Positions 1-64,000 of a stretch of DNA of 64,000 nt are shown in pieces. A program made the translations under genes and the position numbers. Position 1 is the first letter of the stretch. Each line of letters starts with the position of its first letter. The DNA lies in the NCBI RefSeq assembly GCF_035594765.1, contig NC_085845.1, forward strand, positions 18,532,024-18,596,023, written 5' to 3'. Origin of the DNA: Anolis carolinensis (taxonomy: Eukaryota). The notes under the pieces were generated by a model. It did no database searches. It saw only the letters and a list, made by a program, of their open reading frames with translations, and was not told the origin of the DNA.

Positions 1-1371
1 AGCCCAGCAATTAAAAGGCAATAAAAGAAGTTATACCTGGCTAATATGAGTTACTCATCTCCTCCCCAAGCAGTGAAAACTTCAGGGACACTGCAACATA
101 GTTTAATTATTTACTATTAAATTTAATAGTTACAGTTAAGCTGAGAAGCTGACTGTGCCTTACAAATAGGAGTATAATCTCTGTTTTATTTTATCCTCCG
201 ACATAGCAATTAATTTTGATAGTTTTCTCTGCAATGGGCAAGATGACAAGATTACAGCTTTTAATGGTTTTAAGTGATGTTAGCTATTTGTTTTAATTGT
301 TCTCGGATTTATTCTATTTTAATATTTATATGTTGTGTAGGTTTTACATCATAATTTGTACCATGCTGTGAGCCACTTAGAGTCTCATTTAACGGAAGAA
401 AGTGGGATGATTATTGTGATGGTAATAATAATGATAACAATAGAAGTATTTTGTCCATTTTTCAGTGATTTTGTGTACTTCAATATTTTTGATTGTTTTG
501 TTTTACAAAAACTTGTAATTTGCACATTAAACAAGTTGGAAAACAATTTATTTTGTGCAAATCACACTGCTGCCTGTACAGAAATGTTCATTGGAGGAAG
601 GGTGAGGACCTCATCACATTAGGAAATAATCTGTTTCTATCAATATGCATCCCGTAGTTTTTTCTGATTGAATGCAGACAGGATGCCTACTGACCCCACC
701 ACACGCAAATACGATTCTTACTTTCATAAAATGTTGCGTTTCATCCCATCACACCAGGGAAGACTGGCTCTTCCCAATCTGTTCAAAAACTCCCTATGTG
801 ACCTTTAAAAAAATCTTTCTAAATCTGCGCAGTGACGTACCCTCCAAGTCCCGAACTACTGCTCTCACAAGATTTGAAAATGTATTCACATCTCTGCAGT
901 AAATGCATTTATCTGATCACTACCTTTTGACACAAAATATGGAGTTATGAGGAATCTAATTTTATGGAGGAAGAAATTGTGCAGATTTCCTAATGTGACG
1001 AGGTCCTTAGACAGCTGCCTCAATCAGCAAGTTTGGACTCTGTTGCAAACCAACAAGAAATCGTTGTAATTTTATTTATGGTATAAGTTCCATATTCACA
1101 TAGATATGTTCTTGAACTTGTGAATACAGGACACTTATGGTAAGCTAATAGCAAATCCTATTGAAATGGTTCCTGATGGAAGTGACCCTGGAGGATCGAG
1201 AAAATTCCTAGAGATGAATTTGTTACCAGAGCCAGAGGTAACATGGACAGAACACAAATGGGTTCCTATACCACCAAAGAAAAGCATGAGACTGGTTCAA
1301 CATATTTCAGCAGATGTTTGATTCAAAACTGATTACGGTACATGCGTATTTAAAACAAAACAACCAACTCA

Positions 1372-1376
<5 letters not shown>

Positions 1377-1431
<55 letters not shown>
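1377..1431. repeat. (TAA)n microsatellite, likely a LINE tail
   Basis: Directly visible; similar tracts at 15182-15228 and 16188-16232. Confidence 0.95.
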
Positions 1432-1432
<1 letters not shown>

Positions 1433-2577
1433 TATTTCTAACCCAGACCTCTCTCCCCGGAGGGACTCAGGGTGGCTTTCTAAACTTTGCCTAAGCAAAC
1501 AAAAACATTTTGAAACTGCTTAGGAACATTTGCAACCCTTTCCCAAAATGCATTCAGGGATGAATTTCCTTTCCATGAGATTTGGCTTTTTTCATGATAT
1601 CAATATCTTTTAGAAATACTGTTAAGAAAAGAGAAATTGCTATGAGATTATTTGGGCATTTTAGTAAGTGTTTGTGGGGAAAGATATTTACACAAAAATA
1701 TAGCATTTGTACACACACACATATAACAAATTTGCACATAAATTATTAGATCCCTTCTTCAGCCAAAGACGTATGTAAAGTAAGCAAAGACTGGAGTCTT
1801 GTCATCATGTTGTCTACATGTTGCATCAGGTTGTTAAGGGAGGATGAAATTTCATGACGTGATAAGATAATATGAAGCATGGATCTGTACGTGACAGGAT
1901 ATCAATTCCTCCCACACAAGATTTTTGCCATTTGCTTTTTGGTATTTATTTTGGAAACAGACAACTATTTAGATGGAGGGATTTTGAACAATATTAGAAA
2001 CCTCAGAATAGTTTAAGGAAAAAAGAAGACAAGCAAAGTCGGGTGGATCTATGAAATTAGCTGCCCTAGTTACATCAGTTTTCTATCCACCAAGTCAGTG
2101 GTTAAAAGGTCAAGGCTGGTGCCATTTCTGATGAAAGCAGGTGTCTAGCTTTCTAAGTTTACATTTCAAGAAACATGATCTGTCTCATTAAATTAAGTGA
2201 GACTTAATTCTAAATGAACAGGTTAAACATTTGGTTACAATTACATGGTAGATCATGATGTGTATTATAAACCATAAATCACTAATGAAGAGTACAGATG
2301 TTTAGCCCAAGCTTGAAGGAATACTAGTAGGAAAGTAAAATCTCAAAATTATATTATCATTTCAAAGTGAACTGAGATTGATTAGGCAAGGAAGGAAGAA
2401 CAAAAAAGGGTTCCTCTCCGCCAGATAGATTTGAGGCAAAAAATAGCCCGAGACAATGAGTCTGCTGTTCAATGACAAAATGCTAACAGATGACAATGAA
2501 AAAGCAGAACTATGGTACTTAATGCCTGTTTTGCTGTATACATCCATACAGAACCAGAGACCTTAGCAAGTAATCTG

Positions 2578-2725
2578 GGGCCCCTTCCCCAGTTGAATAA
2601 AATCCCACATTATTGGCTTTGAACTAGAATATATGGCAGTATAGACTCAGATAACCCCGTTCAAAGCAGATATTGTGGGATTTTCTGCCTTGATATTCTG
2701 GATTATATGGTTGTATGGAAGAGCT
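2578..2725. mobile_element. Palindromic MITE (GGCCCCTTCCACAC...GTGTGGAAGGGCC family, possibly Harbinger)
   Basis: Related copies at about 12741-12890, 44765-45030, 55753-55901, 59706-59841 and 60006-60075. Confidence 0.65.
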
Positions 2726-3784
2726 CTGGGTTGCAAATTGAAATTGATAGGGATTTGCCTAACATAAACAACTTCATATCTTCAGGGAAGGACATACTAC
2801 ATAAAAATATTAGAACAGGCTATACAGATCATGCCATGATCAGTGGGACATAGTATCGGGTTAAGGACAGTTCCTGTCAAAATAATTCAATCAGGTTACC
2901 AGTTACTAGAATGCTGAGGATATCATTTATCTGTACTTCAACCAAACACTTTATAGGTTTCCTCATAATATTTGATTAGCAAACTTATTAAATGTGGAAT
3001 GTGTGGAAAAACTGTCAGACAGATCCACAGCTGATTGAAAAATGGCACTTGAGAAGCTGGCATCAAACTGTGCCTCACCAAACTACAAATCCCAAAATTC
3101 AATAGGATGGAGGTATGGCCATTAAAGTGGAATCATAGTACATAGAGTGTGAAAGGGCAATATGAGGCAGGTCCCTGGAGTAATTTATGCAATCTACTGC
3201 AAAGCAAAGCAAAACAGACAGGAGGAACTGGTCTGTGATTTGTGCCAAGCAAGAGCAGTTCCAAAAGTAATCAATATCCTCTGAAGTTTAATTCTCACCC
3301 CTCATTTCATCATTCAAAATCTGGCTCTTGAATAAGCAGATACCAACAATTTAGATCTGCACTGCCCTCTACTGGAATAAAATGATGCTCCAGTTTATAG
3401 AAATAGTGGTTTCTAACCTTTGGGGGTTCATAAACCTATGGGAATCTAACCTACACTTGGGGGGGGGGGGGGTTGGGGGTGATTTTTTCTTCATAGCCCT
3501 CCTAAGTTTTCACAGGATTTCTTCTTCCTTTTTATACCAGAAGAAGCCCATTAAGAAAAAAATTGATTAACTGTACAATGCCTGTTGAGCATTATAAAAA
3601 GGTGGGAAGGGAGAGGGAGAAAAGCAATATAGCAACAAATTTAAGACTGACTGGTTTTTATTTTAGCACTAACCTTTGTGGATGTAAACAGAGTTCTTCC
3701 AATTTATTTATTTATCATGTCAGAAGCAAAATGAGAATACTGCTATAATGTATAAAACACCACAAGCAAAGTTAAAAACTTGGC

Positions 3785-4410
3785 ATTATAATAAATGTCC
3801 TTTGACCAGAATCTGGCCAGTTCGAGTGCCCCTGGTGTTACTGTAAAAAGGTCCCCCATAGTGCATGTGGCAGGCCTCAGACTGCCTTATAGTAAGTGGT
3901 CTGTGGTTTACTCTTCTCCAAACTCGTGGACTCCACTTTATAGCCCCGGTTCTTAAGATTTGTCTTAAGATCTTGTAAATCGCATAGAGCATCGTGGATG
4001 GAGGGCGATTAATAAGTAATTAAATGATGATGATGATGATGATGATTGATGCTAGAGCGCAGTCTATTCTGCCCCTTCCAAATCGCCCAGTCTTCTGTGA
4101 GCCCAGGAGGGAGTTTCTCATTTGGTATCAGCCACTGATTGAGGTTCCGGGTTTTAAAGTGCCACTTTTGGACTCTCGCTTGCTGAGGTGTTCCTGCAAG
4201 TATCTCTGTAGCTCTTAGGAAGCTGTTTCTTGATTTAGGTCGTTGGCATGCTGGCTGATATCGGAACAGAGGATGGGCCGGAGATGTCACTGCTTTGGTC
4301 TTTTCATTGCTGGCTATTACTTCCCGGCAGATATCAGGTAGTGCAATACCAGCTAAACAGTATAATTTCTCCAGCGGTGTTGGGCATAGACATCTTGTGT
4401 CTTCAGATGC
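3785..4410 (-). mobile_element. Vingi-type non-LTR retrotransposon 3' fragment
   Basis: ORF remnant ...LYCLAGIALPDICRE...HPLF...WK..NRLRS; interrupted near 3960-4050 by a short LINE-tail/(TGA)n insert; second copy at 46894. Confidence 0.7.
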
Positions 4411-4924
4411 GAGTGGTATTGAGGCCTCAAGTATAAAGCAAATTAATCTAGTTGCGGCAATGGAACAGAACGGAACAGGATCCAAAATGATGCAAATAAT
4501 GTCTCTTGCACTAAATTTTCAAAGGGCTGGGTGCTGTGATACAGGACTTTCATATATTTACAGATGTTACTTAGCACATGTGTGAAGGCAACAAATCTGC
4601 TTGCCAAAAGTCAGTTTCTTTTGTTAGGTATATTAAGAGCCCTTTATCAGAGGGATTCCCCAGCCAAGGGAGCCCAGATCCTAGCTGTACCAATTTTCAG
4701 CCAATCAGAGGCCGGGGTGGTTATTCTGAATAGATGTCAAAGTGAATATGCTCTGTATTTTCCAGTGTTTTACATCAGTACTTTGAGAACTAGCTCTGCT
4801 GATATCCTCTTTGGCCATTGAGAATTAAAGTCTTTTACTTTTGCCTTCACACCCACCTGTGCTTCTTTCGACCATAGCTGCTTAGAACTCCAGGCTTCCT
4901 AACCCCACAATTTATGGGAGCTGA

Positions 4925-5310
4925 AATCACCTAACATAATCATGGCCTTGCTGCTTTATTTTTCCTGATAATGCCACAAATCTTCATTACTGTTTTAGGA
5001 CCATTTATAACTTGTCCTTGATACTCTGTAATCTTTGGTAAATTCTGCTTAGATAAATATTTATCTGCTTTCACCAAGGTGATTTCTTGGTATGTATATA
5101 ATGATGAATAATATTGTTGGAACACCTTTTGTATATTTGCATTGTCTGATATTACAACATTTCAGTCTTCTAATTGTAATATCACCTTCTTTTCCTTTTC
5201 TTTTCAAGGTTTATAAGGCAACCATCGTTGCTGTTTATTTGCAAATTCAATTTTGTTTTGCTTTACATAATTCATCTTAATTTTCATCACCCTCAATATT
5301 AGCATAGATA
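4925..5310 (-). mobile_element. Degenerate L1 ORF2 fragment
   Basis: FQQYYSSLY...LPKITEYQ...NGP resembles the L1 ORF2 segment preceding the RT. Confidence 0.55.
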
Positions 5311-8120
5311 ACTTTGAATATGTTTTTTTATTTTTAACTGTGATTTTTTTAGTGTTGTTTGTGTTCAATTGTTTTAATGTTTGTATGTTTGTATATTTTA
5401 AATTGTATACTAATACTTTTATGTCAAGTCACTTTGAGTCCCCTTTGGAGAGATAAAGCAGGGTATAAATAAATATAATAAATTAATAAATAAAACCACC
5501 TTTTTAAAATCCTAGTGTTTCATCATAATTGTATTTGACAGAAACTTCACTGACTGTCGAAGGCTTTCATCGCCGGAATCACTTCGCAAAATGTCAAGAG
5601 ATAATGCTTCTGGAACATGGCCATACAGCCCAGAAAACTCAAAACAACCCACTTTCCTGATTCTTCATCCTTCCTTTTTATCTCATGACCATCCAGAATC
5701 TAATTAATGTTCTCTTGTTATGTTTTTCTAAGTTCTGGTAGATGAATGATGAATAGAGCACCCTCTAGTAAAAGCTTCACTCATATCCAAAACTCTTCTA
5801 ACATCTGCATCTTTATTCAAATTATCCTTAAAAATTGTTTTTGCAGCCTTCCGCCACTTTATCATTATGTAGCAATGATTCGTTCTGACTGCAACTAAAA
5901 GTATTTTTCTTCTTCTTGAAACCAAATGCTTCAAGGATTATCATTATTAAAAGTATTTGGAAATATTTCCATTTTAACAGACATGGCTGAATGCTATGAA
6001 ACCCAGGATAGTTTTTCGTTTTATTTGCCAACGGGTGTTAATGCCTCACCATAACTCCCAGGATTCCATCGCATTGATTCTACATTGTAAATGCATCCAC
6101 TATCTGGGGATCATCTCTGAGATCTCCTTATGTGGGGAATCGTCTGGTTTTGCTGTGGTTGAACTGCAACTCCTAGCAGTCCTAGCCAGCATAGACTTCA
6201 ATGAAAAACACTGGGAATTGCAGTACAATAGCATTTTGAGGTCCTCAACACTCCTATATCTGATTTGAAGCAGGAATAGGACTGGTGTGCCCCCACAAAT
6301 CTTGTTGGACTGCAAATCCCAGCATTCATATGCTGTGTTGGCTAGAGCTGATGGAAGATGCGATTACACAATATCTGGAGGATGACAGTTCAACTTCTCA
6401 CCATTATAACGAGTTAATTACATGTTAATTACTTGTGTTCCCAATTCTCATCTAGAATCCCTTTAGGTTAAATTGTCACAGTTAGCAGGGCAGCACACTT
6501 GTTCCAATTTATACATCTATTTGCATTACAGTGGCAAGATCCGAGTTGTATTGCATCAGGCACTGCCCTAAGTGATATATAATCCGCCTTGCCTTGTGAT
6601 GGCTGCAATCTAAAGACTAGATTGGGTAAAGAGTTCATGCAAAAGTTCAGAGACAATTTGGGAGGGCTATGTGATTCCCTTTCCTGCTCTAAAGAAAATC
6701 AACAGAAAGAACAGGACTTTACCTTGGAATCAACCTTACCAACCTGGCAGTGCTTTAAGACTGCAGGAAGGAGGCATTGATACCTGAACCAGTTCTGGAA
6801 AGAAGGAGGAAAGATTAGAGACAAAATACCCTTGAATTTCTTCCATCACTAGGGTTGGTGTCACCCAGCGTGGTAACAAATGGTGTCTACCCCTTGTCCT
6901 CCACAAAATACTACAATATTGCAGCTAAAATACTTGAAAATTTGACAAAATCAACCACTTTTTTTTAAAAAGCAACTAAAACAACAGCATGTGCTTATAG
7001 TGCATGTAGACAAAACCATGTGATTCAAAACATTTTTAATTAAGTAGTCTCAGTGCAGTTTGTATCCCACATACCCCACTAGTGATGCCACTGTGCCTTC
7101 AAGTCCTTTCCAACTTATGATGGCCTAAAATCACAGGATTCATCTTTGCCTTTCTCTGAGGATGAGGGAGCGTGACCTGCCCAAAACCAGTGGTTTTCTA
7201 TGGCGGGGCAGGAAATTCATACTCAGTGCTCAAACCACTACACCAAGCTGGGTCTTGGAGGATGTCCCTAAGAGAGACACGTTACAGTTTTAATGGCAAG
7301 ATTTGTTCAGGAGGGGTTTGCCATTGCTTTCCTCAGAAGCTGAGAGAGTGTGACTTGCCTAAGGTCACTCAGTGGGTTCCTATGACTGAGGAGGAAAATT
7401 GACCCTTGGTCTCCAGAGTCATACTCCAACATCCAAATCACTATACCATGCTGCCTTTTGAAGGGCAATTCTAAGTGGCTTTATTGGAAAGCTTTATTCA
7501 GAAGGGGCTTGCCACTTCTTTCCTCAGAAGCTGAGAGAGTATGACTTGCTTAAAGTCACCAAGTTGGTTACCACTTGGCTGGAAAGAACATAGAAAGTGG
7601 GGAGTTAAAAATGGTTTGAATATCCAGCGGACTTCATGCTTCAGGATTACATCTTGGAAAGGAGAACCAAATCCACATTAGGCCGAAACAGGGATCTGAA
7701 ATGGAGAAGATTGATAAAGATTGAAAAGAAAAATATGAAGAATGGAACCATACTCTCCTACATTTGATTAATTAAAATAATATTTGAATAAAAGAAAGTA
7801 CTGTTCTTGGAGTGTCGGGGGAGAGGCAGGAGGGGAGTAATATGGATAGACACAGGTCGGAGATAAATGTGGAATTGGCATTGTTAAGAAAATTAAGAAA
7901 ACAACATTCTGCATGTATTTTGAAAGGGTGACTGATTTTGATATTATTCTACCCATGTTAAAAACAAAACCATTAACACAAAAAGAAAGAAATGTTCTCT
8001 CTTGGAATATTTAGATCCTCCAACATCACTTTGTGGTCAACATCTGCAAGTCATTGACTATAAAGTCATGTTGAGGGACCTGGGGATTTATAGAGATGAA
8101 ATATTAATCAACTCTACAAA

Positions 8121-9122
8121 ATGTGTTGTCAAAGGCTTTCATGGCCGGAATCATTGCTGTGAGTTTTCCAGGCTGTATGGCCATGTTCCAGAAGCATTCT
8201 CTCCTGTCATTTCACCCACACCTATGGCAGGCATCCTCTGAGGTTGTGAGGTATATTGGAAACTAGGTCAGTGAGGTTTATATATCTATGGAAGGTCCAG
8301 CGTGGGAGAAAGAACTCTTGTCTACTGGAGGCAAGTGTGAATGGTGCAATTAATCACCTTGATTAGCATCAAAAAGCCTTGCAGCTTCAAAACCTGTCTG
8401 ATTCCTGTCTGGGGGAATCCTTCTTTGGGAGGTGTTAGCTGGCCCTGATTGTTTCATGTCTGGAATTCCCGTTTTCAGAGTATTCTTTATTTACTGTCAT
8501 GATTTAAGAGTTTGTTTTAAATAATACTAGCCATATTTTGTTCATTTTCATGGTTTCTTCGATTCTGTTGAAATTGTCCACATGCTTGTGGATTTCAGTG
8601 GCTTCTCTGTGAAGTCTGGCATGGTGGTTGTCAGAGTGGTCCAGCATTTCTGTGTTCTCAAATAATATGCTGTGTCCAGGTTGGTTCATCACGTGCTCTG
8701 CTATGGTTGACTTCTCTGGTTGAATTAGTCTGCAGTGCCTTTCATGTTCCTTGATCCGTGTTTGGACAATGCTGCTGTGTTTGGTGGTCCCTCTTGTAGA
8801 CTTGTCCACAGCTGCATGGTTTATGGTAGACTCCTGCAGGGGTGAGAGGATCCCTCTTGTCCTCCTCTGAACTGTAGCATTTGTTGGATTTTCTTAGTGG
8901 GTCTGTATAGTTTATAGCTTGTGTTTCTTCATCAGCTTCCCTATGCGGTCAGTGGTTCCCTTGATGTTGGGTAAGAACACTTTTCCTTTGGGTGGATCTT
9001 TGTCTTGACTCTCCTGGCTTGTTCTTGGTCTCGCAGCTCTTCTGAGGTCTGTGGTGGAGTCTCCATTGGCCTGTAGGGCCCAGTTTAGGTGGTTCAGTTC
9101 ACCGTGGAGGAGATGGGGTTTT
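8121..9122 (-). mobile_element. Penelope-like element 3' fragment (GIY-YIG endonuclease remnant + pLTR)
   Basis: TRIKEHERHCRL..PEKS..AEH...REA.EI GIY-YIG motifs (8504-8809); homologous copy at 63083-64000. Confidence 0.88.
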
Positions 9123-9320
9123 GATTCTATGAAACTGGCAGCCTCCGATGTGGGCAGGGCTGCTGGGAGGGGCGGTGCTCCCTCTGGGCTTGTACATGAA
9201 GGCCCAAATGGGAGGCCAAGGGGTGCTTCCTTAGGAGGAAGGAGGAAAGGTCCTGCAAAGGAGGTGCAACGCGGATTAGACCCGGGACAAGAGAGAGGGG
9301 CTCATTTGCGGGGCGAGAGG

Positions 9321-9573
9321 ATGCTGTACTGCTGGGGCGAAGGCTCTGCTGGGCAGCTGGGGCTGGGGAAAGGGGAGGGGGTCTCGGGGCCGGTGCCTTT
9401 CCGACCAGGACCCCGAGCTCCGGCGGACCAAGCGGTGGTGCTGGTGGCTTGCGGGGAGCGGCACACGCTGCTGTTGCGCGATGATGGCGGGGTGGCCTCT
9501 TGCGGAGACAACAGCCGGGGACAGCTGGGCAGGAGGCTCCCTTCGGGGCAGGAGAAGCGCTCCTACGGCCCAG
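9321..9573 (+). CDS. HERC6: HERC6 exon 1 (RCC1 repeats)
   Basis: ATG in a GC-rich region; [16 protein letters not shown]...[13 protein letters not shown]; donor CAG|GTAAG. Confidence 0.9.
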
Positions 9574-12500
9574 GTAAGCCTTTTAATAGCTAATTAGTAG
9601 CTATGGGGGTTATTTGAAGGCTAGGTCAATGCATTGAGGTTGAAAAATACATGTTAAACTGTGTTGTCGAAGGCTTTCATGGCCGGGATCACAGGGTTGT
9701 TGTGTGTTTTCTGGGCTGTATGGCCATGTTCCAGAAGTATTCTCTCCTGACGTTTCGCCCACATCTATGGCAGGCATCCTCTGGGGATGCCTGGCATAGA
9801 TGTGGGCGAAACGTCAGGAGAGAATACTTCTGGAACATAGCCATACAGCCCAGAAAACACACAACAACTACATGTTAAACTCCATGCTATGGAATTAACG
9901 GGGCCAATTCCCGGGAAAGCGTTACTTCCAGGCCAAGGGCTCAAGACACTCTCTTCCTCCCTATGTACAGAGTGTCCCCAAAATATGTATACACCCGTTA
10001 ACCTTGAATACTGGCCATGGGGATTATCTGAAGGCTAAGGAAACGCACTTCCATTGAAGAAAACATATTATAATAGTGATTTAATCCGAATTACAAATGC
10101 CATCTGAAAGTATAGTTTTATGGCAGATGTTGAAATGGTCGTTATCCCTTTAGTACAGCAGTGCAGACCTCTCTCTGGCAAAGTTTCTCTTGGAATTTCA
10201 ACACACTTCTCCACTTTTGGGATTTTTGATATTTTTTACAATGTTAAAAGTAATAATAATTCAGAATGAGAACAAGTTGTATACAGTGTATATCTAAGAG
10301 CACTACAAGATCCACCCTGCCCATGTCTTCAGTTTCTATTCTGCAATAGCTTGTCTGGAGGACAATAATGTCTCTGGCCATATGTGTTTCTGAATGCACA
10401 GGTTTCAGTGTTGGCTTCTTTTCAAGGAAACATGCAGGCTGCATTTGCCATCCTTAGGTCTTGGCGTAGTTCCTTTGGGAGAGCTGCAGTTCCCAGAATC
10501 CCCACTCCGTCAGCCATGGCTTTCCTCTCAAAACTGGGAGTTGAAATGGCTTCAACAATGAAAATAAATGGCATGAGGCATACGTTTTGGTGGATTGCAA
10601 ACCCTCCCCCCAAATGCAAAGGCATGAGATGTGGTTTGTGTGTGAGAGAGAAGCAGATGTAACAGAATTACAAAAAAACACAGCATTATGCGGCAAGACT
10701 CTGCTGTCTCTGAAAGGGGTTTTCACCCTGCCTTTTCCTGAGTGCATGAACTCTGGAAAGCCTTTTCTGGGTTTCGGTTTCCGCTCACAGTTGAGATCAG
10801 TCCGGACTCCCTGTTCCCAAAGATGAGTCACTCCTGAAACAGTTTCAGTTTCCTTTCCTTCCCTTCTCAGGCCGTGCTTGTGCTGATAGCTGAAGACTCC
10901 TCCCTTTCTTTGAGGGGAATCCTTTCCTTCTGTTCCTGGATCCTGTGCAAACTTTGGAGGGAGGGGAGGAAAACAGCAAAGGCAGCTGGCTCGCCAAGAT
11001 TGCCCAGCCTCTGCTAACATCTTTGGACAGGAAGGCACATATATGCCTTCAAGTCACCAGTCCACTTAGGGCCACCCCAAGAATTTCATAAGGAATAGAG
11101 GTAGCTTTGCCAGTTCTTCCTCTGCACCTGATATCCATTGGCAGTCTCCCGTCTGACTACTAACCAGGAATGAACCCGATTAGCTTCTCCCTCCACTGGA
11201 TTTCCCCCTCCAAAATCATAGAGTCTAGAATAGTGGTTCCCAACCCTTTTTTGACCAGGGACCACTTTGACCAGGGACCACCCTCCAACATCAATACCAA
11301 AAGGGTTACAAATAGGTTTTTGGTCAACGTTAGATTCAGTTTGGTTATTTGGGGTGCTGATTCAGAAAATTGAATTGGATAGACCACATTGGATAGACCT
11401 TGGTAGTCACCATCTGCTTGCCCACAAAAAAACCATATTTAATCATCTAGAGCTGATGTGGTCTATCCAATGCAATTTTCTGAATCAGCATCCCAGATAA
11501 CCCCAGGAACAGGCCTAGTGGGTAGTTAGCCTCTCCCCTCCTGACATCCTGACATCCTGGTTGCCTTGGCACTCTAAGAGGGTTTTGTGAGACCAGTCGC
11601 TCCCAGTCACTCTCGTTGCAACAGTATAGTAATGGTGAGTCCACAGACCATATTTTAGTTCTTGGGAACCACTGGTGGTCCACAGGTTGGGAACCACTGG
11701 TCTAGGAACACCTTCTCAAAGAGCAACCAAATTCTGATTATTTTTGCACTGCAGTACCATTGTTGTATAACATAATAATAATAATAACAACAACAACAAC
11801 AACTGCAAAAGGCCACCCTACTGGGATCTGCATGCATCATCCGAAAATACATCACACAGTCCTAGACGCTTGGGAAGTGTTCGACTTGTGATTTTGTGAT
11901 ACGAAATCCAGCATATCTATCTTGTTTGCTGTGTCATACAATGTTGTTGTGTCAATAATAATAATGATAATCACAACTTGATTTTTATACCCCACCTCCA
12001 TCTCCCTGAAGGGACTTGGGGAGTCTTTCAAATCTTTCTAATGATCATGGTTTATGAATTAATACCTTGTATCTGTCTTTACTTTCTTCTTATAAGAGCT
12101 AATCCAAGCATTGGAAACACAAAAAGTTGTCCATGTAAGCTGTGGAAAGGAGCACTCGCTGGCTGTTTGCAACAAAGGAAGGGTCTATTCATGGGGAGCT
12201 GGTACTTTTGGACAGCTGGGCACTGGTGAATTGGGAGACCGTTTAATTCCAAAGTAAGTGGCTAATAATCCGAAATGAAATCTTAAATATTATTTTGATA
12301 TTTTAAATAAGATATTGTGCCAAAAAAAACCTGTGTTAATGACAGGCCTTGATCAAACATTAAGTCCAAAACTTGGGATACATACAGATTTTATATTTCT
12401 TCAAAGTTGTTTTGTAAAATATCACTAATTCTGTATCTTGAGAGCTAGTGGGGTTTTTTCTCTTCCATTCTAAAATCCTAACAGTTTTATTCTTTCATAT

Positions 12501-15181
12501 TTTTTACAGGACAATAAACGCTTTATCCAAATACAAGGTAATCCAGGTTGCTTGTGGACACGATCACTCAATAGCACTGACAAACGGTAAGAACTGGTTT
12601 TAGTATTTATTTGTTTTGTTTTTGCTAACAGGATTTGCATCACTATAGATGTATATTTCACATGTGAAAATTTCTTTGCTGTCATTGCCATGCTATCTTT
12701 TTTTATTTATTTTTTTGATTCACAAAGTAGTTTGCACTCAGGCCCCTTCCACACAGCTGAATAAAATCCCATGTTATCTGCTTTGAACTGGGATATATGG
12801 CAGTGTGGACTCAGATATTCCAGTTCAAAGCAGAGATTGTGGGTTATTCTGCCTTGATATTCTGGGTTATATGGCTGTGTGGAAGGACCTTCCATTAACT
12901 CAGTGGAGAGAGTTAACAGTGCAAACTACTCTCTCACAATCTCTGAAGATGCCTGCCATAGATGTGGGCAAAATGTCAGGAGAGAATGCTTCTGGAACAT
13001 GGCCATACAGCCCGGAAAACTCACAGCAACCCAGTGATTCTGACAATAAAATAATAATAATATTATAATAACTTTATTTTTGTACCCTGCCACATCTCCC
13101 TGAAATGACTCAGGGCGGCTTACATGGGGCCAAACCCATTACAGTAAACAGAAGATAAAAACACATCAAAGTGAAAGTATAAAATTAGACACATTATTAT
13201 AGTAAAATAAAATGACCATAGTATAATTAAACATAATTTAAAAGACTAGAGTAAAAGTCATAAAGATGAACTGGACCAAAGTGCGCAGAGTGAATATTGT
13301 AAACTCAGGGGGTGAGGTAGATGACTAAAGTGCTACAATCAATAGACTTGGGATGGGGTGGGCCTTGGAGCTATTTCCAACTGATGGGATAAAGTGCATC
13401 AGATATAGAAAGCCTTCGACAACACAGTGCAAACTACTTTCTTGACAGTGGACTACATTTCCCATTGCGTTTAGAGAGCAGGCCAGTGGTGGTGTTGTTT
13501 GAATGGTAAGATAGTATTGTGATGCATCTGGAGAGCATTAAATTGAGGAATGCTGGCTTAAGGGCTTGTATTTACGGCTCTTTCAACAGAGATCAGATGA
13601 GCGGCTTTCAGGCATGCTGTAGTTGTGTATTCCTGCAGGGTCTGGGGCTGGGCTAGATGTCCGTTATGATCCTACCTGGAGGATACAATATATGGTGTAT
13701 GAAGATGTTGCACAAATACAACTAGATCCATGTGAAACATTTTTCTATTCTAATATAGATGGCAGAATTTTTTCATGGGGTCAAAACATCCATGGGCAGC
13801 TGGGACTTGGCAAAGACATCTCATCTCAGGCTTCTCCGCAGCAAGTCTCTGCTCTGGATGGCATCCCTTTGGCTCAGGTGGCAGCAGGCGGAGCGCATAG
13901 CTTTGCCCTGTCCCTTTCTGGCGTTGTGTATGGATGGGGAAGGAACAACGCACATCAGCTGGGACTGAGCCAGGCTAAGCCCAAAGGTAAGGCTGCCTTC
14001 ACATTTTACAAGCCTAGATGAGGTCCTTTTTTCTTCACCTCTAACCTAAAAGCCTTGGCTTTGGAGTGGTCAGACTATATCATGAGGAACTGACTGTTCT
14101 TTCAGGAAACTGCTTTTCTTAGTGTGCTGTTCTACATGTCACCTTTGTTATTAAATGGATATAGAATAGGCTCTTGATATCTGCTTGGATTTTGTTCCAG
14201 GATTCATTATGGATGCTAAATCAGAGGATGCTCAGGTTGCATTATATATAACGGTGTCCTTTATATAAAAAGGCAAAATCAAGATACAGTAGGTTCTCAC
14301 TTATCCAACATTCGCTTATCCAACATTCTGGATTATCCAACACATTTTTAATAGTCAATGTTTTCAATACATCGTGATATTTTGGTGTTAGATTTTCTGA
14401 ATTGAGTGGCAAAGGGCCTTTTTGATAGCCTGTATGGGAAAATGACAGAGATGGCACTTCCTCCTCTCTACATGATGATGGTTGACTTATCCGTAGGTCA
14501 TATGAAAATCCATAACATTGGCACTAAACCTTGCCCTTGACTTTGACATGAGATTGACTTATACATATATATACACACACACATATATATGGTATTATTC
14601 TAATATGTTTTTTCCACAGAACAAATCTTCAAACCATACTCAATAGCTGCTTTGAGGAGCCTTGATGTGGCCTTTGTGAGCTGTGGGGCTGAACACACTG
14701 CTGTGCTCACCCAGGTACAGGCTAAATCACAATTCTTAAGCTGTGCGTCCCAACCCCAGATGGAGTCCACTTAGCTCAATGTTGGGTCATGGAAAAATGG
14801 CAACAGTAAAAGTTTTCTGAATGCTACATGGTGACTGTTTTAGACATTTACACAAATCTGTTAGCAAGAACATGCAGTGTTTACAGTGGACTCTGCAGAA
14901 AATGCTTCAGCTGTACTTCATGAAAAGGAAAAGTGGTCTATTTACCAAGCCTTGCAAATGCTGATTGCTTTTATGCATATTTTATGCATTTTGGCTCTTA
15001 TACATATTTGATATACCTATAAGTTCCACTGGACCATGACCTTACCCTCCATGCAACAGGATATTGCCCAAAGTGGCTCAAAACAGTTTTGGCTCTGTAA
15101 AACGAGCAGCACTTACTGAAAACAGTTGAACATTATGGGTACAAGTAGGAGCCCCCAATGGTGTAGTGGGTTAGCTGCTGC

Positions 15182-15228
<47 letters not shown>

Positions 15229-16188
15229 GCTCCTATTAGCCCCAGCTTCTGCCAACCTAGCAGTTCGAAAACATGCAAATGTGAGTAGATCAATAGGTTC
15301 CGCTCCAGCGGGAAGGTAACGGTGCTCCATGCAGTTATGCCAGCCAAATGACATTGGAGGTGTCTGCGGACAACGTTGGCTCTTCGGCTTAGAAATGGAG
15401 ATGAGCACCAACCCCCAGAGTCAGACATGACTGTACTTAACATCAGGGGAAACCTTTACCTTTTTACCAACCCCCAGAGTCAGACACAACTAGACTCAAA
15501 GTTAGGGGGAAACCTTTACCTTAGAAGTCAGTGCAGATTGGCTCCAGGTTTTTTAAATATATTTAGACGTGTTTTGAAATAGTAACAACAAGGTCACTCA
15601 GTGAGCTTCATGACTGTTGAGACTGTTTGTATAGGTGGATCTGCACATGAACATGATTCTGGTTGTTGCTTGGTGAATACCATGGTGTTATTGTAAGGAA
15701 GAACAAAGGATGAATTAATATACATTTTTAAACTGGAAAAATGGAGTAGAATTTGTCAACAATACCAGTGACAGTAACACAAATTTGGTTTTCTAAAACC
15801 TTGAATAGAATGGCAGTGTGTATACATTTGGAGATGACAGCGCTGGACAACTAGGACGCAATAGTTCTTCTAGTCCAAAGTTTGGTCCCCAGAAAGTTGA
15901 GTGGATTGATGGTCCAGTTTCACTTTTGGCATGTGGCAGGTATGTACCAGAGCCATTAAAGATTCATGGATTGAGTAAAGGAGGGCTTCACCCATCATTC
16001 TGGGTAAGCACTAGCAGTAGCTTTGTTCCTATAGGGCTTGGATAAAGTAATTAATGTAATGTAAGAACCTATTTGTGTTGTGCTGTTCTTTTATATGCTG
16101 TTTACATTGTATTGTTTTGGGCATGGCCCCATGTAAGCCGCCCCGAGTCCCCGTTGGGGAGATGGTGGCGGGGTATAAATAAAGTTTA

Positions 16189-16233
<45 letters not shown>

Positions 16234-19200
16234 TAGATGCAACTTAATCCATTTTGTTAAGCTACCTAATGGAAGATGTTATTAGCAAACATACACCAGG
16301 GACAAATAGTTGATAAGTGGATTACAGTATTGCCAAACTGTGGAAATTTGCTATTACAAGGTGTATTGATGGTCATCAACTTCAAAATTTCATGAAATAC
16401 AAGCTTATCTGTAGCTACCAGTCATGAAAGATATATCCAGTATTAGTGATACCGTACTTCTCAGTTTTGGTTGCTAAGAAGTAAATGTACTATCAATTCT
16501 TTCTACCAAAACACAGTATTCCAACAGGGTGAACAGAAGGCTTCAGCTAACAACGTTACAATATCCCTTTTTCCTTCTTACAACAGCTATCACACTCTTG
16601 TGCGCATCTCTACTTCTGGTCAGCTTTTATCTTTTGGACGTGGACCTTTGCAGCGAAACAGAAGTGGAACAACTCAAAGCAAGCCAGATGGGGGAGGATG
16701 TCTGAATATTAGTGCTCTTGTTTCTCCAAATGGTACCTCTTTTAAAAGTGCAAGTACAGATTGCATTCGGGTCGGGAAGAAATGTTTGAATATTTGTGTC
16801 ATGCTCAAGACTTCAGAAACCACACAGAAAGTGCAATAAAACTTTCCAGGCCAAGGTTGTACAGGTTGAGTAACCCTATCTGAAATGCTAGGGGCCAGGT
16901 GGGTCCCATACTTTGGATTTTTTATTTTTATTTTTGGATTATACAGTCCTCAGATATACAGAATGAGATTTATTGGCGATGGGACCGAAGTCTATACAGA
17001 AAGTTCATTTGTATTTCATATACATTTTATACGGATGGCTTGAAGCTGGTTTTATACACAACATTTAAAATAATTTTGTGAATGAAGCAAAGCTTGTGTT
17101 CATTGAACCATCAAAAAACAAAAACATCATTATCTCAGCTACCTATGGGGACAATTTTGGAATTATAGATAAGGAGCACTCAGCCTGTAATGCTTTAGTG
17201 CATTGCATAGTTTCTTTACTCATAAAAGAAAATACTCATAATAAAGTAATACGAGTAACTTATTTATGAAATAGTTTACACTTCAGCTTTTTTAAAATTT
17301 AGAATTAGGTTTTTCTTTTTTCTTTTTTAAATAAATTTTATTAAAGTTTTGAATAATATATACAGTGAACATATGAGAATAAATGTGTTTATAGGAAAGA
17401 GGGGTGAAAGAGATAGACTAAAGAGGAAGAGAGATAATAAAAAAACCCAAAAAAACCCAGGTAATACTAATAATGACAAAAAGTAAAAATCTATATATAT
17501 AAAATGGTAATGGAATCCCGGCACCGAGCAAAACAACAAAACTACATATCCCACAACCTCAAAATTTGCCAGCACAACCCCTCATCCCTGCCTCTGGGTT
17601 CATACAACTAAAATAAACAACAGGAACCACCACGGGGCCTAAAAACAAAAACGCTCCATGTGCGCCTCCGCCACAACGAACCCCAGGCACGGAGAGAACA
17701 ACCCCCACCCCTTCCCTCAACAGGCGCTCCCGCGCGCTCCCCTCTTCCTGCTCCGAGGCACCGCGACCAAGAAAAACCTCACCCAGCGGCCCTCAACATG
17801 GCACCAGGGAGGAGGGACCAGCAAGGCCTACACAGAGCCCCCCACCGCCGCCCTCCCCCTGGCGAGGCCTGGCCGGGACTGGGGCCGGGGGACGTGGCCA
17901 GGAGAGGGCCGGGAGGCCAGGCCTCCTCCCCGGCCACCCTCCTCCGGGACGACCTCCTCCTCATGGTCATCAGGGAAAGAGAGCAAGGTGGGAGGGAGGG
18001 GCCTTGCCCACGTCGCCCCCTCAAACAGGCACACCGAGGCCACGGAGGGGCGGGGGCCAGAAGGGAAGCAGGAAGAGTTCTCCCTCCATTACTTTCAGTT
18101 TCTCCTCCTCTACACCTCAATTCCAATACAGTAAAGTCTCACTTATCCAACATTCTGGATTATCCAACACAATTTGGTAGTCAATGTTTTAAATATATCG
18201 TGATATTTTGGTGCTACATTTGTAAATACAGTAATTACTACATAGCATTACTGCCTATTGAACTACTTTTTCTGTCAAATTTGTTGTCTAACATGATGTT
18301 TTGGTGCTTAATTTGTAAAATCATAACCTAATTTGATGTTTAATAGGCTTTCCCTTAATCCCTCCTTATTATCCAACATATTTGCTTATCCAACATTCTG
18401 CAGGCCCGTTTATGTTGGATAAGTGAGACTCTACTGTAAAAACCATCACAACCACAACAATAATCATCAACAGCTTCACAGGCAAGAACCACCCAGGCAC
18501 TGAAGCTGCAAGGCCATTCAGTGCTAATCAAGCTCGCCAATGGCAACATTCACACTTGGCCTCCAAACAGATAATACAGTAGAGTCTCACTTAGCCAAGC
18601 TTCACTTATCCAAGCCAGTCTTCCATTTAGTAGTCAATGTTTTCGAATTAAATGTTGCTATGTTTGTGTGCTACATTTGTAAGAACAGTAATTAATACAT
18701 AACATTACTTTATATCATATGTAATAATTACTATGGTCTAATAAGAAAACCGAACAATAGAATCTCTAAAATCAGGACACAAAATACAAAACAACACTCA
18801 AAAGACAGGGACATTCCAAACACGGGAATTCCACACAGGAAACAATCAGGCCCAGCTAACACCTCCCAACAAAGGATTCCCTCAACCAGGAAACAGCCAG
18901 GCCTCGAATCTCCAGGGCCATTCAATACATTCAAAACGTAACTAATTGCAACATTCATACTTCCTGCACTCAGACTATTCATTGCTATTCGACCTGCCCA
19001 ACCAACAATTCCACAAGGTAGAAAGCGGCCAGGCTTCAAAGCACCAACACTATTCACTCCTCTTCAACCTCTCAAACCAATATTTCCCCTACATAAAAAA
19101 CCCTCACATTTGGAAGCCATCACACCACTCCGTCCCATTCAACCAGCCAAAGCAAGGAGGCCCATATATAGAAAGCACCCAGGCTTGGAAGCAGCGAGGC

Positions 19201-22200
19201 GATTCAGTGGAATTCTAAATGGCCACAGCAACGCGTGGCAGGGCACAGCTAGTTACTAAATAAATAAATACAAATGACAAAAACGGGGGGGGGGGGGGAA
19301 GGAAAAAAAGGTATATACATTGACTTCCATCTCTTACACAGTTACTTTAAAAAGTTTTTGATTACTTTTTCTTGTTTCTTTTCTCGCTAGTGTCGGTATC
19401 TTCTTACACTCAATCTGTATTAATAAAACATCTGTTTAAATTAACACCTTCATTTGCTCCTCTTTCAAATAGTTTTTTTTATCAAATCCCAGTTTGTTTG
19501 TTTTTTCGGTCTGCCATGATTTTAATAAATACGTCAACTTATCCATATTCATTATTTCCAACACCTTATTTAACCAGCAGTTTAACTCGGGAGTTTCTTT
19601 CTTTTTACAATATTTGGCATATGTCATTCTTGCTGCCGTGTTAAGATAGTTAAAAAGAATTTCTTAATTTTTTTCTTTTTCAATGTTAAGCATCCCTAAA
19701 AGAAAGTATTTTGGGTCCAGATTTATTTCAGTTTGCAACATCTTTTTAATTTTTTGGTGGATTTCCTTCCAATAATTTTTCGCTTTTTTGCAGGTCCACC
19801 AACAGTGGAAAAAAGTTCCCACTTGGTCATCACATTTCCAACACTTGAAAGAGAATTGGATTAAAATGTTTTACCGATGGTATTTGACCCCCCAAAAATT
19901 ATCAAATTATTACAAAAAACCCTCAAATAAGAATTAGGTTTTTCTTGATGTTCAAAACAGTGAACACATGATTCCATTTCTTGTTATGTGTACACATTTT
20001 TGCCAACAGAAAAGATCTGTGTAACTACAAGATTGCATATTACCTTAAAAGATTAATGAAAAAGGAGTATAATGCAAGAGAAAGGGTGGGGGGAATAATA
20101 CATGGGCCCTTTTATTGAAGGCGATTCCTACACTGATAACTCCAGGAAAATATGGACTCATAATTTCAGAATGACCTGCTTTCCTGTCATTGCAGAATTG
20201 GTGGGCATGCAAGTGAAACAGATTTTTGCTGGAACATATGTCAACTTTGCCACAGTGTTTCACACACAGGTAGACTGTTCATTTATATTGCCTTGAAAAC
20301 ATGTTTATGTAGCACATGCTATTTGTTATAGTGAAGACCTGCTGCATTATAATTATTACAGTTTAAGAGTAGGAATTATCATAAAAAATCCGCCATTTAG
20401 ATTGTACCCTGGAAATGAAATGACACAACAAGAGAGGTGTGAAAATGTGCTTTTCAAAAATTCCGATATCCATCCCACCTAGAACAGACTCCTTAAATTA
20501 ATGGAAACTTCGGTAGGTTTCTTTGAATTAGTAGATATACTGTATTTGGGCTACCAGTTAGATTTAGACTTTGGGTTGCAATTTCATGGGGTTTGCTAAT
20601 TGGGGATTTGGGGCTTTGTAGTACAAAAGGTAACTTTCCCAAGCTGTTCCACAGCCGATAGCCTCCTCCTCTCGTGATATGGAGAAAATGATTCCACATT
20701 GCAAAATGGCTATGTTCGTTGCTCAGAGCATATATTTGGAGTCCTCTAAGTTTGCATCAATACATCCATGTTAATAACATTTTGTGAATATCCCTCAAAT
20801 TAAGATAGAATCATAGAAGCTAGCAGCCGACTAATTGCAGTGTGACCTCTTGAAGATCTTAGGAGCAGCTATTCACTTTTTAAATATTTTGGAGAGCCCC
20901 CTATTGAATTATTCTAAAAATAGCTTTTTTCAAATTACAGGAATGAATTTTCAGGCATATTCATTAGGATGTGGCAGTTTGTTCAGCCTGCAGATGGTCT
21001 TGGGGCAGAATATTGGCACTCAGATTATTTGCAATTGCCAGGCCCATCTTATACTATAAACTAAGGGTTACTGATTCCTATCTTGGAATGTGAGTGCTGT
21101 GAGTTCAGTCTGATGATATCTCAAGGTATGGATGATTCCTTTTAAAAATGATCAGGTGAAAGCTCTTGTATGGCTTTTTCTTTGCGAAGGTTTCTGCATA
21201 TAGGAATGAAACCCTCTCTATGGAACCCTTGCCACGGATTAGCCGGCTGGAGGAAATGCAGATAGACATGTGGCTGTCAGCAACTGCAGAAAGTGAAAAG
21301 CGGCAAAATGCAAAAAGGTTGGTGTTCATACTCTTTGTCTTCTTATAACAGAGGTTTAAGAAAGCAACATGATGGAAAGCTTCCAATATTTCTGTACCAA
21401 ACTCCAGAAGCCCCAGTTTCTGTAGCGAGTAATGAAGGATTGTGGGAGTTACAGTCCAAAATTCCTAAAGGAACAAAGTTCCCAAAAGACCTATAAAACC
21501 ATAATTATTTTTTTCTGTATGATCTCATGTATTAAAAGTACAAACTATTCAGCTTTGAGGGTAGCTGTTCTGTATTTTTATGTTACCCGATATAATCTGT
21601 AACCTTTAAAATACATGTTAAACTGAATTCAGTTGGCCATCTATTTCCATGTGTCCACAAGTTCAACCATCCATGGCTTGAAAATATTTGGAAGAAATCC
21701 CAAAAGGAAACGTTTATTGGGCTATTTTATATAAGGACTCCATTTCACCACCCCGTTGTATATAATGGGACTTTAGCACCCAAGGATATGTGTATCCACT
21801 GGGGGTCCTGGGACCAAACCACAAGCTGGTTTAATACTGATGTGATGCTAATCTTGGAAACTAGCTATTTTGTATAAGGTGGACAAACATTTACCCAGTC
21901 CTTCTCCAGTATAGATAAACAAATAGTTATTTGCAACTAAGTGAAATTATGTTGGCAGTTCTAAAATAATGAGTAACCCAGTCTGGATACAAAAGGATTT
22001 TCAAGTAAACATTTGTACATGCTACTAAGCATTGTGACTTTCTTGAGTGTCTGACATCAACTCCAATGATCTCCCAGCCAATTGTGCCAGGTTTAAGGAG
22101 GCTGGGTGGGATTACTCAGTTTTTCTTCCATCAATTATTACAAGTGTAATGAAAAATATAAGTGTATTTTTTAAACACACAATTTACACTGAAAAGGGGG

Positions 22201-25200
22201 AAGGACGAAATCTCCCAGGTCCATATTGCAAGTATGCTGCTGTGTTCTAATGGATGTTCTTTTTCTTTTCTTTTTAATAGGGAAATAGAAACAATATTTT
22301 CATCTTCTCCTTGTTTAACAGCAAGCTTTTTAAAGCAAGGGTAAGTAGTGTGCTTCCCATGGTACAGAAATTGGGGGGGGGGGGGGGGATGAAATGCCTA
22401 GAACAGCTTAGACAGATTGAAAGTATTTCCTTTCCCTCATAAAACTTCAGGAAGGTAATTATTTTTCTCCTTCTAGATCTCCTTTTAAAAGTGGTTGTTG
22501 TGTAGCAATCAATTTAGAAAAGGCAAAAAAGATATTTGAGAACCTTGCAACTAGAGACTGGATAGCTGGAAGGGTAAGAAAGATTTCTCTTTGTTCTTAA
22601 CAACTTTTTAATTCATTGATCTTTGTTGGTTAGTGTGTTGAAGAGATAAATACTTATGGATAACTAGTTCTCCAGCTAGCTTTCCCCCCCAATAATAAAG
22701 GGTTAACTACATTATATGCTCAGTCTTCCAAATTTTCTGGAGTTAAGGGAGTGGGACTCTCCTGAAAAGGAAGAACTGCAAAAAATAAAATTGCTTTATT
22801 TTAACCTCAGAGATCACTCCTTTAGGATCTCCAGCATGACTATCATCAACTTTCACTGGATGTTCCCTATAGAATTGCACTACAGGACCTAAAACTTCCT
22901 AGAGGGTGTTCTCGCTCTCTAGGTCCTCCAGCATGATTTTATGATCAACTTCCAGTGGAAGTTAACCACTGGATGATTTAGGGATTTTTGAGAAAACACT
23001 TTCATCAGATCTGTAAAGGTCAAAATTTGCAAATGTGGAGGACCAACTGTATCACAGTTATGGCTTACTAAGTGATTGCTGCAGTACTCTTGCACTGTAA
23101 CTTTGTAGATACTCTTATAGGTGCAGGGTTGAAGTTGTATTATACAAAAGAGGGGAATATCATATGGTTTTGTGTTGCTACCTTATTCTCTGCCACAGAA
23201 GTGTGTTCTATACCACCTGCTTCAAAAGCCCCAAATCACTTTTAAAATTTCAGGAAGAAAAGTATGTTTTTAGTTGTATTTCATCCCATTCTTTTTTAAA
23301 AATAAATAATAATTTGCCAAGAAAGTTGCAGGACTGACTCCTAGACAAGATAAGTCTTCTGATGCAGTTCTGTTCCATTTTGTGCATTGGTTCCAGACTT
23401 TGGAAAAGCTTAAGTATGGACTGGACCCCTTAAACACCTCTTAACTAGTGTAACCAGCATAATTTCTAAGACTTGGGATCCAAAATAAGAATTTTATTTA
23501 TGTATTTATAGTTTATATTTTGATTTTCCCATTGCATAGGACTTGAGGTGGCCGACATTCCATTTAAAGTAGGGTTTTAAAAATGGAGTCAACATTTTCC
23601 ACAGTCAAGAGCAATGCTTCCTGGACACTAGTTCTCCGCATGTTTTGGACTTCTGGAAGCCTTAGATGCCTTGGCCACTGAACAGTAATTATGGGAGCTG
23701 ACGTTGAAAACTCTGGAAGACTACAGTTTGGGAAACACTGGTCTAGAACTAATGCATAGCATGAAACAGAATGATAGCCATGCAGGGTGGGAGATTCTGG
23801 GAATTACAGTCCAAAAATGCTTTTCCAACCTTAGTCGAATGTAAAAAAAAAAAAATAGTATGTATGTATTTTTGTTGTGTTCTATGCTCAACTAAACATA
23901 CTGTTTTTAAAAATGGCTGTAGATTTCTTTCTGTCTGTTGAACTACCTGATTCCAGCCCTTCCGCTGAATTCTCCTCACCAAGAAGCCCTTTCAATCTTC
24001 CTGCTGCTGCCTGAGTGTTCTGCAGCCCTTGAAGCCCAGAAAATGCAATCTTTGGCTCTGCCCTTTGCAAAAGCAGTTCTAGGCTTAAGCAAGCGCTCTT
24101 CCGAAATTTTAGGTAAGTGTGGAAAGAAGGAGGAAGTGCAAAGCAAACAATGTATTCCAATTTCTTTGCCTTTACACGTGTTGATTAAGGTAATGAAATC
24201 CTAAATTTCCAAAGAGTTTCTGGATCAGGCTAAGGCATTGGATTAGAATAGGGAGAAAAAAGCACTAAGAAAAACAAACATTTTTCCTGAGTTCTTGTTC
24301 CATGTGTCTGAAAATATCAACAGCAATGTTTTTATATTTTTGTTTTTTTTTCCAAAAAGTGAAATTTTTTTTTTTACAGAAAACTATTGGTCTTTGCTGC
24401 CAGCGTCATCTTTCGACCAAATAGTTCAGATGCTTAGCAGAGCTGTGAAATCTCAGCTGTCCTATTACAATTTCTACCCACAATGCCAAGAAGTTATTCC
24501 ACTCCTTGAAGTACTTAAAAAATTGTACAAGGTAAGTGTGGTTGGGATCTTGTCTGTGTTAAATTAGACTGAGCCATTGCTGTTTATAAACCTGAATATT
24601 TGTTGCTCTTCAAGGTAAACAAGAAGGCAGACTACAAACTCCAGATAAGAAACTTCTACATCGATGATATCAATAAAATAATTAATACCTTTTTAGACTT
24701 AGGAAGGTGGCATACACGCAAGACACACCCAGTAAGTATTATTGCTTTGTTTTTTCTCCAGTCTTAGAATTAAATGAGAACAGTGAAGTTTAGGTAATTT
24801 GTACAAAATTAATAACCTTCAGAAACACACAGTTGGTTTTGCAGATCAAATTGCTTTAGTTAAAAAATCTTTGGGAGAAGTATTTGAAAAGATCTATGAC
24901 AGTTTGGAAAGTAGATAAGAGCAGGACTGAATAAGAATTAGGCAACTTGTGGCCTTGCAGATGTTGCTGGACTGCAACTTACATCATCCTTCACCACTGG
25001 CAAGATTGACTAGGAATGGATTGATGGGATATGGATGATGGGATATGCCACATTCTTGCATTCCTTTCTTCATTGCATACAAATATTCACAACTAATTTA
25101 TGTTGATTTCTTAATGAATACGCATAATAAGAGTGGTCTTCAATGATGTTTGTCATGACCAATCAACAGAGCTTTTGTGTAAATACACAAGGTTATACAT

Positions 25201-28200
25201 TCCTGTTCATATTGCTGTACTTTGGGGGGGGGGGGGGGGAGCCACTTCAGAAACTTTTTTTCAGGAGCTTCTTTTCTCCATTGCACAAAATGCTAATAAT
25301 TAAAGACTGATTGGTTTCCTATATTTGGAAGTGTTTTTTATTTATTCAAAAATCTTCTGTAACACTAACAACTATCATATTTTTTTCGATTATAAGATGC
25401 CATTGATTGTAATTTCAGTATCACCAACAGAAGAAATGCTTTATATATAAGAATAGTATCTGTGAATCTAGGCTTTATGGACTCCCAAAAATCCATAAGG
25501 ACTCCGCCCCACTGAGACCCATCATGAGTGCCATTGGATTGCCCACATACGATTTGGCAAACTTTCTGGCTGCACAGCTACAAACCCATATTGGGCTCAC
25601 TATGCACTACATCAAGGACTCAGCCCACTTCCTAGAAAAAATCAGCAACGTCAAGCTCAGCACCAATAACATACTGATCAGCTTCAATGTGGTATCTCTA
25701 TTTACTAAGGTCCCAGTAGCAAACACCATTGCACTAATCAACCAGAATTTCCCAGAAGACATCACAGCCCTGTTTCACTATTGCCTCACCACAAGCAACT
25801 TCCAGTGGGACAAGGAATTCTATGAACAGAAAGATGGAGTCGCCATAGGGAGCCCTCTCAGCCTGGTCATAGCAAATTTCTACATGGAACACTTTGAGAA
25901 ACAAGCCCTGAAAACAACACCAAAAAAAAACACCCACTGTATGGTTCAGATTTTTGGATGACACTTTCACCATCTGGAGCCATGGAGCAGAAGAACGAAA
26001 CAAGTTCCTGGACCATCTCAACAGCATCCACCCAAACATCCAATTCACCATGGAAAAAGAAAAGGAAGGAAAACTGCCATTTCTAGATTTCTTAGTCATC
26101 CGTAAACCCAGTCAACAATTGGGCCACACAGTTTACAGAAAACCTACACACACGGATAGATACCTACATGAAAACTCCAACCATCACCCAAGTAAAAACA
26201 CAATTAAAGCCCTGGCAGATTGTGCAAAAAGAATCTGCGAACCCCACCTCCTCCAAGGGGAACTGAATCACCTAAACTGGGTGTCAGCTGTGGTCATCTC
26301 TATTTTCTGAATAAAGCTATAAACCAGAGCTTTCTAAGCTATTTGCTACAACACATTACTGTGTCAGCTGCAGTGTATAGGCGTGTCACTCAAATGTAAC
26401 AAAAAAGCTATGTGAAAAAAGCAATACCAACTTGCATGCATTTTTATGTAGCAAGAGTGTTTAGTAGTATTAGTAATATTAGTACTGGTAACATATTGTT
26501 ACTCATAAATGATGAAACACTTGGAAATCTATGTTATTCTCCTACAAATCATACATTTTAAAAATATACATAAAAGGTTTTCATGAGATGTGTTGTGTCC
26601 CCATATATTTTGGTTTAACCTCTGGTTTGCTAATAAAACTGAATTACTGTGTTGTGAAATTATGCATGTCTAAAAAATGTGTCGTCAACATGAAAAGTTT
26701 GGAAAGCTCACTTATAAACCTTTGAGAACTTTTTTTTTCTAAACTAAATAGAGTCAGCCTGAACCTTACAGGTAAAGATTTGAACCACTGTCTTCCAGAA
26801 TCCTAGTCCAACATTCAAGGCACTGCATCACACTGCTTTGCAAACCATTTAAATTGTTATTTAAAAAGTTGTAAGCACATTATTTTCTCCCTCTACAGAA
26901 TCCAGAATCATTTCCCGTTTCCCTTTGTTCATTTCCTTTTGTTTACAATCTACTGACCAAGATGGAGATTTTTGCCATGGAGACCATTTTCAATCAAGAG
27001 GTAAGTTACCCTGGGATTTCAGCAAGACTTCTGCAAAAATTTGTATTACATATTTTTGGAGCAGGGAGGGGCACAGCATTTTTGGTACTATTTCATCTAA
27101 AAAATAAGCTGTTTTCTCTACAGAAAGACAACATACACAGTTTGCACACAATAAGTTCCAAACTGCAAAAATTGTCCTCGGCAGGATTCCCTTCTTCTTT
27201 CTTATCAACCACTCAAAAAACAATTTTCTACTTTTAGAAATATTTTCAAATGCTGTTTCCATATCTGCTCTCACCTCCCCAAGTTCACAGTTTGCCTGCC
27301 AAGTGCAAATCCCTTGCAGTCTTTTCCATAAGTTTCTCTTGTCACTTTAAAACAATATTGAACTACATTTCCTCCCAGATCTTCTTTAACCAATAGTGTG
27401 TATGTGAAGTCCTAATGTGTGTGATTTCTATCTATCTATCTGGGATTGCAGACAATTTAGACAGAGGAAAATGAATTGTAAACCGTTCTGGCATCACTTT
27501 CTAATAAAGTTGGACAGAGCTTGGGAAAACTACTTTTTGGGTTGCCCTGCAAGCCATCTAACTTAGATAGGAATTCTAGAAGTTGTAGTTCAGAAAATTA
27601 ATGTCTTCAAGCTCTGAAGATGGGGTTGCAGTCCATAAAGCTCATGCTACAATAGTTCTCTAAGTGTATTATAGCAGGAACAATGAAGATTCCCATTGCA
27701 CCTTAAAAACTTAACTTGCCTGTTCCTTTGGAAATCTCTCCTTGTATTTCTCCAGTGCATGAAGGTTGGTGCCCATCATGAAATCATGCTGAATCGAATG
27801 CAGAGAAGCAGTGAACTCCCCAAGTTGCCCGTCTTTCTTTTGAGGGTGCAGCGCCAGAATCTTGTCGAAAACACTTTGCACAAACTGAGTCATGTGGAGG
27901 ATATCTCTCTCAAGATGCAATTGTTGGTAAGTTGATGGAAAACAGGTCTTATTATGAAATGTTGCATGACATCAATCTTTAGAACTGGATTAACAATTAG
28001 GCTGTAATCCATATTCCCCCAACCCCCATGGTACAAGCATCCGTCTCACAAACGGCTTATAGTTAAGAACGGGAATGAGACAACAGGAAGTGAGAGAAAT
28101 CTACCCCTCAGAAGGAAAATTAACTCCTAAGAGTCATCATGGGGGGAAGTTGTCTCCACTGAAGCTTTATCACCAATCCTTGATTCCACAAAAAGTCACA

Positions 28201-31200
28201 TTTTTCAAAATACAATTATCACATGGACAGAAAGTGAGGTGAAATCTGCTGAACGGGGCACAGACAGAAAAGCAAACAACACGGGTGCTATTTTTTCCCT
28301 ATGCTATCCAATGCTACAGAAAATTATGGCTGGAGTTACACTTTAAAAATGTACCTGTTTCAACTTACAAATTCAGCTTAAGAGCAAACCTACAGATTCT
28401 TTATTGTTTGTTGTAATTTGGGGACTGCCTGTACTGTCTTGAATTTTCCTCAAGCAGAAAGGTAGAATATTATTTTAATTCCTGCATGCTTGCATGCATA
28501 CTACTTAGTTTTGCTCAGCAGGCTTTGAACTAAGTAGACCTCAATAATTTGCATTATGAATTACACTTGTGCCAGTCAGTTATGGCTTCAGAGCTGCATA
28601 CAGCTCTGTTCAAATGTGACATTTTTGCTGAAGGACCTAGAGATTTCTAGAGTGATGTTTTATTAGTTAAAAAATAGCCTTCTTATTCATGTTTTTTTCC
28701 ACTTGTGTGAGGATTCTGCATTCTTAGCTCCAGTGAATGTGAAGGGATGAGATCCTCCCTTACACATAGGCACTTTCCATGCCACTAGGAAGCAAAGGTT
28801 CTCCTTCTTTCTGTGTGGTTCAAAACACTTGTCTTTATTTTTTCCTTACAGGTTGAATTTGAAGGAGAGATGTCTAGATTTGAAGCTGGAGGGGTTCTTT
28901 TGGAATTCTTTTCACATGTTTTTGAGGATATGGTGCAGCCAGACTATGGGATGTTTATGTATCCTCACCCCAGTTCTCCAATGTGGTTTTGTACCAGGGT
29001 GAGTTTCAATGACTGGAGCTCAGTCGGATAAACTTCTAAGGTATTCAAGATTTCACCTATTACAGTTTCCTCACCTTTCAAACATGTCTGCCCCACTTTG
29101 ACCAGGATCAATCCACCGGTATCCATCCGTAAACCATACATTGGCTCACAGGTGCCTTGATCTCTTTTGCTGGCAGGACTTCATACATTTACCTCCTGTT
29201 GCCTTTTGGGTTCCCCAGCAATTTTTGGTTACTTTTGAAGACTATAATTTTTGATATCATTGTTTCATGCTTTTTGCCTTTCTTGTAGAAATTCCAAATT
29301 CTGTTGTTAGCATTCAATTCAAAATTATCTGCATCTAGTGCAGTGGTTTTTAACCTGGGGTCCCCAGATGTTTTTGGCCTTCAACTCCCAGAAATCTTAA
29401 CAGCTGGTAAACTGGCTGGGATTTCTGGGAGTTATAGGCCAAAAACATCTGGGGAACCCAGGTTGAGAACCACTAATCTAGTGGGATTGGGAGCTCAGCT
29501 TGGCTTACAACTGGGAAAGTTACCTCTTTGAATATAATTCGTGGAATTTTCAACATGATATCATTTCAAAATGCTGCCTTCTTCTAAGATTCTGGACAAA
29601 TTCTGCTGATCACAATGGACCTTACAATCCAAGAACAATTATTTGTGTTGGTCATAGGAACAGGGAACTGTTTCAAGTCATTGTCTGTATTTTTCTCTCT
29701 TGCAGAAAAAAGTATCCAAGAATAAATACTACCTTTTTGGGATCCTCTGTGGCCTTGCCATGTTCAACAGAGTCATTGCCTATGTGCCTTTCCCACTTGC
29801 TGCCTTTAAAAAACTGCTTGACAAGAAACCCACCCTTGATGACTTGAAAGAGCTGGACCCTGTACTTGGAAGGTAAATGGTTTATATTATCTCCATCAAT
29901 AAGTCTATACATCCAGCCTTCATAGCCCTAGGTCAAATAGGCCAACTAGTTCTATCTGCACAGAAGTGGGCAAAGTTCAAAACAGGTTCTGTATGCATTC
30001 TCAGTTCTTTGCTCCTATAGTAATGAGTCTTAACTTTTCTCAGATAAAATACACAAATGCATCCTAGAATCAAGGATGTGAAGAGATCCTTACTTGCTAG
30101 TTGATCCTGGAAAATGTTGGTTTGAATAGGGATTGTCCTCTTCTTTCCAATTGGAAGGAAATTCACTCCTGGAAGAATTATAATGGGAAAAATGTGTTTC
30201 CGCTGAAGCTTTCGGTCCCTGTAATAATTGGATTTTCACAACAAGCCACATAGTTCAAAATCCAATTATCACAGAGACCGAAAGTGAGGTGGAATCTTCT
30301 GAACAGGGACACAGACAACAAAACAAACACTACAGGAATGTTAACCCTTCCCTATGCTATCCAAAGGTACAAAATAAATATTTATGACTGGAGTTACACT
30401 TTAAAAATGTACCTGTTCCGACTTACATACAAATTTAACTTATGAACTAACCTACAGAACCTATCTTGTTCGTAATTTGGGGAACTTGTAACTTGTACTG
30501 GTTGAACTAGTTGTAATTGTTTTCTGTTTGTTAACTAGGAGTTTGCAGGCAGTTCTTGACTATGAATGTGATGACATTGAAGAAAACTTTCAGCTGTGCT
30601 TCTCTGTAAGTCTCTCCACAACTTTTGCCATTCTATTACCCAATTACTGTCCCCCTTCAAATGATAAACCTTTAAGTTAAGAAACTCAGTAAAATCTTTA
30701 CATCCACATAAAACTGAGGCCAGCAAGACCAAGAGATAATGAAATGTTGGGCAAGTATTTACCTGATATTTGTGTATTTATTTTAAAACAGTTCTTGTTT
30801 TCTTTTAAAGAATCCCAATTAAAACAGACACACTGACATTAAATTCTAAAAATTCTAAGAAAGAAAATATAAAATAAATTAACTCATTATTGTTCATGAT
30901 AATGACTAAATAAACATACTTGCTTTCAGTTGAGAGTAGAAAAGTCTAATGGTTAAAGTCTTTATGGTCTCAATGAAGGGACTGTTCTATATAATGCCAT
31001 ATCAGATAAGGTCCTCTTGTGTTTTAATTTATATTGCAAACCACTTCCTGAGTTCTATCTTTGAAGAAAAGTGGAATATAAATCAAATAAATAACCAAGA
31101 TAAACTAGATAGACCTCAGTAGGTTTTGATGTGACAAGCAGTCTTTCTTTGCTAGAAAAGAGTGCTATTAGTGGGACAATAACCTGAAAAGGGGTGAAGT

Positions 31201-33654
31201 GGGAAATGTTTATTTTGAAAACAAAAAAAGACATGTTATGGTTACATGGATCCTTTTCTTACTTTCCAGTGAGAATGGAATACCATTTTATAGGTTTGAA
31301 TTGTAGTGGGGTTTTTTGGTGGCACAGCTTTGACTGATGCTGTAACCATTACACGTCACTCAATCTTGAGCTGATGACCACTGTTGTCAAATTCACTGTA
31401 CATTGAAGGCTTCTTGAGATGGTTATTGTGAGTTTCAAACTGATGTCTGTACATTCTTTTTAGTGTTTTTTTTAAATCTCTTTTCAGATTTTCTGGGATG
31501 ATGTGAAGGTGGATTTAATTCCAAATGGCAATTCCATAGCTGTGAATAACAGTAACAAGTATGTACTGATGACTTCAATCCAATATCTGAAGTTCTGAGT
31601 AGATTACAGCTGTAGCTGTGTTGGGTGGCAATTATGAGAGTTATGGTACCAAACATCTGGAGGGCACCCCACGTTGGAGGAGATTGAGCTAAAAACCAAT
31701 TCAGAAATATGGGAAAGAGAAGAATGGTATGGCAAGATGTGTGTTTAAGTCGAGTGTAAACTATCCAAACTTCTTCTGTCTGTTTTTTTTTTAATTTCTC
31801 CTAACTTCTAAAACAATATTTCATTCTCCTCTTTCATCCATTCAGATGTTTAGGGTTGCTGAATATCATGCACCATAATGCTAGGAATGTTAATTTTAGA
31901 AGACCCTAAAATATATTTCTGGCAAAGAAAGTGTATTACTATTAAGCAACTTTTTCAAACCAGACTAACATATATGAGAAAGTTGTAGTGCTGTTTGAGT
32001 TGGACTAATAAGACCTGAATTCCACTCTTGATAAATATGGAAACCTACCAATTTACATTTAAGTTGAGAGGGTTTTAAAAAACAAAACAAAAAAAACAAT
32101 GGGGTTCATCATATTTTCAGAGCAAACTATTATTTTTCACTTATCTTGCTTTACAGGAAGGATTTTGTCAACAAATATGTGGATTATATTTTCAATATAT
32201 CTGTAAATGAAGTTTTTGGAGAATTCAAGAGAGGGTTTTACAAAGTCCTTGACAAATGCATAATTGACTTCTTCGAGCCTCCAGAACTAATGGAATTAGC
32301 GATTGGAAATGCAAACTATGACTGGGAATTGTACGAAAAGGTTGGTGATGGGCAACGTGAATTTCCTGTCTTGATCAGAGTGGGTAACCTGAATGGCTAA
32401 GGGCTACTTGCACATCATGACTATTGCTGAGCAGGATGGTGGATGTGGCTAGAAGTCATAATCCCCAACTCAGTTGAATCGAATTTCCTTTTGCAAGGTG
32501 TCCATCTGGATTATACATCTGCATTGAGGATACACTTGTTAGTAGTCAAGATCCAAGAAGCATGTTGATGGAGTGTAAGCTTATGTGAGTGCATTTTTGC
32601 CATCACTTAGAGCAGGGGTATTTCTTTTGCCCTCTAAATGTTTGGACCTCCAACTCCCAGTCCAAAACAGTTTGTCAAATGATCAGGAATTCTGGGACTT
32701 AAAGTCCAAAACACCTAGAGGACCGCAAGCTTGATACTCTTTCATTCACATGAGTGCATGCCCTTTCTACTCTTCGAGCATGCACACCTTTCCTTTCGAT
32801 TACACATAGTGTCCTTTTACACTACACTGCTTTAAGGCTATAGTTCAATTTTAACTGCTGTGGCAATATCCTAGGAATCCTGGGTTTTGTAGTTTAGGGA
32901 AGACAACTTAGAATTCTCCACCAGAGCATTCTAGTGCCTTACTGAATCACTCTTCTCATAGATTTTCCTTCTTTTGCTTACTTGTAGTGTTTGGGTGGCT
33001 GTAAAGACCAATAGTTTTGCATGAGGAGGATAGTGTGTAGAGAATTTAATTCATGTGCACCTTTTCTCATAACATCCCTGCTTAGCTCCTGTTCGTCTGC
33101 TGTGTCTTGCAGTGATGGGGACTTGAGGGCTTGGGTGCCAGGACATAAGCAAGGTCTCCAAGAGCCCAATGCAAACTAAAGGTTCCCCAAAGTTTGGAAA
33201 ATTTATTTCTTGGACAGTACTTTCCAGAATTCCCCAGTATAGCCATAGATAGCATGAACTTCTTGCACTTGTAGTATAATAATTTAGTTTATGCTCTGAG
33301 GTTTCCCATGAGGATTTTGTGGCGTGATCACTACCTCCCTTCTGAATGTCACTTTTGCATCTTTTCATTTGTCTGATTAAAGTGTTTTGTTCTATTTTAT
33401 TTTGTTTCAAAGAATGCTGTGTACTGGGGAATATATAGTCCAACACACCCTACCATTAAAATGTTCTGGAAGGTTTTCCATGAGCTACCTTTGACTGACA
33501 AAAAATCCTTCTTGTGTAAGTATCCTATCCATAAACCAGTTTTTAAAAATCATTTTCCAAGAGGTCATGTTGGACCGTCTCTGTCTTCAGAATGAACTAG
33601 CACAAAAGACACTTGAAATCCTGAAGGATAACCTCAGAAGTCCAAAGAAATACT

Positions 33655-33695
<41 letters not shown>

Positions 33696-34633
33696 CAGAC
33701 AGATAGATCTCTGCTATTTTAATTGCAGCCCTGAACTTCAGCAATGCATAGGACTGAGGTAAAACCAGTTCTTTCCAAAAAATGAATCATCTGAAAGTAT
33801 TAATACTTATTTGATCAGAGACCAAAAACGCTAATTGTTTAGATGTAAAATTCCCAGAATTATGGGATCGGTAATAAAAAATAAACCTTCCAAATTATGT
33901 AGTCAGTTGTATAAAAATATTTTTGGAACTGGAAAGTTCTTATATATTTAAAGAATAATATGTTTGTTCCACTCTTCCTCCAAAGAGGATTGTGAAATCT
34001 TGTGTGTGGAGTTCTCACACTTTTCCAAATTAAGTTAGCCAAGTGTGGCCGATTAAGTTCCTTATATGGTGGTCGATATGGACATGTGCCATTACATCTA
34101 CTTCAAGAAACTTCTAGTTTTGAGTGGCTCCAAGGATATAGGGAATTTGAAATCCTTTAATACTTATAAAAAATGACATGAAAATCTCATCCTGTAGTAC
34201 AGTAACATATAGCCAGGAGATATGTATGAACAAAAAGCCTGTGCATATCATTGGAAAGAGAAAGAAAGACCCTTAGAGCTAATCCCACTAATTTAGGCAT
34301 TTCATTTTGTCCCACTTGGGATTTATATCACACATATTTCTGGGTTATCTGAATATTTCCTACCTCTGCACAAAACCTAACCAATCCCTTTCTCTTCATC
34401 ATCTAGTATTTGTTGCAGGAACGGACCGGGTCCCTCCGATGGGAATGAATTCCTTGAGGATAACAATTCACTCACACCGGTCTCTTTCAGAAGATCATAT
34501 CCCTGAAGCTCAGATCTGTTTTCATCTTTTACTCCTGCCACCTTTTTCTACAATTGGAAAACTCAAGGAGAAACTACAACAGGCCATTGAGAACAATCGA
34601 GGCTTTGGCAAACAGGAAAATGAAAATGTCTGA
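9321..34633 (+). CDS. HERC6: HERC6-like E3 ubiquitin/ISG15 ligase (RCC1-like domain + spacer + HECT); whole-gene span, 23 coding exons, 1047 aa
   Basis: 23 GT-AG exons join in frame (3144 nt incl. TGA). N-terminus MLYCWG...[10 protein letters not shown]...[13 protein letters not shown]...[18 protein letters not shown] closely resembles human HERC6 as recalled. C-terminal HECT ends ...[13 protein letters not shown]...AIENNRGFG. Synteny with a HERC5-like gene and PIGY. Confidence 0.9.
9661..9868. mobile_element. Short inverted Penelope pLTR insertion with 13-bp TSD
   Basis: TACATGTTAAACT at 9648-9660 and 9869-9881; 84-bp inverted arms. Confidence 0.88.
10770..10853. promoter_or_regulatory. Intronic interferon-response cluster: two ISREs and an AP-1 site
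   Basis: GGTTTCGGTTTCC 10770-10782, TGAGTCA 10824-10830, AGTTTCAGTTTCC 10841-10853; HERC6 is an established ISG. Confidence 0.7.
11045..11190 (-). mobile_element. Degenerate 5S rRNA-derived SINE
   Basis: Minus strand reads GAAGCTAA..GGGT..CCTGGTTAGTA...GGGAGAC, similar to the 5S internal promoter region. Confidence 0.55.
11231..11699. mobile_element. Non-autonomous hAT transposon
   Basis: TIRs (T)AGTGGTTCCCAACC / GGTTGGGAACCACTG; 8-bp TSD GTCTAGAA/GTCTAGGA. Confidence 0.8.
12097..12253 (+). CDS. HERC6: HERC6 exon 2
   Basis: [42 protein letters not shown]; AG/GT; phases match neighbours. Confidence 0.92.
12510..12586 (+). CDS. HERC6: HERC6 exon 3
   Basis: [25 protein letters not shown]; 77 nt. 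Confidence 0.9.
12935..13040 (+). mobile_element. Penelope pLTR fragment
   Basis: Same sequence as the other pLTR copies; hammerhead motif mutated. Confidence 0.8.
13759..13986 (+). CDS. HERC6: HERC6 exon 4
   Basis: [17 protein letters not shown]...[19 protein letters not shown]. Confidence 0.93.
14620..14714 (+). CDS. HERC6: HERC6 exon 5
   Basis: [31 protein letters not shown]. Confidence 0.9.
15148..15522 (+). mobile_element. Sauria SINE with internal (TAA)n and duplicated tail
   Basis: tRNA-like head and (ACCTTT)n tail; multiple copies in the window. Confidence 0.88.
15809..15939 (+). CDS. HERC6: HERC6 exon 6
   Basis: [16 protein letters not shown]...[18 protein letters not shown]. Confidence 0.9.
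16587..16732 (+). CDS. HERC6: HERC6 exon 7
   Basis: [20 protein letters not shown]...NISALVSPN. Confidence 0.88.
17490..19252 (+). mobile_element. Non-autonomous Helitron with captured cargo
   Basis: Starts A|TCTATATATATAAAA; ends with hairpin GCCACAGCAACGCGTGGC then CTAG|T; AT target and no TSD. Confidence 0.78.
18129..18436. mobile_element. Tc1/mariner-type MITE (CAGTAGAGTCTCACTTATCCAA TIR, TA TSD)
   Basis: TIRs visible at both ends; partial copies at about 14287 and 18578. Confidence 0.88.
20196..20269 (+). CDS. HERC6: HERC6 exon 8
   Basis: [24 protein letters not shown]. Confidence 0.88.
21190..21317 (+). CDS. HERC6: HERC6 exon 9
   Basis: [28 protein letters not shown]...RQNAK. Confidence 0.82.
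22281..22340 (+). CDS. HERC6: HERC6 exon 10
   Basis: [19 protein letters not shown]; 60 nt. Confidence 0.9.
22477..22573 (+). CDS. HERC6: HERC6 exon 11
   Basis: [32 protein letters not shown]. Confidence 0.85.
23923..24112 (+). CDS. HERC6: HERC6 exon 12
   Basis: [32 protein letters not shown]. Confidence 0.9.
24380..24531 (+). CDS. HERC6: HERC6 exon 13
   Basis: [18 protein letters not shown]...[10 protein letters not shown]. Confidence 0.9.
24615..24731 (+). CDS. HERC6: HERC6 exon 14
   Basis: [19 protein letters not shown]...; follows an 83-nt intron. Confidence 0.85.
25468..26280 (+). mobile_element. Penelope-like reverse transcriptase fragment (frameshifted)
   Basis: [54 protein letters not shown]. 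Confidence 0.92.
26899..27000 (+). CDS. HERC6: HERC6 exon 15
   Basis: [25 protein letters not shown]. Confidence 0.87.
27756..27926 (+). CDS. HERC6: HERC6 exon 16 (pre-HECT)
   Basis: ...[33 protein letters not shown]. Confidence 0.9.
28032..28431. mobile_element. Non-autonomous Tigger/mariner-like DNA element
   Basis: Ends GGGGACTGCCTG|TA; homologous partial copy at about 30140-30485. Confidence 0.6.
28852..28998 (+). CDS. HERC6: HERC6 exon 17 (HECT N-lobe)
   Basis: VEFEGE...AGGVLLEFF...PDYGMF. Confidence 0.93.
29341..29475. mobile_element. Palindromic hAT MITE
   Basis: Perfect 8-bp TSD ATCTAGTG; related copy at 51838-51972. Confidence 0.88.
29706..29872 (+). CDS. HERC6: HERC6 exon 18 (HECT)
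   Basis: [14 protein letters not shown]...[25 protein letters not shown]. Confidence 0.93.
30539..30605 (+). CDS. HERC6: HERC6 exon 19 (HECT)
   Basis: [22 protein letters not shown]. Confidence 0.9.
31488..31558 (+). CDS. HERC6: HERC6 exon 20 (HECT)
   Basis: [23 protein letters not shown]. Confidence 0.9.
32157..32340 (+). CDS. HERC6: HERC6 exon 21 (HECT)
   Basis: [13 protein letters not shown]...FKRGF...[18 protein letters not shown]. Confidence 0.93.
33413..33515 (+). CDS. HERC6: HERC6 exon 22 (HECT C-lobe)
   Basis: [34 protein letters not shown]. Confidence 0.92.
33655..33707. repeat. (AGAT)n microsatellite
   Basis: Directly visible. Confidence 0.95.
34407..34633 (+). CDS. HERC6: HERC6 exon 23 (catalytic Cys, stop)
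   Basis: FVAGTDRVP...[17 protein letters not shown]...[14 protein letters not shown]; Cys codon 34517-34519. Confidence 0.92.
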
Positions 34634-34879
34634 AATGGAAATTATCTTAGTTTGACAGTTCTTAACAAACCTATACTTATTCTTAACAAACCCATACTGG
34701 CTCATCCTGATCACTGTATTGTCATCAAGATACTTACAGACAGACTCCTGTATATTCTGATTTTTCTTGATATTGAGGGTCTAGCAGACTAGTTGTAGTT
34801 TTCTGAATCATCTTGTCTTCTTTTGAAGAGAAGGACAAAAATTTGTTCATCTGCTACAATTTTATCTCCTAAAAGCTGA

Positions 34880-34885
34880 AATAAA
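34880..34885 (+). terminator. Candidate polyadenylation signal of HERC6
   Basis: AATAAA about 250 nt after the stop, followed by a T-rich tract. Confidence 0.5.
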
Positions 34886-34978
34886 CTTCCTAGCTTTTTT
34901 GCTTTTAAAATTCCTTTCCCAATTCCCTTTTAAAAAAATTTTCTGGAGATTTTTTTTGTTGCTAAAAACCATCTAATA

Positions 34979-36099
34979 TGTTGCAGCCTGGTCAGATTCT
35001 GGGATAGATTCAGAGAGCCCAGAGGTGGATAGAAGTGGTCTAGAGACAGTTGTTTTGAAATCTCCTGGCAGTTCCCATGGGGCCGGAAAAAGCGATATAT
35101 AAGTTCTCGTGAGAACCTGCCAGAAGTGCAGGCTGAGAGAAATGTGGAAGATGAATGTTTGTCTAGATCAAGGTACTTGGAATTGCGGAGACAGGGCATG
35201 CAACAAAGACAGACTTGCTTTTCCCAGGGATAAGGAGAAGAAAAGCAGGTGTGTGAGAAATGATGTTATGGGAGGGATTGAGGCCTTTTAAAGTGAATCC
35301 TGCTGGTACAATCCTTTGTGAGAGCAACATTGTATTCAGGCGAACAGCTCTTGGTTTTTGGTCCTATGTGCTTGGAATTCATGCATTCAAGTTTTTACTT
35401 TGTTCTTGCTTCTAGTTCATGTGTGATATAGGTTGCCTGTCTTGGATTCATGCTATCTTGTTTATGGATATATTTGTGGATTGACTCTGGAGACTGTATG
35501 TGAAAGGATTTTAAACTCTCAGCTATCTTGAAAATAACCCTTTGAACTTTGATTCTCTTTTTAGAATTTGTGCATATACTGTGTTTCCCCAAAAATAAGA
35601 CAGTGTCTTATATTAATTTTTGCTCCCAGAGATGCTCTAGGTTTTATTTTCAGGGGATTCTTATTTTTCCATGGAGAAGAATTCACATTTATTGTTGAAC
35701 AAAAAAAAATTAAACATTTATTGTATACTGTACAGTAGTTGTCATCACAAACCAGCATAACCAGACAAATTGTGAATCCTATCAGGAATTTCTTGTTACT
35801 ACCATTATGTCCATGTACAACACTCTATGGTACGTACATTTACCCATCCTGCATGCTCTGGTGTTCTGTTTGGCGGGCATGCTTCCAAACAAAAACTTTG
35901 CTAGGTCTTACTTTTGGGGGAGGCCTTATATTTAGCAATTCAGCAAAACCTCTACTAGGTCTTAGTTTCTGGGGATGTCTTATTTTAGGAGAAACAGGGT
36001 ATATATATGTACTCTTCTTTAAATAAACTTCTACTTACTGGATTACCTGGATAGAGTGTGGTTTGTGGTGAAAAGATGTTTCAGGGCTCTAGCACAACA
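34979..36099 (+). mobile_element. Solo LTR interrupted by a MITE
   Basis: TGTTG...CAACA termini, 5-bp TSD TAATA, AATAAA near 36022. Confidence 0.75.
35579..35999. mobile_element. pogo/Tigger-type MITE
   Basis: TIR CTGTGTTTCCCCAAAAATAAGAC / GTCTTATTTTAGGAGAAACAGGG with TA flanks. Confidence 0.8.
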
Positions 36100-37109
36100 T
36101 AATAATTCTACATTTTCTGTGGGAATGACAGGGGCCTATTTCCTTTACAGTTGAGAATTTAGTATGTTTTGGCTTGTTGTACTGGATATTAGACTTGGTG
36201 TTAGACCAAGCTAGAGGTTAATATGTATTCTGTTGTTTCTTATATACCCACAATACCTTTCTTCTTCTGACACAAGGTACAACAGATGCAAATACAAATT
36301 TAGGCACATGAACACTACCTCTCTATTATGGATTGATTGATTAAATACAATTTAGGTATTCTGTTATTTACATTATAAATGCTTTAATAATTATGTTTTA
36401 TGATAGCTATATTATCACTGATTTATTTGGTACAGTTTAATTATTAATACTGTAATTTTTAGTGATAAACACACCTCATATTACTGGATTCACTGTTTTT
36501 ACAGTCATCTATTGCTAATACTCATGAGTATTATTTTAATTTTAAATTTACTTTTTCTTTTGTGGTTCTGTTCAAAAGCATGTTACAGTAATCCAAATGG
36601 GATACAACTAAAGCATGTACCAACATGGCCAGATCTGGCAGCGCAAGGAATGGATGTAGTTGCTACATGTTTTAATTGTGCAAAGGTCTACCTTTAATTG
36701 TGCAACAGGGAATTTGGAGACTGGCCAAGTGTCACTCATTATGGTGAGGTTCTAGGATGGCTTTTAAATTAGTGCATCCTTAAGGCAAGTTGGAATTTTG
36801 TCTTGTTCTGGCATTCACAACACTCTGCACCTACCAGGTCACCCTCTGGCCTGTGATCAGACAAGATGGGCAAAGGATCTAGAACACATCGTAGTTCTCT
36901 TGCTTCCAAGGATCCTGTCTACATCTTCAAATCGAAAAGTATCCATCAACATTGGACAAACAGGAGCCAAAGTTACATTGGAACCGTATCGGCAACAGCA
37001 TTCATTGGAATGAATCTGGGGGACTTATTCTACAAAGTGCTATTCAAATTCTTCACAACAGGTTGTTAACTTGTTGACTAGTGTGTAATAGCATCTAAAC
37101 ACCTCACAG

Positions 37110-37236
37110 GCATCAGCTCTTGTCTGATATTGGAAACTAAGTAGGGTCAGCCTTGGTTAGTATTTGGATGGGAGACCAGTGAACACCAGGTGATACTGTA
37201 GGCGATACTTTAGAAGAAGGACTGACCCAACCATTT
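37110..37236 (+). mobile_element. 5S rRNA-derived SINE head (not a 5S gene)
   Basis: TGTCTGAT.TTGGAA.CTAAG.AGGGTC...TGGTTAGTATTTGGATGGGAGACC...CTGTAGGC, followed by non-5S sequence. Confidence 0.75.
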
Positions 37237-37857
37237 CACTACGTAACACAATTTTTAATCCTGGGTTATAAATTTCATTTCCTAATTGGTTCTATCATAA
37301 AAAACCTTCTGCAAGACATCCTGCAGCATATTTTGCTATAGTTTTTCAATGAATAGAGTCTCAACCAAATCAACATAGCTTCTGACAGCAGCAAAAACAA
37401 AGTTTCTGGAATATAACAACTACTGTACTTTCAAAGTAAATACTGCACAAAGTAAGTGCTGGTGGCGCAGCAGGTTAAACCACTGAGCTGCTGAACTTGC
37501 TGACTGAAAAATTGGTGGTTTGAATCTGGGGAGTGGGGTGAGCTCCCACTGCTAGCCCCAGCTTCTGCCAACCTAGCAGTTCAAAAAAAATGCAAATGAG
37601 AGTAGATCAATAGGTACTGCTCTGGTGGGAAGGTAATGGCGCTTTATGCAATCATGCCAGCCACAGGACCTTGGAGGTGTCTACGGACAACGCTGGCTCT
37701 TCAGTTTAGAAATTTAGATGAGCACCAACCCCCAGAGTCAGACACAACTAGACTTAATGTCAGGGGAAAACTTTTACCTTTACCTATTGTACAATTAAAC
37801 AGGAAATAACACTTTCAAACCAGGAACAGATTTTTTTTCATATTAGGTTACATAGTG
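37237..37857. mobile_element. Non-autonomous DNA transposon with CACTA-like ends (Chapaev-type?), containing a Sauria SINE at about 37458-37785
   Basis: TIR CACTACGTAAC / GTTACATAGTG. Confidence 0.6.
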
Positions 37858-38279
37858 CCTTGTCTAAAATAACCCTTTTGTTATTTCGATGTGATAGTGA
37901 CCTGAGGCCTAGATATTCCTCCATATTGTCTCTGCCCTCTGAGCTGTTTAGAGATTATGATTTTGCAAACTCGTGTACCTTGTCTAGATATGTACGATAA
38001 CATATCGTGATACATCGCAAGAAGGAATCAATAACCTTGAAGGGCATGAGAATTTAATCTTGGAGACAGGCGTAAGATAAGCAATGGTGGGATAACCAAG
38101 GGTGGTGTGATGTTCAGAACATCTCAAAATATAAACAAGCAGGTTATACAAATGGCCTGAGCCAGGGCACAAATTGGGGCTTCAACAGGAGCCTCTGGCT
38201 GAGGTGTGGAAGGGGTCCATCCTTCTTCTCTATTGGGCTATTGAGAATGTCTTGCATGGTATGTGGTTTGCTTGCAAAA

Positions 38280-38895
38280 TCTGGCTACCAGTATTTTTTT
38301 AAAAACTCTAAAATCAGGACAGTGAATAAAGAATAACCCTCGGGAAACACGGGAATTCCAGGCATGAAACAATCGGGACTCAAAACACAGGTGTCTATAA
38401 TCTACAGTGAAACATAAAAAAGGAAAGTATGGTATATAGTATGTAAGTACTGTTAGTAATGTAATATTACTAACAATATTACATTACTAGTAAACAAGTG
38501 CCACTAAAAGTTGTTTATATAGAAAATAGTATTACATTGCTAACAATACTTACATACTATATACCATACTTTCCTTTTTTACGTTTCTATGAAGCAATTG
38601 GGGCCAGTTAACACCTCCTAACAAAGGACTCCCCCCAGGCAGGAAGCAGCCAGGCTTTGAAGCTGAAAGGCAATTCAATGCTAATCAAGTTGATCAGTTG
38701 CAACATTCACACTTTTCTCATACAAGAGTTCTTTCTCCCACCTTGAATATTGCACAGATATATAAACCCCACTTGCCTAGTTTCCAACAAACCTCACATC
38801 CTCTGAGGGTGCCTGTCACAGATGTGGGCGAAACGTCAGGAGAGAATGCTTCTGGAACATGGGTCATACTGCCCGGAAAACTCACAGCGACCCAA
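38280..38895 (+). mobile_element. Penelope pLTR fragment split by an AT-rich foldback
   Basis: Collinear with the other Penelope 3' ends on both sides of about 38380-38595. Confidence 0.75.
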
Positions 38896-39023
38896 AGCAA
38901 GGGCTAATCGGAGACGACCCTGCTCAGCTTCCAAGATCAGCCATAAAATCCAACTTGGATGTTAACTTTTTTCCCCTTTTGAAGAAAATAGAAAGTTACA
39001 GTGGCCACAGGAGCAACCAAAGT

Positions 39024-39037
39024 AGTTTCTGTTTCCC
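39024..39037. promoter_or_regulatory. ISRE in the HERC5-like promoter
   Basis: AGTTTCTGTTTCCC fits the consensus AGTTTCNNTTTCNY; about 280 nt upstream of the ATG; additional GAAA motifs at 39066-39095. Confidence 0.75.
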
Positions 39038-39312
39038 CGGAGGACGCGCCCCCTGTGAGGTTTCGAAACCAAAGGCACAAAAAGAAACTGGAAATCGGAA
39101 GGGAGAGCTCCCACCGCCTGAATAAAATCTCTTTCCTTCCAGAGCCGCGCCAGAAGCGGAGGAGGCTGAGCGGGACTGGTGCGCGTCTTCCAGCCTTGCT
39201 TTGGTGCAAAAGGACTTTCCTCTCTTCCTCCTTCTTAGGACTTGTGTTCTGCAAGAGGAGAGAGAACTGGGGTCTCCTCTGAGTTTCCCCCCACTAAACG
39301 GAACGGCTTAAG

Positions 39313-39646
39313 ATGCCCGCTGGGAAGAAACAACCCGCGAAGATGCCCAAAAGGGAAAAGATGCGAAGATGCCCGAAAGAGATGCCCAAGAAGAGGGAGA
39401 CTTTGGGTAAAGGCAAGGCGCCCTCCCAATCCGGCCCACCACCCACTCCATCCTCGGGCAAATCGATGGGGCTGAGGCTGTTCCCCGAAAGGGATCAGGT
39501 TTGCCGGGTTGACCCTGGAGCTATCCGACAGATCAGCTGCAAACACGGGTACCTGGCTGTCGTGGGGACGCAGAAGCGAGACGTGTTGGTGTTTGAGCCA
39601 GCAGCTGGGAAGCCAGGATGCCCAAATGCGGCCAGGAGGAAACCCA
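39313..39646 (+). CDS. HERC5: HERC5-like exon 1
   Basis: GC-rich; MPAGKKQPAKMPKREK...LRLFPERDQVCRVDPGAIRQISCKHGYLAVV; donor CCA|GTGAGT. The start codon is uncertain because several in-frame ATGs are present. Confidence 0.75.
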
Positions 39647-42600
39647 GTGAGTAGCCGAGGAAGGGACAGTGCTTGGACTACAACTCCCACATTCCTCGTC
39701 CAGGGAGTGGCTGGGAGTTGCAGTCCAGACAAAAAAAGGAAGAACCGCCTTTCCAATTTACGGGGTTCTCCTTGGTGATCATCACTTACTTGGTTGGTGG
39801 TTTACCCAGTCAATTTTAAACTATGCTTTTTACTTTGTATTTTGTTTGTATTGATGTTTTAACCTTTGCTCTATGTACAGTAGAGTCTCACTTATCCAAC
39901 ACTCGCTTATCCAACGTTCCGGATTATCCAATGCATTTTTGTAGTAAATGTTTTCAATATATTGTGATATTTTGGTGCTAAATTCGTAAATAAAGTAATT
40001 ACTACATAGCATAACAGTGTATTGAACTACTTTTTTGTCAAATTTGTTGTATAACATGATGTTTTGGTGCTTAATTTGTAAAATCATAACTTGATTTGAT
40101 GTTTAATAGGCTTTTCTTAATCCCTCCATATTATTCAACATATTCGCTTATCTAACGTTCTGCCGGCCCGTTTATGTTGGATAAGTGAGACTCTACTGTA
40201 TTTTAATACATGTATTTTAATGTTATTCTGTTTTATCTGTATGTTTTAACTTGAACCCTGAAAACGGGGTAACAAATACAATGTATTATATTGTAATATC
40301 ATTATTATCATGGGCTTGCTTGATTCCCGGCAGGACAAATGTGCTTTCATAGCAAGAGGGCCATCAGTTTAGACACTGTAAAAGTTAGGGCAATCCGAGT
40401 CCTTGAACTGCTCTGGCTCAGTGCTATCCAATCCTGGGCATTGTAGTTTTACAAGGACTTTGCCTTCCCTGCCAGAGAGTGCAGGTGGCTCACCAAACTA
40501 CAACTCCCATGTGTTGTTCAAGGCCGGAATCACTAGGTTGCTGTGAGTTTTCCAAGCTGGATGGCCATGAAGAAGCATTCTCTCCTGGCGTTTCACCCAC
40601 ATTTATGGCAGGCATCCTCAAAGGATGTGATGTCTGTTGAACCTTTCAGTTTGAAAGCCCAACTGTTTTCTGCCTGGAGGAATCCTTTGTTGGGAGGTGT
40701 TAGCTGGCCCTGATTGTTTCTTGTCTGGATTTCCCCAGTTTTTGAGTGTTGTTCTTTATTTACCGTCCTGATTTTAGAGGATTTTTAAAGATAATACTGG
40801 TAGGATTCCCTGTATTAAAAGGAGGAAACCATGAAAATGAACAACATCTGGCTACAAGTATTTTTTTAAAAAAAAAACACTCTAAAATTAGGAGAGTGAA
40901 TAAATAACAACACTCAAAACCAGGGGAATTCCAGATAGGAAACAATCAGGGCCAGATACTTACCTCCAAACAAAGTATTCCCCCAGGCAGGAAACAGGCA
41001 GGCTTTGAAGCAGAAAGGCCATTCAGTTCTAATCAAGGTGGTCAGTTGCAACATAATAATAATAAAACTTTATTTATACCCTACCACCATCTCCCCTGGG
41101 GACTCGGGGCGGCTCACAATGTTACAAAAGTAACAGCGCAAATACATTAACAATATATACAGTTTATAACACAAGAAGATGATAAAACAGAAGTTAAAAC
41201 AAAGGTTTATACAACAGTAATACAGTAGAGTCTCACTTATCGAAGCCTCGCTTATCCAAGTTTCTGGATTATCCAAGCCATTTTTGTAGTCAATGTTTTC
41301 AATATATCGTGATATTTTGGTGCTAAATTTGTAAATACAGTAATTACAACATAACATTACTGCGTATTGAACTGCTTTTTCTGTCAAATTTGTTGTAAAA
41401 CATGATATTTTGGTGCTTAATTTGTAAAATCATAACCTAATTTGATGTTTAATAGGCTTTTTCCTTAATCCCTCCTTATTATCAAAGATATTCACTTATC
41501 CAAGCTTCTGCCTGCCCGTTTAGCTTGGATAAGTGAGACTCTACTGTAATATCAAACAACCACCAATGCAATTCAGTCAACTTCAAAGGTTGGGGGGGGG
41601 GGGGGGGAACTATAGCAGCAATATAAGATAAAATCATTAGATTAAAATACCCCGATGAAAGGAACCTAATAACATTCAGAATAGAATTATAATGAGAACA
41701 TTCACACTTTCCTTAAACAGACAAGAGTTCTTTCTCCCACGCTGGGCATTCCACAGATATGTAAACTTCCTTTCTTAGTTTTCCCATATACCTCACAACC
41801 TCTGAGGATGCCTGACATAGATGTGGGTGAAACGTCAGGAGAGAATGCTTCTGGAACATGTCCATACAGCCCGAAAAACTCACAGCAACCCTACAACTCC
41901 CATGATTCCATAGCATTGAGCCATAGCAGTTAACGTGGCATCATTACTTCTACAATGTACATGTTCCCCATTGGTAGCTTAAACAGAAGGCTATTGAACA
42001 GGCATGGGAGGATAAGCTTTCGTAGAATCAGGGTGTATCACTGTAGAATTAATGCAGTTTGACACCACTTGAACTACAGTGGTTCAATGCTATGCAGTTT
42101 TCAAAGTTGTAGTTGCAGCACTCTTTGGCAAAGAAGGTTAAAGACTTTGCAGTTAGTTTAACTGGTGTCAAAAATTTGCAATTATTTGCAGATTTGCAAT
42201 TACTTGCAATGTGTTGATACACCCCTCACTGCTAAGAGATTTTTTGTCTCTGAAATAATCATAAAATTGATTGTAGTGGTCCTACTGGGTCATAGAGTGA
42301 TTTCCAAACTTCTTGGCCCTGGGTGTGTGTGTGTGTACGCCTTCCTGTCACCAAATTATGGCAACACCATGGATTTAGTAGAATTTCCTTAAAAATTAAA
42401 TTTTGGAGGTGGTTTTCTTCGAAATAAGACCTGTAAGTGGTCTCTGTCCAAAGTAATATTTGCCTGAGAAAATCCAATGAAATTCATGAGGTTGCCATAA
42501 ATCCACAAGTAACTTGCATAAACACATATGCAACCCAGTATTATGTTGAAAGAAGCCTTCAAATAATCTTTAGATTCAGAACAAATTTACACTAGGCCCC

Positions 42601-43708
42601 CCCAACTTGGGGTGCATCTACATTATAGAATTCAGTTTGGCACCACTTTAACAGCCATAGCTCAATGTTATGGAATCATGGGAGTTGCAGTTTTACAAGA
42701 TCTTTAGCCTTTCTTGCAAAAGAGTGCTGGTGCCTCACCAAACTATGAATCCCGTGATATTATATGTATGAGCCAAGTGGTATCGAACTGCATTAATTCT
42801 TCAGTGCAATGCACCCATGGTTATTTAATTTTGCATTTATGTAGTGTTAGTTTTGAATAACGGGTTTGTTGAAACGTGTTCTTTAGTTTTTTGAAGAGCC
42901 AGAACCCCATTTTTTCCATATTGCTTCTGCTTCTATTACTAACATGTTCTCTAAAGACTTTAACTTTCAGTCTTAGGCAGGAAAGTTACGAATTCTGGAA
43001 GTTTTAGTCAAACCACATCAGAAAGGCCTAATTTTCACCCGTTGTTTACATCATCGTGCCTTTCAGTTTCTATTCTGGAGATAGGACACCATGTGGACAT
43101 GTGTAATTATGTAATAATTTTTAAAAGATGTCATAGAGCAGACTAGGGATGCATCTAGATTGTGGAATTCATAGTTTGACACCACTTTAACAGCCATGAC
43201 TCAATCCTATGGAATCCTGGGAGTTGTAGTTTGGTGAGGCAACAAAAAAGCAGACTAAAGACCTTGTAAAACTACAACTCCTATGATTTCATCGCATTGA
43301 GCCATGGCACAAAATTTCACTAGTTTGCTATTTACAGCTTGATCTTTATTCTGTGCTGTTCAATTAATCAGAATTCTCAAAGTGATTTGAAAGCCAAATT
43401 ATAAAAACATGTATAAAGCTATGCCTGAGATTGTATTGTTCAATCTTGCAGAACACATCAAGTTGAAAAAGAACAGCAAAGTGGATTTGTTGGACTCTGA
43501 AGTATCTCACCTGCTCATCCTATCATCAGAAGGAAGACTTTCTGAACACAGTCTTGCATCCAGAAGTGTTAATTCAGAACCAAGGTAGGAGTCCCTCCAT
43601 TACATTGCATGACAATTATTTTTGGTGGTTCAAATGATCCTCAATCTGATGTGGGGCAGCAGCCCAGCACAACATTAAGGGGTAGATGCGGTTTTAATTC
43701 CATGTTTC

Positions 43709-43773
<65 letters not shown>

Positions 43774-46700
43774 ACATTTCTTTGTACTTGGTTTTACTCC
43801 CATTATCCAGACCAGATCATCTTAGTTGGCAGAGAGGTATATACTTGTTAATAAAAACATTAATAAAAACTTTCAAATCATTCTTGTTATGTCAGAGGTA
43901 GTGGTTTGAGCTTTAGACTGTGACTCTGGAGACTATTGTTTAAATCCCTGTCATGGAAACTCACTTGGTGGCCTTCAACAAGTCACACTCTCTCAGCCTC
44001 AAATGATGGCAAAGGCAACTCCCCCCTGAACAAGTCAGAAACTCCATTTAGGTACACAGATGAACATATTAGCATCCAGCACAACTTCTATGTGCATGAT
44101 ATGTTCCTGGACTTTATATGGATAGATGAAATCAGAGTGAACCCTATTGAAGTGAAGGACTTCTGGTTTAAGAATATTGCTGGAGGTACTAGAAAATGCT
44201 CAGAGGACCTATTTTGTCATATGTTGAAAAATGAATGCATGAATACTGGTCCTGCGGCTATGGATATGGGGATTGTACAAAACAGGCATTATGTTCATCT
44301 GCTCCCAATTTGGCGTTTTAAAATATAGCAAACCCATTCAAGTTTGTTTATAGTCCTCATATTCCAAAGGTATTTTCCCTCTTGATTCACTTGCCTAATT
44401 TATGGAGTACTTACAGAAATGTTGACACTTGATTGACACGTGTGTGCATTTTTTATAAAACAGATTACTGAAAGAATTAGGAAACAAGCGGATTGTTCAA
44501 ATTGCGTGTGGTGACCATCATTCTATGGCGCTTTCAGAAGGTATTAAGCATTTTTTATGTATCTCTAATTTTTTTTTTTGTTAAAAATCACAGAAAATTT
44601 AAAGCAATCATCTTAGAAGTGTGCCGTTAAACAACTTTGTCTGTTGTGCCATGCCTCAAGCTGAAAGGAGAGGGGGGTAAAAAATAAAAATAAAATCAGC
44701 CACAAAGTCAGACGGAGCCAGGCAGAATCAAGCCAGGCACTGGTCCGACCAAAAGACACCTATGTCCCTTCTACACTGCCATATAAAATCCAGATTATCT
44801 GATTTGAACTGGAGTAACTGCGCTCCGTGCAGTCATGCCAGCCACATGACCTTGGAGATGTCTATGGACAACCCTGGCTCTTCGGCTTAGAAATGGAGAT
44901 GAGCACCAACCCCCAGTTGGACACGACTGGACTTGTCAGGGGAAACCTTTACCTTTACCTATATGGCAGTGTAGATTCATATAATCCAGTTCAAAGCAGA
45001 TAATATGGATTTTCTGCTTTGATCATCTGGATTTGATCACTGGGTCCCTGGTGGTGGCGCAGTGTGTTAAAGCACTGAGCTGCTGAACTTGCAGACTGAA
45101 AGGTCAGCCGCTGTTAGCCCCAGCTCCTGCCAACCTAGCAGTTCGAAAACATGCAAATGTGAGTAGATCAATAGGTACCGCTCCGGCGGGAAGGTAACGG
45201 CGCTCCATGCAGTCATGCCGGCCACATGACCTTGGAGGTGTCTATGGACAACGCCGGCTCTTCGGCTTAGAAATGGAGATGAGCACCAACCCCCAGAGTC
45301 GGTCACGACTGGACTTAACGTCAGGGGAAAACCTTTACCTTTACCATCTGGATTATATGGCACTGTGGAATACTTTATATTGTTCCTGATGTTCAACCAA
45401 ATAACTTATGAATATTTTATCCATCTCTAGCGCGTACTTTAACTGATTCTTCATAACAGAGTTCATAGAGGGAACTCTGAGAGATATCATGCCTGAGGGA
45501 AATAGTCACACACCTTTTCAGGTGTTGCAGTCCACTGTGCATCCTCACTGAGACCTACACACAGACACCTGTTGAGAACCTCAGTGTGTATTGTATTCAG
45601 TCACATTGCTTCTTGTTGTATTAAGGAGGAGAACTCTTTGCCTGGGGTCAGAATGAATATGGTCAACTTGGAGTGGGAAGGAAGAGCAGCACTATTGGAC
45701 AACCACAGCCGGTGTGGCCTCTTGAAAACGTTCCTCTGGCCCAAATTGCAGCTGGTTCAGCTCACAGCATGGCTCTATCTTTGTCTGGCACTGTCTTTTC
45801 TTGGGGAAAGAATGCTTTTGGTCAACTGGGACTCGGAGACACAGCAGGTGAGGAAAAACTGATATAAATGTGATGGAATCTGTATCTGAGAAATACCTAT
45901 CAGTTAAATGAAAAGCGAGGCATATCTCCTTTAACAAAGCCTCTGGCAGCAAATATCCTTTTAACAAGTCTTTTAACACCTACTTAGACCTCTCTTTGAC
46001 TTCATCCTCTGTCTAGCTAGAAGTTTTTTAAGCAGCATTCCATTGTCAAGGTACAAGAGTATCTTTACAGTAAACAAAGCTTGCTTTGGGAATGTATCCA
46101 TACTGTAGAATTAGCACAGTTTGACACCACTTTAACCGCCATGGCTCAATGCTATGGAATCCTGGGAATTGTAGTTTGGTGAGGCAAGAGCGTACTTTGG
46201 CAGAGGCTAAACGCCTTGGAAAACAACACCTTCATTGATTTCATAGCGTTGAGCCATAACAGTTCAAGTGGCGTTGAACTGCATTCACCTAACAGGGTAG
46301 ATGCATCCTTAGTCTCTAGTTATTGTTAATGCATACAATACAAAGATACAATCAGCAACATTTTACATACAATTCCAGCTGTGTATATTCAGCTAGACAA
46401 AATCATTTCTAGGTATAGTGATAAACTATTTCATTATCTGTTTCGCTTCTTAAAGATCTACTGGCAATCTTTCAGCATGGTTCCATTTAACTTTTAATCC
46501 TATTTCAGAAAGATGCTTCCCTATGCATGTGAAGGCCTTGGAAGATAAGAGAATAGCATTCATTTCATGTGGCGGAGAACACACTGCAGTTCTTTCAAAG
46601 GTTTGCATGGGTTGTTGGTTTTATTAGCTTAGTAGCTTTACATTTCTAATGGACCTTTCGTAACTTCTGCCATTTTTTAAAGTTACCATAGACTACTACA

Positions 46701-49700
46701 TTACAGAAGAATTCATCCAAATCCCCCACGCTAATAGCCATAATGCAAAAAATATAGTCAGCCCTGCATATTCATGGATTTTGTATCCATCAATCATCAC
46801 TGCCAAACAGGATGGCGTCTCAACAAATAACAAATTCCAGGATTCCATAGCATTGAGCCATAGCAATTAAAAAGGTGTCAAACTGCATTAATTGTGCATG
46901 TGGCAGGGCTCAGCTTGCATTGTAATAAGTGGTCTGTGGTTTGCTCTTCTCCGCACATGCATGTTGTGGACTCCACTTTGTGGCCCCATTTCTTAAGGTT
47001 GGCTTTGCATCTCATGGTGCCAAAGTGCAGCCTGTTCAGCGCCTTCCAAAACACCCAGTCTTTTCTGTGCTCAGGAGGGAGTCTCTCATTTGATATCAGC
47101 CATGGCTTGAGGTTCTGGGTTTTAGCCTGCCACTTTTGGACTCTCGGTTGCTGAGGTGTTCCTGCGAGTATCTCTATAGATATTAGAAAACTATTTTTTT
47201 ATGGCATGCTGGCTGATATCTGAGCAGGGGATGGGCCAGAGATGTCACTGCCTTGGTCCTTTCATTGTTGGCTGCTACTTCCCATCGGATGTCAGGTGGT
47301 GGAATATCGGCTATACAGTACAATTTCTCCAGTGGTGGGGAGCATAGATGTCCTGTGATAATGTGGCATGTTTAATTAAGAACCACATCCACTGTTTTAA
47401 CATGGTGAGGTGTGTTCCACACTGGGCATGCATATTAAGCAGCAGAGTAGCAAAGCGCAAAGGCAGATGTCTTCACTGTGTCTGGCTGTGGTGCCAGTCA
47501 GCTTTCATATGATATTATTTATAGCACCCACTTTTTGCTTGATAGTCAAGCAGTGCTTCTTGCAAGTCAACCAGAAGTAACTTGCAAGGCAGAATATGAA
47601 TCCAATACATAAAAATAGAAGGAACAAACTGAATATGTTATAGAAAATAACGCATTATTAATTATTCAAAATTATCCATTTCCAGTATACTGAACCAGCA
47701 TGGTGTAATAGTTTGAGTGTTGTACTATGGGAAAGGGTTTGAATTTCCTCTTGGCCATGGAAACACACTGGCTGACCTTGGGCATGGCTCAGCCTCAGAG
47801 GAAAAGCAAAAACAAATTGCCTCAGAACAAATGTTGCCGAAAAACACACCATGATACATTTGCCATAGAGTTGTAATAAGTCAGGGAACAAACAACAAAT
47901 TGTGGTCCCAAAATTAAATTTTCCAAGCTCTTCCAAAGACCCTGGTACTATGTGTACTATTGTCTTCTGACAACTGTATTCAGAGAGAATTTCCCATACA
48001 AAGAGCAGCAGTAGAGAATTGGATGATATCTTTAACTTCTTGCCCTACCGTGACAAATGTTCCTTCTCTATGAATTATCAGCAGTTGTTTGTGCTGAGGA
48101 GTGACATTATTTTCTTTTGTCCGTGAAGGATGGGATGGTCTGCACCTTCGGAGATGGTAGCCATGGACAACTTGGTCACAACTCCAGATACAATGAATGG
48201 TTTCCACGTCTGGTGACAGAGCTGTCTGGGGCTCAAGTATCTCAGATAGCTTGTGGAAGGTAAGGCATGGCTAGTTCAGGGGAGAGCAGGGACCAGTTAT
48301 TAACATTTTTAAATATCTGCCAAAATTCTTTTAAGAAGCACCATAGTACAATTTGTCATGCTTTAAAAGCTACCAGTATTAATGGCAGGAAAGGCTTCTC
48401 ATCATCGGCAATGACCCCAAATCATAGGTTGATCCTGATCCACTGCACTGAGGAAATCACCAAATGCTTGACAAAACCCTTTCACTTCCATAGTAAAAGC
48501 TGTTTTGGGAGTTAGACTTGGAAACATTTGATGTCAGTAGAGATTCCACACATATTTTTCCTTTAATTCTGCTAATAGATGGCACACTCTTGTCTACGTC
48601 CCAAACCTCGGGGAAGTCTATTCTTTTGGATCTGGAGCAGAAGGACAGCTTGGAAAGGGGGAGAAATGTGACCGACTAATACCACTTCCTCTTGATTTGA
48701 CTGTGAATGGCCAAAAGATGATCCGAGGTAAATCGTGTGCTTTATTTGTACAAGTATAGTTGAGTTGTGTAGGTTGGAATCAAGAGAATTCTAAATTTAA
48801 GAAACACCTTTAAGTTGTTGCCCTTGGTGGCGCAGTGTATTAAACCGCTGAGCTGCTGACCAAAAGGTTGGCAGTTCGAATCCGGGGAGCGGGGTGAGCT
48901 CCCACTGTTAGCCCCAGCTTCTGCTAACCTAGTAGTTCAAAAACATGCAAACGTGGGTAGATCAATAGGTACCTTCCCGTTACCTTCTGGCGGGAAGGTA
49001 AAGGCATACCATGCAGTCATGCCGGCCACTTGATCTTGGAGGTGTCTACACACAATGCCAGCTCTTCAGCTTAGAAATGGAGATGAGCAGCAACCTCCAA
49101 CGACGAGACTGAATGTCAGGGGAAAACCTTTACCTTACTACCTTAATTTGGTGTTTCCCATTAGCTACAGCTGGTCCTCCACATTTGCAGCGTCCACTTC
49201 TGCAGATTTATTATTTGCAGATTAAATTAATATGTTCTTCTCGGAATCTCTAGGTCCTTAAGCATGACTCTATGGTCAGCCTCCTCCAGAGAGTTGTGTT
49301 GGATGACCTATAGATTTGTAAAAGGAACACTTCTCTAGGCATTGCAGGTCCTCCAATGTGATTCTGTGGTCACCTTTTTGTATATGTTGATCACAGAGTT
49401 GTGCTGAAGCACCTATAGATTCCAAGAAATGTGTTCTTTCAGATAAAAAGTAGAAGGGGATAACAGCTACTTTAAGAGAAAATGGCTGGACTAATAATTC
49501 TGTAATCATATTTTTGTCTTATGTTTGACATTGTAATTTCAAGAAACATTTCTATTTTCTGACAAAAAAAGTGCAAAATTGTTTAAATAACTTCTGATTA
49601 ATTGTTTACTTTACTATCTATTGTAGGAAAGAATATCCCGGAGGAAATGGTTAAAATCATTGCTGGAGAGGACCAAAGCATTGTGCTTCTGTTAAAGGAA

Positions 49701-52700
49701 AAGGTAAACTAATATTGGAGATAGTGAATGGAAAAAGGTGGTGAGACTGACAAGTCTACTGACACATTTGAAAGATATAGGAAAATATACAGAAATACTA
49801 AGACACAAAAATGCATAATTATTGGAAGGGGTGGGGGTTCCACTTCAGCAGCAACAATTTGAGGGGAAATAACTCTTTACCGAACACAGCTCTGATTTTC
49901 TTAAAAGGTGAAATACTGCCTTATCATCCAAAACATGTTTCAAAACCCAACTTAAATATTTATGGAATCATTACAGCACAATTTCCACATTATTCTGGTC
50001 ATACTAACCATATATTATTTGACACATGCGGGGACATGGGAAAAGCCTCCTGCAAGGTTGGTAAAAACATCAAAAACATCTGGTCGTCCCCTGGGCAACG
50101 TCTTTGCAGACGGTCAATTATCTCACACCAGAAGCGACCTGCAATTTCTCAAGTCGCTCCTGACAAGAAAAAAAATTGACACATTCATTCCCAATTTCAC
50201 TTGTGGTTCTGCTTTGAAGTCACCAGAAGAAGAAGAAATTACAGAGCATATGAAAACATATTTTGGTTTTTGTCTTATTTTCTACAGCAAAAATATGCAA
50301 ATTTAAACCGAACTCTTGCCAGAGTGGAGGAGGAAAAGACTGAAAAGTGGGCTTCTAATTCGGATCCTAAATGCTGGCAGAACATAGAACAGTAAGTCTC
50401 TGTTAGATTTTTACAGTTGCTGTTTTAAAAAAGAAGCTATGTGCAAATCTTTGTCATAGTTTGGTTTTTCTGGCGTTTACATTCCTAATTCCAAATTAAA
50501 GAGAAGAATACATTATTTAGTGTATGTGGAATGTAGGATTAGGGAGTGAATAGGGAGGAACGATGTGAGTTGCATTACTGCGACATCTGGAGGATTATAA
50601 TATTCTCACTTCTAGTTAAATGGGTTTGTAGGGGCTATTTTTGCAGTTGTGGATGTCTCAGGAATTCTTGGACTTGAACAAAAAATGTCATGTTTTGAGG
50701 TTTACTATCTAGCCTTGTGAGCTACTATGATTTTTTGTACCCAGGCTGAAAATCCTCTTAAGGAGTAGAACGAGATAAGCCCTTTGGCCTCAACCCCAGA
50801 ACTTGATAGAAACTTGTTAGAGAAGACTAACTAAACAGGACAAGCATGGTTTAACTTCTAGCCCACCTCCTATGCTTTTTCAAAAGAAGAGTGCCGAGAA
50901 GTTCAAGACCTTTTAAAACTGCAACTCTGATGCATATAATTGAACCATGACAGTTAAAGTGGTGTCAGACTGCATTAATTTTATAGAGTAGATGTATCCT
51001 AGGCCTATTTTCCAGGTCAAGCAAGTTACCCCAGGATACGGAGTTGGAGAAAACATGTCAGATCTGGGTTTGGATAGTACTTCCCATGATGTAAAATAAC
51101 ACTAAGGGAACAAGTAACCATTCTATTGCTTCTCTTTCTCTGTTGCCTCTTATCCCTTCCTTCTCTATTATCTAAAAGTAAGCAATGTATAATATTCAAT
51201 AGGGAGCTTCTGCTTGAAAATGGAGATTTAACGGAGAAACTGAAATCAACTCAAAATAACTCAGAGCAGAAGCCCCTTGTCACTTGCAAGAAATGCTGAA
51301 CTCCAAAAGCAAAGGCTCAAAGACTATTGGTACATTGTTCTTTTTTGCCTAACAGGGAAATTAAGTTGATCTTCTCATCTGCTGCTTGCATCAATGGAAG
51401 CTTTCAAGAGAAGAGGTAAATTGCACCCACTCTTTCTGTCAACTAGGGCTGAGATTAAACTTGGTGGATTTATCTTTTAATGATTAGCAAGAAGAATATG
51501 TGAAAACTCTGTGGACATTCACAGACATGCGTTATCACCAAGTCCTCTTTGCTGGCAAATAGGGCTTGCAAAGTATTCATGATTGATAACAAAGAAAGAA
51601 ACTGAGATTCTAACTGGTTCATTGTATTTCTGACAGAGAGAAAACTTGCAGAACATCCTCAAAGGCTGCCAATGTGGATATGCCAGCAGTGTTCCTTTTC
51701 TGTGAAAAGATTGCTGCTAAGCCTAAAGTCATCACACAGGTAAGTCTCAACCCTGGAATCTGATCTATCAGGATAGAATAGAAAATTGTCAGATTTTTGT
51801 CCTATAGGAAAAGCAGAATAACTTCCTTCCATTAAAGCAATGGTTCCTAGCCTTTGGACCTCCAGGTGTTTTGGACTTCAGCACCCACAGTTCCTAACAG
51901 CTGGTAAGCTGGCTGGAATTTCTGGGAGTTGAAAGCCCAAAAACGTGGAGACCCAAAGGTTGGGAACCACTGCTTTAAAGCCAATATCCAGTGAATCTGC
52001 AAAGTTGGATTGTCATTTCTGAGATCCAATTTTTGGTAGTACATGGGAGAATTGTGGGGAATTAAAACAGAGTATTAAAAACCATTACTATATTAAACTG
52101 AATTTACTACTCTAGAGTAAGTTTTTTATTTTTGTTATGTTTTTCCCCTCCGGAAGATGTTGAAGGCCCTTCGAAAGCTTCTCAACTCTCTTTCATTGGT
52201 TCCTGCCTCTCCTGAAGCACTCAGAGTCTTCCTCATTGTTCCTGTCCTCTTATGGAAGGAGGCTATTACATCTGATTGTCTCCTTGGTCAACTGGCACAA
52301 GCCATCTGCAAACTTCCAGAAAAGGACAAGCAAATCCTTGGTAAAGCTGGTTTATTTGGAGAGGGCATTCATCACTTCACTTCAATAGTTTTGAGAATAT
52401 TAAATATGCATACTTTTAGAGTCATTTTAGTGTTTTGGAATAAAAAGAAAGGGAATACTTTGAAAGAACAATTGTCCACGGACTCTTAGCAGTCTGTTTT
52501 GCTTACAGTGATGCCTAGCTTGCTTGTTCTTACATTTAAACAAGAAAAAAATGTTATTATATCCCAATTTTATTGTCCCTTCAAAAAAGATAATATGGAG
52601 AGGGGCTTCCTTTGGCCTCACCTTCCAGCAAGGGTATATCAGATTGACTAGGACTCTGGGAAACCAAGATTTGAATCCTGGCTCAGTCATGGAAGCTCAT

Positions 52701-55700
52701 TGGGTGATCTTGGGCAAGTCACATACTCTGAGGAAAGCAATGGCAAACCTTCTCTGAATAAATCTTGCCAAGAAACCCCTAGGAGGAACAGAACCACAAG
52801 GACAATTTTTTCCTCAAGTATTTGTGTGGTTAGCTCCAAGACTGCAATGTATACTCATCAGCTCTCTTTTCAGAAACCTGGTGGTCTAATCTAGACGTCA
52901 CATTCTTCAAGGATCTAGTGGGCATGTATCAAAGACTTATCAGTGCCAATCTTTCTTCTGTCATTAAACACCTGAGATGTTCAGAGAGTGTAACCCTATC
53001 AGTGGACTTCGTTTGGCCTCTTCAGGTTCTACAGATGCTTTATGAGGTAGGAAGACCTTGAATGGAAAATTTGAGGCATTGTATGAGAGAGTCTCAACAT
53101 TGCCTAACTGAAGGATTGATGACATATTTGTTCTGTGTCAAGGTAATGGTTCAATGTAGTGAAATGTTTAACTCATTGTTTCAATGTAAGTGTGTAAGTT
53201 TGCTTCGGTAAGCAATCCAGTACTGAAATAGTTAATCGCATAGAGCAATGATTTACTGCATAGAGCAATGATTTACTGCCTAGAGGGGAAAGGAATTAGA
53301 CTTCCGCTTTTGCCTGCGTGGAAGGAAACATGTCACAGAGAATGGAATTTGAGAGGAGTTATTCTTTACTGATAAGTCTTAGCTTGCTGTAAGAGCTCCG
53401 GCTGCTATTTGTGTATATAGCTGTGTAAATAAAGATTTATTACCGCCGGGATCGACAGACAGCTATGCAGTCTTATTTGTTCGTGCTACTAGGCAGATGC
53501 TGAGTTGCCGAATGGAGGGGAGAATTGAGACGGAAGGCTGTAAGTGTCTCAATATATCCGCCTCACATCCATCATCCACATTTGACATTCTGTTCCCCCA
53601 CTTTCTCTGTGATGACCTGGGAACTACATACCAATGGCTTTAAGGTTAACTAGCAGCCTACTGGCAACTCGGAAACCCTCTGATCTAAGGAGAAGCAGGA
53701 AAGGGCTGTTAGGGAAGACGGAGGAAAAGGCAATGTGGGAGTTGGAGGCAGCACCTTGACCATTACTGACCTCAACCCCAATGGAGTATCATCAGAGATC
53801 ACTAAGAGTGAACACCAGAACTTAGAAAATTTACTATTTTGGCTGTGGCTTCCAGAATTATCCAGCCAACATGATTCCAGATGCTCCCTAAATTAGCTGG
53901 GCAGACTTGGTTTGAGGGTCTACACCTGATGGAAAAGTTTTGGTGGAACTTCTCTGCAACTGCTCTATCTCCTTAGATCTCCCTTGTGCTAAGATGTATA
54001 CCTGATTTTGAGTGTTGCAGTGTAGGATTGGAAAGAACTGGCTTCTGCAAAATCATGAAGCTCACAAAGTGACCACAAGTCAGTCACTGTCTGTCAGCTT
54101 GACTTTAAAATAAGCAGCAAAGAAGCAGCAGTGAGCAAACTCACGCATGCTCCCTTCAGATTAATGGATAGAAATATAACTTTGGATTTTTTTTAAAATT
54201 GGCATTTTTTCATATGAGGCAGTTTCTTTAAAGTTGTCTCACAGATTTTGTCCTCCATTGTACTATTACTGTTGAGCCAAAATATTTTGCAGCAAGTTTC
54301 ACATACACAGCATTTTGTTATTCTTTATTGTAAACTTGTATTCATAAATTCAGGTAAATCGCAAGACCAACTTCACAATCCAAGAAAGCAACTTTTACAT
54401 TCCTGAACTGAAAAGAATATTGGCTCCTCCAAGTAGGAATAACATATGGAATGAGGAACAAGTAAGTAGTAACTGAAATTGTTTTTACCTTTAGGAGTCA
54501 AGTGCCATTTCCTCCCGTTTTTTATTCTTCAGATTCAGATTTATTCCACTGTATTATAAATATTAGCGAGCCACTGTGTGTAGTAGTTTGAGCATTGGAG
54601 ACCAGGGTTAGATTCCCCACTTGGCCTTGGAAACCCAATGAGTGACCCTGGGCGAGTCACACATGGCTTTGGATGAAGCAGCCCAGCCCCAGAAAACCTC
54701 ATAATAGGGCTTCCTTTGGGCCTCCATGAGCTGAAAACGACTTGAAGGTATACAACAACTATGACTGTAAATAGCAGTATCTAGGTGAGACACTCCAAAA
54801 TGCCATTTTTAACATCTTAAACCCTCACAGGCCACTAAAACTAAAACAAATATAAATATGCATAACAGTGATAGCAGTGGCAATATGCATTACTTCTACC
54901 GTGTTGAAGTACTCAAAGCTATTACAAGGTTGACCATCTAAGGTGCAAAAGGAGAATATTGTTTCACCAAATTTGTTTCAAAAATATTGTTTTTCTGTTT
55001 TCTCTTGTGCAACTTTGGAGCAGCTGATACGAAGACTTGTTTCAAAGGGGGACGAAATACAAGTAAGGATTACTTGCTCTGTTTTGTTATGCTTTAGTCT
55101 TCTGGTGTCATTAATTGGTTAGCTGTCTTATCTTTCCATGTTTATCTCAGCATGAAGTTTTCTTCTCATTTACCTTCCTTTTACTCTGCTCCCCCTTTCC
55201 TACAAGAGACGCATGTTATTTGCCAAGAAACATCTTGTTTAGAGGTCACCATATGCAGGTATTTTTGTAGTGACTAAAAAGCCTAGGTGTTTCAATATGA
55301 AGAAACGTTTTTGTCTTCCTGGCTGAAATTATCCCACTTAAATCTGACTGTAACAGCTCCAACACTGGAATAAGCTGCCTCAGAATCTCTACAGGTTTTT
55401 AAGTCAATGGCCATCTGCCGGGAGTGCTCTGATTGTATGCTCCTACATGGCAGAATGGGGGTTGGATGGGATGGCCCTTTGCGGTATTTTCCAACTCTAG
55501 GATTCTGGCCTGGGATTCTAGTCTCTATTTTATAGACTGTTCAGAGCATAGAGTCAAAGGAAGGTATTAATGACCATCAGTGCAAGTGTTCTTAGGAATC
55601 TGGAAAGTGAAATACATTTTACCTCATGTTTTCACTGAACATCTGAAATCCACTGAGGAAACAGAAGCATGGTTGCGCTCAGGCAAAACAATGTATGTGT

Positions 55701-56487
55701 GTAAGCAATCTGCATGCAAGTCAATGGAGGATGAAACTTCTTCATGTAACTCAGGCCTGTTCTACACTGCCAGATAATCCAGGTTATCAAAGCAGAAAAT
55801 CCACATTATCTGCTTTGAACTGGATTATCTGAGTCTACACTGCCATATAATCCAGTTCAAAGCAGATAATGTGTATTTTATATGGCAGTGTGGAAGGGGC
55901 CTGAGTGTACATTTTGGCGTTCACTCCATCATACTGCCCTATCATACCGTTTCACATCTCATACCATTATTCTTATTATCCTGTTTCAGGTGTCCTCTAT
56001 CAGTACCACCAGGCATTTTCCTATTTTTTTTAATTTCTGCAAAAATCTGGATTTTTCCCATCTTCTCATACTTCTTTTTATCCATGGAACACATGAAATA
56101 TGTTAACAATGTAGTGAAAGACTGTAGACTTTTCAGTATTGAATTTGAAAGTTAGCAATCTTATACTGTAAATTACTGCTTTGTCATTTCAGCTTGCCTT
56201 TGATATACTCAGCCAGTTCCCTTGCATTTTTGAGTTGGAAGATAAGATTCTTCTGCATACACTATGCTGTTTGTTTCGGCATTTTAACTACAGCTTGGTA
56301 AGTGCATCAAAAATTGCAAGGTATAACTGTAAAATATTTATCATAGCCCTGTGACCTAATGTGTGTGTCCTTACAGAACAACCCTGGCATTGTTAGCAAG
56401 CTGCACGTTAGAAGGCAACATTTGATGCAGGATACATGGCAATGTATAAGAAGTGTATCATCAAACTGGTTTCAGCAGTTTTTTAAA
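39313..56487 (+). CDS. HERC5: HERC5-like RCC1-domain protein; span of 17 in-frame exons (734 codons), no HECT exons found in the window
   Basis: Basic N-terminus, then LRLFP..RQISCKHGYLAVV / KHIKLKKN..HLLILSSEG / GGELFAWGQN / ACGRWHTL matching recalled human HERC5. Lies between HERC6 and PIGY. Exon sizes and phases parallel HERC6 (77, 131, 60 nt). Confidence 0.8.
39878..40198. mobile_element. Tc1/mariner-type MITE
   Basis: Full TIRs and TA TSD. Confidence 0.9.
40520..41892. mobile_element. Two oppositely oriented Penelope fragments; the plus-strand copy is interrupted by a LINE tail and a MITE (41223-41546)
   Basis: 40520-40803 minus; 40820-41055 and 41697-41892 plus. Confidence 0.75.
41799..41839 (+). 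ncRNA. Minimal type I hammerhead ribozyme motif in a Penelope pLTR
   Basis: CCT-CTGAGGA-T-GCCTGAC-ATAGAT-GTGGGT-GAAAC-GTC^AGG: intact catalytic core, stem II, loopless stem III. Confidence 0.65.
42610..42816. mobile_element. Palindromic MITE (GGTGCATCTACAC...GATGCACC family)
   Basis: Copies or fragments at about 40370, 41895, 42030, 43147, 46090-46308 and 50880. Confidence 0.7.
43452..43584 (+). CDS. HERC5: HERC5-like exon 2
   Basis: HIKLKKNSKVDLLDSEVSHLLILSSEGRLSEH. Confidence 0.85.
43709..43773. repeat. (TATC)n microsatellite
   Basis: Directly visible. Confidence 0.95.
44464..44540 (+). CDS. HERC5: HERC5-like exon 3
   Basis: LLKELGNKRIVQIACGDHHSMALSE; 77 nt. Confidence 0.9.
45042..45345 (+). 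mobile_element. Sauria SINE (partial copy also at 44814-44960)
   Basis: tRNA-like head, ACCTTT tail. Confidence 0.9.
45626..45847 (+). CDS. HERC5: HERC5-like exon 4
   Basis: GELFAWGQNEYGQLGVG...[35 protein letters not shown]. Confidence 0.92.
46509..46600 (+). CDS. HERC5: HERC5-like exon 5
   Basis: RCFPMHVKALEDKRIAFISCGGEHTAVLSK. Confidence 0.9.
46894..47570 (-). mobile_element. Vingi-type retrotransposon fragment
   Basis: Homologous to 3785-4410. Confidence 0.7.
48129..48259 (+). CDS. HERC5: HERC5-like exon 6
   Basis: DGMVCTFGDGSHGQLGHNS...PRLVTELSGAQVSQIACG. Confidence 0.92.
48579..48727 (+). CDS. HERC5: HERC5-like exon 7
   Basis: WHTLVYVPNLGEVYSFGSGAEGQLGKG..DRLIPLP. Confidence 0.92.
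48820..49143 (+). mobile_element. Sauria SINE
   Basis: A/B-box head, ACCTTT tail. Confidence 0.88.
49627..49703 (+). CDS. HERC5: HERC5-like exon 8
   Basis: KNIPEEMVKIIAGEDQSIVLLLKEK. Confidence 0.85.
50288..50391 (+). CDS. HERC5: HERC5-like exon 9
   Basis: QKYANLNRTLARVEEEKTEKWASNSDPKCWQNIE. Confidence 0.85.
51356..51415 (+). CDS. HERC5: HERC5-like exon 10
   Basis: EIKLIFSSAACINGSFQEK; 60 nt. Confidence 0.88.
51637..51739 (+). CDS. HERC5: HERC5-like exon 11
   Basis: EKTCRTSSKAANVDMPAVFLFCEKIAAKPKVITQ. Confidence 0.8.
52157..52340 (+). CDS. HERC5: HERC5-like exon 12
   Basis: MLKALRKLLNSLSLVPASPEALRVFLIVP...LAQAICKL. Confidence 0.85.
52874..53046 (+). CDS. HERC5: HERC5-like exon 13
   Basis: TWWSNLDVTFFKDLVGMYQ...LQVLQMLYE. 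Confidence 0.85.
53136..53587 (+). mobile_element. Solo LTR (452 bp)
   Basis: TGTCAA...TTGACA termini, 5-bp TSD TTCTG, internal AATAAA, tandem 20-mer GCATAGAGCAATGATTTACT x2. Confidence 0.82.
54354..54461 (+). CDS. HERC5: HERC5-like exon 14
   Basis: VNRKTNFTIQESNFYIPELKRIL. Confidence 0.83.
55024..55062 (+). CDS. HERC5: HERC5-like candidate mini-exon 15 (39 nt; 42 nt if the upstream AG is used)
   Basis: Pyrimidine tract, GAGCAG tandem acceptor, LIRRLVSKGDEIQ, donor CAA|GTAAG; symmetric phase 0. Confidence 0.5.
56193..56297 (+). CDS. HERC5: HERC5-like exon 16
   Basis: LAFDILSQFPCIFELEDKILLH, homologous to the HERC 'C.YPF.F...K' motif. Confidence 0.82.
56377..56487 (+). CDS. HERC5: HERC5-like exon 17 (pre-HECT motif)
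   Basis: NNPGIVSKLHVRRQHLMQDTWQCI, matching the 'L.VRR..L..D' motif at the HECT boundary; donor AAA|GTAAGA. Confidence 0.8.
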
Positions 56488-57169
56488 GTAAGATACCCAG
56501 TTTTATACCTCTTACTGTGTTGTGATAAGACTCACCTGAAATTCAAATGTAATATTTTACCAGCCATCACATCCACATATTATATGTTAATGCTTTGGAA
56601 GAAACATCCAGTGAAGCAGCTAACATTGTGTTTTGTCATAGTTTAAGGTAGATCATGGAAATATTGTTGGTGCCCCCCCCCCCCCCCCCCACGAGCTGGT
56701 AGATTCTGGCAGTTGTAGTCTAGAAAAATATCATTATAAACACCCATGCTCTCTTAAGAGTTTTTTTTTAAAAAAAAAATCTTGTTAGGCTCACTCAACC
56801 CTGGCTAATTAGCAACGTTATTCACAACATGTTATACTGCCTCCATTATAACTAATTTAAATCACACATGATTTACTTCAGAGGAAAAGAAGTGAAATTA
56901 TTTTTAGTTGTACTGGAGATACATGTCTTCTAGTAAACTAGACATCTCCAAACGGGTGCCTGTCAAATATGTTGGACTACAAATCCCATCACACACTATC
57001 AGAAACATTCCTAGAGCTGGCAAGAGATGAAGCCAACAGATGGAGGATAGCAGTTTACGTATATACACCACAAAACAATGAGTTTTTACAGTGTTCTGCC
57101 TCCCTGCAACATTTCTACATAATTGACAATATGTAGTCTCGCTTCCCAATTTATATGGCATTAGAATGC

Positions 57170-57484
57170 TGGTATATTAAAGCACTGAGCTGTTGAACTT
57201 GCAGACCGAAAGGTCGCAGATTCAAATCCCGGGAGCGGAGTGAGCGCCTGCTGTTAGCTCCAGCTTCTGCCAGCCTAGCAGTTCGAAAACATGCCAATGT
57301 GAGTAGATCAATAGGTACCACTCCGGCGGGAAGGTAACAGCGCTCCATGCAGTCATGCCGGCCACATGACCTTGGAGGTGTCTATGGACAACGCCGGCTC
57401 TTTGGCTTAGAAATGGAGATGAGCACCAACCCCCAGAGTCAGACATGACTGGACTTAACATCAGGGGAAACCTTTACCTACCTT
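57170..57484 (+). mobile_element. Sauria SINE
   Basis: Near-identical to the copy at 45042. Confidence 0.9.
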
Positions 57485-58157
57485 TTTATTATCTATGGTA
57501 AACAATTGTCATGGAAAGCAGCACTTTGATGGTGTGTAATCTTGAGGTTACTTGCAGTAATTCATCATTCATTCTTTTAACAAGTAATATGGGCTGACTA
57601 TTAACAATTCAACCAACTCACATAAGGTCTTGAATAACAAAAGCAACATACAGAAATGTGGTGACTTTGGAATTTAATGTAAATGAAGCTGAATGTCCAG
57701 TTAGGCATATTTTATACATAACTAGTAACATGGTCTAGTGGTTTGACCACAGCACTAGTACTGAAAAAAAGAGTCTGAATCTCCAGTCTACCATAGAAAC
57801 CCACAGGGTAAACTTGGCCAAGTCATTCTCTCAGCCTCATAATGCGTTTAATACTAAAAGGGTCTGTGATCAAAATCCTGTCAAAAAAACCCCTTAGGGT
57901 TGCCACATGCTGGAGATGACATACAGGCACTAATCAACAGGACGAATATTTATGATCTTTTAAAAAAGAAACCTCTGAACTAAATCTAATGCTGGATATT
58001 CCTTATTAGAACTAGAAGGGCAAAACCCATTCTTAATGCAACCCATTTCCCTATAATACTGACACCCAGAGGACATATTGAATTCCTGGAAACCCTCTCT
58101 GGAATCAGATTAGTATGTCATGGGAAATTGTAGGTGAGAGGGTTATCCCCCTTTAAG

Positions 58158-58181
58158 GTGAAAATTCAAATAAAGCATTGA
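58158..58181 (+). CDS. Candidate short terminal exon of the HERC5-like gene (VKIQIKH*)
   Basis: Acceptor TTATCCCCCTTTAAG|GTG, phase 0, with AATAAA at 58169-58174. Inference only. Confidence 0.3.
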   Translation: MKIQIKH

Positions 58182-58221
58182 GCAAAATAATAATTACATA
58201 TCTACCTGGTTTTTCAGTTGC

Positions 58222-58227
58222 TTTATT
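58222..58227 (-). terminator. Candidate polyadenylation signal of PYURF-PIGY
   Basis: AATAAA on the minus strand about 610 nt after the PIGY stop. Confidence 0.55.
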
Positions 58228-58836
58228 AATGGGAAATAATTGCTTTTGAATCCCTTTTTGTTCTGTTTTGATCACAATCTGTTAATATCATTAATTCAAG
58301 CGTAAAATCTAAGGGCAGAAAACAGTGCATCTTAATGAAAGAAAAATCCTGACTACTATCTATTATCACCATGTCCAACAATTAAAAAAGGCATCCTGAA
58401 AACACAATAGGGTCATGACAGAAAATCCATTTAGGGTGACATCAGGTATTATTCTGCATGAAATGCCATTCTTCCAAGGAACTGTGATAATTGCTTGAAA
58501 GTATCTGGTAACACGTTAAGTTCTACCATGGTATATTTCTGCACAGGGTTGACTATACAGGTCCAAAGATGGAAATGTAGTCCCTTTCTTTTGGGCAAGG
58601 TAGACAGGTAGTGAAATTACGTAGTGCATTTCATCCACCTTATCTGTATAACTCATCATTATTCCTGTGGATTTGGTTGGGAATGGGAAGAGTAAAAGCA
58701 AGTTTTCTATTTGCTTGTGTGGATGCTTATTTCCATGTGTTAAGTCTGCTGCTTGTTAGGGATGGCTTCAAATCCTACTGCAAACAGATAAAGCAAAGCA
58801 CATCTTTTAGCCCATGTCCACTCATTTCAGCCTAAC

Positions 58837-59052
58837 CTAGTTGTGGCGAAAGAGTTTAAGGCCCATCCAGGTCCAGAGGTGGAAGAACACATAAACTGGT
58901 ATGGTAACTGGAAGCAGCAGGCTGTAGAAACACAGGCTGGTTGTACTTGTGCAGCCCTGAGGAAAGTTTTCATCAACACTGGCTGAATAAAACAGGCCAG
59001 CTAAAGACAACACAGGGATGAGTACAGTCATCGTAGGCAGAGACAGAAACAT
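58837..59052 (-). CDS. PIGY: Phosphatidylinositol N-acetylglucosaminyltransferase subunit Y (71 aa), second cistron
   Basis: MFLSLPTMTVLIPVLSLAGLFYSASVDENFPQGCTSTTSLCFYSLLLP...WTWMGLKLFRHN is nearly identical to recalled human PIGY; two hydrophobic segments. Confidence 0.97.
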   Translation of the reverse strand: MFLSLPTMTVLIPVLSLAGLFYSASVDENFPQGCTSTTSLCFYSLLLPVTIPVYVFFHLWTWMGLKLFRHN

Positions 59053-59093
59053 TTTTCTTCACCTGTGAATATCTTCTATAAGGAGAAAAACAT

Positions 59094-59235
59094 CTAGGTC
59101 TGCTCAGGTTCCCCTTCCTGCTTGTCTTTGCCAATCATCCTGGCAGCTTGGGGGATCATATTAGGGATGCCATCGGTGATGGGGTAGGCAATACCCAGCT
59201 CTTCATTGATTAATTCATTGGTGGATTCCTCATAT
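59094..59235 (-). CDS. PYURF: PYURF/PREY exon 2 (Trm112-like domain)
   Basis: YEESTNELINEELGIAYPITDGIPNMIPQAARM...*; acceptor TTTCCTAG|A. Confidence 0.95.
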
Positions 59236-60100
59236 CTAGGAAACATAACAAATACTGACATGTTAAGTTAGCTAATGCCATTTCTTTAAGAATAGGGTCC
59301 TGGGACAAAGAAGTAGTCAAATCAGTCTTTCAGTAAGATGTAATATGCTATTGGCATTATTATTATATTATAATAATATGAAATCCAGCATATATATCTC
59401 ATTTGCTATGTCATACTCTGTCTTTGGGTCAATAATAATAATATAATATAAACATCATCATCATCATCCTCTTACCCACCTTTCCTTAAGATAAAGAACA
59501 ACATAGTTAAATTATATAGATAAAAACCATTAAAACACATATATTAAAAGACACTGACATAAGATTAAAACCCATTAAAATAATTCGTAGCAATAAACTG
59601 CCACTTTAAAATACAGAGTTTAAAACTGACTTGGTAGGCCTGCTTTAATTGTGCTTTAAAGTTTGAAAGCTCAATTAGCTGTTAAATCTGTTCTGGCAGG
59701 TTATTCCTGCCATATAAAATCCAGATTATCTGCTTTGAACTGGATTACATGGCAGTGTAGACTCAGATTATCCAGTTCAAATCAGAAAATGTGGATTATT
59801 TGCTTTGATAATCTGAATTATGTGGCAGTGTAGAAGGGCCCATTGTCTAAAACCAGCTGATGAAAAGGTCCTCAGTTTAGATTTCTTGCTGTATGAAAAC
59901 CGTGTCCTCCTTTTTGTTGGTATACTGTGCTTTACCTTTGTGTTGCTGAGATTTTCAGGATACATTCAAAGCTACACTGTAGATTATACAGAAATCTAAA
60001 GTCTACCCCTTTCTACACTGCCATATAAAATCCAGATTATCTGCTTTGAACTGGATTATATGGCAGTGTAGAATCCTATAATAATATAATATACTATATA

Positions 60101-60416
60101 CAGTAGAGTCTTGCTTATCCAACATTCGCTTAGCCAACATTCTGGATTATCCAATGCAGTTAGCCTTTTAGTAGTCAATGTTTTTGTAGTCAATTTTTCA
60201 ATACACTGAAGTTTTGGTGCTAAATTTATAAATACAGTAATTACTGAACTGCTTTTTCTGTACATTTTTGTAAAACATGATGTTTTGGTGCTTAATTTGT
60301 AAAATCATAATGTAATTTGATGTTTAATAGGCTTTTCCTTAATCTCTCCTTATTATACAACATTTTTGCTTATCCAACATTCTGCCGGCCCGTTTATGTT
60401 GGATATGTGAGACACT
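60101..60416. mobile_element. Tc1/mariner-type MITE
   Basis: Same family as the element at 39878. Confidence 0.85.
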
Positions 60417-60464
60417 AATATAATAATAATAAATATTTCTATCACACCCTATCTCCCCTTGGGG

Positions 60465-60969
60465 CAATGATGGGCAACCTTTTGCACTTGGTGTGTCAAA
60501 ATTCGCCTAAAAAAACCTAGCATGGCATGGGTGGTGTGTCACTTCGAGAAAAAAAAACATAATTTTGCAATATGTATGATTTAAATAACAAAAATGTATA
60601 ATTGTAATATATAACTGTATTTAATAAATCAAAAACTATTTACTACCATTATTTTCATGTACAACAATCTATGGTATCTCTTGTTTCTCTCTATTCTAAT
60701 TTCAATGTAGTCATGAATAATTAATAATAATATAATAGTAATAATATAATAATAATATAATACTACAATAATAATAGAATAATAATAGAATGATATAATA
60801 AAATGTGCATAATTCCCATGCAATAAACAAGAAAACCACTGGACCAAATCATACCAAATTTGGCCACAAAAGACATAAGTCATCCAATCAATCTGCATGC
60901 AGCAGTGTGTCAGCAAAAATGGCTAGGCATGTCAGTGCTGACACGCGTGTCATAGGTTGGCCACCACTG
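60465..60969. mobile_element. Non-autonomous hAT transposon
   Basis: TIR CAATGATGGGCAACCT / AGGTTGGCCACCACTG; perfect 8-bp TSD CCTTGGGG. Confidence 0.85.
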
Positions 60970-61294
60970 CCTTGGGGACTCAACAAAACAATGGCAAACA
61001 TCAATGCCAGAAAGTACAATCAGAAGTAAAAACAACCACACACTCTGAAAGCAGAGGAAGTTACAGACATGAATCAATTAGGGGCTGCTAACACCTCGGA
61101 ACAAAGGATTCCCCCAGGCAGGAATGAAGCTGGCATGGCCATTAATGCTAATCAAGGTCCAGTTTATGTTGGGTGAGACTCTACTGTAGTTGGAATATTA
61201 AAACAATTTAAGTGTGAATAAAAATGAATGAAATGCGATTTTAAAAGGATACAAAAATGGGATCTTGGGAGTTGTAGTTTCACAAGGTCTAAAC

Positions 61295-61428
61295 CAGGCC
61301 TGGGCCAACTTGGGCCCTCCGGGTGTTTTGGACTCCAACTCCCACAATTCCTAACAGCCTACCGGCTGTTAGGAATTGTGGGAGTTGGAGTCCAAAACAC
61401 CCGGAGGGCCCAAGTTGGCCCAGGCCTG
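61295..61428. mobile_element. Perfectly palindromic hAT MITE
   Basis: 65-bp perfect arms, 4-nt loop, TSD GTCTAAAC/GTCTAAAG. Confidence 0.9.
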
Positions 61429-61550
61429 GTCTAAAGCCTTCTCTAAAGTACAAACCACCAGGATTCCATAGCATTGAGCCATACAGAAGTGAAAGTGGCG
61501 CCAAATTCATGAGTTGATTCAGCCTCAAATGGGAGCCAATGGCTTCTAAC

Positions 61551-61729
61551 CTGAGTGGCTTCTTGGACAAGGGGCAGACGAGGATCTGGAGGAGGCTGGC
61601 ATCGAAGGGCGGCTTGGGCTCCTGCTGTCCTCCGTTCCCGGCCGCCTTGGAGAAGAGCGCCCGAGAGCCTTTCCTCCAAAGCGGAACGCAAGCGGAGAGG
61701 CGCAGGAGTCCGTGAGGCAGCATCGGCAT
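61551..61729 (-). CDS. PYURF: PYURF/PREY exon 1 (mitochondrial presequence-like N-terminus)
   Basis: MPMLPHGLLRLSACVPLWRKGSRALFS...FDASLLQILVCPLSKKPL; donor CAG|GTTAG; joins exon 2 to give 106 aa; alternative ATG at 61723. Confidence 0.92.
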
Positions 61730-62122
61730 GATTCGCGGTTGCACGCCCTCACTGCAAGCACCAGCCCCAAGGTCAGCTGGGAAAGGAAGTCGGCTTCACC
61801 GGACTGCTTCCTGAATGAGAGTGCTGTCGAAAGCAGTCCCTTGGAAAGCCGGAGCCGTTGTTTTAGGTTCCTACCAAAAACTAAAGATTGCGTTGCTGTG
61901 AGTTTTCCATGTTCCAGAAGCATTCTGTCCTGGCGTTTCGCCCACATCTTTGGCAGGCATCCACAGAGGTTGTGAGGTCTGTTGGAAACTAGGCAAGTGG
62001 GGTGTATAGATCTGTGGAATGATCAGGGTGGGAGAAAGAACTCGTTGTCTGTTTGAGGCAAGTGTGACTGTTGCAATTGGTCACCTTGATTAGCATTGAA
62101 CAGCTTTGCAGATTCAAAGCTA

Positions 62123-62392
62123 GGAGCCTTCGATGGCCTAGGGGATAAAAGCCTCGTGACTTGAAGGTTGGATTGCTGACCTGAAAGCTGCCAGGTTCGA
62201 ATCCCACCCGAGGAGAGCATGGATGAGCTCCCTCTATCAGCTCCAGCTCCATGCGGGGACATGAGAGAAGCCTACCACAAGGATGGTAAAACATCAAAAC
62301 ATCCGGGCGTCCCCTGGGCAACGTCCTTGCAGATGGCCAATTCTCTCACTCCAGAAGCAACTCCGGTTGCTCCTGACAAGGGAAAAAAAAAA
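62123..62392 (+). mobile_element. Second tRNA-derived SINE family (Anolis SINE2 type, probably Vingi-mobilised)
   Basis: B-box GGTTCGAATCC, core GGGCGTCCCCTGGGCAACGT, A tail, TSD TTCAAAGCT; partial copy at about 50025-50175. Confidence 0.75.
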
Positions 62393-62523
62393 CTTCAAAG
62401 CTTGGCTGCTTCCTGCCTGAAGGGATCCTTTTTTGGGGGAGGGGGGATGTGTTAGCTGGCCATGATAGTTTCATGTCTGTTTACAGAAAACAGTTTGCAG
62501 AAAATCTACACACATGAATAGAT

Positions 62524-62843
62524 AAGGTAAAGGTTTCCCGTGACATTAAGTCTAGTCGCGTCCAACTCTGGGGGTTGGTGCTCATCTCCATTTCTAAGCT
62601 GAAGAGCCGGCGTCGTCTATAGACACCTCCAAGGTCATGTGGCCGGCATGACTGCATGGAGTGCCATTACCTTCCCACTGGAGCAGTACCTATTGATCTA
62701 CTCACATTTGCATGTTTTCAAACTGAGGTTGGCAGAAGCTGTGCCTAACAGTGGGAGCTCTCCCTGCTCCTCGGATTTGAACCGCCAAACTTCCAGTCAA
62801 CGTTCAGCAGCTCAGCGATTTAATCTGCTGCGCCACTAGGGGC
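62524..62843 (-). mobile_element. Sauria SINE
   Basis: Reverse complement of the other copies. Confidence 0.88.
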
Positions 62844-63082
62844 TTTGGAAACTAGGCAAGTAAGGTTTATATATCTGGAATGTTCAGGGTGAGAGAAATA
62901 ACTCTTGTCTGTCTGAGGCAAGTGTGACGTGCAATTGGCCACCTTGATTAGCATTTAATGGCCTTGCAAGTTCAAAGCTTGGCTGCTTCCTGCCTGAGGG
63001 AATCCTTTGTTGGGAGGTGTTAGCTGGCCATGATTGTTTAATGTCTATTTACAGTTTGCAGAAAGCCTACACAAACGAATAG

Positions 63083-64000
63083 ATACCTACACAAAAACTC
63101 CAACCATCACCCAAGTCAAAAAAGAAGCACAATTAAAGCCCTGGCAGACTGTGCAAAAAGAATCTGCGAAGCACACCTCCTTTAAGGTGAACTGAACCAC
63201 CTAAACTGGACTCTACAGGCCAATGGGTACTCCACCACAGACATTAGAAGAGCTGCAAGGCCAAGAACAAGCCATTATAGTCAAGATAAAGATCCACCCA
63301 AAGGAAAAGTATTCTTACCATAAATCAAGGGAACCATAGGGAAGCTAATGAAGAAACACAACCTACAAACTACAGCCCCACTAAGAAAATCAAATAAATT
63401 CTACTTTTAGAAAAGGACAAAAGGGATCCTCTCACCTAGTCTACCGTATACCATACAGCTGTGGACAAGTCTACATAGGGACCACCAAACACAGCATTGC
63501 CCAAACACAAATCAGGGAACATGAAAGGCATTGGAGACTAGCTCAACCAGAGAAGTCAGCCATAGCAGAGCACTTGATGAACCAACCTGGACACAGCATA
63601 TTATTTGAGAACACAGAAATGCTGGACCACTCTAACAACCACTTTGTCAGACTACACAGAGAAGCCATTGAAATCCACAAACATGTGGACAACTTCAACC
63701 AAAAGGAGGAAACCATGAAAATGAACAAAATCTGGCTACCAGTATTAAAAAATTCTAAGATCAGGATAGTAAATAAAGATCAACACTATGAAAATGGGAA
63801 TTCCAGACATGAAACATTCAGGGCTAACACCTCCCAACAAAGGATTCCCTCAGGCAGGAATCAGACAGGCTTTGAATCTGCAAGGCCATTAAATGCTAAT
63901 CAAGGTGATCAATTTTGCACCATTCTTCCTGGCCTCCAACAGACAAGAGTTCTTTCTCTCACCCTGGACAATCCACAGATATATAAACCCCGCTTACCTG
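63083..64000 (+). mobile_element. Penelope 3' region (RT C-terminus + GIY-YIG, disabled), runs off the window
   Basis: DRYLHKNSNHHP, CGQVYIGTT, EHERH, REAIEI motifs with stops and frameshifts. Confidence 0.88.

Follow-up and report, generated by a model that had tools for sequence, protein, structure and literature searches.

A complete HERC5 gene very probably underlies the apparently ligase-less HERC5 locus of Anolis carolinensis

HERC5 and the analysed locus

Human HERC5 is an interferon-induced E3 ligase for ISG15, and the human PYURF-PIGY gene is located downstream of HERC5. Loss of the ligase domain from a lizard HERC5 whose RCC1 half remained intact and interferon-responsive would amount to a natural experiment on what HERC5 does against viruses independently of its ligase. 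Such a catalytically dead HERC5 had been proposed in a sequence-only reading of a 64-kb stretch of DNA (hereafter the window), with a fallback in which the HECT exons lay beyond the window and PYURF-PIGY was nested in a long intron. In the literature, the protein XP_008109242.1 has been used as 'lizard HERC5', and the lizard and coelacanth sequences of HERC5 grouped by themselves, away from other HERC5 and nearer HERC6 (Paparisto et al. 2018, PMC6002735).

The window was found to be 100% identical to the Anolis carolinensis assembly GCA_035594765.1 (CM069371.1). Two overlapping loci were used to look past its edge: L003 (GCA_035594765.1, CM069371.1), which is 100% identical to window positions 48837-64000, and L004, whose bases 1-34688 are identical to window positions 29313-64000 and on which the map of 24 exons was made. 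XP_008109242.1 ("E3 ISG15--protein ligase HERC5 isoform X1", 1053 aa) fitted exactly to 24 coding exons when mapped onto the DNA. Because of this exact mapping and of the in-phase exons 18-24, the proposal of a HERC5 lacking its ligase domain is refuted. The apparent absence of the ligase is an artefact of the window edge, and the gene is already known and annotated. We are highly confident that A. carolinensis has a complete HERC5 whose HECT exons lie past the window edge, with PYURF-PIGY antisense in the 8.1-kb intron 17. Window positions 39313-56487 are the 5' two-thirds of HERC5, with coding exons 1-17 encoding the N-terminal tail, the RCC1-like domain and the spacer. The spliced product would be a small-HERC E3 ligase of 1053 aa in which both the full HECT domain and the catalytic cysteine are present.

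Coding exons 1-17 and the upstream ISRE

Coding exons 1-17 of HERC5 (39313-56487, plus strand) coincided with those of the sequence-only reading, and its 17 exons with canonical splice sites and 734 uninterrupted codons were borne out by the exact mapping of XP_008109242.1. They comprise exactly 734 codons and end in ...LHVRRQHLMQDTWQCIRSVSSNWFQQFFK, with GT..AG introns throughout; across all 24 exons the acceptors are AG and the donors GT, with the single exception of a GC donor at exon 21. Exon 1 runs from the ATG to a GT donor (39313-39646) and is followed by exon 2 (43452-43584). Exons of the RCC1-like domain are exon 3 (44464-44540), exon 4 (45626-45847, also supported by tblastn), exon 5 (46509-46600), exon 6 (48129-48259) and exon 7 (48579-48727). 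After exon 8 (49627-49703), the spacer occupies exon 9 (50288-50391), exon 10 (51356-51415), exon 11 (51637-51739), exon 12 (52157-52340) and exon 13 (52874-53046). All of these exons lie on the plus strand and were placed by exact protein mapping, with AG/GT borders recorded for exons 2-11 and 13. Whole-protein steps used database records, and exons were concatenated only to check equality with XP_008109242.1 and to compute dN/dS. Exon 12 as the sole query retrieved eight proteins, including a full-length tortoise relative and a 733-aa model from Lerista. A blastp comparison of plus-strand open reading frames between the two window halves gave mostly SINE/LINE matches and was useful solely for locating the RCC1 exons.

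Exons 14-17 were placed by protein mapping and appeared transcribed and spliced in contigs from RNA-like runs. It should be noted that runs X4, X5, X9 and X19 were taken as RNA on a guessed label ('RNA?') and that contigs cannot reveal RNA ends. Exon 14 (54354-54461) was joined to exon 15 (55024-55062) at 54461>55024 in runs X4 and X19, exon 15 to exon 16 (56193-56297) at 55062>56193 in runs X4 and X5, and exon 16 to exon 17 (56377-56487) at 56296/7>56376/7 in run X4, each joint being of the GT..AG type. Exon 17, the final pre-HECT exon (NNPGIVSKLHVRRQHLMQD...FFK), closes in phase 0 with the donor GTAAGA.

A perfect ISRE-consensus motif, GGGAAACAGAAACT, was found at 39024-39037 on the minus strand by pattern search and direct reading, approximately 280 bp upstream of the HERC5 ATG, as the earlier claim of an intact promoter ISRE had it. 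The pattern had 7 matches in the window versus 2.1 expected. Judging from this motif, HERC5 may be induced by interferon through the upstream ISRE.

Intron 17, PYURF-PIGY and the HECT exons

The first 7.5 kb of intron 17 (56488-64000, plus strand) lie in the window, and mapping extended the whole intron to 8122 bp, ending at window-equivalent position 64609. Within 56488-64000, no HECT-like match was detected on either strand by tblastn with the full-length tortoise relative or with the anole's own HECT domain, the latter at word size 2 and E up to 50 (best E 1.8). Both queries did pick up the HECT exons in the HERC6-like gene that lies upstream (28.8-34.6 kb). Thus, the earlier observation that this interval is free of HECT-like sequence was correct. 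The intron holds the antisense PYURF-PIGY gene, SINE copies and a transposon-like open reading frame. On the minus strand, the last exon of PYURF-PIGY (57451-59235, acceptor AG at 59236-59237) includes the end of the PYURF coding sequence, that of PIGY and a long 3' UTR; its contigs covered 57451-59237 in runs X4 and X5 and 57657-59237 in run X19, and 57451 is a lower bound for the exon, the contigs breaking there in a SINE. The PIGY coding sequence (58837-59052, minus strand) encodes 71 aa plus a stop and matched Pfam PIG-Y on the called gene. PYURF coding exons 2 (59094-59235) and 1 (61551-61729), both on the minus strand, reproduced a 106-aa product with a GT..AG intron, and Pfam Trm112p was found on the called gene. 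The PYURF-PIGY mRNA contig extends from 59237 to 57451 or lower, which puts the antisense 3' end at most approximately 1.0 kb away from donor 56487; the distance of 1.7 kb first given for it was too long.

A search past 56.5 kb, which had been set beforehand as the test, recovered the HECT exons from window-equivalent position 64610. Exons 18-24 (seven HECT exons) occupy window-equivalent positions 64610-78873 on the same strand (L004 35298-49561), the first of them starting 610 bp past the window end; on L003, HECT-like matches were located at window-equivalent 64607-64807, 66428-66595 and 67318-67452. After the acceptor aacag, exon 18 reads GTGCAATTCGAAGGAGAGCCTGGGATTGATGATGGAGGC..., corresponding to VQFEGEPGIDDGGLSQEFF; it is in phase 0 with donor 56487 (a 0/0 junction) and has its own donor gtaaaa. 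These seven intact exons, in phase and with a catalytic cysteine, overturn the claim of a dead enzyme, whereas the fallback reading proved exactly right, and the layout is conserved across sauropsids. In A. sagrei, Lerista, Eublepharis, Ahaetulla, Candoia, Pelodiscus, Crocodylus and Dromaius, too, PIGY and PYURF separate the pre-HECT exon from the first HECT exon and are antisense to them, so that the nested arrangement spans the two anoles, a skink, a gecko, two snakes, a turtle, a crocodile and an emu. In every species examined, PYURF exon 1 stands head to head with the first HECT exon at a distance of approximately 0.15-5 kb.

Contigs around the donor of exon 17 are consistent with splicing onward. 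In runs X4 and X5 the exon contig stopped at 56489, and an intron contig began at 56460 and reached 57206 (run X4) or 56664 (run X5); the contigs branched at base 56490 (k=31) and did not reconverge. As exon 18 and intron 17 both open with GT, splicing to exon 18 should make the contigs branch at 56490. A contig of run X9 (56255-56535) ran straight through, and hence the break at 56489 is not due to the sequence itself. A SNP bubble behind this break was rejected, for the intron-path contig extended for 747 bases without reconverging. An assembly gap near 56.5-58 kb was also rejected, considering that the window contains no runs of N and that contigs of independent runs tile 56193-57206 and 57451-59237; the interruption at approximately 57.2-57.45 kb results from a SINE there, as expected of a repeat in short reads. 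From the matching phase and the contig branch, we infer that most transcripts have donor 56487 spliced to exon 18.

In the predicted protein, Pfam HECT covered residues 755-1053 (profile positions 2-306 of 306, E 3.9e-76), that is, a full-length C-terminal HECT domain, and a single N-terminal RCC1-like domain was recognized by Pfam RCC1 (five stretches, E 8.5e-63), RCC1_2 and WD40_RLD at residues 149-398. The E6AP HECT structure 1c4z aligned end to end with residues 735-1053 (E 9e-63). In this alignment the catalytic Cys motif PeAsTCckiLfLPrYs of HERC5 stood opposite PtShTCfnvLlLPeYs of E6AP (PEASTCCKILFLPRY and PTSHTCFNVLLLPEY, respectively), with the C-lobe pattern T-C ... L-P-x-Y and the cysteine approximately 35 residues from the C-terminus. 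The catalytic Cys column was retained in 18 sauropsid orthologues, in which the HECT domain was better conserved than the spacer; between A. carolinensis and A. sagrei, dN/dS was 0.33 over 294 spacer codons and 0.44 over 126 codons of HECT exons 18-20. As judged from these sequences, purifying selection acts on a conserved HECT domain. By analogy with HECT ligases, HERC5 would transfer ISG15 or ubiquitin via a thioester on its cysteine. Among the five NCBI isoforms, isoform X2 lacks exon 23 (a frame shift) and isoform X4 ends after residue 861; both are predicted and without the catalytic end.

Alternative readings and comparison with known systems

A gene truly devoid of a HECT domain, whose dead RCC1-plus-spacer product would serve as restriction factor, decoy or adaptor, might be suggested by the lack of HECT-like sequence in the stretch of intron 17 within the window and by database models of relatives without HECT (733 aa in Lerista, 668 aa in Candoia). 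We regard it as extraordinarily improbable, given that the same genome has the seven intact, in-phase exons 8.1-22 kb downstream, as part of the annotated 1053-aa product, and that the conserved domain is under purifying selection. HECT exons were also found just beyond PYURF in Lerista and Candoia, and therefore their short models are annotation splits. These splits, together with a 324-aa HECT-only gene beside the 668-aa RLD gene of Candoia and the head-to-head position of PYURF, could instead be read as two units, an RLD-spacer gene and a HECT-only gene driven divergently by the PYURF promoter. However, a single protein of approximately 1000-1060 aa is predicted for Anolis and for over 25 further sauropsids, the phases of exons 17 and 18 agree, the contig branch fits onward splicing, and a HECT-only protein beginning at exon 18 would lack an obvious start codon context; we consider two units very improbable.

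Somewhat less improbable, although still quite unlikely, is a minor isoform without HECT besides the full mRNA, arising when transcripts read through the donor, terminate within intron 17 and thereby gain a 52-aa tail (VRYPVLYLLL...VIV and a stop). The contigs that continue exon 17 into the intron, the 52 open codons after the donor and plus-strand poly(A) signals at 57176 and 58169 are compatible with it, and convergent transcription of PYURF-PIGY might favor it. On the other hand, the five NCBI isoforms all end elsewhere, and the intron 17 contig of run X4 had a depth of 12.1, far below the spliced exon contigs (62-98) and no greater than introns 14-15 (10-18), so that it resembles the usual pre-mRNA or DNA background. 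PYURF-PIGY is placed exactly between the substrate-binding half of HERC5 (RCC1-like domain and spacer) and its catalytic HECT half, and there is a slim chance that the nested gene serves to produce a regulated share of partial transcripts, HECT-less ones through termination within intron 17 or HECT-only ones started at the divergent PYURF promoter. If so, lizards would make some ligase-independent HERC5 beside the full enzyme.

With the domain kept and the gene complete and annotated, the locus adds nothing new to HERC5 biology. What it does illustrate is that a gene apparently ending at a window edge should be followed past that edge, and that nested genes in long introns lead to real annotation splits; the "HECT-less" models of Lerista and Candoia could mislead comparative work on HERC5 loss.

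The complete HERC5 described here is the same gene as NCBI XP_008109242.1, with no difference, the window merely ending within intron 17. An RCC1-like domain, a full-length HECT domain and a catalytic cysteine place its product among the small HERC E3 ligases (HERC3/4/5/6). E6AP/UBE3A (1c4z) shares the whole HECT domain including the catalytic Cys motif, but belongs to another HECT ligase family, without an RCC1-like domain. The neighboring HERC6-like gene (approximately 9.3-34.6 kb, plus strand) is a tandem paralogue with equal domain order and seven HECT exons; in contrast with HERC5, it has no gene nested between its pre-HECT and HECT exons, and the two are only approximately 32-51% identical over the HECT exons. 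The gene order, namely HERC6-like at 9.3-34.6 kb, HERC5 from 39.3 kb and PYURF-PIGY at 57.4-61.7 kb (in intron 17), is that of a HERC5 orthologue, although one-to-one orthology with mammalian HERC5 rather than HERC6 is uncertain, the lizard protein having been clustered apart (PMC6002735). Human HERC5 and the anole gene agree in architecture (one RCC1-like domain, then a spacer and, at the C-terminus, a HECT domain that carries the catalytic Cys), in their HERC6-like and PYURF-PIGY neighbors and in an upstream ISRE, whereas in the examined sauropsids PYURF-PIGY sits in the intron before the HECT exons.

Content of the window past exon 17

The HERC5-like gene starts on the (+) strand at 39313 of the window, in which no runs of N are present. 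Its 61-residue exon 12 (window:52157-52339), used as query against a representative protein library, retrieved a tortoise relative of full length (P0002, 1027 aa) and, from the skink Lerista, a model of 733 aa (P0004). On the basis of tblastn with P0002, the window carries two tandem genes, a HERC6-like gene upstream (about 9.3-34.6 kb, with HECT exons at 28846-34591) and then the HERC5-like gene, which is matched at 39.4-56.5 kb by P0002 residues 8-711. No match to residues 712-1027 was obtained downstream of 56.5 kb in the window (E up to 10), and the anole HECT domain as query gave only noise past 56487 in the window (both strands, E up to 50). Thus, the sequence-only reading was correct in observing no HECT domain in the rest of the window. 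PIGY (58837-59052) and PYURF (59094-59235 and 61551-61729) are found there on the (-) strand.

A putative ISRE, GGGAAACAGAAACT, could be recognized upstream of HERC5 on the (-) strand (39024-39037). Two more ISRE-core motifs, GAAACCGAAAC and GAAACTGAAAC, also on (-), were observed 70 bp apart at 10771-10781 and 10842-10852, just 3' of the HERC6-like gene's first RCC1-like exon region.

HECT exons beyond the window end

The first clue to the HECT exons was the Lerista locus (L001), in which the 733-aa model ends at the same pre-HECT exon and is followed by PIGY and PYURF on (-). There, an exon 1.8 kb beyond PYURF exon 1 was 68% identical to P0002 residues 708-757, the start of HECT. By protein look-up, the window's PIGY protein was found in two anole assemblies, both of which have, on the strand opposite PIGY and across the whole 20-kb locus, a called gene that encodes RCC1 as well as HECT domains (1053 or 1060 residues). 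The A. carolinensis locus L003 (GCA_035594765.1, CM069371.1) was 100% identical to window 48837-64000 and contained HECT-like HSPs at window-equivalent positions (the same numbering carried past 64000) 64607-64807, 66428-66595 and 67318-67452. The first HECT exon could be read directly: after aacag it opens with GTG CAA TTC GAA GGA GAG CCT GGG ATT GAT GAT GGA GGC and translates as VQFEGEPGIDDGGLSQEFF, which is the V.F.GE..GG motif previously sought in the window.

The complete protein, XP_008109242.1 (P0141; E3 ISG15--protein ligase HERC5 isoform X1, 1053 aa), was reached by a word search with P0004 and a cluster look-up. Its locus (L004) is identical to window 29313-64000 across the shared part, and PIGY and PYURF are listed inside it, both on (-). 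Exact spliced mapping of P0141 gave 24 coding exons on the (+) strand; database records served as the sequences in all whole-protein comparisons, and exons were joined for checking against P0141. Exons 1-17 (window 39313-56487, 734 codons, all GT..AG) agree to the base with the 17-exon, 734-codon model drawn from the sequence alone. Exons 18-24 were mapped at window-equivalent 64610-64753, 66428-66594, 67320-67386, 75395-75477, 76889-77072, 77685-77784 and 78659-78873, respectively. Acceptors were AG throughout, and the only donor other than GT was a GC after HECT exon 21 (L004:46166-46167, window-equivalent 75478-75479). The phases of exons 17 and 18 are compatible (end phase 0, start phase 0).

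Two explanations of the gene end had been offered. The main one, that this HERC5 has no ligase domain, is refuted by HECT exons 18-24 (window-equivalent 64610-78873), which begin 610 bp past the window end and are in phase with exon 17 (0/0). The fallback, in which the HECT exons lie past the window and PYURF-PIGY is nested in a long intron, is confirmed, intron 17 being 8122 bp in length. The apparent HECT loss is a window-edge artefact on a known gene. Anole HERC5 is already known and annotated by NCBI, and a full-length lizard HERC5 sequence, which clusters apart from other HERC5 sequences, has been used before (Paparisto et al., 2018; PMC6002735).

It should be noted that NCBI predicts further isoforms, of which X2 and X4 would both be without the catalytic Cys. 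Isoform X2 (1010 aa) has residues 1-949 in common and then a frame-shifted tail, which fits a skip of the 100-nt exon 23 (exons 23-24 in L004, window-equivalent 77685-78873); isoform X4 (887 aa) has residues 1-861 in common and then a different tail. In isoform X3, exon 18 is skipped.

Transcript evidence at the exon 17 donor

Four sequencing runs (X4, X5, X9 and X19, labels unrelated to the isoforms), assigned as RNA by guess only, were compared with window 54300-60299, a stretch that stops short of exon 18. GT..AG joints were seen at 54461>55024 (runs X4 and X19), 55062>56193 (runs X4 and X5) and 56296/7>56376/7 (run X4); therefore, exons 14-17 are transcribed and spliced as modelled. For runs X4 and X5, the exon 17 contig stops at 56489, and the next contig begins at 56460 and enters the intron without rejoining, reaching 57206 in run X4. 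With 31-letter words, this pattern is a fork at base 56490. Exon 18 (GTG...) and intron 17 (GTA...) are alike in their first two bases, so the fork expected if 56487 is spliced to exon 18 falls at this very position. In run X9, spliced joints were absent from this stretch, and contig 56255-56535 crosses the donor uninterrupted; thus, the contig break is not a property of the sequence. There is no special retention of intron 17 when depths are compared in run X4 (12.1 for the intron 17 path, 10-18 for introns 14-15 and 62-98 for spliced exon contigs). A single contig spans 57451-59237 in both runs X4 and X5, so the PYURF-PIGY 3' UTR extends to within about 1 kb of donor 56487.

Several other features of the region were observed. 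The poly-C tract of intron 17 (window 56673-56692) varies in length, one run X4 contig being short by 5 bases. A 205-aa open frame in the same intron (63385-63999, (+)) runs off the window end, resembles window 18765-18929 and has the appearance of a transposable-element fragment. A single SINE-like repeat has copies on both strands, at 57200-57480 and at about 15230-15580, 37500-37800, 44820-45390, 48860-49220 and 62480-62840; their summed contig depth was enormous in all four runs, and every short-read contig was broken there.

Conservation of the nested genes and of the HECT domain

In all sauropsid loci that were compared, the intron separating the pre-HECT exon from the first HECT exon contains PIGY and PYURF in antisense orientation. 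These loci are from the anole (window 57451-61729), A. sagrei (L002), Lerista (L001), Eublepharis (gecko), Ahaetulla (colubrid), Candoia (boa; L008), Pelodiscus (turtle), Crocodylus (crocodile) and Dromaius (emu), the last with only about 150 bp between PYURF exon 1 and the first HECT exon. Thus, the nesting is old and stable in sauropsids; the human pair is presumably located downstream of HERC5 instead. The nesting is visible in public annotation, and no discussion of it was found in our literature search. The annotation is split at this intron in Lerista (733-aa HECT-less model; L001:10001-39911 and 48792-48941) and in Candoia (668-aa HECT-less model and then a separate 324-aa HECT-only gene; L008:10001-40508 and 47256-50508). 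These HECT-less entries are gene models cut in two and no real losses, and such split HERC5 entries in databases could pass for ligase-domain losses.

Comparison of A. carolinensis with A. sagrei (Nei-Gojobori) gave dN/dS values of 0.33 over 294 spacer codons and 0.44 over 126 codons of HECT exons 18-20, which indicates constraint, though loose, in a small sample without a confidence interval. Among 18 aligned sauropsid orthologues, conservation of the HECT domain was consistently above that of the spacer, and the catalytic Cys column was retained in all. The Pfam HECT domain covers residues 755-1053 of P0141 (profile positions 2-306 of 306, E 3.9e-76). An end-to-end alignment was also obtained between residues 735-1053 of anole HERC5 and the E6AP HECT structure 1c4z (E 9e-63), in which PEASTCCKILFLPRY of the anole protein stands opposite the E6AP catalytic-Cys motif PTSHTCFNVLLLPEY.
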